Below, piece after piece: positions 1 through 64,000 of a DNA stretch of 64,000 nucleotides. This stretch comes from Mobula hypostoma. Taxonomy: Eukaryota. Below the pieces are notes generated by a model, which was not told where the DNA came from, ran no database searches, and saw only the letters and a list, made by a program, of their open reading frames with translations. Position 1 is the first letter of the stretch, and each line of letters starts with the position of its first letter. The position numbers were made by a program, and so were the translations under genes. The stretch lies in the NCBI RefSeq assembly GCF_963921235.1, contig NC_086108.1, positions 17,484,001-17,548,000 on the forward strand, in the 5' to 3' direction.

Positions 1-83
1 CAACATCGGGAACAATCTTCCTGCATCTAGCCTGTCCAATCCCTTTAGGATTTTATACGTTTCAATCAGATCCCCCCTCAATC
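1..83 (-). mobile_element. CR1 LINE fragment (C-terminal ORF2) continuing beyond the window start
   Basis: Reverse complement matches CR1 RT C-terminal sequence seen near 17880-17960 and 34780-34860. Confidence 0.8.
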
Positions 84-1552
84 CGGGATGGTGCCGGAGG
101 ATTGGAGTATTGCTCATGTTTTCCATTGTTTAAAAATGTTTCTAAGAGTAATCCTAGCAATTATCGGCCTGTGAGTTTGATGTCAGTGCTGGGTAAATTG
201 ATGGAAAGTATTCCTAGAGATGGTATATATAATTATCTGGATAGACAGGGTCTGATTAGGAACAGTCAACATGTATTTGTGCGTGGAAGGTCATGTTTGA
301 CAAATCTTATATAATTTTTTGAAGAGGTTACTAGGAAAGTTGATGAGGGTAAAGCGGTGGATGTTGTCTCTATGGACTTCAGTATGGCCTTTGATAAGGT
401 TTCACACGGAAGGTTAGTTAGGAAGGTTCAATCGTTAGGTATTAATATTGAAGTAGTGAAATGGATTCAGCAATGGCTGGATGGGAGACGCCAGAGAGTA
501 GTGGTGGATAACTGTGTGTCAGATTGGAGGCCGGTGACTAGTGGTGTGCCTCAGGGATCTGTACTGGGTCCAATGTTGTTTGTCATATACATTAGTGATC
601 TGGATGACAGGGTGGTAAATTGGATCAGTAAGTATGCAGATGATACTAAGATAGGTGGAGTTGTGGACAATGAAGTAGGTTTTCAAAGCTTGCAGACAGA
701 TTTAGGCCAGTTAGAAGAGTGGGCTGAAAGATGGCAGATGGAGTTTAATGCTGATAAATGTGAGGTGCTAGATTTTGGTAGAACTAATCAAAATAGGACA
801 TACATGGTAAATGGTAGCGCATTGAAGAATGCAGTAGAACAGAGGGATCTAGGAATAATGGTGCATAGTTTCCTGAAGGTGGGATCTCATGTGGATAGGG
901 TGGTGAAGAAAGCTTTTGGTATGCTGGCCTTTATTAATCAGAGCATTGAGTATAGGAGTTGGGATGTAATGTTGAAATTGTACAAGACATTGGTGAGGGC
1001 AAATTTGGAGGATTGTGTACAGTTTTGGTCACCGAATTATAGGAAAGGTGTCAACAAAATAGAGAGAGTACAGAGAAAATTTGCTAGAATGTTACCTGGG
1101 TTTCATCACCTAAATTACAGAGAAAGGTTGAACAAGTTGGGTCTTTATTCTTTGGAACGTAGAGGTTTGAGGGGGGGACTTGATAGAGGTATTTAAAATT
1201 ATGAGGGGGATAGAGTTGACGTGGATAGGCTTTTTCTATTGAGAGTCGGGGAGATTCAAACAAAAGGACATGAGTCGAGAGTTAAAGGGCAAAAGTTTAG
1301 GGGTAACATGAGGGGGAATTTCTTTACTCAGAGAGTGGTAGCTGTGTGGAATGAGCTTCCAGCAGAAGTGGTTGAGGCAGGTTCAATGTTGTCATTTAAA
1401 GTTAAATTGGACAGCTATATGGACAGGAAAGGAATGGAGGGTTATGGGCTGAGTGCAGGTCAGTGGGACTAGGTGAGAGTAAGAATTCAGCACGGACTAG
1501 AAGGGCCGAGATGACCTGTTTCCGTGCTGTAATTGTTATATGGTTATATGGT
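84..1552 (+). mobile_element. 5'-truncated CR1 LINE (RT to 3' tail), degraded
   Basis: ORFs 102-314, 357-1196 (GVPQGSVLGP, YADD) and 1221-1472. The 3' tail is the short repeat gttatatggttatatgg. Confidence 0.93.
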
Positions 1553-1746
1553 TTATGTTTGATTTGTTTTTCTTTTGAATATTGATCTCTGATGCTACAG
1601 GTATGTGCCTATGATAGGAACATAGAAACAGAGAAAAGCCTACAGCATAATACTGGCCTTTCGGCCCACAATGCTGTGCCGAACATGTACTTTAGAAATT
1701 ATCTAGGGTTACTCATAGCCCTCTATTTTTCTAAGCTCCATGTACA

Positions 1747-2411
1747 TGTAAGGGGGTTTCGTCTTTTATGTTACTGCCTAGGCTAATTAAAATAGCTTCT
1801 TTGTTATGTTACACTTGGGAATGCTTCTTTGTTATGTTAAACACTGAGAAAGTTCTTGTGCTAGCGGCTTGTTTTGGGTTAGAGAGTGATAAGAATATGT
1901 TATGAACCAATTGGGATAGTTGTTATGTTTTTGGTATAATCTGTAAGATATTGTATGCGTGGGGTTTTGGGGCAGAAGGTGGGAGAGAGAGACAGAGGAT
2001 GGACCAGGTGCTGTGATGTCCGCCAATGGGGTTGGACCCCGAGTGGGCCATTCAGCAAGGAGAGGAGATGGAGACGGACTCATGTGAAGCGTCTGGTCGA
2101 CCACTGTTGTTGGTCCTAGGCGGCCGGTCGAGGTGGTCCGAGGGGTTGCAGGGTGAAGAAGAAGTGTCCTGAGCTCCAACTGTTTGTGCACGACGAGATT
2201 GAACTTTGATAAGTGTGGCACCTTTTATTTTCCTTTTATCTATAAACTGTAAATCATTTAATCGTATCTGGTGTATTGTCTGTTATTTGGGCGGGGTGGG
2301 GTACATCACACAGCATCCACACAAACTAATTACCCAGTTTGGCGGGGCCGAGGGCTGTTTCCCTAGACGACAGCGAGCCGAGCGACTCTGAGGCTGGCCA
2401 GGTGGGCTACA
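1747..2411. mobile_element. Solo LTR (665 bp) with 4-bp TSD TACA
   Basis: Begins TGTA and ends TACA. TACA is duplicated at 1743-1746 and 2412-2415, and the flanking CR1 rejoins cleanly. Confidence 0.8.
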
Positions 2412-2713
2412 TACATATCCAGGAGTCTATTAAAAGACCCTACTCTATCTGCCTCCACCACAGTTGCTGGCAGCCCATTCCACGCACTCACCACTCTGAG
2501 TAAAAAACTTACCCCAACATCCCCTCTGTACCTACTTCGAAGCACCTTAAAACTGTGCCCTCTCGTGTTAGCCACTTCAGTCCTGTGAAAAAGCCTCTGA
2601 CTATCCACATGATCAACACCTCTCATCATCTTATACACCTCTATCAGGTCACCTCTCATACTCCGTCGCTCCAAGGAGAAAAGGCCAAGTTCACTCAACC
2701 TATTCTCATAAGG

Positions 2714-3882
2714 CAGCGGTCCCCAACCACCGGGCCGCGAGAAAACGATATGATTTGGCGATATGAGTCAGCTGCACCTTTCCTCATTCCCTGTCACACC
2801 CGCTGTGGAGCTTGAACGCACGCGAGGTCATTATGCACGAGGTCATTACCCGCGCGTCATCCATGTCAGCGCGGGAAGGAGATCAACTCCTCGAGCTTGC
2901 AAATGATGGTGGGCTGAAAAGTATGTTTGACATAACATCTCTGCCGGCATTCTGGATCAAAATCAAGGCTAAATATCCTGAGATAGCCACGAAAGCACTG
3001 AAAACGTTGCTTCCATTTTCAACGTATCTCTGCAACGAATGCAACGAAAACTAAATTGCGGAATAGACTGGATATAAGGAACCCTCTTCGAGTATCGCTG
3101 TCTCCCATCACCCTTCAATGGGACTGTCTTGTTGTAGGGAAACAAGCCCAGGGCTCCCACTGATTCAGCGATATTGGTGTGTTGCAATGATTTTATATGT
3201 TCATACGGGGAAAACATGTGCTGTGTGTTTAATATTCAAACGTTACTTAAAATGTTATGATGATATTGACTTATAAGTGACTTATATAACCATATAACAA
3301 TTTCAGCATGGAAACAGGCCATCTCGGCCCTTCTAGTCCGTGCCGAACGCTACTCTCACCTAGTCCCATCGACCTACACTCAGCCCATAACCCTCCATTC
3401 CTTTCCTGTCCATATACCTATCCAGGTTTTCTTTAAATGATAATATCGAACCTGCCTCTACCACTTCTACTGGAAGTTCGTTCAACACTTACTTCAAGCT
3501 CCCCTGTCCTCCCCTGATAATTGACTTATCACTGTATTCATGCGAGGAAAATACACGCTGCGTGTTTAATATTAAATTCGTTAGATAAACCCATTTAGAA
3601 ACGAAATTGAGTGTATTAGCCATTTATCAGCTATACTCCGGTCGTGAATAACACGCCAAAAACGATTTGTAGAAAAAATCGTCACATACACGCATGGGCA
3701 CTGGTGCCCGCGCAAGGCTTCATGGTCATTGTAGTCTTCCTCTGGGTAAGGTCAATGTATTTGACTGCTATTCTTGTCCGTTAGCAACCGTACCCACCCC
3801 CCCCACCCCCGGTCCGGCCGGTCCGCAAGAATATTGTCAATATTAAACTGGTCCGCAGTGCAAAAAAGGTTGGTGACCCCTG
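2714..3882 (+). mobile_element. Non-autonomous hAT (Charlie/Buster-like) element, copy 1, 1169 bp
   Basis: TIRs CAGCGGTCCCCAACC / GGTTGGTGACCCCTG. 8-bp TSD TCATAAGG at 2706-2713 and 3883-3890. Contains a hAT dimerisation-domain fragment (SLPAFWIKIKAKYPEIATKALKTLLPFSTYLC). Confidence 0.93.
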
Positions 3883-4871
3883 TCATAAGGCATGCTCCCC
3901 AACCAGGCAACATCCTTGTAAATCTCCTCTGCACCCTTTCTATGGTTTCCACATCCTTCCTGTAGTGAGGTGACCAGAACTGAGCACAGTACTCCAAGTG
4001 GGGTCTGACCAGAGTCATATATAGCTGTAACATCACCTCTCAGCTCCTGAACTTGAAGGCCAATGCACCGTTTGCCTTCTTAACCAGAGTCAACCTGCAC
4101 AGCAGCTATGAATGTCCTATGGACATGGACCCCAAGATCCCTCTCATCCTCCACACTGCCAAGAGTCTTACCATTAATACTATATTCAGCCATCATATTT
4201 GACCTACCAAAATGAACCACTTCACACTTATCTGGTTTGAACAGACGTTAACACAATTAGTACACATGTGCTTGTGCATATGACAATAAACTTGACTTTG
4301 ACATTGACTTGGACTAAAAAGGTTCTTTTACCCTTTTTTCAGTCCAAAAGCCCAGACAGCAGGAAGACAAGTCATCCATCAGTGGTATTGAGGTGACACA
4401 TGTCAGATGATTCTGGCACTGGTGAAAGGTGCTCAGTCATTACTGCCAGTACTGGGTGGTGTCTATCAGAGGTAAATTGCCACTGCTGCATTCAGTTGTC
4501 AGAATCACGCCTCGACACGAGTGTACCTCTCACAGGACACAAACCCATACCATAAGACCATAGGACAAAGGAGCAGAAGTCGGGCATTCGGCCCATCGAG
4601 TCTGCTCCGCCATTTTATCATGAGCTGATCCATTCTCCCATTTAGTCCCACTCCCCTGCCTTCTCACCATAACCTTTGATGCCCTGGCTACTCAGATACC
4701 TAAAGGTCACTGAGACAGTGGCCACAGGGACAGTGATGGGAGGGCCCATGGGGTGTTAGGCAGTGAGCCTCAGCTGTGGTTGACACAGGCTAAGGTGCTG
4801 TTAGACAGTGAGAGAAGGGAAGTCTAGACTTACCAATTAACTGATAAAAAATTCCACTATCCTTATTGTAG

Positions 4872-5100
4872 AGGTTAGTGCGACGCTATCACAGCACCAT
4901 ATTTGACTTCAATTCCTGCCACTGTCTGTAAGGAGTTTGTACATTCTCTCCATGACTGCATGGGTTTCCTCTGGGTGCTCTGGTTTCCTCGCGTGTTCCA
5001 AAGATGTACAAGTTAGTAGGTTAATAGTCATGCGTGTAAAATTGGGCAGCGCGTACTTACTGGGCCAGAAGAGCCTGTTACCATGCCGAAAATAAACAAA
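4872..5100 (+). mobile_element. V-SINE (HE1-like) copy
   Basis: V-domain-like core ggagtttgtacattctctccatgactgcatgggtttcctctgggtgctctggtttcctc...tccaaagatg, with a CR1-like 3' tail. Many related copies occur in the window. Confidence 0.7.
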
Positions 5101-5163
5101 AATAACATAAAGAATAAAACAAATGAGTAGAAAGAGAGCCAAAGGGGAATCTGTACTACATAC

Positions 5164-5324
5164 CGAATTTCCTGAACTGGCCTCCACGTACGTCTCCGTC
5201 TTGGGCTCCACGGCCAGCTCTGCTTCTAGAATCTTCTCTACCGGCATGTCATCATTAACACTGCTGCTGGGCTCTAACTCATTGTCACTTTTCTCCTTAC
5301 CCCGCTGACGCTCCTCCTGCACAG
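5164..5324 (-). CDS. rxrg: RXR coding exon 5 (T-box/hinge and LBD helix 1), 161 bp, phase 1 to 0
   Basis: [54 protein letters not shown]. Acceptor cacttgcag, donor TCG|GTATGT. The short hinge end (SSGNS) is RXRG-like. Confidence 0.95.
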
Positions 5325-5689
5325 CTGCAAGTGAAGCAAAACTGACATCAAATGGGCACTCGGTCATCCCACCTCACCCTCAGGTTCTGCTGCTCTGCCT
5401 GCGACCTGCATCTGCCAGTTCTTTCTGCCGTCAATCTGGTACACAAGTCTCTGGCTGAGGCTTCCAAGTCTCCCCTCTAATTACACACAGGGTGACTGGA
5501 TGAGCCCTCAGTGTGCAGGAGTCAGGCTGATCTCATGCACCTTAAATGCCCCAAATATCCGAGGTCTCCCTCCACTAACTCTAGCTGCATCCAGTCCCCA
5601 CCATTTGCTGTTCTCCCACCTTCTAGCTGTTGAAAAAGCCTCAACTGCTTACTGATATTTTACTGTGCCCAACCCATTTGTTACTACCC

Positions 5690-6546
<857 letters not shown>

Positions 6547-6964
6547 TCAGGCCCAGTGTGGGAAGGAGATGGTCCGCTCTCCAAAAACCAGACAGGAAGG
6601 CTCTGCCATGATTATACAGAGATTACATCACAACAGGTTGTCCCAGCTGATCTTGGAACCCCTTGCCATTGGGTATCACCTCTTCCTCCCTCCCTCACAT
6701 CCCCAACCAGCACATCTCTTCATCTGGACCAAGGCAACATCCACATTCCCATCCCTGTCTGTTTCCTGAAGGCTCTTATTTCATTTATTAAAGACTCATG
6801 CACATTTTACGGCTTTTGACTCTGCACATGCCTCTGGGCCCTTCATCACTCCACAATTTTTTCTCCTGGAATGGTCCTACCTGATTGATACACTCCCTCT
6901 GTTCTGGGATCATCATTGTAAATGTCTCGTGCACATTTCTCTGTTGCTTCACAAAGGCTAGTAG

Positions 6965-7085
6965 TGCTGTCAAGGATGCCTGCCACCCTGGCCATTCCCT
7001 GTTTTCTCTGCTACCTTCTGAAGAAGATACCAGAGCTTGAAAGCCCAGATGTCACAACTTAAGAACAGCTTCTTCCCCACTGTGT
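6965..7085 (+). mobile_element. Rex1/Babar-like LINE 3' fragment
   Basis: Encodes an HPGHSLFSLLPS..RYQSLKAQMSQLKNSFFP-type C-terminal motif. Confidence 0.6.
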
Positions 7086-7449
7086 TCTAATTCTCTTTCA
7101 CATCCCCTTTCTGGTGATGCTGATAAATCCTCAACCCTTAATTCCACCTCTCTTGGTCACTCCGTGGTTATCATGTTAGCATTTCCTTCAGCATCACTTC
7201 AGATTATGCTAAAATCTTTGCAGTGTTGTATTTATTATTACCATGTATACTCTGGGAGTTTTACACACACAAGGAATTTCCTTACAGTGTTCATGATAAA
7301 CTTAATATTAATTTTAATATGCCCTCTAACATCCTTTAATCTGGTATGCTTGAGACTTTGATAGAGCTGGACCGGCAGATTTACTGGAATACACCATGTT
7401 AGTTTAATTAATACACCTACACAATTTAATTCACTTTTTATTGTATGAT

Positions 7450-7832
7450 GTTAAGAGACAACCTGACAGAAGTTTATGAAATTCTGAGAGGCATAGAAAG
7501 GGTAGGTAGGCAGTCTTTTTATAGAATGTAAGTGTCAAATACAAGAGCGTAGAAGTTTAAGAAGAGAAGAGTAAAATTTAAAGGAGATTTAGCGGGGGAC
7601 AAGATGTTTTTTACACAAAGAGTGGTAGTTGGCTGGAATGGGCTGCCAGAGGATATGGTGGAGGCACAAGTGATAGCAGCATTTAAGGGTGGGGGGTTGT
7701 TGAGACAGACATATGAACAGGTAAAGGAATGGAGAAATAGGGACTAAGTGCAAGCAGGTATGATCGGTTTAAATTGGTATCATGTTTGGCATAGGCAGGG
7801 CTTGTTCCTGCACTGTAGTGTTCTATGTTCTG
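7450..7832 (+). mobile_element. Old CR1 3' fragment
   Basis: tttttacacaaagagtggtagttggctggaatgggctgccagag motif and gttctatgttct tail. Confidence 0.7.
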
Positions 7833-8494
7833 TGTGTCATTGTAACAGTAACACTTCTATGAATCTGGTAAGATTCAAGGTCCTGGGGGATACATTACCA
7901 GGTGAGCTTGGGTACCAGGTGAATGAATGGGAATGAGGACAACCATCAGCCAGTGAATTGGCTGCTGAGCCATCAGGATTACCCGATGGTCAGATGCTGG
8001 ATTAGTGGAGATTTACTGGTAATATGATCAAAAGGATGCAAACTAAAACTGTCACATTGTTTGGACGTTTAATGTGCAAGCTTGCTGCTGGATTTCTTGC
8101 AGTGAAAGGTGAACAACAGTTTGGAAAGATTTGAGAAGCATCATATTAATTCTCATTTTGGTGTACTTTCCAATGTTCTGTACAAGCTGAGCTTGCTCCA
8201 AGTCTAGGCACACTCCCCACAAGTGGAGTCTGTATGTTCTCCTGAGTGCTCCAGTTTACTCCTAGATCCCAAAGACATGGGGATTGGTGGGTTAATTGAC
8301 CTTGGTGTGGGGTTGAGTGGAGTTAATGGGGTAAGGGAGAATGGGTTAAAGGAAAATTAGTGGGACTGTTCAGTTGTCCAGCATGGACAAGAGGCTGTAT
8401 GGCCTTATTCTATGCAGTAGGGCAGGCATACCTTTTTCCAGCTGTCCACTTGACTGAAAGTAGAAATACCAGTAAATTAAACAAATACTGCCAC

Positions 8495-8620
8495 TAAACC
8501 CCCCTCTCCATCACTCCCATCCCAACACCACTCCATCCCGTCGCCACTCCCGTCCCATCACCACTCCCGTTCTGTCGCCACTCTCATGCAGTCACCACTT
8601 CCGTTTCAGTACCACTAAAC
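8495..8620. repeat. Short degenerate tandem repeat (ccactcccatcccatca-like)
   Basis: Repeated ccactccc.tc...tc. units. Confidence 0.6.
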
Positions 8621-10135
8621 CCTCTTTCTCCCCCACCTCCAACCCATCACCCTATTACCATTTTATACCTCCCATGGGCTTCTCATTCTGTGTTCTTTCT
8701 TGTAATACTTGTGTATAAGTTATGTTTAATGACTTGTGTATAATTTTATGTTTAATAACTAGTGTGTAATTTATGCTTTATGTTTTTTCTCTGGTGAATG
8801 CTGCTTATCTGATGCTCTGTGCCTGTGATGCTGCTGCAAGTAAGTTTTTCATTACACCTGTGCACACATGGACCTGTGCAGGTAACAACAAACCCAGGTC
8901 TTCCTGCAATGTCCCCTTGCCTCACCTCCACCTCAGGAGTGAAGCTATCCTGGCATCACCGCCTCCCCCATCACTTTTGACAAGAACAATGTACCTTTAC
9001 CTTGGCACCTTGGAGGAACCTGTGAGCAATGTGTAGAACATATCTTTGGGATGGAGGAAGAATGGTAGAAAAACTAAAGTTCCATTCTGGAGGAAATTCT
9101 TCAGGGAAACTGGGAGGAATGGGACTGAATAGAGTGTCCTGACGCCAGCCCCCTAGGCCTGAGTCGACATAGTGGTAGTAGTAGAGTGTCCTGAAGGGGC
9201 TAGCACAGACTGAACAGGCCACATCCAGTTCCAGGTGCTGACATCCCAGTTCCAAGTCAAGAATGGGTCATAGGGTCCACAGAGTCTCAGCTCTCCCACT
9301 CCCCCCACCCCCATCCCACTCTCCTCAAGAATGAGTCCTTTTGGTTTTGGAGAGTGTGGGGAGAAAACAGCAAGGTAGGGTACTACCACCCCACCCTACC
9401 CCTCTCGTGGACCCCATCATGACCTCGGCATGGGTGATTGCCTCACCGTTTCCCACTACCCAGCAGGTTGCTGCTGATGGAATCTGCCTTTGTGCGCAGT
9501 GCTGTTGATTACGACAGTCATTCCTTTTCCTTGTTGGTCAAAATGCTTGTCGGGATCTACTAACTACACCACTCACAAATGCAGAGTGTCCTAATCAAAA
9601 CATTCATAATGCAAAACATCTGAACGTAGTTGCTGGGTTCATCAATGATTTAAACACTGCAAAGCTCGGGTAGATCCCTGTGCTCTCATTTATATTAAAA
9701 CCAAAAGCAATGGGTTGAATTTCTGCAGTGGTTTTCTGTCTTCAGAACAATCCAGAATACAATGTAGCCAACTCTATCCTTCTGAATTGTGGCCACCATT
9801 ATAAAGTTGGAAGCAGGGCAGACAGTTTTGGCCCAGAAATATCTCACAAAAACAATTGGATAATAACTGATGCATTGGGAGTTGTCGCCATCTGAATCTT
9901 GATATGCTGGAATATCTCATCCTGCTATCACAGTGGCATGGATTTATCACAATTAGTCAAGACTCAGTTTAATGTGGTTTTGGAAAGACAACACCTCTGG
10001 CCATTTTAGTTCTATATTTCCTCTCCACATACACTGCCTGATTAGCTTATTTTTTTTAGTTGTCCTTCTTATACATTGAATAGCACAGCCCTCCCTCAGT
10101 ATTGTCCTTCCCAGTTTGACTCCCCATACCACCCA

Positions 10136-13100
10136 TTTTTTTTTTACAAAATTAAAAGTTTATTTACATAACAAATACAGAAGGTACAGACATTCAGTAA
10201 GTATACACAGATTAAAATATCGTTACTACCATCTATAAAACAGTCAATACCATGGGGAGCCCACCGCCCCTGGAAATCCCCAATGTATGCATTGCGACTG
10301 TATGCTCCCGCTCCAAGGACAGCTGGGCATGAATGTATCCTAGGAAAAGGGGCAGGCAGTCTTGGCCAACCCCAGGAGCAAGCCCATCAGGAGATCCTTC
10401 TCACCACCTGCCCCCTTCCGAACTGGGTCCCCGTATATGAGGAGCACAGAACTAAAATGCAGCCAGAACCTCAGCAGCAGCCCCTTTAGAAACTCAAACA
10501 GAAGCTGCAACCTCTCAGATTCCGTGTAAGTACAGTACACTGACTCCTCACCACCACAGAATGGACAGATGGACAGCCTGCTCAAAAACCTGTTGTACAG
10601 TACTGCCCAATGCAACATCTGTCACCCCAGGTCCCCATGGTATGGAGGAAGGATCCCTGCATAAAGAGACTTTTACTGGGGACCTACTCTTCTGCCAGAT
10701 GGTAACACGGACTGCCAAGGTGAGTCTGGTCTGCAGACGAAGGAAAGGAAGTGAAAGGTGTACAGGAGCAGCTTGTATAAGAAACACTTCAGAGTGTCAC
10801 GGAAGGGCACGGTGGGCATCCCCGCGAGATGGCTTATGTCATGCGGGACCCTCTCCTGCATGGTCTCCTTTGTCCTGGGTCCAACGAGCACATCGGGCGG
10901 TGGTGCAACCAGAATCCCTCCACTTCCCTGCCACCCCCGACACCCACTGTGATAGGATCAGGATCAGTTCCCCCAACAGCTAGAGCACTGCCCAATGGCA
11001 CAGGAGCACCCTGCCTAGATGAGGCTAGTCCCCATGCAATTCGCAGTTCCCTGCAGAAGCAGGGTAGTTCTCTCAAAGCGGCACGGCTGAAGCCGTCCAC
11101 CGGGATTCATATGCCCTCCTGCGGAGAAAGTGTATCGCCAGCGTATGCCATTTCGGAGGGTGGTCACAGTACAGGTATCACTGCAGGGTTCTGAGGCAAA
11201 GAGCTGCCAGCTTGGTGTGCATGCACACCCGAGACTAACTGCCCTCTGCGATTGGAAGACTCAGGACCACTGCAGAGACCCAAGGCCTCCTACTGCCCCA
11301 GAAGAAGTCCTCCAGCCTCTTCTGGATCCTGGATACAAACGTTGTGGGTGGGACTAAAGTAGTCAGCTGGTATCACACCATGGAAGTGACCAGCGCCCCA
11401 GCCAAGCAGAGACTTTTGTCTCTAAATACTGCCAGTTCGCTGGCCGGGGCTTCTCTGTCGAGATCAGGTAGACCCCCAAGTAGAGGAGGTGTGTGATGCT
11501 CTATGCAAAGGGCCTCAACCCCTCTGGTAGGGAGTCCACCTGCCACTGACCCACCAAATGGCCCACACTCTTCTCCCAGTTGACCCTTGTAGACAATGCA
11601 TCCGAGAAGACCTACTGGCAGTCTTGCAGCCTCTGCAAGTCATCTGGGTCAGTGACAATAAGGAGGATGTCATCGGCGTAAGCCGACAGGAGAAACTCCA
11701 TGTCTGGTTCATGTAGAACCAAACCCATTAACCTCTTGCAGAGAAGGCACAGGAATAGCTCCACGCAAACCAACTGTCTCGACATGGGGTACCCTGACTC
11801 ACCCCTGCCCCAAAGCACAAGGGTGCTGTCAAGGACCCATTGATCTTAACTATGCACTCTGCGGCAGTGTACAGCAGTCAGATGTGGGCCATAAAATGCT
11901 TGCAGAGACCCAAAAAGGTACTCGTGGTCCACCCTGTCAAATGCCTTCTCTAGGTCGAGGGAGAGAAGAGCGAATGACATTCCAGCCTCCTGGCACAGGT
12001 AGACCAGATCCCTGACAATGTGGATATTGTCCTGGATTGACCGCCTCGGGACCGTGTAGGACTGGTTAGGGTGGACCACTTGCGCCAGCACGGAGCCCAG
12101 ACAATTGGCCATTGCCTGGGCAAAGATCTTGTACTCCACAATGTGGAGGGATACTGGGCGCCAATTCTGCAGGCAATGAAGATCCCCCTTCTTTGGCAGC
12201 AGGGCCACGACTGCTCTGCGCCAGGAGAGGGGCATCTCACCCATTGCCATACTCTCCTCCGGTACTCCTGCATGATCAGCACCTGTCCCAGAAGGCCCGG
12301 AGGAGTTCGACGATCAACCCATCTAGTCCTGGGGACTTGCCTCTCTGTAGCCAGTTGAGGGCACTGGTCAGCTTCACCGAAGTTAGCGGTACATCAAACC
12401 ACTCAGCACACCCAGGGCTGACCCTCGGCAAGTCCTCCCACAGATTCTTGTGTGCATCCTCACTGCATGGGTCCGGCGAGATTAGAGCTTCAGAAAAGAA
12501 ATGAACTTCTGCAACAATTCTCGTCGGATCCGTGATGGAGGAGACATTCTCAGCCAGTAATTCCACGAGCTGCCAGCGAATACACCTCTTCTCAACAGAG
12601 TAGAAGAAAAGTGAGGCCTGGTCCAGATTCTGCAGCATCTGGACCCGTGATCTCAGGTATGCGCCTTGGGACCTCTCAAGCTGCAGGTGCCTCAGGACTT
12701 CTTTCTTCCGCTGGTACTCATCCCAATGGTCCCCACTGATTGGCCCTAGCCAGGACTCCAAGTCAATCAACTCCTTCTCGAGCCTATCAACCCTGGACAT
12801 CAACGTGCATATTCCTGGCAGAACAGTCAGACATGAGCCTTGCCCATATCCCACCTGAGCCTCAGAGAGGCAAAACTCCCCTGCTTCTCCTGCCAGGTAT
12901 TCAAGAACTGCTGGAACGAATCCCGGAACCAGCCATCTCCAGCAGCCGGTTGTTGAAATGCCAGTACATGGACCCTACCCATGCTGGCAGCCCATTCAGC
13001 TCTGCCCACACCAGTAGGGCTCTGAGCACACAACCGGCTGCATGGAGGTAGCCAACACCTGGAACACCTACGCCCTGCAGGTGTACAGTTGATTTATCCC

Positions 13101-14345
13101 CGAGCCCCCACCCTCTCCATACCTCCTTGAGAAACACAGAGGTCATGGTGAAGGCTCTGCCAAACAACGACCAACTCCGAGGACACAACTTCCTCACCGA
13201 TGCTCGACTACCCTTTCCTTGAGGGTTCTGTTGAAATCACCCTCCAGGATAATGCACTCGCTACGATCTATGACCCCAGCAATGCAGACACCTCTTGGAA
13301 CAGGCGCACCTGTGTCGGGTCGGGCTCAGGGGCGCACGCATTTACAAAATGCATTGGCATGCCATCCTGATGCACGGCGAGGTGAAACAGACAGCCAGGC
13401 ACAAGTTTCTGAACCGACATTATTTCAGGCTGGGAAAAAAGGGGCCAAAATGATGGCTACCCCACTGGAAGTAGAGCTGAGGTGGCTCATGTGGACCACC
13501 TCTTGCCATTTCCAGAATCCAGGTGGATTAGTCTCCTGGAACAGCGTGAGTTTCCTTCAGGAAGCTCACCGCATATCTCCTGTCCTGGAGGACAGAGAGA
13601 TGATGGACTCCCCCTACCGCCATTGATGTTAAGGGTCACAACACTCAGCTTCATGGCGCATCTTATTGAAACCCCTCACCAGAGCCCCTGGGAGAAGAAG
13701 CAGAGCTCTCCTTCGAGCCCTCTCCCGTCTTTGCCCTACAACCCTTCTCCAGGGACTCCAAGATCCTCTTAGCAACACTCACAACACGCTGGAGGAACTC
13801 AGCAGGTCGGGCAGCATCTGTGGAGACGATGAGTCAACGTTTTCTGGCTGTAATCCTTCGTCAGAACTGTAGAGGGAAGGGGCAGAGGCCCTATAAAGAA
13901 GGAGTTTCTTAAACTGGCGCCTCTCCTTACGGGTCACCTCAGCTCCCCTCCCCTTCTTTTGGAGGACCATGTGGATTGATGAAACTACCCCTTCCAGAAC
14001 TGACGAGCGACCTGTGGCCAACTGGGACTTGAAAGGTTTCCTCCAGTAGTCCCTCACGACAGCCCAATTTCCTCCAGAGTCCCTCCCCAAGGAATACCTG
14101 CTTTGAGTGTGCAGTCTTGTACAAAGGCACATCTATCTCCCCACACGATCTCTCTACAGTGGCGCTGCTCACCAGCCTGGAGGTCAGCCTGGAAGATGCC
14201 TTCCCAGCAGAGGGTCCCTGGACGACAGCTCGAGGGAACAAACTCTGCATATACAGCCTTTGCAGGGGGTAAATCCTTTTCCTCCTCCTCTGGCTCCTGA
14301 TCCCCAGTCTCAGGGAACACATCCCTCCGTCATTTCAGGCCACAG
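10136..14345 (-). mobile_element. Tx1-like (L1 clade) non-LTR retrotransposon, degraded near-complete ORF2
   Basis: APE endonuclease start MKLSVVTLNINGG at 13654. RT pieces GKSPGLDGL, SWRRAVVALLPKKGDL..LQNWRPVSL, SLDLEKAFDRVDHEYL and LSAYADD. C-terminal CPFCGGEES. AATAAA (10159-10164) precedes A10 (10136-10145). The 5' boundary is approximate. Confidence 0.88.
13778..13895 (-). mobile_element. Penelope-terminus-derived repeat with degenerate hammerhead motif, within or next to the 5' part of the Tx1 element
   Basis: Reverse complement resembles 35520-35623. Minus strand reads cagttCTGACGAaggattacagccaGAAAAcgttgact. Confidence 0.7.
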
Positions 14346-14564
14346 ACATGCTGAGGCATGCTGACCTCCATTACAGAGGCGTCCTCAGCCTCCGGCACCA
14401 CCTCCCCTCCCTCGACTTTCCCAGGCTTTTGCTGGATTCTGGGAGCCACGGGACCCTCCGGGCTTGATTGAACAGCAACAACCTGCTCCTTCTCTGGGGG
14501 ATTATCCTGATATGGTCAAATGCATTGACTCCACTACCGAGTTTTGGAGGTGAAGCTGTATTAC

Positions 14565-14703
14565 CTGACGATCTGTCTCCACATATTGCGCAGATGTGCT
14601 TGGCCATTGAGTTGGGGCTGTAGGAATTCAAATTTCCATGTCCAGTCAAGCCAGGAGGTGGCTTAATATCCTCTGTGCTGCTGACATTGTTCACTGCATT
14701 AAT
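14565..14703 (-). CDS. rxrg: RXR-gamma-like coding exon 3 (end of A/B, start of zinc finger 1), 139 bp, phase 0 to 1
   Basis: [46 protein letters not shown](G). Acceptor tgttttccattcag, donor TCAG|GTAATA. Confidence 0.95.
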
Positions 14704-15029
14704 CTGAATGGAAAACACAAGAGAATTGTAACATATCAGCTCTCTCTGTTCAGAGGCACACCACCCATTTAATCCCTTTGCACTCCTTCCAATTACAGAT
14801 CCCACCTACACAGGTGATGTCACAAACATGTTACTGCAGAACATTGATTTGTCCAAGAGGATCCTGTTAAGCCACTACAGATGTGCTAGAGAAAGCATCC
14901 TGACAGGTTCCATTTCTGCTTGGCAATGGCAACTGCTGTAATTTGTACTGACAGAACCTGCAGAGAGTGGTAAACATAACACTGTCCAATGCAGGTTTGT
15001 CACTTCCTTCCAGCCAGTTCATCTTTATT

Positions 15030-15290
15030 TTATTTTTATTTATTTTATCGAGATACAGTGCAGAGTAGGCCCCTTGGCCCTTCCAGCAACCCCCAATTTA
15101 GCCTCAACCGTATCACAGGACAATTTACAAAGACCAATTGACCTACTGACCGGTACACCTTTGGACTGTGGGAGGAAACCGTAGCATCTGGAGGAAACTC
15201 ATGTGGTCACAGGGAGAATGTACAAACTCCTTCCAGGCAGCAGCGATGGGAATTGAACCCAAGTAGCTGGTGCAGTAAAGCGTTGTGCTG
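15030..15290 (-). mobile_element. V-SINE (HE1-like) copy
   Basis: Reverse complement of the V-domain core (tttggactgtgggaggaaacc...ggaggaaactc...gggagaatgtacaaactcc). Confidence 0.7.
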
Positions 15291-15292
15291 AC

Positions 15293-18280
15293 TTTAGGTA
15301 TGTGAAAAGGGAAAAAATAGTTAAGACCAAAACTGGGCCCTTGAAGACAGAAGGGGGTGAATTTATTATGGGGAACAAGGAAATGGCAGACGAGTTGAAC
15401 AGGTACTTCGGATCTGTCTTCACTAGGGAAGACACAAACAATCTCCCAGATGTAATAGCGGCCAAAGGACCTACGGTAATGGATGAATTGAAGGAAATTT
15501 ATATTAGGCAGGAAATGGTGTTGGATAGGCTGATAAGTCCCCGGGACCTGATGGTCTGCATCCCAGGGTACTTAAGGAGGTGGCTTTAGAAATAGTGGAT
15601 GCATTGGTAATCATTTTTCAATGTTCTATAGATTCAGGATCAGTTCCTGTGGATTGGAGGGTGGCTAATGTTGTCCCTCTCTTCAAGAAGGGAGGAAGAG
15701 AGAAAACAGGGAATTATAGACCAGTTAGCCTGACGTTGGTGGTGGGAAAGATGCTGGAGTCAATTATAAAAGTTGAAATTACGACACATCTGGATAGTAG
15801 TAACAGGATTGGTCCGAGTCAGCATGGATTTATGAAGGGGAAATCGTGTTTGACTAATCTTCTGGAATTTTTTGAGGATGTAACTATGAAAATGGACAAG
15901 GGAGAGCCAGTGCATGTAGTGTACCTGGACTTTCAGAAAGCCTTTGATAAAGTCCCACATAGGAGATTAGTGGGAAAAATTAGGGCACATGGTATTGGGG
16001 GCAGATTACTGACATGGATTGAAAATTGGCTGGCTAACAGAAAACAAAGAGTAGCGATTAATGGGTCCCTTTCGGAATGGCAGGCGGTGACCAGTGGGGT
16101 ACCGCAGGGTTCAGGGCTGGGACCGCAGCTGTTTACAATATATATTAATGATTTAGATGAGGGAATTAAAAGTAACATTAGCAAATTTGCCGATGACACA
16201 AAGCTGGGTGGCAGTGTGAAATGTGAGGAGGATGTTATGAGAATGCAGGGTGACTTGGACAGGCTGGGTGAGTGGGCAGATGCATGGCAGATGCAGTTTA
16301 ATGTGGATAAATGTGAGGTTATCCACTTTTGGTGGTAAGAACGGGAAGGCAGATTATTATCTAAATCAGGGGTCCCCAACCGTTTTTGCGCTGCGGACCG
16401 GTTTAATATTGACAATATTCTTGCGGACCAGCCGACCTGGGGAGGTAGGGTTGCCAACGGACCAGAGTAGCAGTCAAAGAAAGACTACAATGACCATGAA
16501 GCCTTGCGCGGGCACCAGAGCGCATGCGTGAGTGTACCTGCCGATATTATTCTCTGCAAAGCGTTTTTGGCGATTCTGTTCGGGGGGGGGTGTTCATCAC
16601 GACCGGAATATTGGTAATAAGGGGCTAATACACTTAATTTCGTTTCTAAAAGGGTTTAATCTAACAAATTTAATATTAAACACACAGCGCATATTATCCT
16701 CACATGAATATAGTGATGTCACTTATCAGGGGAGGATGGGGAGTTTGAAGTGTTGAAAGAACTTCCAGTAGAAGTGGTAGAGGCAGGTTCGATATTATTT
16801 AAAGAAAAATTGGATAGGTATATGGACAGGAAAGGAATTAGGGGTATGGGCTGAGTGCAAGTCGGTGGGACTAGGTGAGAGTAGCTTTCGGCACGGACTA
16901 GAAGAGCCGAGATCGCCTATTTCCGTGCTGGTAATTGTTATATGGTTATATAAGTCACTTATCAGTCAATAGCATCATAACATTTTAAGTAACGTTTGGA
17001 TATTAAACACACAGCACATATTTTCCCCGTATGAACATATAAAATCATTGCAACACACCCGTATCGCTGAATCAGTGGGAGCCCTGGGCTTGTTTCCCTG
17101 CAACAAGACGGTCCTATTGAGGGGTGATGGGAGACAGCGATACTCAAAGGGGGTTCCTTATGGCCGGTCTATTTAGTTTTCGTCGCATTCATTACAGAGA
17201 TATGTTGGAAATGGAAGCAATGTTTTCAGTTCTTTCGAGCCTGTCTCAGGATATTTAGCCTTGACTTTGATCCAGAATGCCGGCAGAGATGTTATGTCAA
17301 ACATACTTTTCAGCCCGCCGTCATTTGCAAGCTCGAGGAGTTGATCTCCTTCCCGCGCTGACATGGATGACGCGCTGTTAATGACCTCGCGTGTGTTCAA
17401 GCTCAACAGTGGGCGTGACAGGGAATGAGGAAAGTTGCAGCTGACTCATATTGCCAAATCATTTCGTTTCCTCGCCGCCCGGTAGCAAATGCTCTGTGGC
17501 CCGGTGGTTGGGGACCGCTGATCTAAATGGAGTCAAGATAGGAAAAGGGGAAGCACAACGAGATCTAGGTGTTCTTGTACATCAGTCACTGAAAGCAAGC
17601 ATGCAAGTACTGCAGGCAGTGAAGAAAGCTAATGGCATGCTTGCCTTCATAACAAGTGGAATTGAGTATAAGAGCAAAGAGGTCCTTCGGCAGCTGTACA
17701 GGGCCCTGGTGAGACCACACCTGGAGTACTGTGTGCAGTTTTGGTCTCCAAATTTGAGGAAGGACATTCTTGCTATTGAGGGAGTGCAGCGTAGGTTCAC
17801 AAGGTTAATTCCTGGGATGGCGGGACTGTCATATGTCGAAAGATCGGAGCGACTAGGCTTGTATACTCAGGAATTTAGAAGGCTGAGAGGGGATCTTATT
17901 GAAACATACAAGATTATTAAGGGATTGGACACGCTGCAGGCAGGAAGCATGTTCCCACTGATGGGGGAGTCCAGAACCAGAGGCCACAGTTTAAGAATTA
18001 GGGGTAGGCCATTTAGAACGGAGTTGAGGAAAAACTTTTTCACCCAGAGAGTGGTGGATATATGGAATGCTCTGCCCCAGAAGGCTGTGGAGGCCAAGTC
18101 TCTGGATGCTTTCAAAAAAGAGATGGATAGAGCTCTTAAAGATAGTAGAATCAAAGGTTATGGGGATAAGGCAGGAACTGGATACTGATAGTGGATGATC
18201 AGCCATGATCACAGTGAATGGCGGTGCTGGCTCGAAGGGCCGAATGGCCTACTCCTGCACCTCTTGTCTATTGTCTATTG
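15293..18280 (+). mobile_element. 5'-truncated CR1 LINE interrupted by hAT copy 2
   Basis: ORFs 15302-15589, 15580-16338 (FADD) and the continuation from 17521. Tail gtctattgtctattg. Confidence 0.93.
16367..17520 (-). mobile_element. Non-autonomous hAT element, copy 2, 1154 bp
   Basis: TIRs CAGGGGTCCCCAACC / GGTTGGGGACCGCTG. 8-bp TSD ATCTAAAT at 16359-16366 and 17521-17528. Inverted homolog of 2714-3882. Confidence 0.93.
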
Positions 18281-18589
18281 ACTACTACAACTACTACACT
18301 ACTGTGCTACCTAACTTCACAGTGCATTATTCCAGAAACACTGACAACATTGTTGAGAATGCCTGCAATCCTGGCCATTCCCTGTTCTTTCTTCTACCTT
18401 CTGGAGTAGATACAGGAACTGGAAAGCCTGGATGTCCAGACTAAATAAGCAACTTCTTCCCCTCATCTTTATATTTATTTATTAAGATACAGCAATGGAA
18501 CTGGTCCTTTGAGCTGTGCTGTCCAACAATCCCTGATTTAACCCTAGCCAAATCACAGGTCTGGTAACCCTAGCCAAACCCTAGCCAAT

Positions 18590-19386
18590 CAATGGTTTTC
18601 CATTGTAACTGAACAAGGTGTGCACAGCAGTGGACCAACGTTGAAAAACAAGTTAGAGGAGTTAGCTAAGAAGCTGGTCACGGGATTTTAAAGCAACAGA
18701 TGGATGGTTGTCTCGATAGAAATGTCGGCACTATATTGAGTTCAAGAAAGTACACGGTGAGAAAGATAATGCTGATGCTGTAAATGCGGAAACATGGAAA
18801 TCTACGAAACTCCCTGACGATTCAAAAATTTTGTGTAGATGATAATGCTGATGAAACAGGCCTTTTTTATTGTGCCACACTGCTCGGTTCCAAGCCACAC
18901 TGTGAGCACAACACTTTACAATACAGGTGACCCATGTATAATTCCTGCTGCTGTCTGTAAGGAGTGTGTATGTTCTCCCTGTCACTGCATGGGTTTCCTC
19001 TGGGTGCTCTGCTTTCCTCCCACAGTCCAAAGACATACTGGTTAGTAGGTTTAGTAGATTATTGGTTAAACCTCAATGCTTTAAGAGGCTAAGAAAGAAT
19101 AGTTTACCAATTGAGTGTACCATGTCAGAGTGCACGTGATGAATTCCTCTGCCTCTAACCATGATGGACTAATACACAGTTTTATAGTGCCGTAGTACTA
19201 TTGATAGTGTTCTAATTTATTCTGTATTTCATTTAAATACCTAATTTGTTACTCAGTTAATCAGTAGCTCATGCTTTTTGTACATTTTTAACTATTTCCA
19301 TGAAACTTCATATATTTGGGGCAGCTGCTTAATTGGGCCGAAACGTACTGGTCCTGACATGTCCCAATTAACCAGAATCCACTATA
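18590..19386 (+). mobile_element. Tigger/pogo DNA transposon remnant with a V-SINE inserted at about 18875-19060
   Basis: Translates to FKATDGWLSR*KCRHYIEFKKVHGEKDNAD (CENP-B-type HTH) and NADETGLFY (pogo DDE motif). TIR-like end gtcccaattaaccagaatccacta. Confidence 0.75.
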
Positions 19387-19702
19387 TTTATTATGATCAT
19401 ATATACTCTACTCTGTGAGCTTCACAAGAGTGAAGAATTCCTTTGCAACTTGGTGTTCATGACATTGAACTAAGCAAGAAGCTAGTAATATATCACTACA
19501 TACAAAGGATTGTCTAGAAGACAACTCAAATGAAGGGTCAAAGTGCATTGCAGCAAAAGTATGTAGGTGATACAATGGCTTGCAAGGACACAATCTGCTA
19601 AGGAATTAGCTGGTACAGATAAGTAAGCAAACTTTGACAGATTAAATACAAATATGTGAAATAGTGAGGCTGGTTGAAGAATAGAATATTGTTTGAGTGA
19701 AG

Positions 19703-19906
19703 TGTTGTGTCTGCATAAGTGCATATTGATTAAATAACAGCACGCATGCAGGAGATGGCTTTAACTGGTGTGTTCACATTGCAGCGAGAGAGAGAGAGCT
19801 ATGCATATGTGTAGACAACAGCGCATGCGCAGACAACAGATCAATACATAATGCTAACGGTGGGGGGGGGTCATTGCTTTAAAAAGAAATAGATCCATAC
19901 ATTACA
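19703..19906 (-). mobile_element. Extra Gypsy LTR copy (204 bp)
   Basis: TG...CA ends, homologous to 20229-20433, followed by cttcct (a PPT remnant). Confidence 0.8.
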
Positions 19907-19911
19907 CTTCC

Positions 19912-20228
19912 TTTGCAGGGAGGGAGAGCAGTAATGATAGGAGACTTGATAGTTAGGAAGGCAGACAGCAGAATCTGTGGCCACAAAAGAGAAGCTTCGA
20001 TGGTGTGTTGCCTCACAATTGCTAGGGTCCAGGGTGTCTCAAAGTGGTCTGCAAAAGATTCTCAAGAAAGTGAGCAGCCAGACTTTGTGGTGCGCATTGG
20101 CACAAATGACATAGGTACAAAGGAGAAGGAGTGCACAGTGAGTACAGATGAATGAGTGGCTGAGGAAGTGATGCAGGGGGCGGGGTTACAGATTTCTAGA
20201 TCATTGGGATCTCTTCTGGGGAAGGTAT
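19912..20228 (+). mobile_element. CR1 ORF1 (SGNH/GDSL esterase) fragment
   Basis: AVMIGDLIVRKAD...VCCL..ARV...VVRIGTNDIG motifs typical of CR1 ORF1 esterases. Confidence 0.75.
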
Positions 20229-22950
20229 AGTTGTGTCCGTGCATAACTACATATTGATTAAATAATAGCATGCATGGGAGAGATGGCTTTAACTGGTGTA
20301 TTCACATTGCAGCAATAGAAAGTGAGAGAACAATGTGCATGCATAGACAACAGCGCATGCGCAGACAACAAATCAATACATAGTGCTAAGGGGGGGGGTC
20401 ATTGCTCTGAAAGAAATAGATCCATACATTACACTTCCTCCCCTTTTAGATTAATGCTACATAAAACTATATATGTACAAAACACTCAATTTCCCTTTCA
20501 TAGACCCATATTCCAAATAAACATGCTTTCACAATAACAGTCCATAACTATTCTAAAGGTTCAGTCTTTTGGGTGGTGCTCTGTTTCTTTCAGGATAGCA
20601 CCTCTGGACTTGTAGAGTGGCATCAGGTTTGGTAGGTGTCTTGTCTAAGACAACGTTCTCAGTTTCTGGTGTCACATTGCTATCAGTGACATCATTACTG
20701 AGAGTAAATCTGGTGACTGTAATGTGTCTGTCTTTTTGGATGCAGTCAACTCAGGTGTGTTCTTCGGTGGAGTATCCAGTCTCTGGTCCACATAACATCT
20801 CCATGTCTGATCTCCAACATCCACTGTGTACAACAGTGGTCCAGTTCTTGTAGCTATCCTTCTCAGTAATCATGCGCTAGGACTTCCTGTCCAATCTTGA
20901 AGCTTTTTGCTGCTTCACTTGGCAACTATCTAAACTGTTTATTCTGTACCTCCCTCCGTAGGTCTGGTTTTAGGAGGTCTATGCGAGATCTCAGATTCCT
21001 GCTCATGAACAGCATTGCAGGTGTTTGATTTGTCGTCACCTGAACAGAGTTTCCAATACACAAAAAGGAAGTTGTCTACCTTGTGCTGTAGATAAATGTC
21101 CTCCTTGTCCATCGCTTTAATGGACCTCTTGAAGGTTTGAATAAACCTTTCAGCTAACCCATTCGGTGCTGGGTGGTGAGGAGCTGACTTGAAATGTCTG
21201 ATGCCATTTTTCTTCATGAACAGTCTGAACTTTTCTGATATGTATTGTGGTCCCTTATCACTCACAATTTGTTCTGTTAAACTGTTTCTGGTGAAGATAG
21301 TCCTCGGGATGGTGACAGTCTTTACTGAGGTGATTGCTTTCATTGGTATAATCTCTGGCCACTTTGAATGAACATCCACAACAATCAGAAACATGGAGCT
21401 CATGAATGACGCAGCAAAGTCAATATGTACTTTTTGTCATGGTGATGACGGCCTCTCCTATGGGTGTAATGGTGCTTGAGGGGGATGCATTTTGAACTTT
21501 TTGGCATCTTGAACAGCTTTAGCCAAATTTTCAATCTGTTTATCTATTCCCTTCTCAAAACTTTCTCATTAGCATTAAACAGCTGTGACAGCCTCTGGTT
21601 AATGCTACCATTTGGGCTGCAGTGCCTGTTGACACTACATCGAGAGCTTTGATTGAGTGTCAGTCTATTTTGGATTTTTCTCAACCATTCACGTCTGAAA
21701 AGTGCTGGCCCTCCTGTTTTCGATACATTACACTTCAACTGCTGTGTTTTTCCTCCGTACATCACATTCACCTTCAGTTTGCCTTTGGGAGGCACTTTTT
21801 CACCTGTGTAGTTCTTTAGCGTCACTGAGGTCTTCTATGAAAGACAGTCTGTTGTAGTCAGCCTCTGGAATTATAGACAAAGCTGACCCTGTATCCAGCT
21901 CCATTTACAGTTTTACACCAGACACACCTATTGTGATCCAGATGATTTTGTGATCTGCTTCAGTAATACTATGCAGTTCTAGGCATGACAGCTCACCTTT
22001 GTCAGACTCTTTTTTTAATATTCGGTAACTTTATGCATTTACTTAGTTTTGTATTTGAGACTTTTCACTCGGTTGTGCTTTTTGTCTGCCTTGCACATTC
22101 TATCTATGTGACCTTGTCTGTGACACTTTCTGAGACTTTGAACCAACAGCATCATGGGAGGATCTGCCACATCAATAACATCTTTGGCTTTCTGGGACAT
22201 CTTGAGCATTTTACATTCTAACCTCCTATTCTGTAGTTCCTTTGCTGCAGTCTCTAACAATATTGCAATGGCCAATGCCTGTTCTAAGATTAGGTCTTTT
22301 TTGGACAATAACCTCTATGCATGCCAGATACAAGTCTGTCCCTTAATGTATCAGAAAGTCCGTCTCTAAAGTCACAGTACTGGGAAGGTTTTGATAGTTC
22401 TGCAATATATTCAGAAATGCTTTCATCTTTTGACTGGTTCCTTTTGAAAAATCTAAATTTCTCAACTATTACCAACGGTTTAGGGCTAAAGTGATTTTGT
22501 AAAGTTGTAACAATTTCAACAAACGTCTTGCTTGCTGGCTTTCCAGGGGTTACTAAGTTGTTTAAGAGACTGTATGTTCTTGCACCCATTAAGTAGGGGC
22601 TTTCTTTTACTCCTCCACATTGTTCGCATTACAATAAAGTTCCACTCTCTCAATATATGAATCCCAGCCTTCATGAGCACTATCAAATTCATTAACTTTC
22701 CTGACTGAAGCCACCAACACATTATTTTCACTTTAAATTCTGCGAGTCTTTCACCGTGTACTACACACTGTATTTGCGCCTTTGTTAGTGTTCGTGACAG
22801 TTTTCTCGTGCTGTTCAAGTCTTGCTGTTTCGTCCCAATATTGTCAGTGCAGTTTGTGATATTTTCTGACATTCAGGTTCGTACTCGTTGCCAGTTTGTG
22901 TCTGTGCACAACTACATATCAATTAAATAAATGCATGCACACGGGATAGT
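20229..22950 (-). mobile_element. Degraded Gypsy LTR retrotransposon (gag, protease, integrase; RT/RNase H absent)
   Basis: 3' LTR 20229-20433 preceded by PPT AAAAGGGGAGGAAG. Integrase FLIVVDVHSKWPE...IVSDKGPQY...NGLAERF. Protease MELDTGSALSI near 21870-21905. Gag FFKRNQSKDESISEYIAEL. PBS TGGCAACGAG at 22884-22893 next to a 5' LTR remnant. Confidence 0.88.
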
Positions 22951-23057
22951 TGATTTAAAAGAAATAGATTACAGAGAGAGGCTACACAATGTTGTTGCTC
23001 ACAGGAATTTTGGGATCCTGGTACATAAAAAACAACAGCAAGATTCAGAAGGCAAAC

Positions 23058-23490
23058 GAAACATAGAACATCAGAGCATACAGCACAGGAACAAGCCCTT
23101 TGGCCCAATATGTCTAAGCCAAATTAATCTCTTCTCCCTACATATGACCTGTATCCTAACATTCTCTGAATATTCATCATTCATCTAAAAATCTCTTAAA
23201 CATCTCCATCATACCTACTTCCACTACTGCACTGGCAACCAATTAAAGCACCCACCACTATGTGTGTAGAAAGACTTGCCTTGTCCTTTAAATTTTCCCC
23301 ACTGACCTTAAGTTCATGTCCTCACGTACTTTACATTTCTACTCTGGGAAAAAGATTCTGGCTGTCGATCCTGTCCATGCCTCAGATAATTTCATAAACT
23401 TCTACCAGGTCTCCCCTCAGCCTGTGGTGCTCCAGAGAAAGCAACCCAAGTTATTATTCCTTATAACTCATACCCTCTAATCTAGGAAGC
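23058..23490 (-). mobile_element. Old CR1 3' fragment
   Basis: aacatagaacat tail and RT C-terminal remnants. Confidence 0.7.
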
Positions 23491-24012
23491 AGCTATATAC
23501 TCCCTGCAAAGGGGGGATAGAATTGGTGTTGCAGTCTCTTCGAGGCAAAATCAATTAGCACCAAAATAAACAGGTTCTATTCAGTTCTGGTGCTTATTAA
23601 GACAGGAGGAAAGGTAATGGGTGGGAGTGGGGAGAAGGTAATGGTGCATCTCTCATCAGATGGAGGACTCCAGGTCATTTACCCATCCCATTCTATGTGT
23701 CTGACAGGAGTAGGGTTAATGTTGGAGAAATAAGCAAAGCGTCCTATTGATGATCTTTATCAGAAGCAGATTAGCAGAGGTTAAGAATGACTTGAATGTG
23801 CTGGCCCACATGGTCAAACAGAGGACACCTTGTTCTATACACGGGGTCAGGGCTGTGGTAAGAAAATAAGAAAATCTGCCCCCTGTGGATGCCTTAATTT
23901 CCACAGCATTCACTGGTCTCAGATCAAAGTACTCCACTGTTCAACAGGAAGATTGCAAGTCACAAACTGTGATCAATCCACAGGGATTGGTACTGGGTCC
24001 ACTGTGGTTTGT

Positions 24013-26950
24013 CATAGAAACCATAGAAACTACAGCACAGAAACAGGCCTTTTGGCCCTTCTTGGCTGTGCTGAACCATTTTCTGCCTAGTCCCATTGAC
24101 CTGCACACGGACCATATCCCTCCATACACCTCCCATCCATGTATCTGTCCAATTTATTCTTAAATGTTAAAAAAGAACCCGCATTTACCACCTCGTCTGG
24201 CAGCTCATTCCACACTCCCACCACTCTCTGTGTGAAGAAGCCCCCTTTAATATTCCCTTTAAACTTTTCCCCCCTCACCCTAAACCCATGTCCTCTGGTT
24301 TTTTTCTCCCTTTGCCTCAGTGGGAAAAGCCTGCTTGCATTCACTCTATCTATACCCATCATAATTTTATATACCTCTATCAAATCTCCCCTCATTCTTC
24401 TACGCTCCAGGGAATAAAGTCCCAACCTATTCAACCTTTCTCTGTAACTGAGTTTCTCAAGTCCCGGCAACATCCTTGTAAACCTTCTCCGCACTCTTTC
24501 AACCTTATTTATATCCTTCCTGTAATTTGGTGACCAAAACTGAACACAATACTCCAGATTCGGCCTCACCAATGCCTTATACAACCTCATCATAACATTA
24601 CAGCTCCTATACTCAATACTTTGATTAATAAAGGTCAATGTACCAAAAGCTCTCTTTACGACCCTACCTACCCGTGACGCCACTTTTAGGGAATTTTGTA
24701 TCTGTACTCCCAGATCCCTCTGTTCCACTGCACTCCTCAGTGCCTTACCATTAACCCTGTATGTTCTACCTTGGTTTGTCCTTCCAACGTGCAATACCTC
24801 ACACTTGTCTGTATTAAACTCCATCTGCCATTTTTCAGCCCATTTTTCCAGCTGGTCCAAGTCCCTCTGCAGGCTCTGAAAACCTTCCTCACTGTCTACT
24901 ACACCTCCAATCTTTGTATCATCAGCAAACTTGCTGATCCAATTTACCACATTATCATCCAGATCATTGATATAGATGACAAATAACAATGGACCCAGCA
25001 CTGATCCCTGTGGCACACCACTAGTCACAGGCCTCCACTCAGAGAAGCAATTCTCTACCACCACTCTCTAGCTTCTTCCATCGAGCCAATGTCTAATCCA
25101 ATTTACCACCTCTCCATGTATACCTAGCGACTGAATTTTCCTAACTAACCTCCCATGCGGGACCTTGTCAAAGGCCTTACTGAAGTCCATGTAGACAATA
25201 TCCACTGCCTTCCCTTCATCCACTTTCCTGGTAACCTCCTCGAAAAACTCCAATAGATTGGTCAAACATGATCTACCATGCACAAAGCCATGTTGACTCT
25301 CCCTAATAAGTCCCAGTCTATCCAAATGCTTGTAGATTCTGTCTCTTAGTACTCCCTCCAATAACTTACCTACTACCGATGTTAAATTTACTGGCCTATA
25401 ATTTCCCGGTTTACTTTTCGATCCTTTTTTAAACAACGGAATAACATGAGCCACTCTCCAATCCTCCGGCACCCCACCTGTAGACAGCAACATTTTAAAT
25501 ATTTCAGCCAGGGCCCCTGCAATTTCAACACTAGTCTCCTTCAAGGTCCGAGGGAACACCCTGTCAGGTCCCGGAGATTTATCCACTTTAATTTTCCTCA
25601 AGACAGCAAGGACCTCCTCCTTTTCGATCTGTACAGTTTCCATGATCTCACTACTTGTTTCCCTTAATTCCATAGACTTCATGCCAGTTTCCTTAGTAAA
25701 CACAGACGCAAAAAACCTATTTAAGATCTCCCCCATTTCCTTTGGTTTCGCACATATCCGACCACTCTGATCTTCAAGAGGACCAATTTTATCCCTTACA
25801 ATCCTTTTGCTCTTAATATACCTGTAAAAGCTCTTTGGATTATCCTTCACTTTGACTGCCAAGACAACCTCATGTCTTCTTTTAGCCCTCCTGATTTCTT
25901 TCTTAAGTATTTTCTTGCACTTCTTATACTCCTCAAGCACCTTATTTACTCCCTGCTTCCTATACACGTCATACAACTCCCTCTTCTTCTTTATCAGAGT
26001 TGCAATATCCCTTGAGAACCAAGGTTCCTTATTCCTATTCACCTTGCCTTTAATCCTGACAGGAACATACAAATTCTGCATTCTCAAAATTTCTGCTTTG
26101 AAGGCTTCCCACCTACCGATCACATCCATGCCCGAGAACAACCTGTCCCAATCCACGCTTTTTAGATCCTTTCTCATTTCTTCAAATTTGGCCTTCTTCC
26201 AGTTAAGAACCTCAACCCTAGGACCAGATCTATCCTTGTCCATGATCAAGTTGAAACTAATGGTGTTATGATCACTGGAACCAAAGTGCTCCCCTACACA
26301 GACTTCTGTCACTTGTCCTAACTCGTTTCCTAACAGGAGATCCAATATTGCATCCCCCCTAGTTGGTCACTCTATATATTGATTTAGAAAACTTTCCAAC
26401 CATCTAGACCCCTAACAGTATGGGAGACCCAATCAATATATGGAAAATTAAAATCCCCTACCACCACAACTTTATGTTTCCTGCAATTGCCTGCTATCTC
26501 TCTGCAGATTTGCACTTCCTATTCTCTTTAACTATTGGGTGGTCTGTAATACAATCCCACTAATGTGGCCATACCTTTCCTGTTTCTCAGCTCCACCCAC
26601 AAGGACTCAGTAGACAAGCCCTCTAATCTGCCCTGCCTGAGCACTGCTATAATATTTTCCCTAACAAGCAATGCCACTCCCCCACCTTTCATTCCTCTGC
26701 CTCGATCACATCTGAAACATTGGAACCTTGGAATATTAAGCTGCCAGTCCTGCCCCTCCTGTAGCCAAGTTTCACTAATTGCTATAACGTCATAATTCCA
26801 CGTGTCAATCCACGCCCTCAACTCATCCACCTTCCCCGCAATACTCCTAGCATTGAAATATATACACCTCAGAAGATTTTTACCACCACTCACAACCTTT
26901 CTATTAGTGGATTTGCTTGAACTTTTAACATAATTTATTTTCACCCCAGT
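24013..26950 (-). mobile_element. Young CR1 LINE, nearly complete ORF2 (one stop at 25068, small deletion near 26400), inserted in an older plus-strand CR1
   Basis: ORFs 26528-26953 (endonuclease CIYFNARS, ISETWL), 25068-26345 and 24087-25064 (FADD). Tail catagaaaccatagaaac. Confidence 0.95.
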
Positions 26951-27770
26951 CAATCATAAATGATTTGGATGACAATATTGTTAACACGGTTAGTAAGTTT
27001 GTAGATGACACCAAAATTGGTGGTGTTGTAGACAGAGGGACATAGATGCAGAGAGAAGTAGGCAGAAGAATGTCAAATGGAATTTAACTCGGGCAAGTCC
27101 AAAGTTTTGGGCTTTTGTATACGAAACCGGACAGGACTTGAACAGTAAATGGCAGGGCCCTGGAGCATGTTGTAGAACAGAATTCCCTGAAAATAGATAC
27201 ACAGGTAAACAGGGCAGTGAAGAAAATGTTTGGTTTGATTGCCTTTATCAATCAGGACATTTGGTACAAGAGTTGGGATGTCATGATACAACATTGATGA
27301 GACCACACTTGGAATATTGTGTGCAGTTCCAGTCACCCAACTGGAAAGGGTGCAGAGCAGATTGATGAGGAAATGGCCAATCCTGAGTTATAAAAGGAGA
27401 ATGGACAGGCTGGGACAGTTTCTCCTGCAGCAAATGCCGCCGATACATGACCTGGTAGAGTTTTATAAAATCATGAGGATGTGAATAGGGTGAAATGTCA
27501 CCACCTTTTCCCAAGGGTAGGATAATTTAAAACAAGAGGGAATGGTTAGATGAGAGGGTACCTGAGGAAAAATTTTTCACACAGAGGGTGCTAAGTATGT
27601 GGAATTATATGCCAGAGAATGGTATAGGTATGTACAGTTACATTATTGAAAAGACATTAAACAGGTACAAGGATGGGAAATATTTAGAGGGATCTGAGCC
27701 AAAACAGGCAACTTGGTTGGCATGGAAGTGTTGGCCTGAAGATCTGTTTCTGTTCAGTGAATCGATAACT
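26951..27770 (+). mobile_element. Old degraded CR1, whose 5' part is at about 23895-24012
   Basis: gtactgggtccactgtggtttgtca before the insert continues as ataaatgatttggatgac...gatgacaccaaaattggtgg. MRPHLEYCVQF motif. Confidence 0.75.
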
Positions 27771-28414
27771 TAAAACAATTTCTGTCAGAGGTAGTTAATG
27801 CAGCACCAGAGGTGCTGACACCATCACCTGCTTAATATATGACATTGGAATTCAGGTGACTTGTGACAGGGCAGCCTTCAGGAACATGAGCATTCAGTCC
27901 CTTGTGACCGTTCCATCATTCTATGAGGTTATGGCTGCTCTCCTTTAGCAAGAATCCCATCACTGAACTCCATGTGTGTGTGAACAAGTCACAATTGGTT
28001 CATTGCTAAATAAATCTATATTCTCTGCAGTCAATCTATCAGCCATCGATTCTCTGCCTCTATAATCCACCTCTGGTTTCTGGGCTCCATTCATTATTCC
28101 TGGCTGCATGGGTTTGCTGCTGGAGTTTCAAAGTGCACCTGGAATTCCCCCAGGATCTTCCCAGCAGCTCAGATGCGGGGCTGACCAATTTTAAAAGGGC
28201 ACTTTAAAAAGACCAAAGGCTCATTTTCTTAGCCTGCTTGATGTTATTTCAGAAACAGAATCACATATGTATGTCATGAAATATGTTGTTTTGCAGTGTA
28301 AGATGTAAAAATTACTATAAGTCACAATAAATAAATAGTGAGAAAGAGGAATGTAGTAGAAGAAGAGAATTATAGGCATGTTCAGGAGGAAAGGAATAAT
28401 CAAAAACTCCTGTT

Positions 28415-28755
28415 AATGAAAAGCAAAAAACTCTCAGTTGCTGGAAATCGGAAATAAAAGTTGAAAATGCTGGAAACTCTTTGCAGGTCAGGTAGAATCT
28501 GTGGATAGAGAAACTGTTAAACATTTCAGGTCTCAGTGGTGGATCCCAGACCTGAACCATTAACTAGAACATACAGCAGTACAATACAAGAACAGACTCT
28601 GGCCCACAGTGTTATGCTGAGCTAATTAAGCTGATGACAACTAATTCCTGCTGTCTGTCCACAGTTCATATCCCCTCCCCATTCTCTTTGTTCCGTTGCT
28701 CTTTCCACAGATGCTGCCTGACCTGTCAAATTATTCCAGTATTTTCTGCTTTGTC
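28415..28755. repeat. Degenerate palindromic Penelope-terminus-derived element split by a CR1 tail (about 28566-28695)
   Basis: Left arm aaaatgctggaaact...caggtcagg..gaatctgtgga is complementary to the right arm tccacagatgctgcctgacctg...ttccagtatttt. Confidence 0.55.
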
Positions 28756-30121
28756 AATTGTTCATGAACTTTATTGGAAGCACTGTGTTTGAGGTTGGGA
28801 AGTGACTTGGCTGTGGAGATCCACACTGTTTAATAGACAGTGTGTGGACATAAATTAGAGAAAAGCAAAGGAGGAACATGAGTGAATATCTTCAGAGGGT
28901 GAGATGGGTGATGGCGTGGCGGGGATGTAGCAGGAGAGCTGTGTGGACTCTCTGAAGACAGAATGGAAGGAGTTAATCTGGAACTTCTTGTGAGCCGGAC
29001 TCTGGGATGATGGGGTTAGCTGGCAGCAAGTCCAGGATCTGGATCCATTAGCAGCCTGGATACTAACTCCCAGAGGCCGGTGCTGTCACATTGCATTATC
29101 CAGATAACTGGCCCTCTGAGTATCCCAGCCTTTCACCACAACACCTCAACTGCCCCCTAAAAATAGAAGGTGGTGGCTTCCTTCTGGCTGACTACACCGA
29201 ATACAAGTAGCAGCAGTGTATTTAACTCTGCCAGTCCTGTAGAAAAGCCAATGCTGGATTTCAGAGAAGCAGAGGGACTCTGTGATGGAGGGTGAGTGAG
29301 TGGAAGCTATGTGATTGCTGCTCACCAGTGCACACAACCACACTTCCCTCATTGCCCAAGGAGACTGTTGAGCCCCTGGTGTTCTTCCTATCCTGGGAGA
29401 TGCTCAAGTTCTCCAATATCAATTAGTTCTAGAGGGAGTTCAGAGCTTTGCACCATTATACTCAGGAGTTTATTTTCTTGCTTGATTCTGATACCAGTTA
29501 TAAGATTAACCTTTAACTGTGTCAGAGGCAGCCTCCAACTTTCTACACCCACAGCTTCATTTAAAACCGTGCTCCATAGCAACTCTTTCTGTAGCCATGG
29601 CAACCTCACATCTAACCTTGAGCATCTCTTCCCAGATGGAAGAGCCTTCATCTACTCTGCCTTTTCTGTTAACCTGGACTCAATCAGCCTCTCAGCATTG
29701 CTTCTTGAGTTTGAATAACCCCTATGTGCCTTGATCATGAGAAGGAGATGAAGCGCAGTTTATCCAAGCGCTGTCTGGTTGGCCTCAGAACATAGTACAG
29801 CACAGGACAGGCCTTTCAGGTTGTGGTGTCTGTATCAACTGTGATGTCAATTTAGGTTAGTCCCATCAGACTTCAGGTGGTCTGTATCCCTCCCTCTCTG
29901 CTTGTTCATGAGCCTCTTTAAATGACTCTTAAACCTTGCTATTGTATCTGCTTCCACCACTTGCCCTGGCAACACATTCCAAGCACCTCCACTCTGACAA
30001 AAACTTGTACATTTTCTTTAAACTTTTCTCCTCTCACCAATGTCTCTAGTATTTGACATTTCCAATTTAGGAGACCAACTATCTACCCTAGCTGTGCTCT
30101 TTATAATGTTATATATTTCGA

Positions 30122-30915
30122 ACATGCTGCCTAACAGTGACTTCTTCACTTGCATCTTCAGAAACAGCTCTATCTTTAATATCCCTTTTTTCCCTTTTCA
30201 GAGTTCTTTTGAAGATCCTGACCCAGAGTTACACGCTGACTTCAGTTTTTTGCAGAAATGGGACTCATTCTCAGGGCCTCACGACCAGCTGCTTTTCGAC
30301 ATGCCTGGAAGACTAGCGCTCCTTCAGGGTGCCGGATTTTCATGGCTCAGGAGATGGGCGGATTCAAGGCCGGTGCCGTCACCAGATGTATTGTGGGAGT
30401 ACACGGAAGATCGAAAGCAGCGAGCTGGCTGCTGGCTGTGTGCCCGAAGACCGGAGTTCTTTGGGCACAGAGCTCGGAAAAAGCGATGCAACAGAAATTT
30501 AACACCATAAATCAGTGAGCTGATTTGTTATGTCTCCTCTCTTGCTGTGAAACTGGGACACCTCCTTTTCCCTTATTAGGGAGAGAGAGAGCCTGTGGTC
30601 TGTCGAATTACCGGGTGAATTTGCAGTCCTTGGGTTACTGCAAGTCTGTGACTTTATTGATGCTTTGCTACATGCTTGAGTGCTTGGTGGCGGGTGCCAA
30701 TGCTTTTTGCAAGTGGGGGAGGGGGGGGTCATTACTTTGCTGTTGCCTATGCATGGGAGGGGGGAGTTAAGGGAAGCTTTGCGGTTCTAACATTTAACTG
30801 TCATTCATTCTTTGGGACACTCCTCTGTTTTTGTAGATGTTTATGAAGAAAAAGAATTTCAGGATATATATTGGATACAGTTCTTTGACATTAAATGTAC
30901 CTATTGAAATTGAAA
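30122..30915 (+). mobile_element. Non-autonomous LINE-derived element with Rex1/L2-like tail
   Basis: Non-coding, GC-rich body ending ...gacattaaatgtacctattgaaattgaaat. Confidence 0.5.
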
Positions 30916-32330
30916 TCTCAGTCTTTGCCACTCTACAGAAAGTGATGCATTTGTCCAACCTCACCTTTTAGCTAATATTGTGTACACCAGGTAATATCTG
31001 GAGAAACATCTTCAGCACCCTCTCCAAAGTCTCTATATCTCTGAATTTTTTCAATGATTTTAAGTTGCCTGGCCCCCACCACTTTATTTTCACCATGGAT
31101 GTCCAGTCCCTATATACTTCCACCCCCCACCAGGAAGGTCTCAAAGCTCTCCGCTTCTTTTTGGATTCTAGACCTAACCAGTTCCCCTCTACCAACACTC
31201 TGCTCCGTCTAGTGGAATTAGTCCTTACTCTTAATAATTTCTCCTTTGGCTCCTCCCACTTCCTCCAAACTAAAGGTGTAACCATGGGCACCCATATGGG
31301 TCCCAGCTATGCCTGCCTTTTAGTCGGCTTTGTGGAACAATCAATGTTCCAAACCTATTCTGGTACCTGTCCCCCACTTTTCCTTCGCTATATCAACGAC
31401 TGCATTGGCGCTGCTTCCTGCACGCATGCTGAGCTCGTTGACTTCATTAACTTTGCCTCCAACTTTCACCCTGCCCTCAAGTTTACCTGGTCCATTTCCA
31501 ACACCTCCCTCCCCTTTCTTGATCTTTCTGTCTCTATCTCTGGAGCCAGTTTATCTACTGATGTCTACTATAAGCCTACTGACTCTCACAGCTATCTGGA
31601 CTATTCCTCTTCTCACCCTGTCTCTTGCAAAAATGTCATCTCCTTCTCGCAATTCCTCCGTCTCTGCTGCATCTGCTCTCAGGATGAGGCTTTTCATTCC
31701 AGGACAAAGGAGATGTCCTCCTTTTTAAAAGAAAGGGGCTTTCCTTCCTCCACCATCAATTCTGCTATCAAACGCATCTCCCCCATTTCACGCACATCTG
31801 CTCTCACTCCATCCTCCCGCCACCCCACTAAGAATAGGGTTCCCCCTGTCCTCACCTACCACCCCACCAGCCTCTGGGTCCAACATATAATTCTTCGTAA
31901 CTTCTGCCACCTCCAATGGGATCCCACCACTAAGCACATCTTTCCCTCATCCCCTCTCTCTGCTGTCAGCAGGGATCGCTCCCTACGTGACTCCCTTGTC
32001 CATTCGTCCCCCCCCATCCCTTCCCACCGATCTCCCTCCCGGCACTTATCCTTGTAAGCGGAACAAGTGCGACACATGCCCTTACACTTCCTCCCTCACT
32101 ACCATTCAGGGCCACAAACAGTCCTTCCAGGTGAGGCGACACTTCACCTGTGAGTCAGCTGGGGTGATAAACTGCGTCCGGTGCTCCCGATGCGGCCTTC
32201 TATATATTGGTGAGACCCGATGCAGGCTGGGAGACCATTTCGCTGAACACCTATACTTTGTCCGCCAGAGAAAGCAGGATCTCCCAGTGGCCATACATTT
32301 TAATTCCACGTCCCATTCCCATTCTGATAT

Positions 32331-35174
32331 TGATGCAGATTGTTATTAATGATTATGATATAGTTGGGATCACAGAGACATGGCTCCAGGGTGACCAGGG
32401 ATGGGAGCTCAACGTTCAGGGATATTCAATATTCAGGAGGGATAGACATGAAGGAAGGGGAGGTGGGGTGGCGTTGCTGGTTAAAAAAGAGATTAACGCA
32501 ATAGAAAGGAAGGACATAAGCCGGGAAGATGTGGAATCGATATGGGTAGAGCTGCGTAACACTAAGGGGCAGAAGACGCTGGTGGGAGTTGTGTACAGGC
32601 CACCTAACAGTAGTAGTGAGGTCGGAGATGGTATTAAACAGGAAATTAGAAATGTGTGCAATAAAGGAACAGCAGTTATAATGGGTGACTTCAATCTACA
32701 TGTAGACTGGGTGAACCAAATTGGTAAAGGTGCTGAGGAAGAGGATTTCTTGGAATGTATGCGGGATGGTTTTTTGAACCAACATGTCGAGGAACCAACT
32801 AGAGAGCAGGCTATTCTGGACTGGGTTTTGAGCAATGAGGAAGGGTTAATTAGCGATCTTGTCGTGAGAGGCCCCTTGGGTAAGAGTGACCATAATATGG
32901 TGGAATTCTTCATTAACATGGAGAGTGACATAGTTAATTCAGAAACAAAGGTTCTGAACTTAAAGAGGGGTAACTTTGAAGGTATGAGACGTGAATTAGC
33001 TAAGATAGACTGGCAAATGACACTTAAAGGATTGACGGTGGATATGCAATGGCTAGCATTTAAAGGTTGCATGGATGAACTACAACAATTGTTCATCCCA
33101 GTTTGGCAAAAGAATAAATCAAGGAAGATAGTGCACCCGTGGCTGACAAGAGAAATTAGGGATAGTATCAATTCCAAAGAAGTAGCATACAAATTAGCCA
33201 GAGAAAGTGGCTCACCTGAGGACTGGGAGAAATTCAGAGTTCAGCAGAGGAGGACAAAGGGCTTAATTAGGAAGGGGAAAAAAGATTATGAGAGAAAACT
33301 GGCAGAGAACATAAAAACGGACTGTAAAAGCTTTTATAGATACGTAAAAAGGAAAAGACTGATAAAGACAAATGTAGGTCCCCTGCAGACAGAAACAGGT
33401 GAATTGATTATGGGGAGCAAGGACATGGCAGACCAATTGAATAATTACTTTGGTTCTGTCTTCACTAAGGAGGACATAAATAATCTTCCAGAAATAGTAA
33501 GGGACAGAGGGTCCAGTGAGATGGAGGAACTGAGTGAAATACATGTTAGTAGGGAAGTGGTGTTAGGTAAATTGAAGGGATTGAAGGCAGATAAATCCCC
33601 AGGGCCAGATGGTCTGCATCCCAGAGTGCTTAAGGAAGTAGCCCAAGAAATAGTGGATACATTAGTGATAATTTTTCAAAACTCGTTAGATTCTGGACTA
33701 GTTCCTGAGGATTGGAGGGTGGCTAATGTAACCCCACTTTTTAAAAAAGGAGGGAGAGAGAAACCGGGGAATTATAGGCCGGTTAGCCTAACGTCGGTGG
33801 TGGGGAAACTGCTGGAGTCAGTTATCAAGGATGTGATAACAGCACATTTGGAAAGCGGTGAAATGATCGGACAAAGTCAGCATGGATTTGTGAAAGGAAA
33901 ATCATGTCTGACGAATCTCACAGAATTTTTTGAGGATGTAACTAGTAGAGTGGATAGGGGAGAACCAGTGGATGTGGTATATTTGGATTTTCAAAAGGCT
34001 TTTGACAAGGTCCCACACAGGAGATTAGTGTGCAAACTTAAAGCACACGGTATTGGGGGTAAGGTATTGGTGTGGGTGGAGAATTGGTTAGCAGACAGGA
34101 AGCAAAGAGTGGGAATAAACGGGACCTTTTCAGAATGGCAGGTGGTGACTAGTGGGGTACCGCAAGGCTCAGTGCTGGGACCCCAGTTGTTTACAATATA
34201 TATTAATGACTTGGATGAGGGAATTAAATGCAGCATCTCCAAGTTTGCGGATGACACGAAGCTGGGTGGCAGTGTTAGCAGTGAGGAGGATGCTAAGAGG
34301 ATGCAGGGTGACTTGGATAGGTTGGGTGAGTGGGCAAACTCATGGCAGATGCAATTTAATGTGGATAAATGTGAAGTTATCCACTTTGGTGGCAAAAATA
34401 GGAAAACAGATTATTATCTGAATGGTGGCCGATTAGGAAAAGGGGAGGTGCAACGAGACCTGGGTGTCATTATACACCAGTCATTGAAAGTGGGCATGCA
34501 GGTACAGCAGGCGGTGAAAAAGGCGAATGGTATGCTGGCATTTATAGTGAGAGGATTCGAGTACAGGAGCAGGGAGGTACTACTGCAGTTGTACAAGGCC
34601 TTGGTGAGACCACACCTGGAGTATTGTGTGCAGTTTTGGTCCCCTAATCTGAGGAAAGACATCTTTGCCATAGAGGGAGTACAAAGAAGGTTCACCAGAT
34701 TGATTCCTGGGATGGCAGGTCTTTCATATGAAGAAAGACTGGATGAACTGGGCTTGTACTCGTTGGAATTTAGAAGATTGAGGGGGGATCTGATTGAAAC
34801 GTATAAGATCCTAAAGGGATTGGACAGGGTAGATGCGGGAAGATTGTTCCCGATGTTGGGGAGGTCCAGAACGAGGGGTCACAGTTTGAGGATAGAGGGG
34901 AAGCCTTTTAGGACCGAGATTAGGAAAAATTTCTTCACACAGAGAGTGGTGAATCTGTGGAATTCTCTGCCACAGCAAACTGTTGAGGCTAGTTCATTGG
35001 CTATGTTTAAGAGGGAGTTAGATATGGCCCTTGTGGCTACAGGGGTCAGGGGGTATGGAGGGAAGGCTGGGTTCTGAGTTGGATGATCAGCCATGATCAT
35101 AATAAATGGCGGTGCAGGCTCGAAGGGCCGAATGGCCTACTCCTGCACCTATTTTCTATGTTTCTATGTTTCTA
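32331..35174 (+). mobile_element. Young CR1 LINE with uninterrupted ORF2 (endonuclease plus RT), lacking only the extreme N-terminus
   Basis: Open frame to the stop at 35077 (GITETWL, MGDFN, SDHN, FADD). Tail (tttctatg)n. 6-bp TSD TGATAT at 32325-32330 and 35175-35180. Confidence 0.96.
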
Positions 35175-35519
35175 TGATATGTCTATCCACGGCCTCCTCT
35201 ACTGTCAAGATGAAGCCACACTCAAGTTGGAGGAACAACACCTTATATTCCGTTTGGGTAGCCTCCAACCTGATGGCATGAACATTGACTTCTCTAACTT
35301 CTGTTAATGCCCCACCTCCCCTTCGTACCCCATCCATTATTTATTTATTTATTTATTTATTATTATATCTTTTTTTCTCTCTCCTTTTTCTCCCTCTGTC
35401 CCTCTCACTATACTCCTTGCCCATCCTCTGGGCTTCCCCCCTCCCCCTCCTGTCTTCTCTTATCATTTTGGATCTCCCCCTCCCCCTCCCACTTTGAAAT
35501 CTCTTACTATATCTTCTTT

Positions 35520-35561
35520 CAGTTAGTCCTGATGAAGGGTCTTGGCCCGAAATGTCAACTG
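35520..35561 (+). ncRNA. Minimal type I hammerhead ribozyme motif in the Penelope 3' terminal repeat (mutated)
   Basis: agtc CTGATGA a gggtcttggccc GAAA tgtc aact. CpG-type changes relative to the 52127 copy. Confidence 0.6.
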
Positions 35562-36140
35562 TACCTCTTCCTATAGATGCTACCTGGCCTGCTGCGTTCA
35601 CCAACAATTTTTATGTGTGTTGCTCTTTATATCCTTTCTGTAACATGACAACCAGGACTGCATGCAATATTCTAAAAGTGGTTTAACCAAAGTTTTATAT
35701 AGCTGCAACATGACTTGGTGATTCTTATACTCAGTGCCCTAACCAATGAAATCAGGTTTGACAGATGCAATCTTTATAATCCTACCTACATGTGCTGCTG
35801 CTTCCAGGAAGCTAGACAATCTGCACATCAATGCCCTTTAAGGTCCTTCCACTTACTGTAAATTTCCCCTTTATATTTGACTTTCTAAGGATAAAACTCC
35901 ATCTGCCATTTCCCTGCCCATGTCTGCCACTGATCTATATCCTCTGGCAACATTCCTCACCATCCACAACACTGACAATTTTTGTAGTCCTCTGCAAACT
36001 CACTCATCAACCCACCCACATTTTCAGCAAAATCATCTATGTAAATCACAAAGGGAATTCTTCTTGCAGCTTAACTTTATGCTTGCTTATGTTTGTATAA
36101 TTATACTGTTTATCTGAAAATGGTAAATGGATTTTCAGTC

Positions 36141-36365
36141 AATGCAGACAAAATGCTGAAGGAACTCAGCAGCCCGGGCAGCATCTATAGAAAAGAGTAC
36201 AGTCGACATTTCAAGCCAAGGCTCTTCATCAGTCCTGATGAAGGGTCTTGGCCAGAAACGACTGTTGACTCTTTTCCATAGATGCTGCCTGGCCTGCTGA
36301 TTTCCTCCAGCAATTTATGTCTGTTGCTTGGATTTCCAGCATGTACAGATTTTCTTGAGTTTGCA
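36141..36365. repeat. Palindromic element formed by two back-to-back Penelope termini
   Basis: Arms about 36143-36232 and 36235-36325 are reverse complements centred on TTCATCAG-tc-CTGATGAA. Confidence 0.85.
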
Positions 36366-36464
36366 ATTGATTTTTAGTAATTTGTAGCATAACTGGTTCT
36401 GTATTTTTGTAGTTTCTTTGTTTGCAAACATGTGTCATGCCGACATAATTCAAACTACCTCATA

Positions 36465-36760
36465 GTTCAAAGTTCAAATTTATTATCAAACTATGTATAT
36501 CATATACAGCCTTGAGATTCATCTTCTTGCAGGTACTCACAAAACAAAGAAACACAATAGAATCCATGAAAAACTACACACAACAAAGACCGACAAACAT
36601 CCAAAGTACAAAGGAGGATAAATCGCGTGACTAGTAAAAAAGTAAACAAATACACATGGAACACAAACTGAAGGATCTCCGAAAGTGAGTCCACAGCTGT
36701 GGATCCCATTCTGTGCAGAGGCGTGTGAAGCCTGTCTAGGAGCCCGATGGCTGCAAGACA
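36465..36760 (-). mobile_element. Rex1/Babar-like LINE 3' tail
   Basis: agttcaaagttcaaatttattatcaa tail, homologous to 51560-51892 in reverse. Confidence 0.6.
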
Positions 36761-36762
36761 AC

Positions 36763-38409
36763 AACATACTTCTCTTTGGTATTCACCAATGAGAGGGAAC
36801 TTGATGACGATGAGGACAATATGAGTGAGGTTGATGTTCTGCAGCATGTTGATATTAAGGCAGAGGAGGTATTGGAGTTATTAAAATACATTCGGACGGA
36901 TAAGTCCCTGGGGCCTGACGGAGTGTTCCCCAGGCTGCTCCACAAGGCGAGGGAAGAGATTGTTGATCCTCTTTATGTCCTCGTTGTCCACGGGAATGGT
37001 ACTGGAGGATTGGAGGGAGGCAAATGTTGTCCCCTTGTTCAAAAAAGGTAGTAGGGATAGTCCGGGTAATTACAGACCACTGAGCCTTATGTCTGTGGTG
37101 GAAAAGCTGTTGGAAAAGATTCTCAGAGATAGGATCTATGGGCATTTAGAGAATCATGGTTCGATCAGGGACAGTCAACATGGCTTTGTGAAGGGCAGAT
37201 CGTGTCTAACAAGGCTGATAGAGTTCTTTGAGGAGGTGACTAGGCATATAGATGAGTGTAGTACAGTGGATGTGATCTACATGGATTTTAGTAAGGCATT
37301 TGACAAGGTTCCACATGGTAGGCTTATTCAGAACGCCAGAAGGCATGGGATCCAGGGAAGTTTGGCCAGGTGAATTCAGTATTGGCTTGCCTGCAGAAGG
37401 CAGAGGGTTGTGGTGGAGGGAAAACATTCGGATTGGAGGGTTGTGACTAGTGGTGTCCCACAAGGATTGGTTCTGGGACCTCTACTTTTCGTGATTTTTA
37501 TTACCGACCTGGATGTGGGGGCAGAAGGGTGGGCTGGCAAGTTTACAGATGACACAAAGGTTGGTGGTGTTGTGGATAGTGTGGAGGACTGTTGAAGATT
37601 GCAGAGAGACATTGATAGGATACAGAAGTGGGCCGAGAAATGGCAGATGGAGTTCAACCCGGAGAAGTGTGAGGTGGTACACTTTGGAAGGACAAACTCC
37701 AAGGCAGGGTACAAGGTAAATGGCAGGATACTTGGTAGTGTGGAGGAGCAGAGGGATCTGGGGGTACATGTCCATAGATCCCTGAAAGTTGCCTCACAGG
37801 TAGATAGGGTAGTTAAGAAAGCTTATGGGGTGTTAGCTTTAAGAGTCACGAGGTAATGATGCAGCTCTATAAAACTCTGGTTAGGCCACACTTGGAGTAC
37901 TGTGTCCAGTTCTGGTCACCTCACTACAGGAAGGATGTGGAAGCATTGGAAAGGGTACAAAGGAGATTTACCAGGATGCTGCCTGGTTTAGAGAGTATGC
38001 ATTACAATCAGAGATTAAGGGTGCTGGGGCTTTACTCTTTGGAGAGAAGGAGGATGAGAGGAGACATGATAGAGGTGTACAAGATAATAAGAGGAATAGA
38101 TAAGAGTGGATAGCCAGCGCCTCTTCCCCAGGGCACCACTGCTCAATACAAGAAGACATGGCTTTAAGGTAAGGGGTTGGAAGTTCAAGAAGGATATTAG
38201 AGGAAGGTTTTTTACTCAGAGAGGTTGATGTGTGGAATGCACTACCTGAGTCAGTGGATACACTAGTGAAATTTAAGACTACTTGACAGGTATATGGAGG
38301 AATTTAAGGTGGGTGGGGGGTTATATGGGAGGCAGGGTTTAAGGGTCAGCACAACATTGTGGGCCGAAGGGCCTGTACCATGCTGTAGTATTCTATGTTC
38401 TATGTTCTA
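36763..38409 (+). mobile_element. 5'-truncated CR1 LINE, degraded
   Basis: ORF pieces 36960-37373, 37410-37595, 37599-37856 and 37856-38113. Tail ttctatgttctatgttcta. Confidence 0.92.
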
Positions 38410-39448
38410 ATTTGCTGGTATTTAATTGAATTCATTCTTCCCTCTACCAGTGAAATATTCCCTGTGCACTGGCTGCAATACAAGCCTAAAGCATGATCAA
38501 TCCACCCCCATGCTTAACAGTGGAGAGGTGTTCTTTTTATGAAATTCTGCCCCCTTTTGTCTCCAAACATACCTTTGCTCATTGCGGCCAGAAAGTTCTA
38601 TTTTAACTTCATCTGTCCAAGGACTTGTTTCCAAAATGCATCAGGCTTGTTTAGATGTTCCTTTGCAAACTTCTGACGCTGAATTTTGTGGTGAGGATGC
38701 AGGAAAGGTTTTCTTCTGATGACTCTTCCATGAAGGTCATATTTGTGCAGGTGTCGCTGCACAGAGGAACATTGCACCACCACTCCAGGGTCTGCTAAAT
38801 CTTCCTGAAGGTCTTTTGCAGTCAAACGGGGGTTTTGATTTGCCTTTCTAGCAATCCTACAAGCAGTTCTCTTGGAAGGTTTTCTTGGTCTTCCAGGCCT
38901 CAACTTGGCCTCCACCGTTCCTGGTAACTGCCATTTCTTAATTACATTACGAACTGAGACAACAGCTACCTGAAAACACTTTGCTATCTTCTTATAGCCT
39001 TCTCCTGCTTTGTGGGCATCATTTATTTTAATTTTCAGAGTGCTAGGCAGCTGCTTAGAGGAGCCCATGGCTGCTGATTGTTGGGACAAGGTTTGAGGAG
39101 TCAGGGTATTTATAAAGCTTTGAAATTTGCATCACCTGGGCTTTCCTAATGATGACTGTGAACAAGTCATAGCCCTAACAAGCTAATTAAGGTCTGAGAC
39201 CTTGGTAAAAATTAACTGAGAACTCAAATCTCTTGGGGTGCCCAAACTTTTGCATGGTGCTCCTTTCCTTTTTTTCCACTCTAAAATTGTACAAAACAAA
39301 AATAATACACTAATCTTGCTAAAATGTTGAAAAGAAGGATTGATCTTTAACTTTATGACTTTTGGAGATCAGTTCATCTTCTACTCACGTAATTATTCAC
39401 AGTAACAGAAATTTTGACCAGGGGTGTCCAAACTTTTGCATGCTACTG
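38410..39448 (-). mobile_element. Tc1 transposon, 5' half (IR/DR-type left end plus N-terminal transposase)
   Basis: ORF 38598-39089 with HKAGEGYKKIAK and GRPRK paired-like HTH. TIR CAGTAGCATGCAAAAGTTTGGACACCCC flanked by TA (39449-39450). Inner direct repeat near 39235-39256. Confidence 0.92.
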
Positions 39449-39867
39449 TATATATAGTAGGGGTGCCTAAGACTTTTGCACATTACTGTAGTAACTTATG
39501 TATTGTATTGTAGCACTGTCACAGAAAAAAACAAATTTCATGACCTATATGAGTAATGATAAACCTGATTCTGATATGAGTCTCTATTGTGAACTGAGAG
39601 AGAGAGAGAGTGGATCATGATTTGGAAAAGGGAAAGGAAGAGGGAAGAACCAGAGAGCTATTTTGTAATGATCAATAAACCAATTGTTTGGAATCAAATG
39701 ACCTTGCCTGGTGTTTCACTGCTGGGTGTGACTGCATCTGTGCCATCCCCTGCCCTGGCACTCCTTTTCTGCCACCTGTCCCACATCCCTCCCACCCTTG
39801 CTGTTCCCAACATCCTTTGCTCCTGTCAGACTTACAAACTTGCCCTTCGCTCCATGTTAACAAATAG

Positions 39868-39916
39868 AGTACTGTACAAAAGTCTTAGGCACTATGTAAG
39901 ACTTTTGTACAGTACT
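39868..39916. mobile_element. Tc1/mariner-type mini-MITE: perfect 20-bp inverted repeat with 9-bp spacer; a related half copy is at about 39461-39490
   Basis: AGTACTGTACAAAAGTCTTA-ggcactatg-TAAGACTTTTGTACAGTACT. Confidence 0.8.
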
Positions 39917-39919
39917 ATT

Positions 39920-40207
39920 TGACTGTTTGGATAGACAGACATAGTCAGCATGGCTTTGTGCATGGTAGGTCATGTCTAACCAATCTTTTTAAGTTTTTCA
40001 AGGAAGTTACCAGGAAAGTTGATGAAGGCAAGGTCGTGGACATTTTCTACATTGACTTTAGCAAGGCACTTGACAAGGCCCCACATGGGAGGTTGGTCAA
40101 GAAAGTTCAGTTGCTCAGCATTCAGAATGAGGTAGTAAATGGGATTACACATTGGCTTTGTGAGAGAAGCCAGAGAGTGGCAGTAGATGGTTGCCTCTCT
40201 GACTGGT
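39920..40207 (+). mobile_element. CR1 RT internal fragment
   Basis: SQHGFVHGRSCLTNL...DFSKALDKAPH. Confidence 0.8.
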
Positions 40208-40209
40208 AA

Positions 40210-41220
40210 GGAAGGACACTGCACAGGATTGTAAAGAGCTGCAGAAAGTTATAAACTCAGCCAGTTCCATCATGGGCACTAACCTTCCCAACAGTGAGGA
40301 CACCTTTAAAATGTGATGCCTCAAAAAGGTGGCATCCACCATTAAGGACCCCCATTTCATTCAACTATCAAGGGGAGATGCAAGAACCTGAAGACACACA
40401 GTCAACATTTCAGGAACAGCTTCTTCCCCTCTGCCATCAGATTTCTGAACGGACAATGAACACATGAACACTTCCTCAGTACTTCCCCCCTCTCTTTTCG
40501 CACGACTTAATAAATTAATTTTTATATATATTTCTTATTGTAATTTATTTTTATTATGTATGGTAATGTACTGCTGCTGCAAAACAAATTCCATCACATA
40601 GTAATATGTGATATTAAACCTGATCTGATTCTACTACCTCGAGATTCATTTTCTTGTAGGCATTTACAGGAAAAATAAAGAAATACAACAAAATCCAGAA
40701 GAAAACTATATGTAAACGAAGACTGACAAACAACAAACGTGCAAAAGACAAACTGTGCAAATAAAAAAGTAATGCTGAGAACATGAGTTGTAAAGGAGTT
40801 CTTGAAAGTGAGTGCGTAGGTCGTAGAATCAGTTCAGAGTTGTGGTCAGTGAAGGTATCCATGAGATTCAGAAGCCTGAAGGCAGTATGTTAATAACTGT
40901 TCCTGAATTTGGTGGTGAGGCACCCAAGGCTTCTGTACCTCCTGGCCATTAGTGAGAAGAGAGCATGGTTTTGATGATACGGATCTTTGATAATGGATGC
41001 TGCTTTCTTGTACTCAATGGTGGGGAGGGCTTTGACTGTGATAGATTGGACTTGTGCCAACACTTTCTGCAGTTTTTTTTCCATTTCTGGGCTTTGGTGT
41101 TTTCATACCAGGCCATGATGCAACCAGTGCAAGGTACTCCACTATACAAATTTGTCTAAGTTTTTGGTGACATACTGAATCTACACAAAATAGAATCTAA
41201 GAAAGTGGAGGCGCTGTCAT
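40210..41220. mobile_element. Two Rex1/Babar-like fragments tail-to-tail (plus about 40210-40630, minus about 40635-41220)
   Basis: KKAASIIKDP..HALFSL..RRYRSL..TTKFRNS motifs on both strands. Confidence 0.7.
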
Positions 41221-42250
41221 GTCCTCTTTGTGATGTCATTTGCGTGCTGCTTCCATATATACATTTTCTTCCCTTTTTCAACTAAATTTGTAACATCTTC
41301 CATCACCCTAAGTTTCCTAACATTGCCATCCTTGTCTTTCACCCTCACGAAAAAAAATTTCGTGCCAATTCTGACTAATTGGCTTTTATACGACTCCAAC
41401 ATCACAGTTTCTACCAATCTATTTCCCTCAGCACACGAATCTGCCATTTAGCATATACTGCTCTTGCCACAGGCCTATCTCTTCTTTACAAGTATATCTG
41501 AAGCATAGTCACGGCTAGTAGGACTGCTACCCCACAGCTCCAGTGATTCAGATTCATTCCTGACCTCCAGCGCTGTCTGTGAGGCGTTTGCATGAATCCC
41601 CTGTGACCAGGTGGGTTTCCTTCCACATTCCAAAGACATGCTGGTTGGTAGGTTAGTTGCCCTCAGTGTGTAGGTGAGGGTGGAGACGGGGTGGGGGGAA
41701 GCATTGAGGGGAATGTGTATAAAATAAATCAATGGGGTTAGTATAGAATTAGGGTAAAAAAGGGTGCTCGGAGGTCAGTTTGGGTATATTTACATGCTCT
41801 GTATAATTCAGTGCCTAAGTATATAGAATTTCTTTTGAAAGGTAATATTAAATCTGTTAACAATGCACTCCCAGACCGTGGATTCCTGAATATTTCTCAA
41901 CATAGAAAGAAAAATATTTTTGCATTTCTGTCACTCCAAAGATTAAGCAGTTTGTTTGGCCAGTGCCTCAAACCTTTGCCCTCCCTGTCCTCCACCTCAG
42001 CCTTGCAGTCATCTACCTGCGTAACAAGCCCATAGTTTCACCTGAACCCACCGTTATGTGGATGGGAATGTTGTTCAAGAGCTGAAAAGAGCAGAGCTAA
42101 GTATATTCCACACTGCAAATCACAATAATTTATTCCAGCTCTCAAAAAAGAACCAAATGATGAACAAAAATATTGTAGTTTTAAGTTAACCATGTTGCCA
42201 TTAAAAACCACATTTCCCTGTAACTACAACACTTTATTCTGCATTCTTTT

Positions 42251-42908
42251 TGTGTTGCCCTTAAGGCATTTATTTGACTTTCTTGGGTCTACGTTTTAAA
42301 TGACTTGTTTGAAACTATTTTCTAGTTAAAGTTGAAGGTTGATAATTAAGTTAGAGGTAAATTCATTGTCTATGGTATACCACGGCATGTGATGACGTCA
42401 CCTCCGTTTCGCCACGTCTTATGGTAACTTCCGGTTCGGAGAAGGTGTGAAGGTGGGTGGTATGCGTGCAGCGTGTTCGTGAAGAGCTCCGTTTCTACCC
42501 ACAAAGAAACATTATAGAAGCAACGCCGTAAGTTCATATGAAAGTATTTGAAGTAAAAATATTAATGCGGTTTCTGTTAAGGAAGCAGCGGTTCGGGCTG
42601 GCGTGCGTGCCAGCTTTTCAATTTCAAACGCGGGGTGGGCTCGAGCCCGGCGGTGGTTTGACGCGACGCCCTCGCCCGCTACTCAGGGCGGCTGGAGACA
42701 CTCGCTAAAAGAAAAGAGTGCGTGTGGTCTCCAGAATGAAACAGACACTGTATATGTTTGTATTTTTTATCAACAGTTTTCACCATATGACATTAATGTG
42801 GAAGAGTGAACAGTAAACAGTTAACCTGCCTACGACTCTGTCTTCATTGGCTCTGGTTTAACTTGGTGTTTAGTCAAGAGTTTCAACACAGTGCACGAGA
42901 ACACTACA
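42251..42908. mobile_element. Solo LTR (658 bp) with 5-bp TSD CTTTT, CpG-rich
   Basis: Starts TGT and ends ACA. CTTTT occurs at 42246-42250 and 42909-42913. It interrupts a Rex-like tail that rejoins across it. Confidence 0.75.
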
Positions 42909-45304
42909 CTTTTAGTTTTCCTAGGCACTACCTCAATCATTGTTGTAATAAAACCTGTATGGATGGCGTGCAAAAACAAAGTTGTTTTTTAAAAATGTAC
43001 CATGATAATAAACCAATTTAAAAATACCCGCGTTCTCCATCAAAACCCACTGAAATGTTGAACACCTCCAGTAAATGCCTCCTTAACCTGTTCTGCTTCT
43101 CATTCATAGTGTTGTAAATCATGGAAGCAGGTCACCAGCCCACTACGTTTAAACTTACCAATATGTACCCATCCTTATCAATCCCACTTGTAGCACTTGA
43201 CCATAGCCTTTTATGGCTGGGTGATTTAAGAGCTCCTCTAGACACTTCTTAAATGCTGTCAGCAACTTTACTTTCACCACTCTCTCAGGCAATGCCTTCA
43301 AGGTACTCACCACCTTTTGGGTGAGAAAGGCCCCTCCAAATCTCTTGCTCGTCATATTAATCTGTTATTCACCTCTGATACTGGAAACAGTACTGCACTC
43401 TACCCTATCTATGGGATGTATGGAGTACCTAGGTGGAAATAGCACCTCTGGTAAAGGGGATTGTCGTCTTCATTCCAGGGCAAATCACTCAGCTCTCACC
43501 TGTGGCTCCAAGTAGCTGTTTGCATGTCACAGCAGCCACACCCCAGTACCCTGCTTCAACAGGTGGGGTAGACCAACAAGGGTAGCTGGTGGCCTCATAC
43601 ACCACTGAGAGAGGCGCATGCCTGTCCTAGCATGCGAAGTCAGCTCCGGTGGCCTGGGTGAATGCGATCTGCAGTGAGATCCAGTGGCCTGGAAGGTGGT
43701 ACAGCAACACATCATGATGAGTGAAGGCCATGACAAGGCACAGAAGATATCATGATCATCCACTGCAACCAAGGGAAATCTCAGTTTGTAGCACCAGACC
43801 CGGACTTCTGAGGTTGAGAGAGTGGAACTGCCACAGTGCAACACCTTCTCCACTTTAAAAACTCTCCCACACAGGTTTCCTGCCCTAGTTGGACATGATG
43901 GACAACCACCACCCTATTTGCACTCCTGGTACTTTAATCATGTCCCCTCTTAACTTTCTCTGCTCCAGAGAGAACAGACGCAGCCTCTTCAGACTCAAGT
44001 TCAAATTTATTGTCATCTGACCATACATATATACAACCGAACAAAAGAATATTCCCCAGACCATGGTGTATTCACAACACATATATCACACACAGTAAAC
44101 AGCTCACTTTCCTAGTGACTTCATTGGTTGCGACAGTGAGCATAAGGGTCAGGACAACATGCTACATCTGTATAAAACTTTAATTAGGCTGCACTAGTGT
44201 GAGGTTCTGATTGCCACATTGCAGGAAGGAGGTAGAGCCTTTAGAAAGGTTTACCAGAATGCTGTCTCGATTAGAAGGTGTGTCTATAAGGAGGGGTTGT
44301 CCTCTCCTTATACTCTACACTGTGCCCAGGTCAGAGAATTTTCACTTCTAATCCTCTGCCTACTGTCTACCATCACTGCACAATCCCACCCCTGATTGCC
44401 TCCCAGCCAAGAGAAGAGCAAGAAGGCTCTTCCTCACTGAAGTGTATGATGCTCACCTTATATTCTTACGTAAATCTAGCATTTATAAACAACCAATAAA
44501 GAAAAGTTACAATTTTTTTAAACATGGGTGCAATAGTGGCTCAGCTGGTAGAGACGTTGCCTCGTAGCTTCAGAAACCCGGGTTTAACCCCAATGTCTGG
44601 TGCATTGGTGTGAAGTTTCTATGTGCTCCGTGACCGCATGTGTTCATGCCAATCAAGTTGCCTATCTGAGCTAGTCTCATCTGTCTGCACTTGGCCCTAA
44701 CTCCTTGAAATTTTTCTTGTCCAAATATCTTTCAGCATTGTTACTGTAGCTGCCCAGAAGAAGGCAATGGCAAAACCACTTCTATAGGAAAATTTGTGAA
44801 GAACAATCATGGTCATGATAACACCATGACCACCCACATCATACCACAACCACACAATGATGTTGACTGCAGCTGCCACTACTCTGTGTGAAAAATAAAC
44901 TCCCGCCAGGTAACATTTAAATGCTCCTTTCATCTTAAATCTTTACTCTTTGGGGAAAAAGAATATGCCTATCTAGCTTTCCACACCCTTCATGATTTTA
45001 TAAACCTCTATAAGGTCACCCCTCATCCTTCTGTACTGTAGGGAAAGCAAGCCAAGCCCATCGAATCTTAATAACTCAAGCTCTCTAGTCATGAAAATAT
45101 CCCTGTGATGGTGAGACCTATGCACCCGTAACCCTATTTCACAAATGCCCCACCCACATATCTAAAGTCCTTCATCCTACTGACATCTGGACGCCAATCA
45201 CAGTTGCTCCACTGATGAGCACCGCGGCAGCAGCCAAACCCCACTTGGGCAGGAAGGAGAACCCTGTACCACCACGACAGGTACTGTGCTCATCCACTCC
45301 CACT

Positions 45305-45905
45305 CCACAAGACCATAAGACATAGGAGCATAATGAGGCCATCTGGCCCATCGAATCTGCTCCACCATTCAATCATGGCTGGTCCTTTTCTCTTCTCTTC
45401 CTCAACCCCATTTCCTGGCCTTCTCCCTGTAAACCTTCGATGCCATGTTCAATCAAGAACCTATCAGTCTCTGCCTTAAATACACCGTATGACCTGGCCT
45501 CCAAAGCTGCATGTGGCAACAAGTTCCACAAACTTACCACCCTTTGGTTAAAGAAATTTCTCTGCATCTCTGTTTTGAAAGGGCACCCCTCTATCCTGAG
45601 GCTGCAGCCTCTTGTCCTAGACTCTCCCACCATGGGAAACATCCTTTTCACATCTACTCTGTCTAGGCCTTTCAACATTCGAAACGTTTCAATGAGATCC
45701 CCCCCTCATCCTTCTGAATTCCAGTGAGTATAGACCCAGAGCCATCAAATGTTTCTTGTATGATAACCCTTTCATTCCTGGAGTCATTCTTGTGAACCTC
45801 CTCTGGACCCTCTCCAATGCCAGCACATCTTTTCTAAGATGAGGGGCCCAAAACTGTTCAGAATACTCAAGGTGAGGTCTTACCAGTGCTTTATAAAGTC
45901 TCAGC
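45305..45905 (-). mobile_element. CR1 3' fragment
   Basis: LYKALVRPHLEYSEQFWAP and FFNQRVVSLWNLLP. Tail accataagacatagg. Confidence 0.88.
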
Positions 45906-46266
45906 ACCTCTCCTACAGCCATTTCCAGCAGATCTCTCACAGTGGGCGGACAGCTCCAGCGCTCCACCATGCAATCAGCTCTGCAGTGACAAGTGCCATG
46001 CTGTGCTGGGCTAAATGAGGGGGGTTGGGGAGGGGCCGATCGCCTGCAGTTAGTGAGCACTGCTATCGGCCACTCCAGGATGCTGTGTGCCTGCCAACTG
46101 CTTGCAGCTGGATCATTGTACTGGGGAAACAACCCGGGCTCAGTGTGAATGGGTTGTACCACTGTGGAGTATAATTTACAGCTCAGCACACCCTGCACAG
46201 ACCTCACTACACACTGATCTTTTTATTAAGAAATATATTGGACTCTGGCACAGAGACTGGGCCTGA

Positions 46267-49200
46267 GATTTTAATTTCCCAAATATTGATTGGCATCTCC
46301 CTAGAGGAAGGGGTTTAGATGGGGTGGAGTTTATTAGGTGTGTTCAGGAAGGTTTCTTGATACAATATATAGATAAGCCTACAAGAGGAGAGGCTGTACT
46401 TGATACGGTATTGGGAAATGAACCTAGTCAGGTGTCAGATCGCTCAGTGGGAGAGCATTTTGGAGATAGTGATCATAATTCTATTTCCTTTACAATAGCA
46501 TTGGAGAGAGATAGGAACAGACAAGTTAGAAAAGTGTTTAATTGGAGTAAGGGGAATTATGAGGCTATCAGGCAGGAAATTGGAAGCTTAAATTGGAAAC
46601 AGATGTTCTCAGGGAAAAGTATGGAAGAGATGTGGCAAATGTTCATGGGATATTTGTGTGGAGTTCTGTACCGGTACATTCCAATGAGACAGGGAAGTTA
46701 TGGTAGGGTACAGGAACTGTGGTGTACAAAGGCTGTAATAAATCTAGTCAAGAAGAAAAGAAAAGCTTACAAAAGGTTCAGAGAGCTAGATAATGTTAGA
46801 GATCAGAAGATTATAAGGCTAATAGGAAGGAGCTTAAGAAGGAAATTAGGAGAGCCAGAAGGGCCATGAGAAGACCTTGGCAGGCAGAATTAAAAAAAAC
46901 TCCAAGGCATTCTACAAGTATGTGAAGAGAAAGAAGATAAGATGTGAAAGAATAAGATCTATCAAGTGTGACAGTGGGAAAGTGCGTATGGAACCAGTGG
47001 AAATAGCAGAGGAACTTAATGAATACTTTACTTCAGTATTCACTGTGGTGATTGTAGTGATGACTTGCAGCAGACTGAAAAGCTTGAGCATGTAGATATT
47101 AAGAAAGAGGATGTGCTGGAGCTTTTGGAAAGCATCAAGTTGGATAAGTCGCCGGACCAGATGAGATGTACTCCAGGCTACTGTGGGAGGCGAGGGAGGA
47201 GATTGATGAGCCTCTGGCTATGATCTTTGCATCATCAATGGGGACAGGAGAGGTTCTGGAGGATTGGAGGGTTGCGGATGTTGTTCCTTTATTCAAGAAA
47301 GGGAGTAGAGATAGCCCAGGAAATTATAGACCAGTGAGTCTTACCTCAGTGGTTGGTAAGTTGATGGAGAAGATCCTAAGAGGCAGGATTTATGAACATT
47401 TGGAGAGGTATAATATGATTAGGAATAGTCAGCATAGCTTTGTCAGGGCAGGTCGTGCCTTACGAGCCTGATTGAATTTTTTGAGGATGTGACAAAACAC
47501 ATTGATGAAGGTAGAGCTGTAGATGTAGTGTATATGGATTTTAGCAAGGCATTTGAGAAGGTACCTCATGCAAGGCTTATTGAGAAAGTAAGGAGGCATG
47601 GGATCCAAGGGGACATTGCTTTGTGGATCCAGAACTGGCTTGCCCACAGAAAGCAAAGAGGGGTTGTAGACGGGTCATATTCTGCATGGAGGTCGGTCAC
47701 CAGTGGAGTGCCTCAGGGATCTGTTCTGGGATCCTTACTCTTTGTGATTTTTCTCCTGGATTAGGAAGTGGAAGGATGGGTTAGTAAGTTTGCTGATGAC
47801 ACAAAGGTTGGAGGTGTTGTGGATAGTGTGGAGGGCTGTCAGAGGTTATAGTGGGACATTGATAGGATACAAAACTGGGCTGAGAAGTGGCAGATGGAGT
47901 TCAACCCAGTGTGAGGTGGTTCATTTTGGTTGGTCAAATATGATGGCAGAATATAGTATTAATGGTAAGACTCTTGGCAGTGTGGAGGATCAGAGGGATC
48001 TTGGGGTACGAGTCCATAGGACACTCAAAGCAGCTGTGCAGATTGACTCTGTGGTTAAGAAGGCATACAGTGTATTGGCCTTCATCAATCGTGAAATTGA
48101 ATTTAGGAGCCGAGAGGTAATGTTGCAGCTATATAAGATAACCAGGAGAGGAGAAGATGGTGGCGCGATGTTGCGCGCAGCGGGCACTTTGGTGATGAAT
48201 ATCTGTTATTTGTCAAGTAGGGTGTCCTGCACAATCCTGATTTGATGGAGGCTGACGTGAGAGCACGGAGGAACATCTGGTGAAACTTCTGAGACACCTG
48301 TTTCGCCACCGCTGCTACTGTGTGACCCAGAATCTCTGGATGGGAAGGCCCCAAGTCTGCGGCTTTGCTTGTTGCTCGGTGGCCGGGGCGGGGTCGACGC
48401 GCTCGGTAGAGATGGTGCTCGGTGCTCAGTGTCAGAGGGCTGATCGGAGGCTCGAAGTTTTTGGACGGACTCAGAGTCGGCTGTGGTCAGGTGCTTCCAG
48501 GGTGCTGCATCAGCAAGTTTGCGGTGCTGGAGGTTCATGGCAGGGAGAGTTTCTCCCTTCTACCGTCTGCGTGAGATGATGGGCTATCGGGACTTTGAGA
48601 CTTTTGGGCACCATGGTCTGCTCTTTATCAAATTACGGTATTGCTTTGCACTGTTGTAACTATATGTTATAATTATGTGGTTTTTGTCAGTTTTAGTCTT
48701 CGTCTGTGTTTCTGTGATATCATACTGGAGGAACATTGTATCATTTCTTAATGCATACATTTCTAAATGACAATAAACGAGGACTGAATGTCCTTATAAT
48801 CTAATATAGGACTCTGGTCAGACCCCACTTGGAGTACTGTGCTCAGTTCTGGTCACCTCACTATAGGAAGGATGTGGAAGCCATAGAAAGGGTGCAGAGG
48901 AGATTTTCAAAGATGTTGCCTGGATTGGGGAGCATGTCTTATGAGAATAGGTTGAGTGAACTCGGCCTTTTCTCCTTGGAGCGACTGAGGATGAGAGGTG
49001 ACCTGATAGAGATGTATAAGATGATGGGAGGCATTGATCACGTGGATAGTCAGAGGCTTTTTCCCAGGGCTGAAATGGTTGTCACAAGAGGACACAGGTT
49101 TAAGGTGCTGGGGAGTAGGTACAGACAAGATGTCAGGGGTAACTTTTTCCTCTTTCAATATTTTTATTAGTTTCTACATATAAGAATACAGAGTACAAGA

Positions 49201-49503
49201 AGATATAAATTATAAATCAAAAGAAGATAAAGTAATACCAAATGTTAGAATCACACTTGCAATCACATTATCCTACATTCATGTATAGTTTTTTTACTCA
49301 GAGAGTGGTGAGTGCGTGGAATGGTCTGCCAGCAACGGTGGTGGAGGCGGATACGATAGGGTCTTTTATAAGACTTTTGGATGGGTACATGGAGCCTAGT
49401 AAAATAGAGGGCTATAGGTAAGCCTAGTAATTTCTAAGGTAGGGACATGTTTGGCACAACTTTGTGTGCATTGTGCTGTAGGTTTTCTATGTTCTATGTT
49501 CTA
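46267..49503 (+). mobile_element. Degraded CR1 LINE with insertions at about 48139-48804 and 49150-49288
   Basis: ORF pieces 46324-46869, 47166-47471, 47489-47764 and 48829-49170. Tail ttctatgttctatgttcta. Confidence 0.9.
48139..48804 (+). mobile_element. Non-autonomous GC-rich element (AAGATGG-type 5' end, LINE-like tail)
   Basis: Starts aggagaagatggtggcgcg and ends gacaataaacgagg...ataatcta. Near-TSD ATATAAGA / ATATAGGA, and the CR1 frame rejoins across it. Confidence 0.65.
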
Positions 49504-50511
49504 AGTTATGCAGCATGAGAAAAGGACCTTCAACACTGAGCGAACACTTCATCCATTTATGCGATATTGAAATATAGCACGGAATAGGCCCTTCCGGCCC
49601 TTTGAGCCACACCACCCAGCATAACCCTAGCTCAATCACAAGACAATTTACAATGACTAATTAACCTACCAACCAGTGCATCTTTGGACTGTGGGAAGAA
49701 ACCAGAGCACCTGGAGGAAACACACCTCTTCACAGGGATAAAAGTCAAACTCCTTACAATCAGTGCTGGGAATACACTAATTCTATGTGGGACATAAACA
49801 GTACAGCACATTTTGCCCACTATGTTTCTGCTGAACACAATACCAAATTAAACTAAATCCTTTCTGCCTGTACACCACAGATATCCCTCCAGGTCCTGCA
49901 TATTCATGTAACTACAGGTGTTTTGAACAAACACTATTTGTTTGCTTCGACCATTACCACTGGCACACACTGTGTACAACCTTGCCCTGCACATCTCCCT
50001 TATACTTTACCCTTCTAACTTTAAATGCATATCCTGTAGCAATTGATTTTTGTGTGCTGGGAAAAAGATTCTGACCATCTACCCTATCTATGCCTCTCAT
50101 CATTTTATAAACAAGTCTGCAATCATCTTCCCTCGGCCTCCAGTGCTTCAAACAAAAGAATTGAAGATTATCCAACCTTATAGCTCATACCCCCCAGGAT
50201 GGGCAGTAATCAAGTAAAATTCTTCTACACCATTTTCACATTTATCTATTGACGCTCATCAACTCCCCTTCAGATTCCACCACTCAGCTACATTCTATCT
50301 GACTATTTAGCTCCAGATTCTACCATTTAACTACGTTTCGTGACAATTTATCAAAGCCATTTAAGCTACCAACCCACACATCTTTGGGATGAGGGAGGAA
50401 ATCAGAGCACTTGACAGAAGCCACACAGTCAGAAGGAAAACATGCACACTCCATCAGAAAGAGGACTTAAGTTCAGAATTGAACTTGGGTCCTTGACACT
50501 GTGAGGATGAA

Positions 50512-51892
50512 TCAGAATCAGGTTTATTGTCACTGACACAAGTGGTGGAATCTGTTGTTTTGTGGCAGCAGTACAATGCAGGCATATCAAATTATGTTAA
50601 GTTAAAATGAAATAAATAGATAGTGCAAAAAAGGAATAGCACAGTAGTATTCATAGGTTTATAGAGTAATCAGAAATGTGATGAAGGAGGGAAAAAAGCT
50701 GATCTTAAAATATTGAGTGTGGGTCATAATGTTCCCAGACCTTCTCCCTGATGGTAGTAATGAGAAGAGGGCATATCCCAGATGATGAGGCTCCTTAATG
50801 ATGGATGCCACCTTCTTGAAGCATCACCTTTTCAAGATGGCCTCAATTTTGGAGAGGCTTGTGCCCATCATAGAGCTGGCTGCATTTACAAACCCATAGC
50901 AGCCTCTTACATTTGTCTACATTGGAGTCTCAATGCCAGAAGGTGAGGCAGCTAGTCAGAATGTTCTCCACAGTACATCTGTAGAAATTTGCTGATTCTT
51001 TCGTGACATACCAAATCTCAAGCTCCTAATGAATTAGAGTCACTGGTGTGCCTTCATCACGATGCATGAAAATGTTGGCCCCAGGATAGATCCTCTGAGA
51101 TGTTGACACCCTAGAACCTGAAGCTGCTCACTCTTTCAACAGCAAATCCCTCAACGAGGATTGGTGTGTGTTCACCTGCCTTCCACTTCCTGGCATCCAT
51201 AATGAATTCTTTGGTCTTGTTCATGTTGAATCCAAGGTGGTTGTGACACTACTCAACCAATCTATCTACTTCACTCCTGTATGCCTCTTCATCCCCATCT
51301 GAGATTCTGCCAACAGCAGCTATGTTAATTGCATACTTATAGATGGTGCTTGAGTGCCACACAGTCATGTGTGTAGAGAGAGTAGAATAATGGGCTAAGC
51401 ACGCATCACTGAGCTGGCAGCAAGATCACCTACCAAGAGCACTGCCACAGGAAAGAGGAATGCACCATCAAGGACTACCACCATCAAGGCCAAATTCTCT
51501 TCTCGCTGCTACCATCGTGAAGGAGGTATAAGAGGCTTAGGTCTCACACCTCCAGGTTCAGGAACAGTTATTATCGTTCAACCATCAGATTCCTGAACCA
51601 GTGTAGATAACTTTACACCATAACACTGAATTGGTCAACAAACACACCCTATGGACTCACTTTTAAAGACTCTACAGCTCTTGTTCACGGTATTTATTAT
51701 TTGGTTGTATTTTTGTAATTGCACAGTTTGTCTTATTTTGCACATTAGCTGCTTGTCAGTCTTTGTGTGTAATTTTTTCATTGATTCTATTGTATTTCCT
51801 TGTTCTACTTTGAAGGAGTGCAAGGATGTGAATCTCAGGGTAGTATTTGGTGACATATACATACTTCAATAATAAATTTACTTTGAACTTTA
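50512..51892. mobile_element. Rex1/Babar-like fragments (minus about 50512-51412, plus about 51420-51892)
   Basis: RT and C-terminal remnants. Tails aatcagaatcaggtttattg and aataaatttactttgaactt. Confidence 0.65.
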
Positions 51893-52039
51893 AGAAGGAG
51901 ATCCTACCATTTATCCATACTGACTGTGGTCCCCTGATGAGGATCTAATTGCAGTGGGAGGTACAGAGACCCAGGTTTTGAAGCTTGTTGATGGCTTCCA
52001 GCTGTGCCATCAACAATTTTACTAACGCAGACGCAATCC

Positions 52040-52225
52040 CTCCTATCATTTCTATCATTTCCTATCATTTTGGATCTCCCTCTCCACCTCCCACTTTCAA
52101 ATCTCTTTCTATCTCTTCTTTCAGTTAGTCCTGACGAAGGGTCTCACCCCGAAACGTCGACTGTACCTCTTCCTATAGATGCAGCCTGGCCTGCTGCGTT
52201 CACCAGTACTTTTTATGTGTGTTGC
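52040..52225 (+). mobile_element. Isolated Penelope 3' terminal fragment
   Basis: Close similarity to 35460-35623. Confidence 0.85.
52127..52162 (+). ncRNA. Minimal type I hammerhead ribozyme motif with intact core
   Basis: Stem I AGTC/GACT, core CTGACGA, stem II GGG/CCC, GAAA, palindromic ACGT stem III, GUC cleavage triplet (cut after 52158). Confidence 0.72.
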
Positions 52226-52849
52226 ACCAATTTTACTAAGGCAGTTCCCTACAATATACAGGAAACTTTGCTCCATCTTCCAAATGGAATTTGTTTTGTT
52301 CCAGAGGAGCAGTGTCAAGGAAGAAAGTGAAAGAGAATGAAAAATTTGCAACTAAAGGTGTTTTTACACTCACATAGTTCACAGATCAGTGCTCTGGAAC
52401 CAAACTGCTGGTGTATTTCAGCAAGACCTCTGCATTACAACCACAGAATGCTAGATAATACTTCCTTAACTTCTCTGACCAGCAGCTCACATTCCTCCAG
52501 GGCAGTATGTTCTCATTAAAATGCATGGAAACATGCATGTTAATTCCTCCAATTGCTTGAACTAACAATGCCTTGTGAGCATCCATTGCATCAATGTATC
52601 GGCTACTGGCTGTGGAGTCCAGTGTTCTATCACTAACAGTGTTTGGCTCCATCAAATGAACCCACAGAGGAACGACGAGACAAGCTGTGTGTCTCTGGAG
52701 GCTGTAACTTCTTGCAGAACCCAAAATAATCATCTTCAGAAAGTCACTGCTGAGAATCACTAAAATTACACAAACATCGATTCTGATTTTATACCGTAAT
52801 TGAGTTCTCTTCAAAGTCATGTCTTATCTCCAGGGAAACTTCCCCCCAT

Positions 52850-53310
52850 GTGCTCAATGTCATTTCCAGTACGCAAGTGTAAAGGAGAATGAAATAATTG
52901 TTACTCCAGATCCGATGCATATATAAAAAAGATAACGAACACTATAATATAAAATACAATAAATATAAATATACAAGATAATTACACATACATAGATTGA
53001 TTATATTTTCATAAAGTGACGCTAGGCACGGGAGTGTCTGTACATAAGGTGACTGACAGGAAATGATAAAATAGTGGTGGTTGGGGGCAAGGAGGGATAG
53101 GATGGAGAGTGGAGATATTGGTCAGCCTTACTGCTTGGAGAAAGTAACTGTTTTTGAGTCTGGTGGTCCTGGCGTGGATGCTACATAGTCTCCTCCTTGA
53201 TGGGGGTGGAACAACAATCCATGAGCAGGGTAAGTGAGATCCTTCTTGATTTTGCTGGCCTTTTTTCTGGCACCTTTCTGTATACATGTCCTTGATGCCA
53301 GGTAGGCTAG
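52850..53310 (-). mobile_element. Rex1/Babar-like 3' fragment
   Basis: PSRRRLCSIHARTTRLKNSYFLQAVRL motif in ORF 53009-53287. Confidence 0.65.
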
Positions 53311-53331
53311 AACAGTCCCTTCAACTCTTTC

Positions 53332-53713
53332 TCATCACACACTCCCAGGGTAGGGGTAGATGGGTTAAATACAGAGTAAAACTTCCTCTACACCAGTTCC
53401 CATCTTGCTTAATGTCATTGGTCCATGACACAAAACAGGTTGGGAAACCCTGCTCTACCCTACCCTTGTTTCATCACACATTCCCAGGGAATGAACACAT
53501 GGATTCGATACAGAGTAAAGCTCCTTCCACACTGTCCAATTACACCCTTTCAGAGCAGGGACAGATAGATTGCTCTACACTGTCCCATTTTCATCGCACA
53601 TTCCCAGGGCAAGAACAGATGGATTAGATACAGAACTAAGCTCCCTGTAAACTGTGCCATCACACACTCCCAGGGCAGGGACTGAGGGTTAGACACAGTA
53701 AAGTTCCTCTACA
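53332..53713. repeat. Degenerate copy of the about 60-bp satellite, inverted relative to 5690-6282
   Basis: catcacacactcccaggg...acagagtaaagctcc.tctacactgtccc units. Confidence 0.75.
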
Positions 53714-54242
53714 TATGGATTACAATGATACAAATGTCTCACTGACACCTCGAGACCATGCTGCATTCACTTTCCACTGGGATGGGGGTTAGAAATTTCT
53801 TTCAGTGTTTGGGTAAGGACTTCAATCCACAGCTGCTGACAAAGCTGTGCCAGCTAGTGAGGCCACACAGAAGCCCGGCATGATGTGGGAGGAGGTTGCC
53901 AAATCTTGCCCCAGGGCTCACTCTGCCAACAACAGCCATTTTCAACATCAACAACCTGTTGCTGTTGCATGGTGCCTTGAGTGCATTGAAATATCCCACA
54001 GGGCTACCCAGGGGACATTCTACAAATGCCTACCCACGTGGACCTCTTGGGGCAGGAGACCAAAAACTTAGAGGAGAGAGAGGCTGAGAGGCAACAAGTT
54101 CCAGAGCTTGGTTGAAGGGTTTCCTTGAGGTACCCTGATCTCCTCACACATTTCCTCCTGCCAGATCAGGGTTCAAAATAAATTCATTATCAAAGTGCAT
54201 ATATATCACTATAATGCAAATTACCCTGAGATTCATTTTAAT

Positions 54243-57090
54243 AACATAGAAACATAGAAACCCTACAGAAATTTACAGGTCCTTTGGCCCACAATGCTGT
54301 GCTGAACATGTACTTACTTTAGAAATTACCTAGGGTTACCCATAGCCCTCTAGTTTTCTAAGCTCCATGTACCTAACCTAGAGTCCCTTAAAAGACCCTA
54401 TCATATCCAGCTCCACCACTGTCGCCGGAAGCCCATTCCACGCACTCACCATCCTCTGCATAAAAAACTTACCCCGATATCTCCTCTGTACCTACTTCCA
54501 AGCACCTTAAAACTGTTCCCCTTCATGTTAGTCATTACAGCTCTGGGAAAAAACCTCCGACTCTCCACACAAGCAGTGCCTCTCATCATTTTATACACCT
54601 CTATCAGGGTCACCTTTCATCCCCCGTCGCTTCAAGGAGAAAAGGCCAAGTTCACTCAACCTATTCTCATACGGCATGCTCCCCAATCCAGGCAACATCC
54701 CTTGTAAATCTCCTCTGTACTCTTTCTGTAGTTTCCACATCCTTCCTGTAGTGAGGTGACCAGAACTGAGCACAGTACTCCAAGTGGGGTCTGACCAGGG
54801 TCCTACATAGCTGCAACATTACTTTTCAGCTCTTAAACTCAGTCCCACGGTTGATGAAGAAAAATGTACTATATGCCTTCTTAACCACACAGTCAACCTG
54901 CACAGCAGCTTTGAGTGTCCTACGGACTCCAAGGTCCCTTTGATCCTCCACACTGCCAAGAGTCTTACCATCAATTCTATATTCTGCCATCATATTTGAT
55001 ATACCAGAATGAACCACATCACACTTATCTAGGTTGAGCTCCATCTGCCACTTCTCAGCCCAGTTTTGCATCCTATCGATGTCCCACTGTAACCTCTGAG
55101 AGCCCTCCTCACTATCCACAACATCCCCAACCTTTGTGTCATCAGCAAATTTACTAACCTATCCCTCTACTTCCTCATCCAGGTCACTTATAAAACTCAC
55201 CAAGAGAAGGGGTCCCAGAACAGGTCCCTGAGGCACATCACTGGTCACCGACCTCCATGCAGAATATGACCTGTTTACAACCACTTTTGTGCCTTTTGTT
55301 GGCAAGCCAATTCTGGATCCACAAAACAATGTCCCCTTGGATCCCATGCCTCCTTACTTTCTCAATAAACCTTGTATGGGGTACCTCATCAAATGCCTTG
55401 CTGAAATCCATATACACTACATCCACATCTCTACCTTCATCAATGTGTTTAGTCACATCCTCAAAAAATTCAATCAGGCTCGGAAGGTACGACCTGCCTT
55501 TGGCAAAGCCATGCTGACTATTCCTAATCATATTTTGCCTCTCCAAATGTTCATAAATCCTGCCTCTCAGGATCTTCACCATCAATTTACCAACCATAGA
55601 ACTAAGACTCACTGCTCTATAATTTCCTGGGCGATCTCTATTCTCTTTCTTGAATAAGAGAACAAACATCTGCAACCCTCCAATCCTCCAGAACCTCTCC
55701 CATCCCCATTGATGATGCAATGATCATTGCCAGAGGATCAGTAATCTCCTCCTTCACCTCCCACAGTATCTCATCCAGTCCGGTCCCGTTGACTTATTCA
55801 ACTTGATGTTTTCCAAAAGCTCCAGCACATCCTCTTTCTTAATGTCTATATGCTCAAGCTTTTCAGTCTGCTCTAAGTCATCCCTACAATCTCCAAGGTC
55901 CTTTTCTGTAGTGAATACTGAGGCAAAGTATTCCTTAAATATCTCCGCTGTCTCCTCCAGTTCCATACACACTTTTCCACTGTCACACTTGATTGGTCCT
56001 ATTCGTTCAAGTCTTATTTTCTTGCTATTCACATACTTGTAGAATGCCTTGCGGTTTTCCTTAATCCTGCTCACCAAGGCCCCTTCTGGATTTCCAAATT
56101 TCATTCTTAAACTCCTTCCTGCTACCCTTGTAATCTTCTAGATCTCTATCATTACCTTGTTTTTTTTGAACCTTTTGTAAGCTTTTCTTTTCTTCTTGAC
56201 TAGATTTTCAACAGCCTTTGTACACTGTATTTCCCAATACCAGATCAAATACAGCCTCTCCTCTCATGGACTTATCTACATATTGTGTCAGGAAACCTTC
56301 CTGAACACACCTAACAAACTCCACCCCATCTAAACCCCTTGCTCTAGGAAGATGCCAATCAATATTGGGGAAATTAAAATGTCCCACCACGACGACCCTG
56401 TTGTTATTACACCTTTCCAGAATCTGTCTCCCTATCTGCTCCTCGATGTCCCTGTTACTATTGGGTGGTCTATAAAAAACATCCAGTTGAGTTATTGACC
56501 CCTTGCTGTTCCTAACTTCCACCCACAGAGACTCAGTAGACAATCCCTCCTTTTCTGCAGCCATGATCAGCAGTGCTACACCCCCACTTCTTTTGCCTCT
56601 CTCCCTGTCCTTTCTGAAACATCTAAAGCCTGGCACTCTAGGTAGCCATTCCTGCCCCTGAGACAACCAAGTCTCTGTAATGGCCACAACATCATAGCTC
56701 CAAGTACTGATCCATGCTCTAAGCTCATCCGCTTTGTTCATGATGCTTCTTGCATTAAAATAGACACATCTCAAACCATCAGTCTGAGTGCATTCCTTCT
56801 CTATCACCTGCCTATCCTCCCTCTCACACTGTCTACAAGCTTTCTATATTTGTGAGCCAACCACCCCTTCCTTCATTCAGTTCGGTTCCCACCCCCCAGC
56901 AATTCTAGTTTAAACTCTCCCTAATAGTCTTAGCAAACCTCCCTGACGGGATATTGGTCCCCCTCAGATTCAAGTGCAACTTGTCATTTTTGTACAGGTC
57001 ACGCCTATCCCAAAAGAGGTCCCAAAGATCCAGAAATCTGAATCCTTGCCCCCTGCCCCAATCCCTCAGCCAACCATTTATTCTCCACCA
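54243..57090 (-). mobile_element. Degraded CR1 LINE spanning the ORF1 end and all of ORF2
   Basis: ORF pieces 56208-56807 (CVYFNARS, ITETWL), 55754-56104, 55238-55720 and 54826-55119. Tail aacatagaaacatagaaa. Confidence 0.92.
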
Positions 57091-58736
57091 TTTATCAATT
57101 TTCTTGCAGATATTCAGAGTAGTACAAAGAAATACAATAAAATCAATGAAAAGCTACACAGGAATAAAGACTGACAAGCATCTGATGTGCAAAATCAGGC
57201 AAACTATGGAAATACAAACAAATAAACTAACAAATACTATTGAACATGAGTTGTGGAGTCATTGAAAGTGGATAGGTTGTGGAATTAGTTCAGTCCTGAG
57301 GTGAATTAAGTTATCTGCTCTGGTTCAGGAGCCTGATGTTTGAAGGATAATAACTGTTCTTGAACTTGGTGGTGTGGGACCTCCTTCCTGATGGAGGGTT
57401 GGTAGTTTCATTAGCTATTGTAAATTGCTCCCTGCGTGTAGATGAACAGTAGAATCTGGGAAGATTTGATAAAAATATGGGATTAATATAGTGTTAGTGT
57501 AAATAGAGGCTAATAGTTGGTGTGATCTTGTGTGGCAAACAGCCTGTTTCCCTGCCGTATCACTCTATAGAACTCCAGCAGCAGAGGAGAGACCTAGGAA
57601 GGTGAAAAGCTGGAGGCAGGGACAGGAAAGAGATGTCAGCACAAATCTGATAGTTTGAAAACTGATGCGGTTTTCTGGGGATGAGACTGAGTCTGAGCAT
57701 GAAGCTGTAAGCACAGGGCAATGAGTGAGTGGGATATTGTGTGCATCTGGATTCTGGCTGTTTGTCTAACAGGATTACTGGGGCTTCAGCTGCTGGGCCC
57801 AGTGCCAAGTGCCTGGAGCAGAGAGACTGTTATACAGTGTAATATCCCCATGTGAGCCAACTAGCGCTCACATTAAGTGAGAGAGACACCAGTGACAGAG
57901 GGAGCTTCTCTGCATCAGTTATACAATCGCAGTGTCTACACCCAGCCACCAGAATGACAAGTCAGCCACACTCTGACCACCTTGATGCCTTTGTACTAAA
58001 ACTGAAACACTTTTGTGCACCAGTTGCATTTTTTCTTGTACAATTTGTGCATAATTTATATTTTTCTGGTGAATGCTGCTTCTATGATGCCACGTGCTTG
58101 CGATGCAGCTGCAAGTAGCTTCTCATTGCATACATGTCCGTCCTTGTGCATATGACAGTACACTTGGCTTGGACTCCAGTATTGTGACTTTGAGTGATCA
58201 AAAAGGGGGACTCTTATCAGAACAGGCTGCATTCAATTGTAATCACCCCATTATAGGAACGATGTGAAAGCTTTGGAGAGGGTGCTGAGAACTTTACTAG
58301 ATACTGCCTGGATTAGAGAGCATGTGCTATAAGGATACATTGGCCATAGATGGGTTGTTTACTCTGGGGCAGCAGAGAGTGAGGCGAGACCTGATAGAAG
58401 TTTAAAAGGTTATGTAAGGCATAGAAAAGACAGTCAGTATATTTCTCCCCAGAGTCAGAATGTCAAATAATAGAGGGCATGCATTTATGGCAAGAGGGGG
58501 ATAGCTCAAAGGAAATGTGTGGCCTAAGGTTCGGTGTCGGTGATTAGGTATCATTGGCTTAATTAGTTTGGCACAGCATCAAGGGCTGAAGGGGCTGAGG
58601 GGCCTGTTGCTCTGCTGTAAAATCAATCCTGTTGGAATGCCAATAGTACATTCAGCAAAGATCATTATTTCAGCCAAACCCATTTCAATGATAAATGAAT
58701 AAAACATTCAGGGGGTTTGAATTGGCAGAGAAAGTA

Positions 58737-58867
58737 TCTGATGATGGGTCACAGACCTGAAATGTTAACTGTTTCTCCTTCCACAGATTCTGCCTGGCCT
58801 GCTGAGTGTTCCCAGCCTTTTCTATCATCATTTCAGATTTCTAGCATCCACAGTTTTTAGATTTTCA
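58737..58867 (+). repeat. Old Penelope-terminus-derived repeat with degenerate hammerhead motif
   Basis: CTGATGA tgggtcacagacct GAAA tgtt aact...ccacagattctgcctggcctgctgag. Confidence 0.55.
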
Positions 58868-59334
58868 TTAAGCTTTTCTGAGGTTGCACAGATCAGAGCA
58901 AAATCTATTGGGCTGCACTGTTCTGTGCCAATATTTGTGCAGCACTGGAGTTGTATCTCCCAGCCAACACACCCCATTCCTGCCTCCCACAGCCACTTAG
59001 TTTACTTCTTCTGAAACATACCGTGCTGCTTCCTTGTCCCTCCACACACCTAAGAGTTTATCGTCTGGATAAAGATCGAGTTGTCCCATTTACAAATCTC
59101 AGTTCCCACTTTCCCCATAATTTTTCGATCCTTCATAGAGAACAACTGTTCAATGAATGAAATGTTTCAACTTTAACGCTCTCTCAAGACCACAATGAAC
59201 CTTTCACAAGGAATGATTTTGTCTTGCTAGATAGATCTGATGATGTGTGTAGTGAGAATTGTGCTGCATGTGTTGATTGCAGTTACCTACACCAAGTAAA
59301 CTGAACAAGCCAGCTAACATGTCCAAGTACAGAG

Positions 59335-59710
59335 TCACAGTGGTACAGCAGGCAGTGCCACTGCCACACAGCTCCAACAATCCAGGTTCAATCTTCACCT
59401 CCAGCGCTGTCTATGTGGAGTTTGCACATTCCACCCAAAACCCCTCGTGACAAGATGGGTTTCCCCTCATCTACTCGGGTTTCCTCCCACAAACATGTGG
59501 ATTAGTGAGTTAAATAGCCACCCTAAATTGGCCTCTCTATAGCTAATTGGTAAAAAGAATTAAAGGCAAATTCAGGCAGGTGTGAAAGGAACTAAGTTGC
59601 AGAAATAGAGGGTTGTAGAGATGGGGGAGAGGAGACTGATTGGATTGCTGTGCTGGAACTGGAATGGTTCTGATAGGCTGAATGGCCTCCATCTGTGTCT
59701 CCATAAGTTA
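59335..59710 (+). mobile_element. V-SINE (HE1-like) copy
   Basis: tRNA-like head gtggtacagc...ggttcaatc, followed by the V-domain gtggagtttgcacatt...gggtttcctcccac. Confidence 0.6.
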
Positions 59711-59914
59711 CCAGTCTCAGGATGCCCTCTAACCGCCTTACGACTAATAAGGTACTTTTCAATGTAGTCAGTGAGAGCCTTGTCCCATATAAATCCTTTT
59801 CAGTGGATGGGGAGGAGGGAGGGGAATACACTTAATCTCTCCATCTCTGGAAATATCAACCCCCTAACCTTCCACCACCTCCCCCCAGCCACTGCAACCT
59901 CACTTCACCTGCCA

Positions 59915-60957
59915 AAGCTTGGGCCTTTTCTGGTTGGCTTCCAGTGACAACTGGTGTTCTGTAGGGTCGGTGATGGGACAACTTCTTTTCACAATATATG
60001 AGAATAATTTGAACAACAGAATTGATGGATTTGTGGCTATGTTTGTAAATGATACAAAGGTAGGTGGAAGGGCAGGTAGTGTTGTGGAAGCAGGGAGTCT
60101 TCAGAAGGACTGAGTCAGATTAGGGGAATGGTCAAAGAAGTGGCAGATGGAATACAGTGTAGGGAAGTGTATGGTCATGTACTTTGTTAGAAAGAATAGA
60201 CTATTTTTTAAATGGGGAGAAAATTCAGTAATCAGATCTACAGTGGTGCTTGGGAGTCCTTATGCAGGATTCCCTAAAGATTAACTTGCAGGTTGAGCTG
60301 GTGATGAGGAAGGCAAATGCAATGTTAGCATTCATTTCAAGAGGACTAGAGTACAAATGCAAGGATGTAATGCTGAAGCTTTATGAGGCATTGGTCAGGC
60401 CGCACTTAGAGCATTGTGAGCAGAGTTAGATCCTTATCTAAAAAAGGGTGTCCTGGTATTGGAGAGTGTCCAGAGGAAGTTTATAAGAATGATCCTAAGA
60501 ATAAAGGGGTTAACGTATGAGGAGCATTTGATGGCTCTAGGCCTATACTCATTGGAGTTTAGACAAATGGGGGTAGGGTCTTATTGAAACCTACCGAACA
60601 TTGACAAGCTTAGATAGTGTGTATGTGGAGAGGATGTCTCCTATTGTGGTGGAGTGTAGGATCAGTCGGCTGAGCCTCAGACTATAAGGGCATCCCTTTG
60701 AGTATAGGTGGGGAGGAATTTCTTTAGCCAGAGGGTGGTGAACCTGTGGAATTCATTGCCACAGATGAAAATAGAGGTCAAGTCATTGGGTACCTTTAAA
60801 GCAAAGGTTGAGAAGAGGTTCTTGATTAGTAAGGGCATCAAAGGTTACAAAGAAAAGACAGGAGAATGGGGTTAAGAGGGATAATAAATCAGCTATGATG
60901 AAATGGAGCAGGCTCAATGGGCTGAAATGGCTTAATTCTGCTCCTTTTGTCTTATGT
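59915..60957 (+). mobile_element. Old degraded CR1 RT and 3' fragment
   Basis: GSVMGQLLFTIY...FVNDTKVGG and ttggtcaggccgcacttagag. Tail gtcttatgtc. Confidence 0.82.
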
Positions 60958-61719
60958 CGAGAGGAAGCTGAAGGATAGATCCAGGGAAGGCAGAGAGAGC
61001 AGAAGGGAAAAGAGACAATATAATGGGGGATGGTATTTGATTAGGGTCCAGATCGTTCTTTTTATTGGGTTGACCTTGTAATTTTAGCTTTCTTTATACT
61101 TGTTTATATGTTTGCATAATTACCTGTTTGACTGTAAACTTTCAGTAACTTGCAGTATACAGTATTCCTATAGTTGCGTAGCTTCATGGTCCACAGAACT
61201 GAAGTATGATTCAGTAAGTACCTGATTACAGGTTTCTTACCTGAACCAGTTCAAACCGGTTTTCAGTACAAAAGCATGTGCTCAAGTTTCTTTGTTACTT
61301 TTTTACTTGCCTTGCTGACCCTCTCTGACCTGCACTATGATGAACATCTGATTAAACACTATAACCATAAGATGTTAAATTCATTTCTGACTTCTGAAGA
61401 ACGTCATCTCCAGATCTAGCACTGGGGATGCTGTTGAGGCAAGAAGGGGGCATGTGAGAGGAGCTGGGTAGATCAGAAGGAGGTTAATATTTCAATGTTC
61501 TTGTTATTGGGTTGTAGACCAATTAGGTAAAATACAAGGTCCTGTTCTACTTGCAGTTAGTCTCACATGATAGTGGAAGAGGCCAAGGACAGACAAGTTG
61601 GTGTGGTAATGGGAAGGGAATTAAAATGTCTAGTAACTGGAGCTCCAGATGGGACCCCAAATTATTTCTGAGCTCCTGCTTTGATTTGGCAACAGGGTAC
61701 AATGCTTCAATGGTCAAGT

Positions 61720-62382
61720 TGGTGCTAGCGAACAACACTACCTCAGATATCTTCCAGATAGTTCACGAAACTGTTTCTTTCACTTTTTTCTATGTCTTCT
61801 TTTTATTTTTCTGTACTGTTAGAGCCTGTGATCAAAAGTTTGAGGATCGCCTGAGTGATCTAGCCCTTTGCTGTCTCTGAGAAGATGCGAGGAGGCGAGC
61901 AGCCTCAAGGCCACAAAGCTTAGAGCTGGGACGCAAGCTCACGATCAATTCTATTTCTTGCCAATCTCACCGATTACAATGCCGAGGAAGAATGAAACAT
62001 TGAGGTGAGTGCAGAAGGCAAGACAATCTTCAGTGCTGTCTACCAGCCTCTTGCTTGCTGCTGCCAAAGAAGGTGTTTGTATGTGATGGTCTCTTGCATG
62101 TTGCTCCTGAGAGAAGGCCTTTGTGTTCAAATGCTCTCTGTCTCTCTTCTCAATGCTGTCAGAGGATGGTACCAAAGTTCTGTGTCTGCGGTTTGTCAAT
62201 TGGTCTGTAGTTCAATTGGACTCTTTCAATTTTGTGTTTTTACATTGTGTTTCCGTCTGTTCTTTCTTGTTTGCATATTTTTTTTGCGTGGGTGGGGAGG
62301 GGGTTGGTGTTTGAAGTTCTTGTTGCCAGAGTTGTATACTGTGTACATAATTCGACAATAAATGTACCTTGAACCTTGAACC
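61720..62382 (+). mobile_element. Non-autonomous LINE-derived element with (ccttgaa)n tail
   Basis: Ends gacaataaatgtaccttgaaccttgaacc. Architecture resembles 30122-30915. Confidence 0.45.
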
Positions 62383-62829
62383 TTTATCTGTAACGATCTG
62401 TTCCAAGTTGCTTGCTAAACCACTCAGACAGAAAGATGCCTTCAGGAACATCTCAAACTCTGAGAACTAAGCAATAGCAGCAGATGGTAGTTAAAGCTAA
62501 AAGGGTTAAATTATAAGAGTAAACAGGGCAAGTTAGGATCACATTCCCTAGAAGCTGATGATGGACATACCAGCTTGATTGAGGAATTCCAAGTAATTGA
62601 AGGATCTGATATACTGTAGATAAAAGAAGGAGAAACTAGTTTCCCTGGTGAGGAAGTCTCCACCATTAGAGACAAGTCATCAGGTTAATTTCAGCATGCC
62701 ATTCTTTATACAACCACGCACTCGCATGGGGGTCAATGCAAAGGTTCGTAGGTGACACTGATAAATGCTGAGATAAAGACTGAAGGATGTGAGAGGTGTC
62801 AAAACACAAAAATCAGCCATGGTCTAACT

Positions 62830-62909
62830 CAGGGGTTCCCAAACATTTTTATGCCATGCACCCCTACCATTAATTGAGGCGTCCCTTTACCCCAGGCTGG
62901 GAACCCCTG
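62830..62909. mobile_element. 80-bp hAT MITE
   Basis: TIRs CAGGGGTTCCCA / TGGGAACCCCTG. 8-bp TSD GTCTAACT at 62822-62829 and 62910-62917. Confidence 0.9.
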
Positions 62910-63344
62910 GTCTAACTGAATGATGGGATGAGCTCAAAAGGCTGAACATATTGAGATTATGGTGGTGATATGTTTAAACCTGGAGTCTTACAACATGGAA
63001 ACAGGCCCTTTGGCTCACTGAGTCTGCACCATCAACCATTCATTCACACTAATCTCATTTCATTCTACACACATTCTCATTGGGGCAAAGTACAGTGGCC
63101 AGTTAATCTACCAATCTAAACATCTTTGGGATATGGGAGGAAATCAGAGGATGGGTGAAACCCATTTGCTCACAGGGACAGCACGTAAACTCCACACAGA
63201 CAGCACCTGAGGACGTAATTAAACCCTGGTTTCTGGAGATGAGAAACATTGGCTCCATCTTTGGCACCGCTCTGCTGCCTTGTTCTATTCACTTGCTGAA
63301 ATAACCCCTGAACTGATAAACCTTTGACCTGGTAAAGTGTTTAC

Positions 63345-63604
63345 CTGGGGACTGTTGAGTGCTCCGTAGCCAACGGCCGGTGTGGATGGCAAGGACACAG
63401 AGGGAGAGCCGATTGACGATGTGATAACGGGGTATGGAGAGCCCAGTCCATTGACTGGAGAGGCCAAGCTTCCCAAGGGGGAGGTGAGGGGGCGCGAAGC
63501 ATTTATTGAAGATCCGATCATTGACTGGTGACCAACTACTGAGTTCACTGTTGAATGTGGGGATGCTGAGCTCATCGACGTGGAGTTCACTTGTATTGCC
63601 GAGT
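63345..63604 (-). CDS. rxrg: RXR-gamma-like coding exon 2 (A/B, AF-1 region), 260 bp, phase 1 to 0
   Basis: Ser/Pro-rich peptide (D)[12 protein letters not shown]...[36 protein letters not shown], resembling the fish RXRG N-terminus. Acceptor tttcttctccccacag, donor CCCCAG|GTAAAC. Confidence 0.9.
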
Positions 63605-64000
63605 CTGTGGGGAGAAGAAAGCTCATTGGTAATAGGTTTATTATTCTGACGTGTATGTAAAAACTTTACTTTGCATCTCATTCATGGAGATCATTTAAAA
63701 CATCAACATATTGAGGCAGTACAAAGGGAAAAAGGCAATAACAGAATGCAGAACATTGTGTTACCAGTTGCAGAGAAAGTACATTTCAGGCAGACTAAGG
63801 CCATGACAAGGTAGATTGTAAGGTCAAAGCTCCATCTTATCGTACAAAAGGTCCATTCAATAGTAACAGCAAGATAGAAGTCATCCTTGAACCTGGTGGT
63901 CCATGGAAGGGAGACTTGCTTGTGTCATGAACTGAACTGTGTCCACAACTCTCTGAAACGTTTTGTAGTCTTGTATAGAGTAGATGTCATACCATGCCGT

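Follow-up and report, generated by a model that had tools for sequence, protein, structure and literature searches.

Insertions of Penelope-like elements (PLEs) typically consist of a copy with an inverted truncated copy beside it, a tail of 30-40 nt on one side only and a short target-site duplication (TSD), as set out in the available parts of PMC3846280 and PMC8557442. Palindromes at such inverted junctions are taken in the former as signs of self-priming (PMC3846280). The way in which PLEs generate inverted pseudo-LTRs (pLTRs) and tails on one side only is named as an open point in both PMC8557442 and PMC11167929. According to the latter, the anole PLE (PAc), a predicted dimer with a preference for AT-rich sites, cuts both target strands and extends them, and its RT starts at two sites that bound the tail; its hammerhead motif requires the PLE protein and is dispensable for insertion (PMC11167929). 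Minimal hammerheads are described as inactive in the form of single motifs and weak as dimers, and opposite-strand pairs of them, 100-700 bp apart, have been reported before (PMC4209133).

In the window, the whole 64,000-nucleotide stretch of Mobula hypostoma DNA analysed here, a hairpin of 226 bases was computed at 36140-36365, with an MFE of -128 kcal/mol against -61.8 +/- 5.0 kcal/mol for shuffled sequences (n = 200; z -13.2). The hairpin of two inverted arms claimed by an earlier sequence-only reading of this DNA is real, and the centre that it had named is in place (Table 1). The inverted arms (36140-36232 versus 36235-36325) are alike in 76 of 87 ungapped columns and in 76 of 97 columns when gaps are counted. 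The same reading had called both arms Penelope 3' termini, which is borne out by the match of the right arm to the pLTR of an ORF-bearing PLE that ends 0.5 kb upstream of the palindrome. A TGTCTG seemingly common to both arms proved to be an alignment artefact, with the C at different positions. We consider that the palindrome is very probably an old and very short, dead-on-arrival, one-event insertion of a hammerhead-bearing PLE, in which two 5'-truncated pLTR ends lie head to head. It is an ordinary case of the published inverted-pLTR PLE pattern and not a new element, since both self-cutting motifs are broken and the insertion pattern is a known one.

Table 1 Features of the palindrome and its surroundings, in window coordinates.
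Feature	Position	Strand	Basis or remark
Left target-site duplication, ATGGATTTTCAGT	36127..36139	+	11/13 match to 36366-36378
Left arm: inverted 5'-truncated pLTR end without tail	36140..36232	-	Outer end equals end of the window's solo copies; arm alignments
Minimal hammerhead remnant	36200..36232	-	Core present; TCAGGA in place of the stem I 5' arm; G-U as first stem II pair; sense in RXR pre-mRNA
Junction, CTTCATCAG-TC-CTGATGAAG	36224..36243	.	Sits at TCAG/CTGA inverted match
Right arm: direct 5'-truncated pLTR end	36230..36326	+	Agrees with the pLTR at 35529-35622 (ORF-bearing copy) in 78/87 ungapped columns
Minimal hammerhead remnant	36230..36264	+	Stem I present; cleavage triplet deleted; first stem II pair G-A
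One-sided PLE tail, ~39 nt	36327..36365	+	Without significant left counterpart; family depth drops after it
Right target-site duplication, ATTGATTTTTAGT	36366..36378	+	11/13 match to 36127-36139
Decayed 5'-truncated ORF-bearing PLE (RT, Cys linker, GIY-YIG-type endonuclease), same pLTR at its end	31040..35623	+	9/10 TSD at 31030 and 35624
Second, older inverted pair	28411..28768	.	9/10 TSD (28411, 28759); left-arm tail; asymmetric junction near 28530; no intact core
RXR intron (~48 kb) holding both palindromes, between two AF-1 coding exons	14374..63665	-	Exons in ORFs 63288-63665 and 14374-14805

The palindrome entered as one insertion event, because one TSD encloses both arms and thus the whole unit. 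The look for TSDs at the 36-kb palindrome turned up an 11/13 direct repeat, a match that was equalled by 7 of 3000 random position pairs and by 1 of 179 AT-rich pairs. Solo copies in the window carry similar TSDs, namely 9/10 for the long copy (31040-35623) and 18/20 for the 52-kb copy. Family contig depth begins at about 36140 and is over by 36370; in run X1, it rises from 26 to 20,566 across 36131-36150, at the left edge of the palindrome, and is down to 488 at 36371-36390, past the tail. The palindrome therefore shows the structural features of an EN+ PLE insertion, with an inverted 5'-truncated copy at the 5' end, a one-sided tail of 30-40 nt and a short TSD, and its derivation from the inverted-terminus structure of Penelope insertions, as the earlier reading had inferred, is upheld. 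The left flank was also considered as a decayed second tail and rejected, because 650 of 5000 random pieces scored equally high, as did 432 of 5000 shuffles. No empty-site joint was found among the joints listed (15 of 471; contigs of four runs). Two independent solo insertions, or a later rearrangement, could also have set the arms side by side by chance; the arms differ by 13-22%, and PLEs are able to target their own pLTR according to the available text of PMC11167929. Against this, a single TSD surrounds the pair, the junction is flush at a microhomology and the same junction recurs elsewhere, and chance juxtaposition is the least probable of the readings considered here.

The ORF-bearing PLE is split in its endonuclease region by a CR1-type LINE of ~2.8 kb (~32335-35175), the joins of which show a short TGATAT-like duplication. 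Its RT gives a weak match to Pfam RVT_1 (E 0.016), and the nearest Atlas clusters hold RT with HTH_animal (score 0.97). After the RT, a Cys-rich linker (CKRNKCDTC) and then a YIG-bearing segment with a C, C, H, H pattern were recognised by eye; Pfam GIY-YIG gave no match in this ORF. A Zn-finger-like motif between RT and EN is described as a feature of the Neptune clade (PMC8557442), and the layout of the ORF, as read from its translation, fits endonuclease-bearing PLEs, with Neptune as the probable clade. The repeat that makes up the palindrome's arms is present in the window in four more copies that have a core-like motif, at 13771, 35529, 52131 and 58738. At the short solo PLE end 52011-52244, the direct repeat (18/20) is of unusual length, and the 5' junction includes a few letters that lack an explanation. 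The short PLE end at 13771-13870 belongs to another subfamily and lies within a long minus-strand retroelement remnant (~11.8-14.3 kb), and no TSD was found for it with the boundaries tried.

The two strands each carry one CTGATGA...GAAA motif, as had been claimed, and the damage described for them was confirmed: the plus motif lacks three nucleotides before the cleavage site, and the minus motif is without a proper stem I 5' arm. In the contigs of four runs, the minus remnant differs from the family majority at 36214, 36218, 36221 and 36223, and the A of the plus remnant at 36254 is replaced by C or T in ~97% of the family depth in run X1. Since the family majority differs at these positions, the stem II departures of both remnants represent private decay. 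An A-U pair in the stem II of the left arm was rejected as family covariation, the majority having G and C there. In the predicted hairpin, 9 of the 11 hammerhead core bases are paired at a probability above 0.9, and opening them would cost 16.2-16.8 kcal/mol. Compared with functional minimal hammerheads, the core is damaged, a second motif on the same strand is absent from the unit and the core is inaccessible in the predicted fold. Transcription of a head-to-head pair always reaches the antisense arm first. From these models, self-cleavage is not expected of either hammerhead of the palindrome. A search of the whole window against Rfam with E up to 1 gave 0 matches; motifs as small as minimal hammerheads evidently escape its models, and this result is therefore no evidence either way.

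Four public runs (organisms A, B, C and D) supplied contigs for alignment to 35951-36550 at 80% likeness, and 40-60 thousand contigs per run fitted this region. Among the 32 pieces listed, five bridge the centre with at least 31 letters on each side, and all four runs are represented. These five pieces have 18-19 other letters each and therefore stem from other loci, so that the centre recurs. Four further listed pieces cross the centre by 24-26 letters. Ten of the junction-letter rows listed (12 of 297) join the left to the right arm, and 9 of these 10 do so without this centre, a figure that expresses variety and not frequency because same-centre contigs are absent from the joint listing; indels of the reference itself, near 36259-36267, may have broken the alignment and so produced some of the joints. 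Among the other-centre rows listed, two turn in stem II, one turns in the palindromic word that spans the cleavage site, and the others are asymmetric. The fixed centre looked for in the family is thus found in part: the same centre is present at other loci in four organisms, but other centres occur too.

Individual joints illustrate these forms. In run X11, joint 36204-36280 is a palindromic variant that turns in stem II (depth 242.7), and in run X5, joint 36213-36302 has the same centre with an internal deletion (depth 46.6); both are possibly multi-copy, contig depth not being copy number. Joint 36204-36268 of run X11 is a head-to-head junction located in the palindromic word that spans the predicted hammerhead cleavage site.

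A TCAG/CTGA inverted match is native to the uninverted copies at 35505-35545 and 52107-52147, where it lets the cDNA fold at this same position into an interrupted hairpin of 8 bp. When four solo copies were folded, the native inverted match was present in two (-3.8 and -3.6 kcal/mol) and looser in a third, and the fourth had none here. Since uninverted copies already contain this match, the recurring centre indicates a junction hot spot and not a unit moving whole. The native match itself predicts recurrence, and a fixed centre therefore cannot separate a mobile unit from repeated formation.

The sequence-only reading had proposed a MITE-like or retrozyme-like family that is mobilised as a unit. 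In such a case, a palindrome with the same centre (TCAG-TC-CTGA) would be transcribed and re-mobilised whole, in trans, by PLE protein as a non-autonomous hairpin-shaped unit. The recurrence of the centre in four organisms agrees with this, as do the depths of the same-centre deleted form (46.6) and the stem II-centred form (242.7), with the same reservation on contig depth, and pLTR sequences are reported to suffice for trans mobilisation in rotifers (PMC3846280). On the other hand, the left end coincides with the end of solo copies, as separate priming of a cDNA would predict and random 5' truncation would not, the native inverted match already explains the centre, and the RT would have to copy through a duplex of ~90 bp. 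The depth at 36221-36223, left of the centre, is just 5-7% of that at 36249 in the four runs, a crude measure, given that contig depth does not equal copy number and that palindromes interrupt assemblies. We regard re-mobilisation of the unit as improbable. The proposed family is also unsupported by the form of the palindrome, as the ends are not mutual inverted repeats and the motifs stand head to head and not in tandem, and by the junctions, as 9 of the 10 left-to-right junction rows listed show other centres and the recurrent one sits on the native match.

The second inverted pair had been placed by the earlier reading at 28415-28755 and described as an older palindrome of the same design. 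An older inverted pair is indeed present, with a fold z of -6.1 and a 9/10 TSD that was matched by 23 of 1000 in the null, and its arms are 80% alike to an old copy at 58753-58871. Its design is another one: the junction lies in stem II, an insert of ~120 nt (~28567-28688) splits the right arm and the CTGANGA..GAAA core is absent from both arms. The pair is an independent older event of the same process in another subfamily, and not a copy of the 36-kb unit. The insert at 28567-28688 is weakly like 38346-38412 (E 0.023) and is probably the tail of another retroelement.

For a one-event PLE insertion at the 36-kb site, the following course seems plausible. The PLE endonuclease would cut an AT-rich site with a stagger of 10-13 nt, in line with the TSD observed. 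The RT would start at two internal pLTR sites, one with the tail and one without it, as suggested by the anole PLE (PMC11167929) together with the unequal ends of the palindrome. Both cDNAs would halt after ~95-135 nt, near the hammerhead, and the native TCAG/CTGA match, immediately 5' of the hammerhead core, may serve to join them head to head; the match is observed, and its use in joining is presumed. Such pairs would arise repeatedly in this pLTR family, with this spot as a frequent junction but not the sole one. After insertion, the arms would decay separately, with the hammerheads as passengers and any hairpin in the RXR pre-mRNA as a by-product.

Two-ended priming followed by annealing via TCAG/CTGA would account for the TSD, the unequal ends and the junction, and we lean towards priming from both target strands over fold-back. 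Fold-back self-priming of one cDNA is a lesser though real possibility; it would explain the junction equally well, but less simply the stop at the tail-less start. Decay of the arms has gone too far for a choice between the two routes.

The earlier reading had assigned the surrounding pre-mRNA to RXRG. The host is indeed an RXR gene on the minus strand, but gamma is unconfirmed: among solved structures, the RXR hinge exon matches RXR-alpha best (E 7e-21), with RXR-gamma at 8e-7 on a shorter construct. Positions 1-83 of Pfam PF11825 fall in ORF 63288-63665 and positions 77-110 in ORF 14374-14805, and zf-C4 is found in 6238-6546. Since the AF-1 Pfam positions are split over the two ORFs, the palindrome lies deep in one intron of ~48 kb, more than 20 kb from either flanking exon. 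Immediately behind the RXR DNA-binding exon, the following intron holds a tandem array of ~64-nt units (5680-6310; families D9, D15 and D18). In organism B, both junctions between the palindrome and its flanks are present (5 and 1 other letters), and the insertion therefore predates at least the split of A and B. Organism D contributes a contig that spans 36340-36532 (16 other letters), of which only 26 letters are tail.

The long hairpin envisaged in the host pre-mRNA would fold there, with a predicted -124.6 kcal/mol on the transcribed strand. The host might have kept it as a regulatory RNA structure in the RXR intron, serving as an editing substrate, a small-RNA source or a splicing modulator, and this strong predicted fold, its presence at the orthologous site in organism B, perhaps also in D, and the siRNA reported from inverted Penelope repeats in Drosophila (PMC3681739) speak for such a role. 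However, the arms have diverged (76 of 97 columns alike), and among the rows listed (40 of 273) the arm-specific departures from the family majority include one mirrored pair, 36218/36249, which is a CpG site that varies in about half of the family. The otherwise unmirrored changes argue against upkeep of the hairpin. The distance to either exon, the 161 inverted pairs in the window, mostly LINEs, and the huge abundance of the palindrome's own family weigh in the same direction, and we consider retention by the host very unlikely. A-to-I editing or dicing of the hairpin would, by analogy, be unsurprising. The 161 inverted repeat pairs (window 1-64000) lie within RXR introns and are mostly fragments of CR1-type LINEs, and some inverted pairs in the window are 92-94% complementary over at least 200 nt.

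Patterns of the palindrome family gave 0 matches in viral contigs, 0 in metagenome contigs and 0 in prokaryotic genome contigs. Loci with a centre-only pattern (65 viral and 12 metagenome) were considered as relatives and taken as chance matches, since in all 77 the match went no further than 20-24 nt. No palindromic PLE family with a fixed centre was found in the literature searched, the scope of which left out most subscription journals and Repbase reports. Had the palindrome spread as a unit, it would represent a non-autonomous retroelement in hairpin form, a MITE look-alike with self-silenced hammerheads, of a kind unfound in that literature. As a one-event insertion, it matters little as a single locus. 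As a class, mini head-to-head insertions in a PLE-rich genome form a natural data set on how inverted pLTRs and one-sided tails are made, and young pairs would reveal whether the arms come from one cDNA, as in fold-back, or from two separately primed cDNAs.

MITEs are short, non-coding, hairpin-forming non-autonomous DNA transposons flanked by TSDs. Unlike them, the palindrome lacks terminal inverted repeats at its very ends, since the 39-nt tail is present on the right side only; its sequence is that of a retroelement pLTR and its TSD is like those of solo PLE copies. Non-LTR retrozymes, in the available text on them, share with the palindrome a non-coding nature, derivation from a PLE pLTR and a type I hammerhead, whereas they form head-to-tail tandems with intact hammerheads on one strand and the palindrome is head to head with one broken motif per strand (bioRxiv 10.64898/2026.07.22.740005). 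It is a single unit, without the tandem units and at least two consecutive complete hammerheads of a retrozyme. With the minimal hammerheads of PMC4209133, its remnants have in common the CUGANGA core, an additional base ahead of stem II, the GAAA, the lack of a true helix III and a stem I of 5 bp; unlike the opposite-strand pairs described there, its two cores, both damaged, are separated by 2 nt. The same head-to-head inverted 5'-truncated copy, with a short overlap or palindrome at the junction, is described for Pen2a_Av of Adineta vaga (PMC3846280; scheme in PMC8557442, Fig. 2), and insertions of this type likewise have a one-sided tail of 30-40 nt and a TSD of the 8-10 bp class around the whole unit (PMC3846280, PMC8557442). 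Unlike Pen2a_Av, the palindrome resides in a vertebrate host and both of its copies are only ~95-135 nt long, so that no ORF is left and the unit is one hairpin.

Follow-up and report, generated by a model that had tools for sequence, protein, structure and literature searches.

A minimal hammerhead motif in a solo Penelope-like terminus, likely a silent fossil, within a retinoid X receptor intron of the ray Mobula hypostoma

The window, meaning the whole 64,000-nucleotide stretch of Mobula hypostoma contig NC_086108.1 that we analyzed (positions are counted from its first letter), holds a retinoid X receptor (RXR) gene on its minus strand and, inside one intron of this gene, a hammerhead motif on the opposite strand:

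63604-63345, 14703-14565, ~6531-6343 and 5325-5164, minus strand: RXR exons
14704-63344, minus strand: 48.6-kb RXR intron, which holds the motif on its opposite strand

The exon peptide at 63291-63593 (minus strand) is 95% identical to an RXR of Hypanus sabinus. Among 17 matches to the exon peptide, 14 are named RXR-gamma and one plain RXR, and the top match (95%) is called alpha-B-like. The host gene, judged from these matches, is probably RXRG. A preliminary description had placed the motif antisense to the RXRG pre-mRNA: the orientation is right, with the motif on the plus strand and all four exons on the minus strand, and the gene is an RXR gene, but the gamma label is only probable given this mixture of names. 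The disagreement between the closest protein and the majority of matches suggests a naming inconsistency. Many LINE fragments are also scattered through the intron.

The motif lies in a short insertion whose parts are as follows:

52011-52030, plus strand: probable target-site duplication, left copy, AT-rich (17/19 match to 52225-52243)
52031-52059, plus strand: 5' junction, about 10 unassigned bases followed by repeats of the element's first 10 bases (TRF)
52060-52225, plus strand: 3' terminus of a Penelope-like element, present as a solo copy (pseudo-LTR remnant) that lacks the optional tail (identity, contig ends)
52126-52163, plus strand: minimal type I hammerhead motif (sequence, descriptor, fold)
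52178-52200, plus strand: predicted 8-bp hairpin 3' of the ribozyme, in a block common to the window copies (fold prediction)
52225-52244, plus strand: probable target-site duplication, right copy (sequence, flank comparison)

The solo terminus is 166 bp long, and genomic contigs have loose ends at both of its borders, 52060 and 52225. Over 52052-52225 it is identical to 35450-35623 at 154 of 174 positions (89%). TRF reports 3.1 copies of a 10-base period at 52041-52070, and the repeated 10-base units at the 5' junction are likely the product of reverse-transcription slippage. A flank match of 17 or more was reached by 11 of 3,000 random flank pairs. The terminus had been described as an orphan; it is indeed a solo copy, but a coding member of its family lies in the same window, at ~31038-35623.

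Within the terminus, the hammerhead motif can be parsed into the following parts, all on the plus strand:

52126-52130/52159-52163: stem I, 5 bp (four Watson-Crick pairs and one U-G)
52131-52137: core C3-A9, CUGACGA (N7 = C)
52138: extra A between positions 9 and 10.1
52139-52141/52148-52150: stem II, 3 bp with a 6-nt loop
52151-52153: G12-A13-A14
52154-52157: palindromic ACGU (15.2-16.2; stem III is absent in the monomer)
52158: C17, with the cut predicted after it

The sequence read back at 52127-52162 is identical to the letters given in the preliminary description, and the type I order CUGANGA ... GAAA ... UH is present at 52126-52163. The G10.1-C11.1 pair is present as G52139-C52150, with A52138 as the extra nucleotide. 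The palindromic stem III claimed earlier is the ACGU at 52154-52157, and the proposed cut site agrees with our parse, in which cleavage would be predicted after C52158 (C17). Stem I had been given as AGUC/GACU; these four pairs stand, and a fifth, U-G pair was missing from that account.

Does the motif have relatives nearby? A search of the window with nhmmer (E<1e-6) recovered eight terminus copies, six of which had built the profile. Six of the eight span the whole core and two lack its first half; set against these eight, the copy at 52127-52162 is the best preserved in the window, as claimed. The other copies, and the element to which one of them belongs, are listed here:

13747-13877, minus strand: diverged terminus copy with a degenerate hammerhead, in sense orientation to the RXR pre-mRNA
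28430-28532, minus strand: terminus copy without the CUGANGA half of the core
28695-28748, plus strand: terminus fragment, begins downstream of the ribozyme
31038-32334, plus strand: Penelope-like ORF of the same family as the solo terminus, 5'-truncated and frameshifted (homologues)
~32331-35176, plus strand: CR1-type LINE (a family name that we presume) inside the Penelope endonuclease domain (Pfam RVT_1 and Exo_endo_phos; junctions)
35177-35623, plus strand: remainder of the Penelope ORF, followed by its 3' UTR and a terminus whose hammerhead has decayed
36116-36359, both strands: inverted back-to-back pair of termini, with cores at 36232 (minus) and 36235 (plus)
58716-58859, plus strand: diverged, tailed terminus copy that keeps an intact core but no longer has stem I

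The Penelope-like ORF at 31038-32334 contains a reverse transcriptase (RT), a CX4CxxC linker and a GIY-YIG region with CCHH-type residues; its RT (31038-32009) has 64% identity to a Chiloscyllium protein, and the end of the ORF lies at 35179-35295. The hammerhead sits in the terminal repeat of this RT/GIY-YIG element, as 35450-35623 lies downstream of the ORF; its core there, at 35529, is accompanied by a broken 1.1-2.1 pair. Pfam returned no family for either of the two Penelope frames, so the assignment of the element comes from homologues. A GIY-YIG-like motif is present in 101 of the 120 homologues listed, and the CX2-5CxxC linker, which PMC8557442 assigns to Neptune and Nematis, in 99 of those 101. 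The family of the solo terminus is likely of Neptune type, a motif-based placement, the linker being present in Nematis too. We also asked whether the ORF might begin within the ribozyme, as it does in Anolis, and found no support for this: read from the core, the frame runs into a stop after at most ~15 codons, and the position equivalent to the Anolis-type ATG reads ACG here. The interrupting LINE has a long open frame (32171-35077) with endonuclease and RT domains, was inserted with a short duplication, and looks young. Its 968-aa stop-to-stop frame starts within Penelope DNA.

The two termini of the inverted pair, each with a CUGAUGA core, meet two bases upstream of this core and form a hairpin with a 2-base spacer. 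The minus copy of this pair is sense to the RXR pre-mRNA; it retains the core and stem II, with one A-U for G-C swap, but the 5' strand of its stem I is gone. Some of the window copies end where the solo terminus ends, and two run on into the tail; two 3' ends, with and without a tail, are known for Penelope elements (PMC11167929 and PMC8557442).

Across the six core-spanning copies, only 1 of 66 cells in core columns differs, vs. 42 of 162 non-core cells; the p-value for core conservation (3e-6) is overstated, because the copies are related and were partly found through the core. The pattern fits selection in the source elements followed by decay. Stem pairing in the six copies reaches 78% of cells, vs. 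at most 46% when the pairing is slid. Pairs changed on both sides number two in these six related copies, vs. a shuffled mean of 0.8, and 58 of 500 shuffles scored as high.

Could the motif be a chance match, or a degenerate repeat without ribozyme ancestry? Three results lean that way. Rfam gives no hammerhead match, with the gathering score reached nowhere in the window and nothing at E<=10 over 51900-52400. The folding energy of the motif alone is not significant (z -0.79), and the stem covariation among the six window copies is likewise not significant. In the face of the missing Rfam match and this z-score, we base the identification on the core descriptor together with the Penelope setting. 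We defined the full descriptor as the core, a minimal stem III, a stem I of at least 4 bp and a stem II of at least 3 bp. Four window sites have the core with a minimal stem III, and one of these four, the motif at 52127-52162, satisfies the full descriptor. Dinucleotide shuffling of the window (300 shuffles, 2-kb blocks, both strands) gave 87 core-level matches and no full-descriptor match, so that the descriptor search suggested earlier came out in favor of the motif. Against chance stand, besides these shuffles, the finding that most of the invariant columns belong to the catalytic core, the position of the motif at a Penelope 3' terminus, and the behavior of core-only matches in public contigs, none of which (0/55) has both stem lengths. 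The chance reading is already largely refuted, and we give it next to no probability; the earlier claim, that a Penelope-like terminus carries a minimal type I hammerhead, is borne out by descriptor and context.

Those 55 matches came from a pattern scan for outside relatives, which returned 5 viral and 50 metagenome loci; none combined a stem I of at least 4 bp with a stem II of at least 3 bp, blastn gave no matches, and all were taken as chance. A stricter hammerhead pattern found nothing in genome contigs or in viral contigs. A protein-guided viral scan for relatives yielded three stretches, none confirmed.

How abundant is the family, and how old is this insertion? Contigs from four runs were aligned to the solo-terminus region. 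In run X1, 58,268 contigs aligned, with a summed depth of ~4.2 million at 52147 and ~4 million over the motif, vs. 10.9 in the unique right flank; summed contig depth is not a copy number, as the tool itself warns. From this depth, together with eight copies in 64 kb, we infer roughly 100,000 family copies or more, which implies that the hammerhead-tail family is very abundant in the ray. The solo copy differs from the family majority at six or more terminus positions (52081, 52086, 52108, 52146, 52147 and 52183). At 52147 it has C, where G makes up 98% of the X1 depth; the family G would add a fourth stem II pair, U-G, which C52147 breaks in the solo copy. A contig from organism B (52190-52757) bridges the 3' junction with nine substitutions and five gaps, and because the junction is shared with a related species, the insertion is likely older than that split. 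The left junction was bridged by none of the contigs listed.

For hundreds of contigs the match breaks off precisely where stem I has its 5' edge (52127) and at the tail-less 3' end (52225). The consensus of the loose ends before 52127 ends in C, so that the outer U-G of stem I would be C-G in other subfamilies. These ends bear on another possibility, that the terminus is a short non-autonomous element (SINE-like or a retrozyme monomer) copied whole by Penelope machinery, rather than a truncated long element. Several window copies start near the 5' edge of the ribozyme, loose ends before 52127 occur in 414 contigs of X1, and non-LTR retrozymes are described as Penelope derivatives and were found in the one chondrichthyan sampled (bioRxiv 10.64898/2026.07.22.740005). 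The solo copy, however, has its start (52060) within sequence that runs on into the 3' UTR of the long element; 5' ends differ between copies; no tandem unit with a ribozyme was found in 50000-54500; and the loose ends at 52127 agree poorly (0.37-0.45) and are consistent with other subfamilies or flanks. We regard a non-autonomous unit as very improbable.

Like the ray copy, non-LTR retrozymes have a type I hammerhead, a Penelope origin and dispersed monomers; unlike it, they are defined by tandem units that each carry a hammerhead (same preprint), whereas the ray copy stands alone and corresponds to the 3' end of a long element. The two or more consecutive tandem hammerhead units that define a retrozyme are absent from the solo copy. 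Tandem hammerhead retrozymes are reported there in one chondrichthyan.

The known system that the motif resembles most closely in its details is the minimal hammerhead (min-HHR) of metazoan Penelope-like elements (Cervera and de la Pena 2014, PMC4209133). Shared with that class are the type I form, the conserved core, the extra base between 9 and 10.1, the G10.1-C11.1 pair, the palindromic 15.2-16.2 without loop III, a stem I of 4-5 bp, and an occurrence mostly as solo copies of truncated elements, with opposite-strand pairs as well. The host, a ray, differs, and the searchable part of the supplement has no shark, Callorhinchus, Leucoraja or Squalus entry. Stem II has 3 bp in the solo copy and 4 in the family majority, vs. 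7-8 bp in Schistosoma, with Acropora similar; an Acropora Neptune hammerhead in that supplement has the same CUGACGA-A-GGG and CGUC layout as the ray motif. In sequence and context, the motif has the features of the Penelope minimal hammerhead class.

At the level of the element, Neptune as described by Craig et al. 2021 (PMC8557442) shares the C-terminal GIY-YIG, the CX2-5CxxC linker, the hammerhead in the terminus, the optional tail and inverted 5'-truncated copies; the window element, by comparison, is truncated and interrupted, and the linker also occurs in Nematis. Poseidon of Anolis carolinensis (Frangieh et al. 2024, PMC11167929) is alike in its pseudo-LTR hammerhead, two 3' ends and AT-rich target, and unlike in that the Poseidon clade is without the linker and the Anolis ORF begins within the ribozyme.

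Is the copy in the RXR intron likely to cut? All of its catalytic residues and stem I are intact. Its stem III is without a loop, so a monomer cannot form the active fold, and the structure predicted by ViennaRNA is a rod that joins G5-A6-C7-G8 to C15.2-G16.2-U16.1-C17 (CGUC), each of the core-burying pairs (G5-C17, A6-U16.1, C7-G16.2 and G8-C15.2) having a probability of 0.98 or more. The double hammerhead is predicted at -13.7 kcal/mol, whereas two monomers reach -22.8 and the best dimer -25.1; since ViennaRNA omits the tertiary contacts of the core and Mg2+, these values understate the active fold. Since the Acropora Neptune hammerhead has the same layout, rods of this kind probably arise generally as a side effect of the palindrome. 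On its own, stem II of the solo copy is predicted to prefer a slipped register that leaves C11.1 unpaired.

In active tandem elements, two motifs would pair via ACGU and exchanged stem I strands; the element protein probably helps the paired motifs, and a cut after C17 would process the precursor RNA. Lunse et al. (RNA Biol) have reportedly found that small hammerheads cleave as dimers. The dimer model of cleavage by minimal hammerheads is summarized in PMC6765202, and in Schistosoma the monomer gave no cleavage and the dimer low cleavage (PMC4209133). The Anolis hammerhead cleaved only with the element protein, RNA-seq showed no ends at the site, and cleavage was dispensable for insertion in vitro (PMC11167929).

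Self-cleavage of this copy, which the preliminary description proposed as possible, is not supported as likely. The copy is solo; its nearest same-strand copies, 6.6 kb and ~16 kb away, have stem I or III broken; it carries C52147; its predicted fold buries the core; and it lies antisense to the only transcript identified here, the RXR pre-mRNA. As no intact partner lies nearby, the only transcript identified runs on the other strand and the predicted fold buries the core, cutting in the cell is unlikely at this locus. A competent solo copy active in the cell, whether in a trans dimer or together with the element protein, that processes an antisense RXR-intron transcript would draw on the intact core, ACGU palindrome and stem I, on a family abundant enough that partners could exist, and on the protein-assisted cleavage seen for the Anolis element (PMC11167929). 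It is opposed by the opposite strand of the only transcript identified here, by the private stem II change with its slipped isolated hairpin and unpaired C11.1, and by the low dimer activity published for minimal hammerheads (PMC4209133 and PMC6765202), and we think it very unlikely. A broader version, in which intact-core solos among ~100,000 ray tail copies stay rods until family RNA or Penelope protein opens the ACGU and then cut in trans transcriptome-wide, antisense RXR RNA included, is very improbable.

Three possible signs of expression or cleavage in the aligned runs were set aside. Depth in run X9 was rejected as an expression signal, as the RNA identity of the run was guessed and a single short contig lies in the unique flank. 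The higher relative depth of X9 from the ribozyme onward was rejected as a sign of cleavage, as the rise begins at 52146, before the cut site, and its strand, ends and level are not readable. The X6 contig joint at 52158 is one of many joints.

Taken with the evidence above, the motif is very probably a minimal hammerhead in the solo tail of a 5'-truncated Penelope-like insertion, likely of Neptune type and likely a silent fossil at this locus. Such an insertion would begin with the element endonuclease nicking AT-rich DNA; reverse transcription would start at the tail-less 3' site and stop after ~170 bases, leaving a severely 5'-truncated insertion in the RXR intron that then drifted neutrally. 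A search of openly accessible literature for ray and shark descriptions found none of this family, and the one text that combines hammerhead ribozyme, Penelope and shark uses "shark" only as a shape analogy. The finding adds a ray family to a class known since 2014 and otherwise matters little. The single antisense copy at 52127-52162 is not the best test case; a family this abundant is good material for genome-wide covariation and for mapping of cut ends.

Other repeats lie elsewhere in the window. An ORF at 38598-39131 (minus strand) resembles by eye the N terminus of a Tc1/mariner transposase, and the fragments at 11846-12974 and 20939-21436 (both minus strand) look by eye like a Tx1/L1-type RT and an LTR-element integrase; Pfam gave no match on 12279-12974. 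A repeat unit of ~60-75 bases forms arrays at 53318-53713 and 5828-6271, in opposite orientation.
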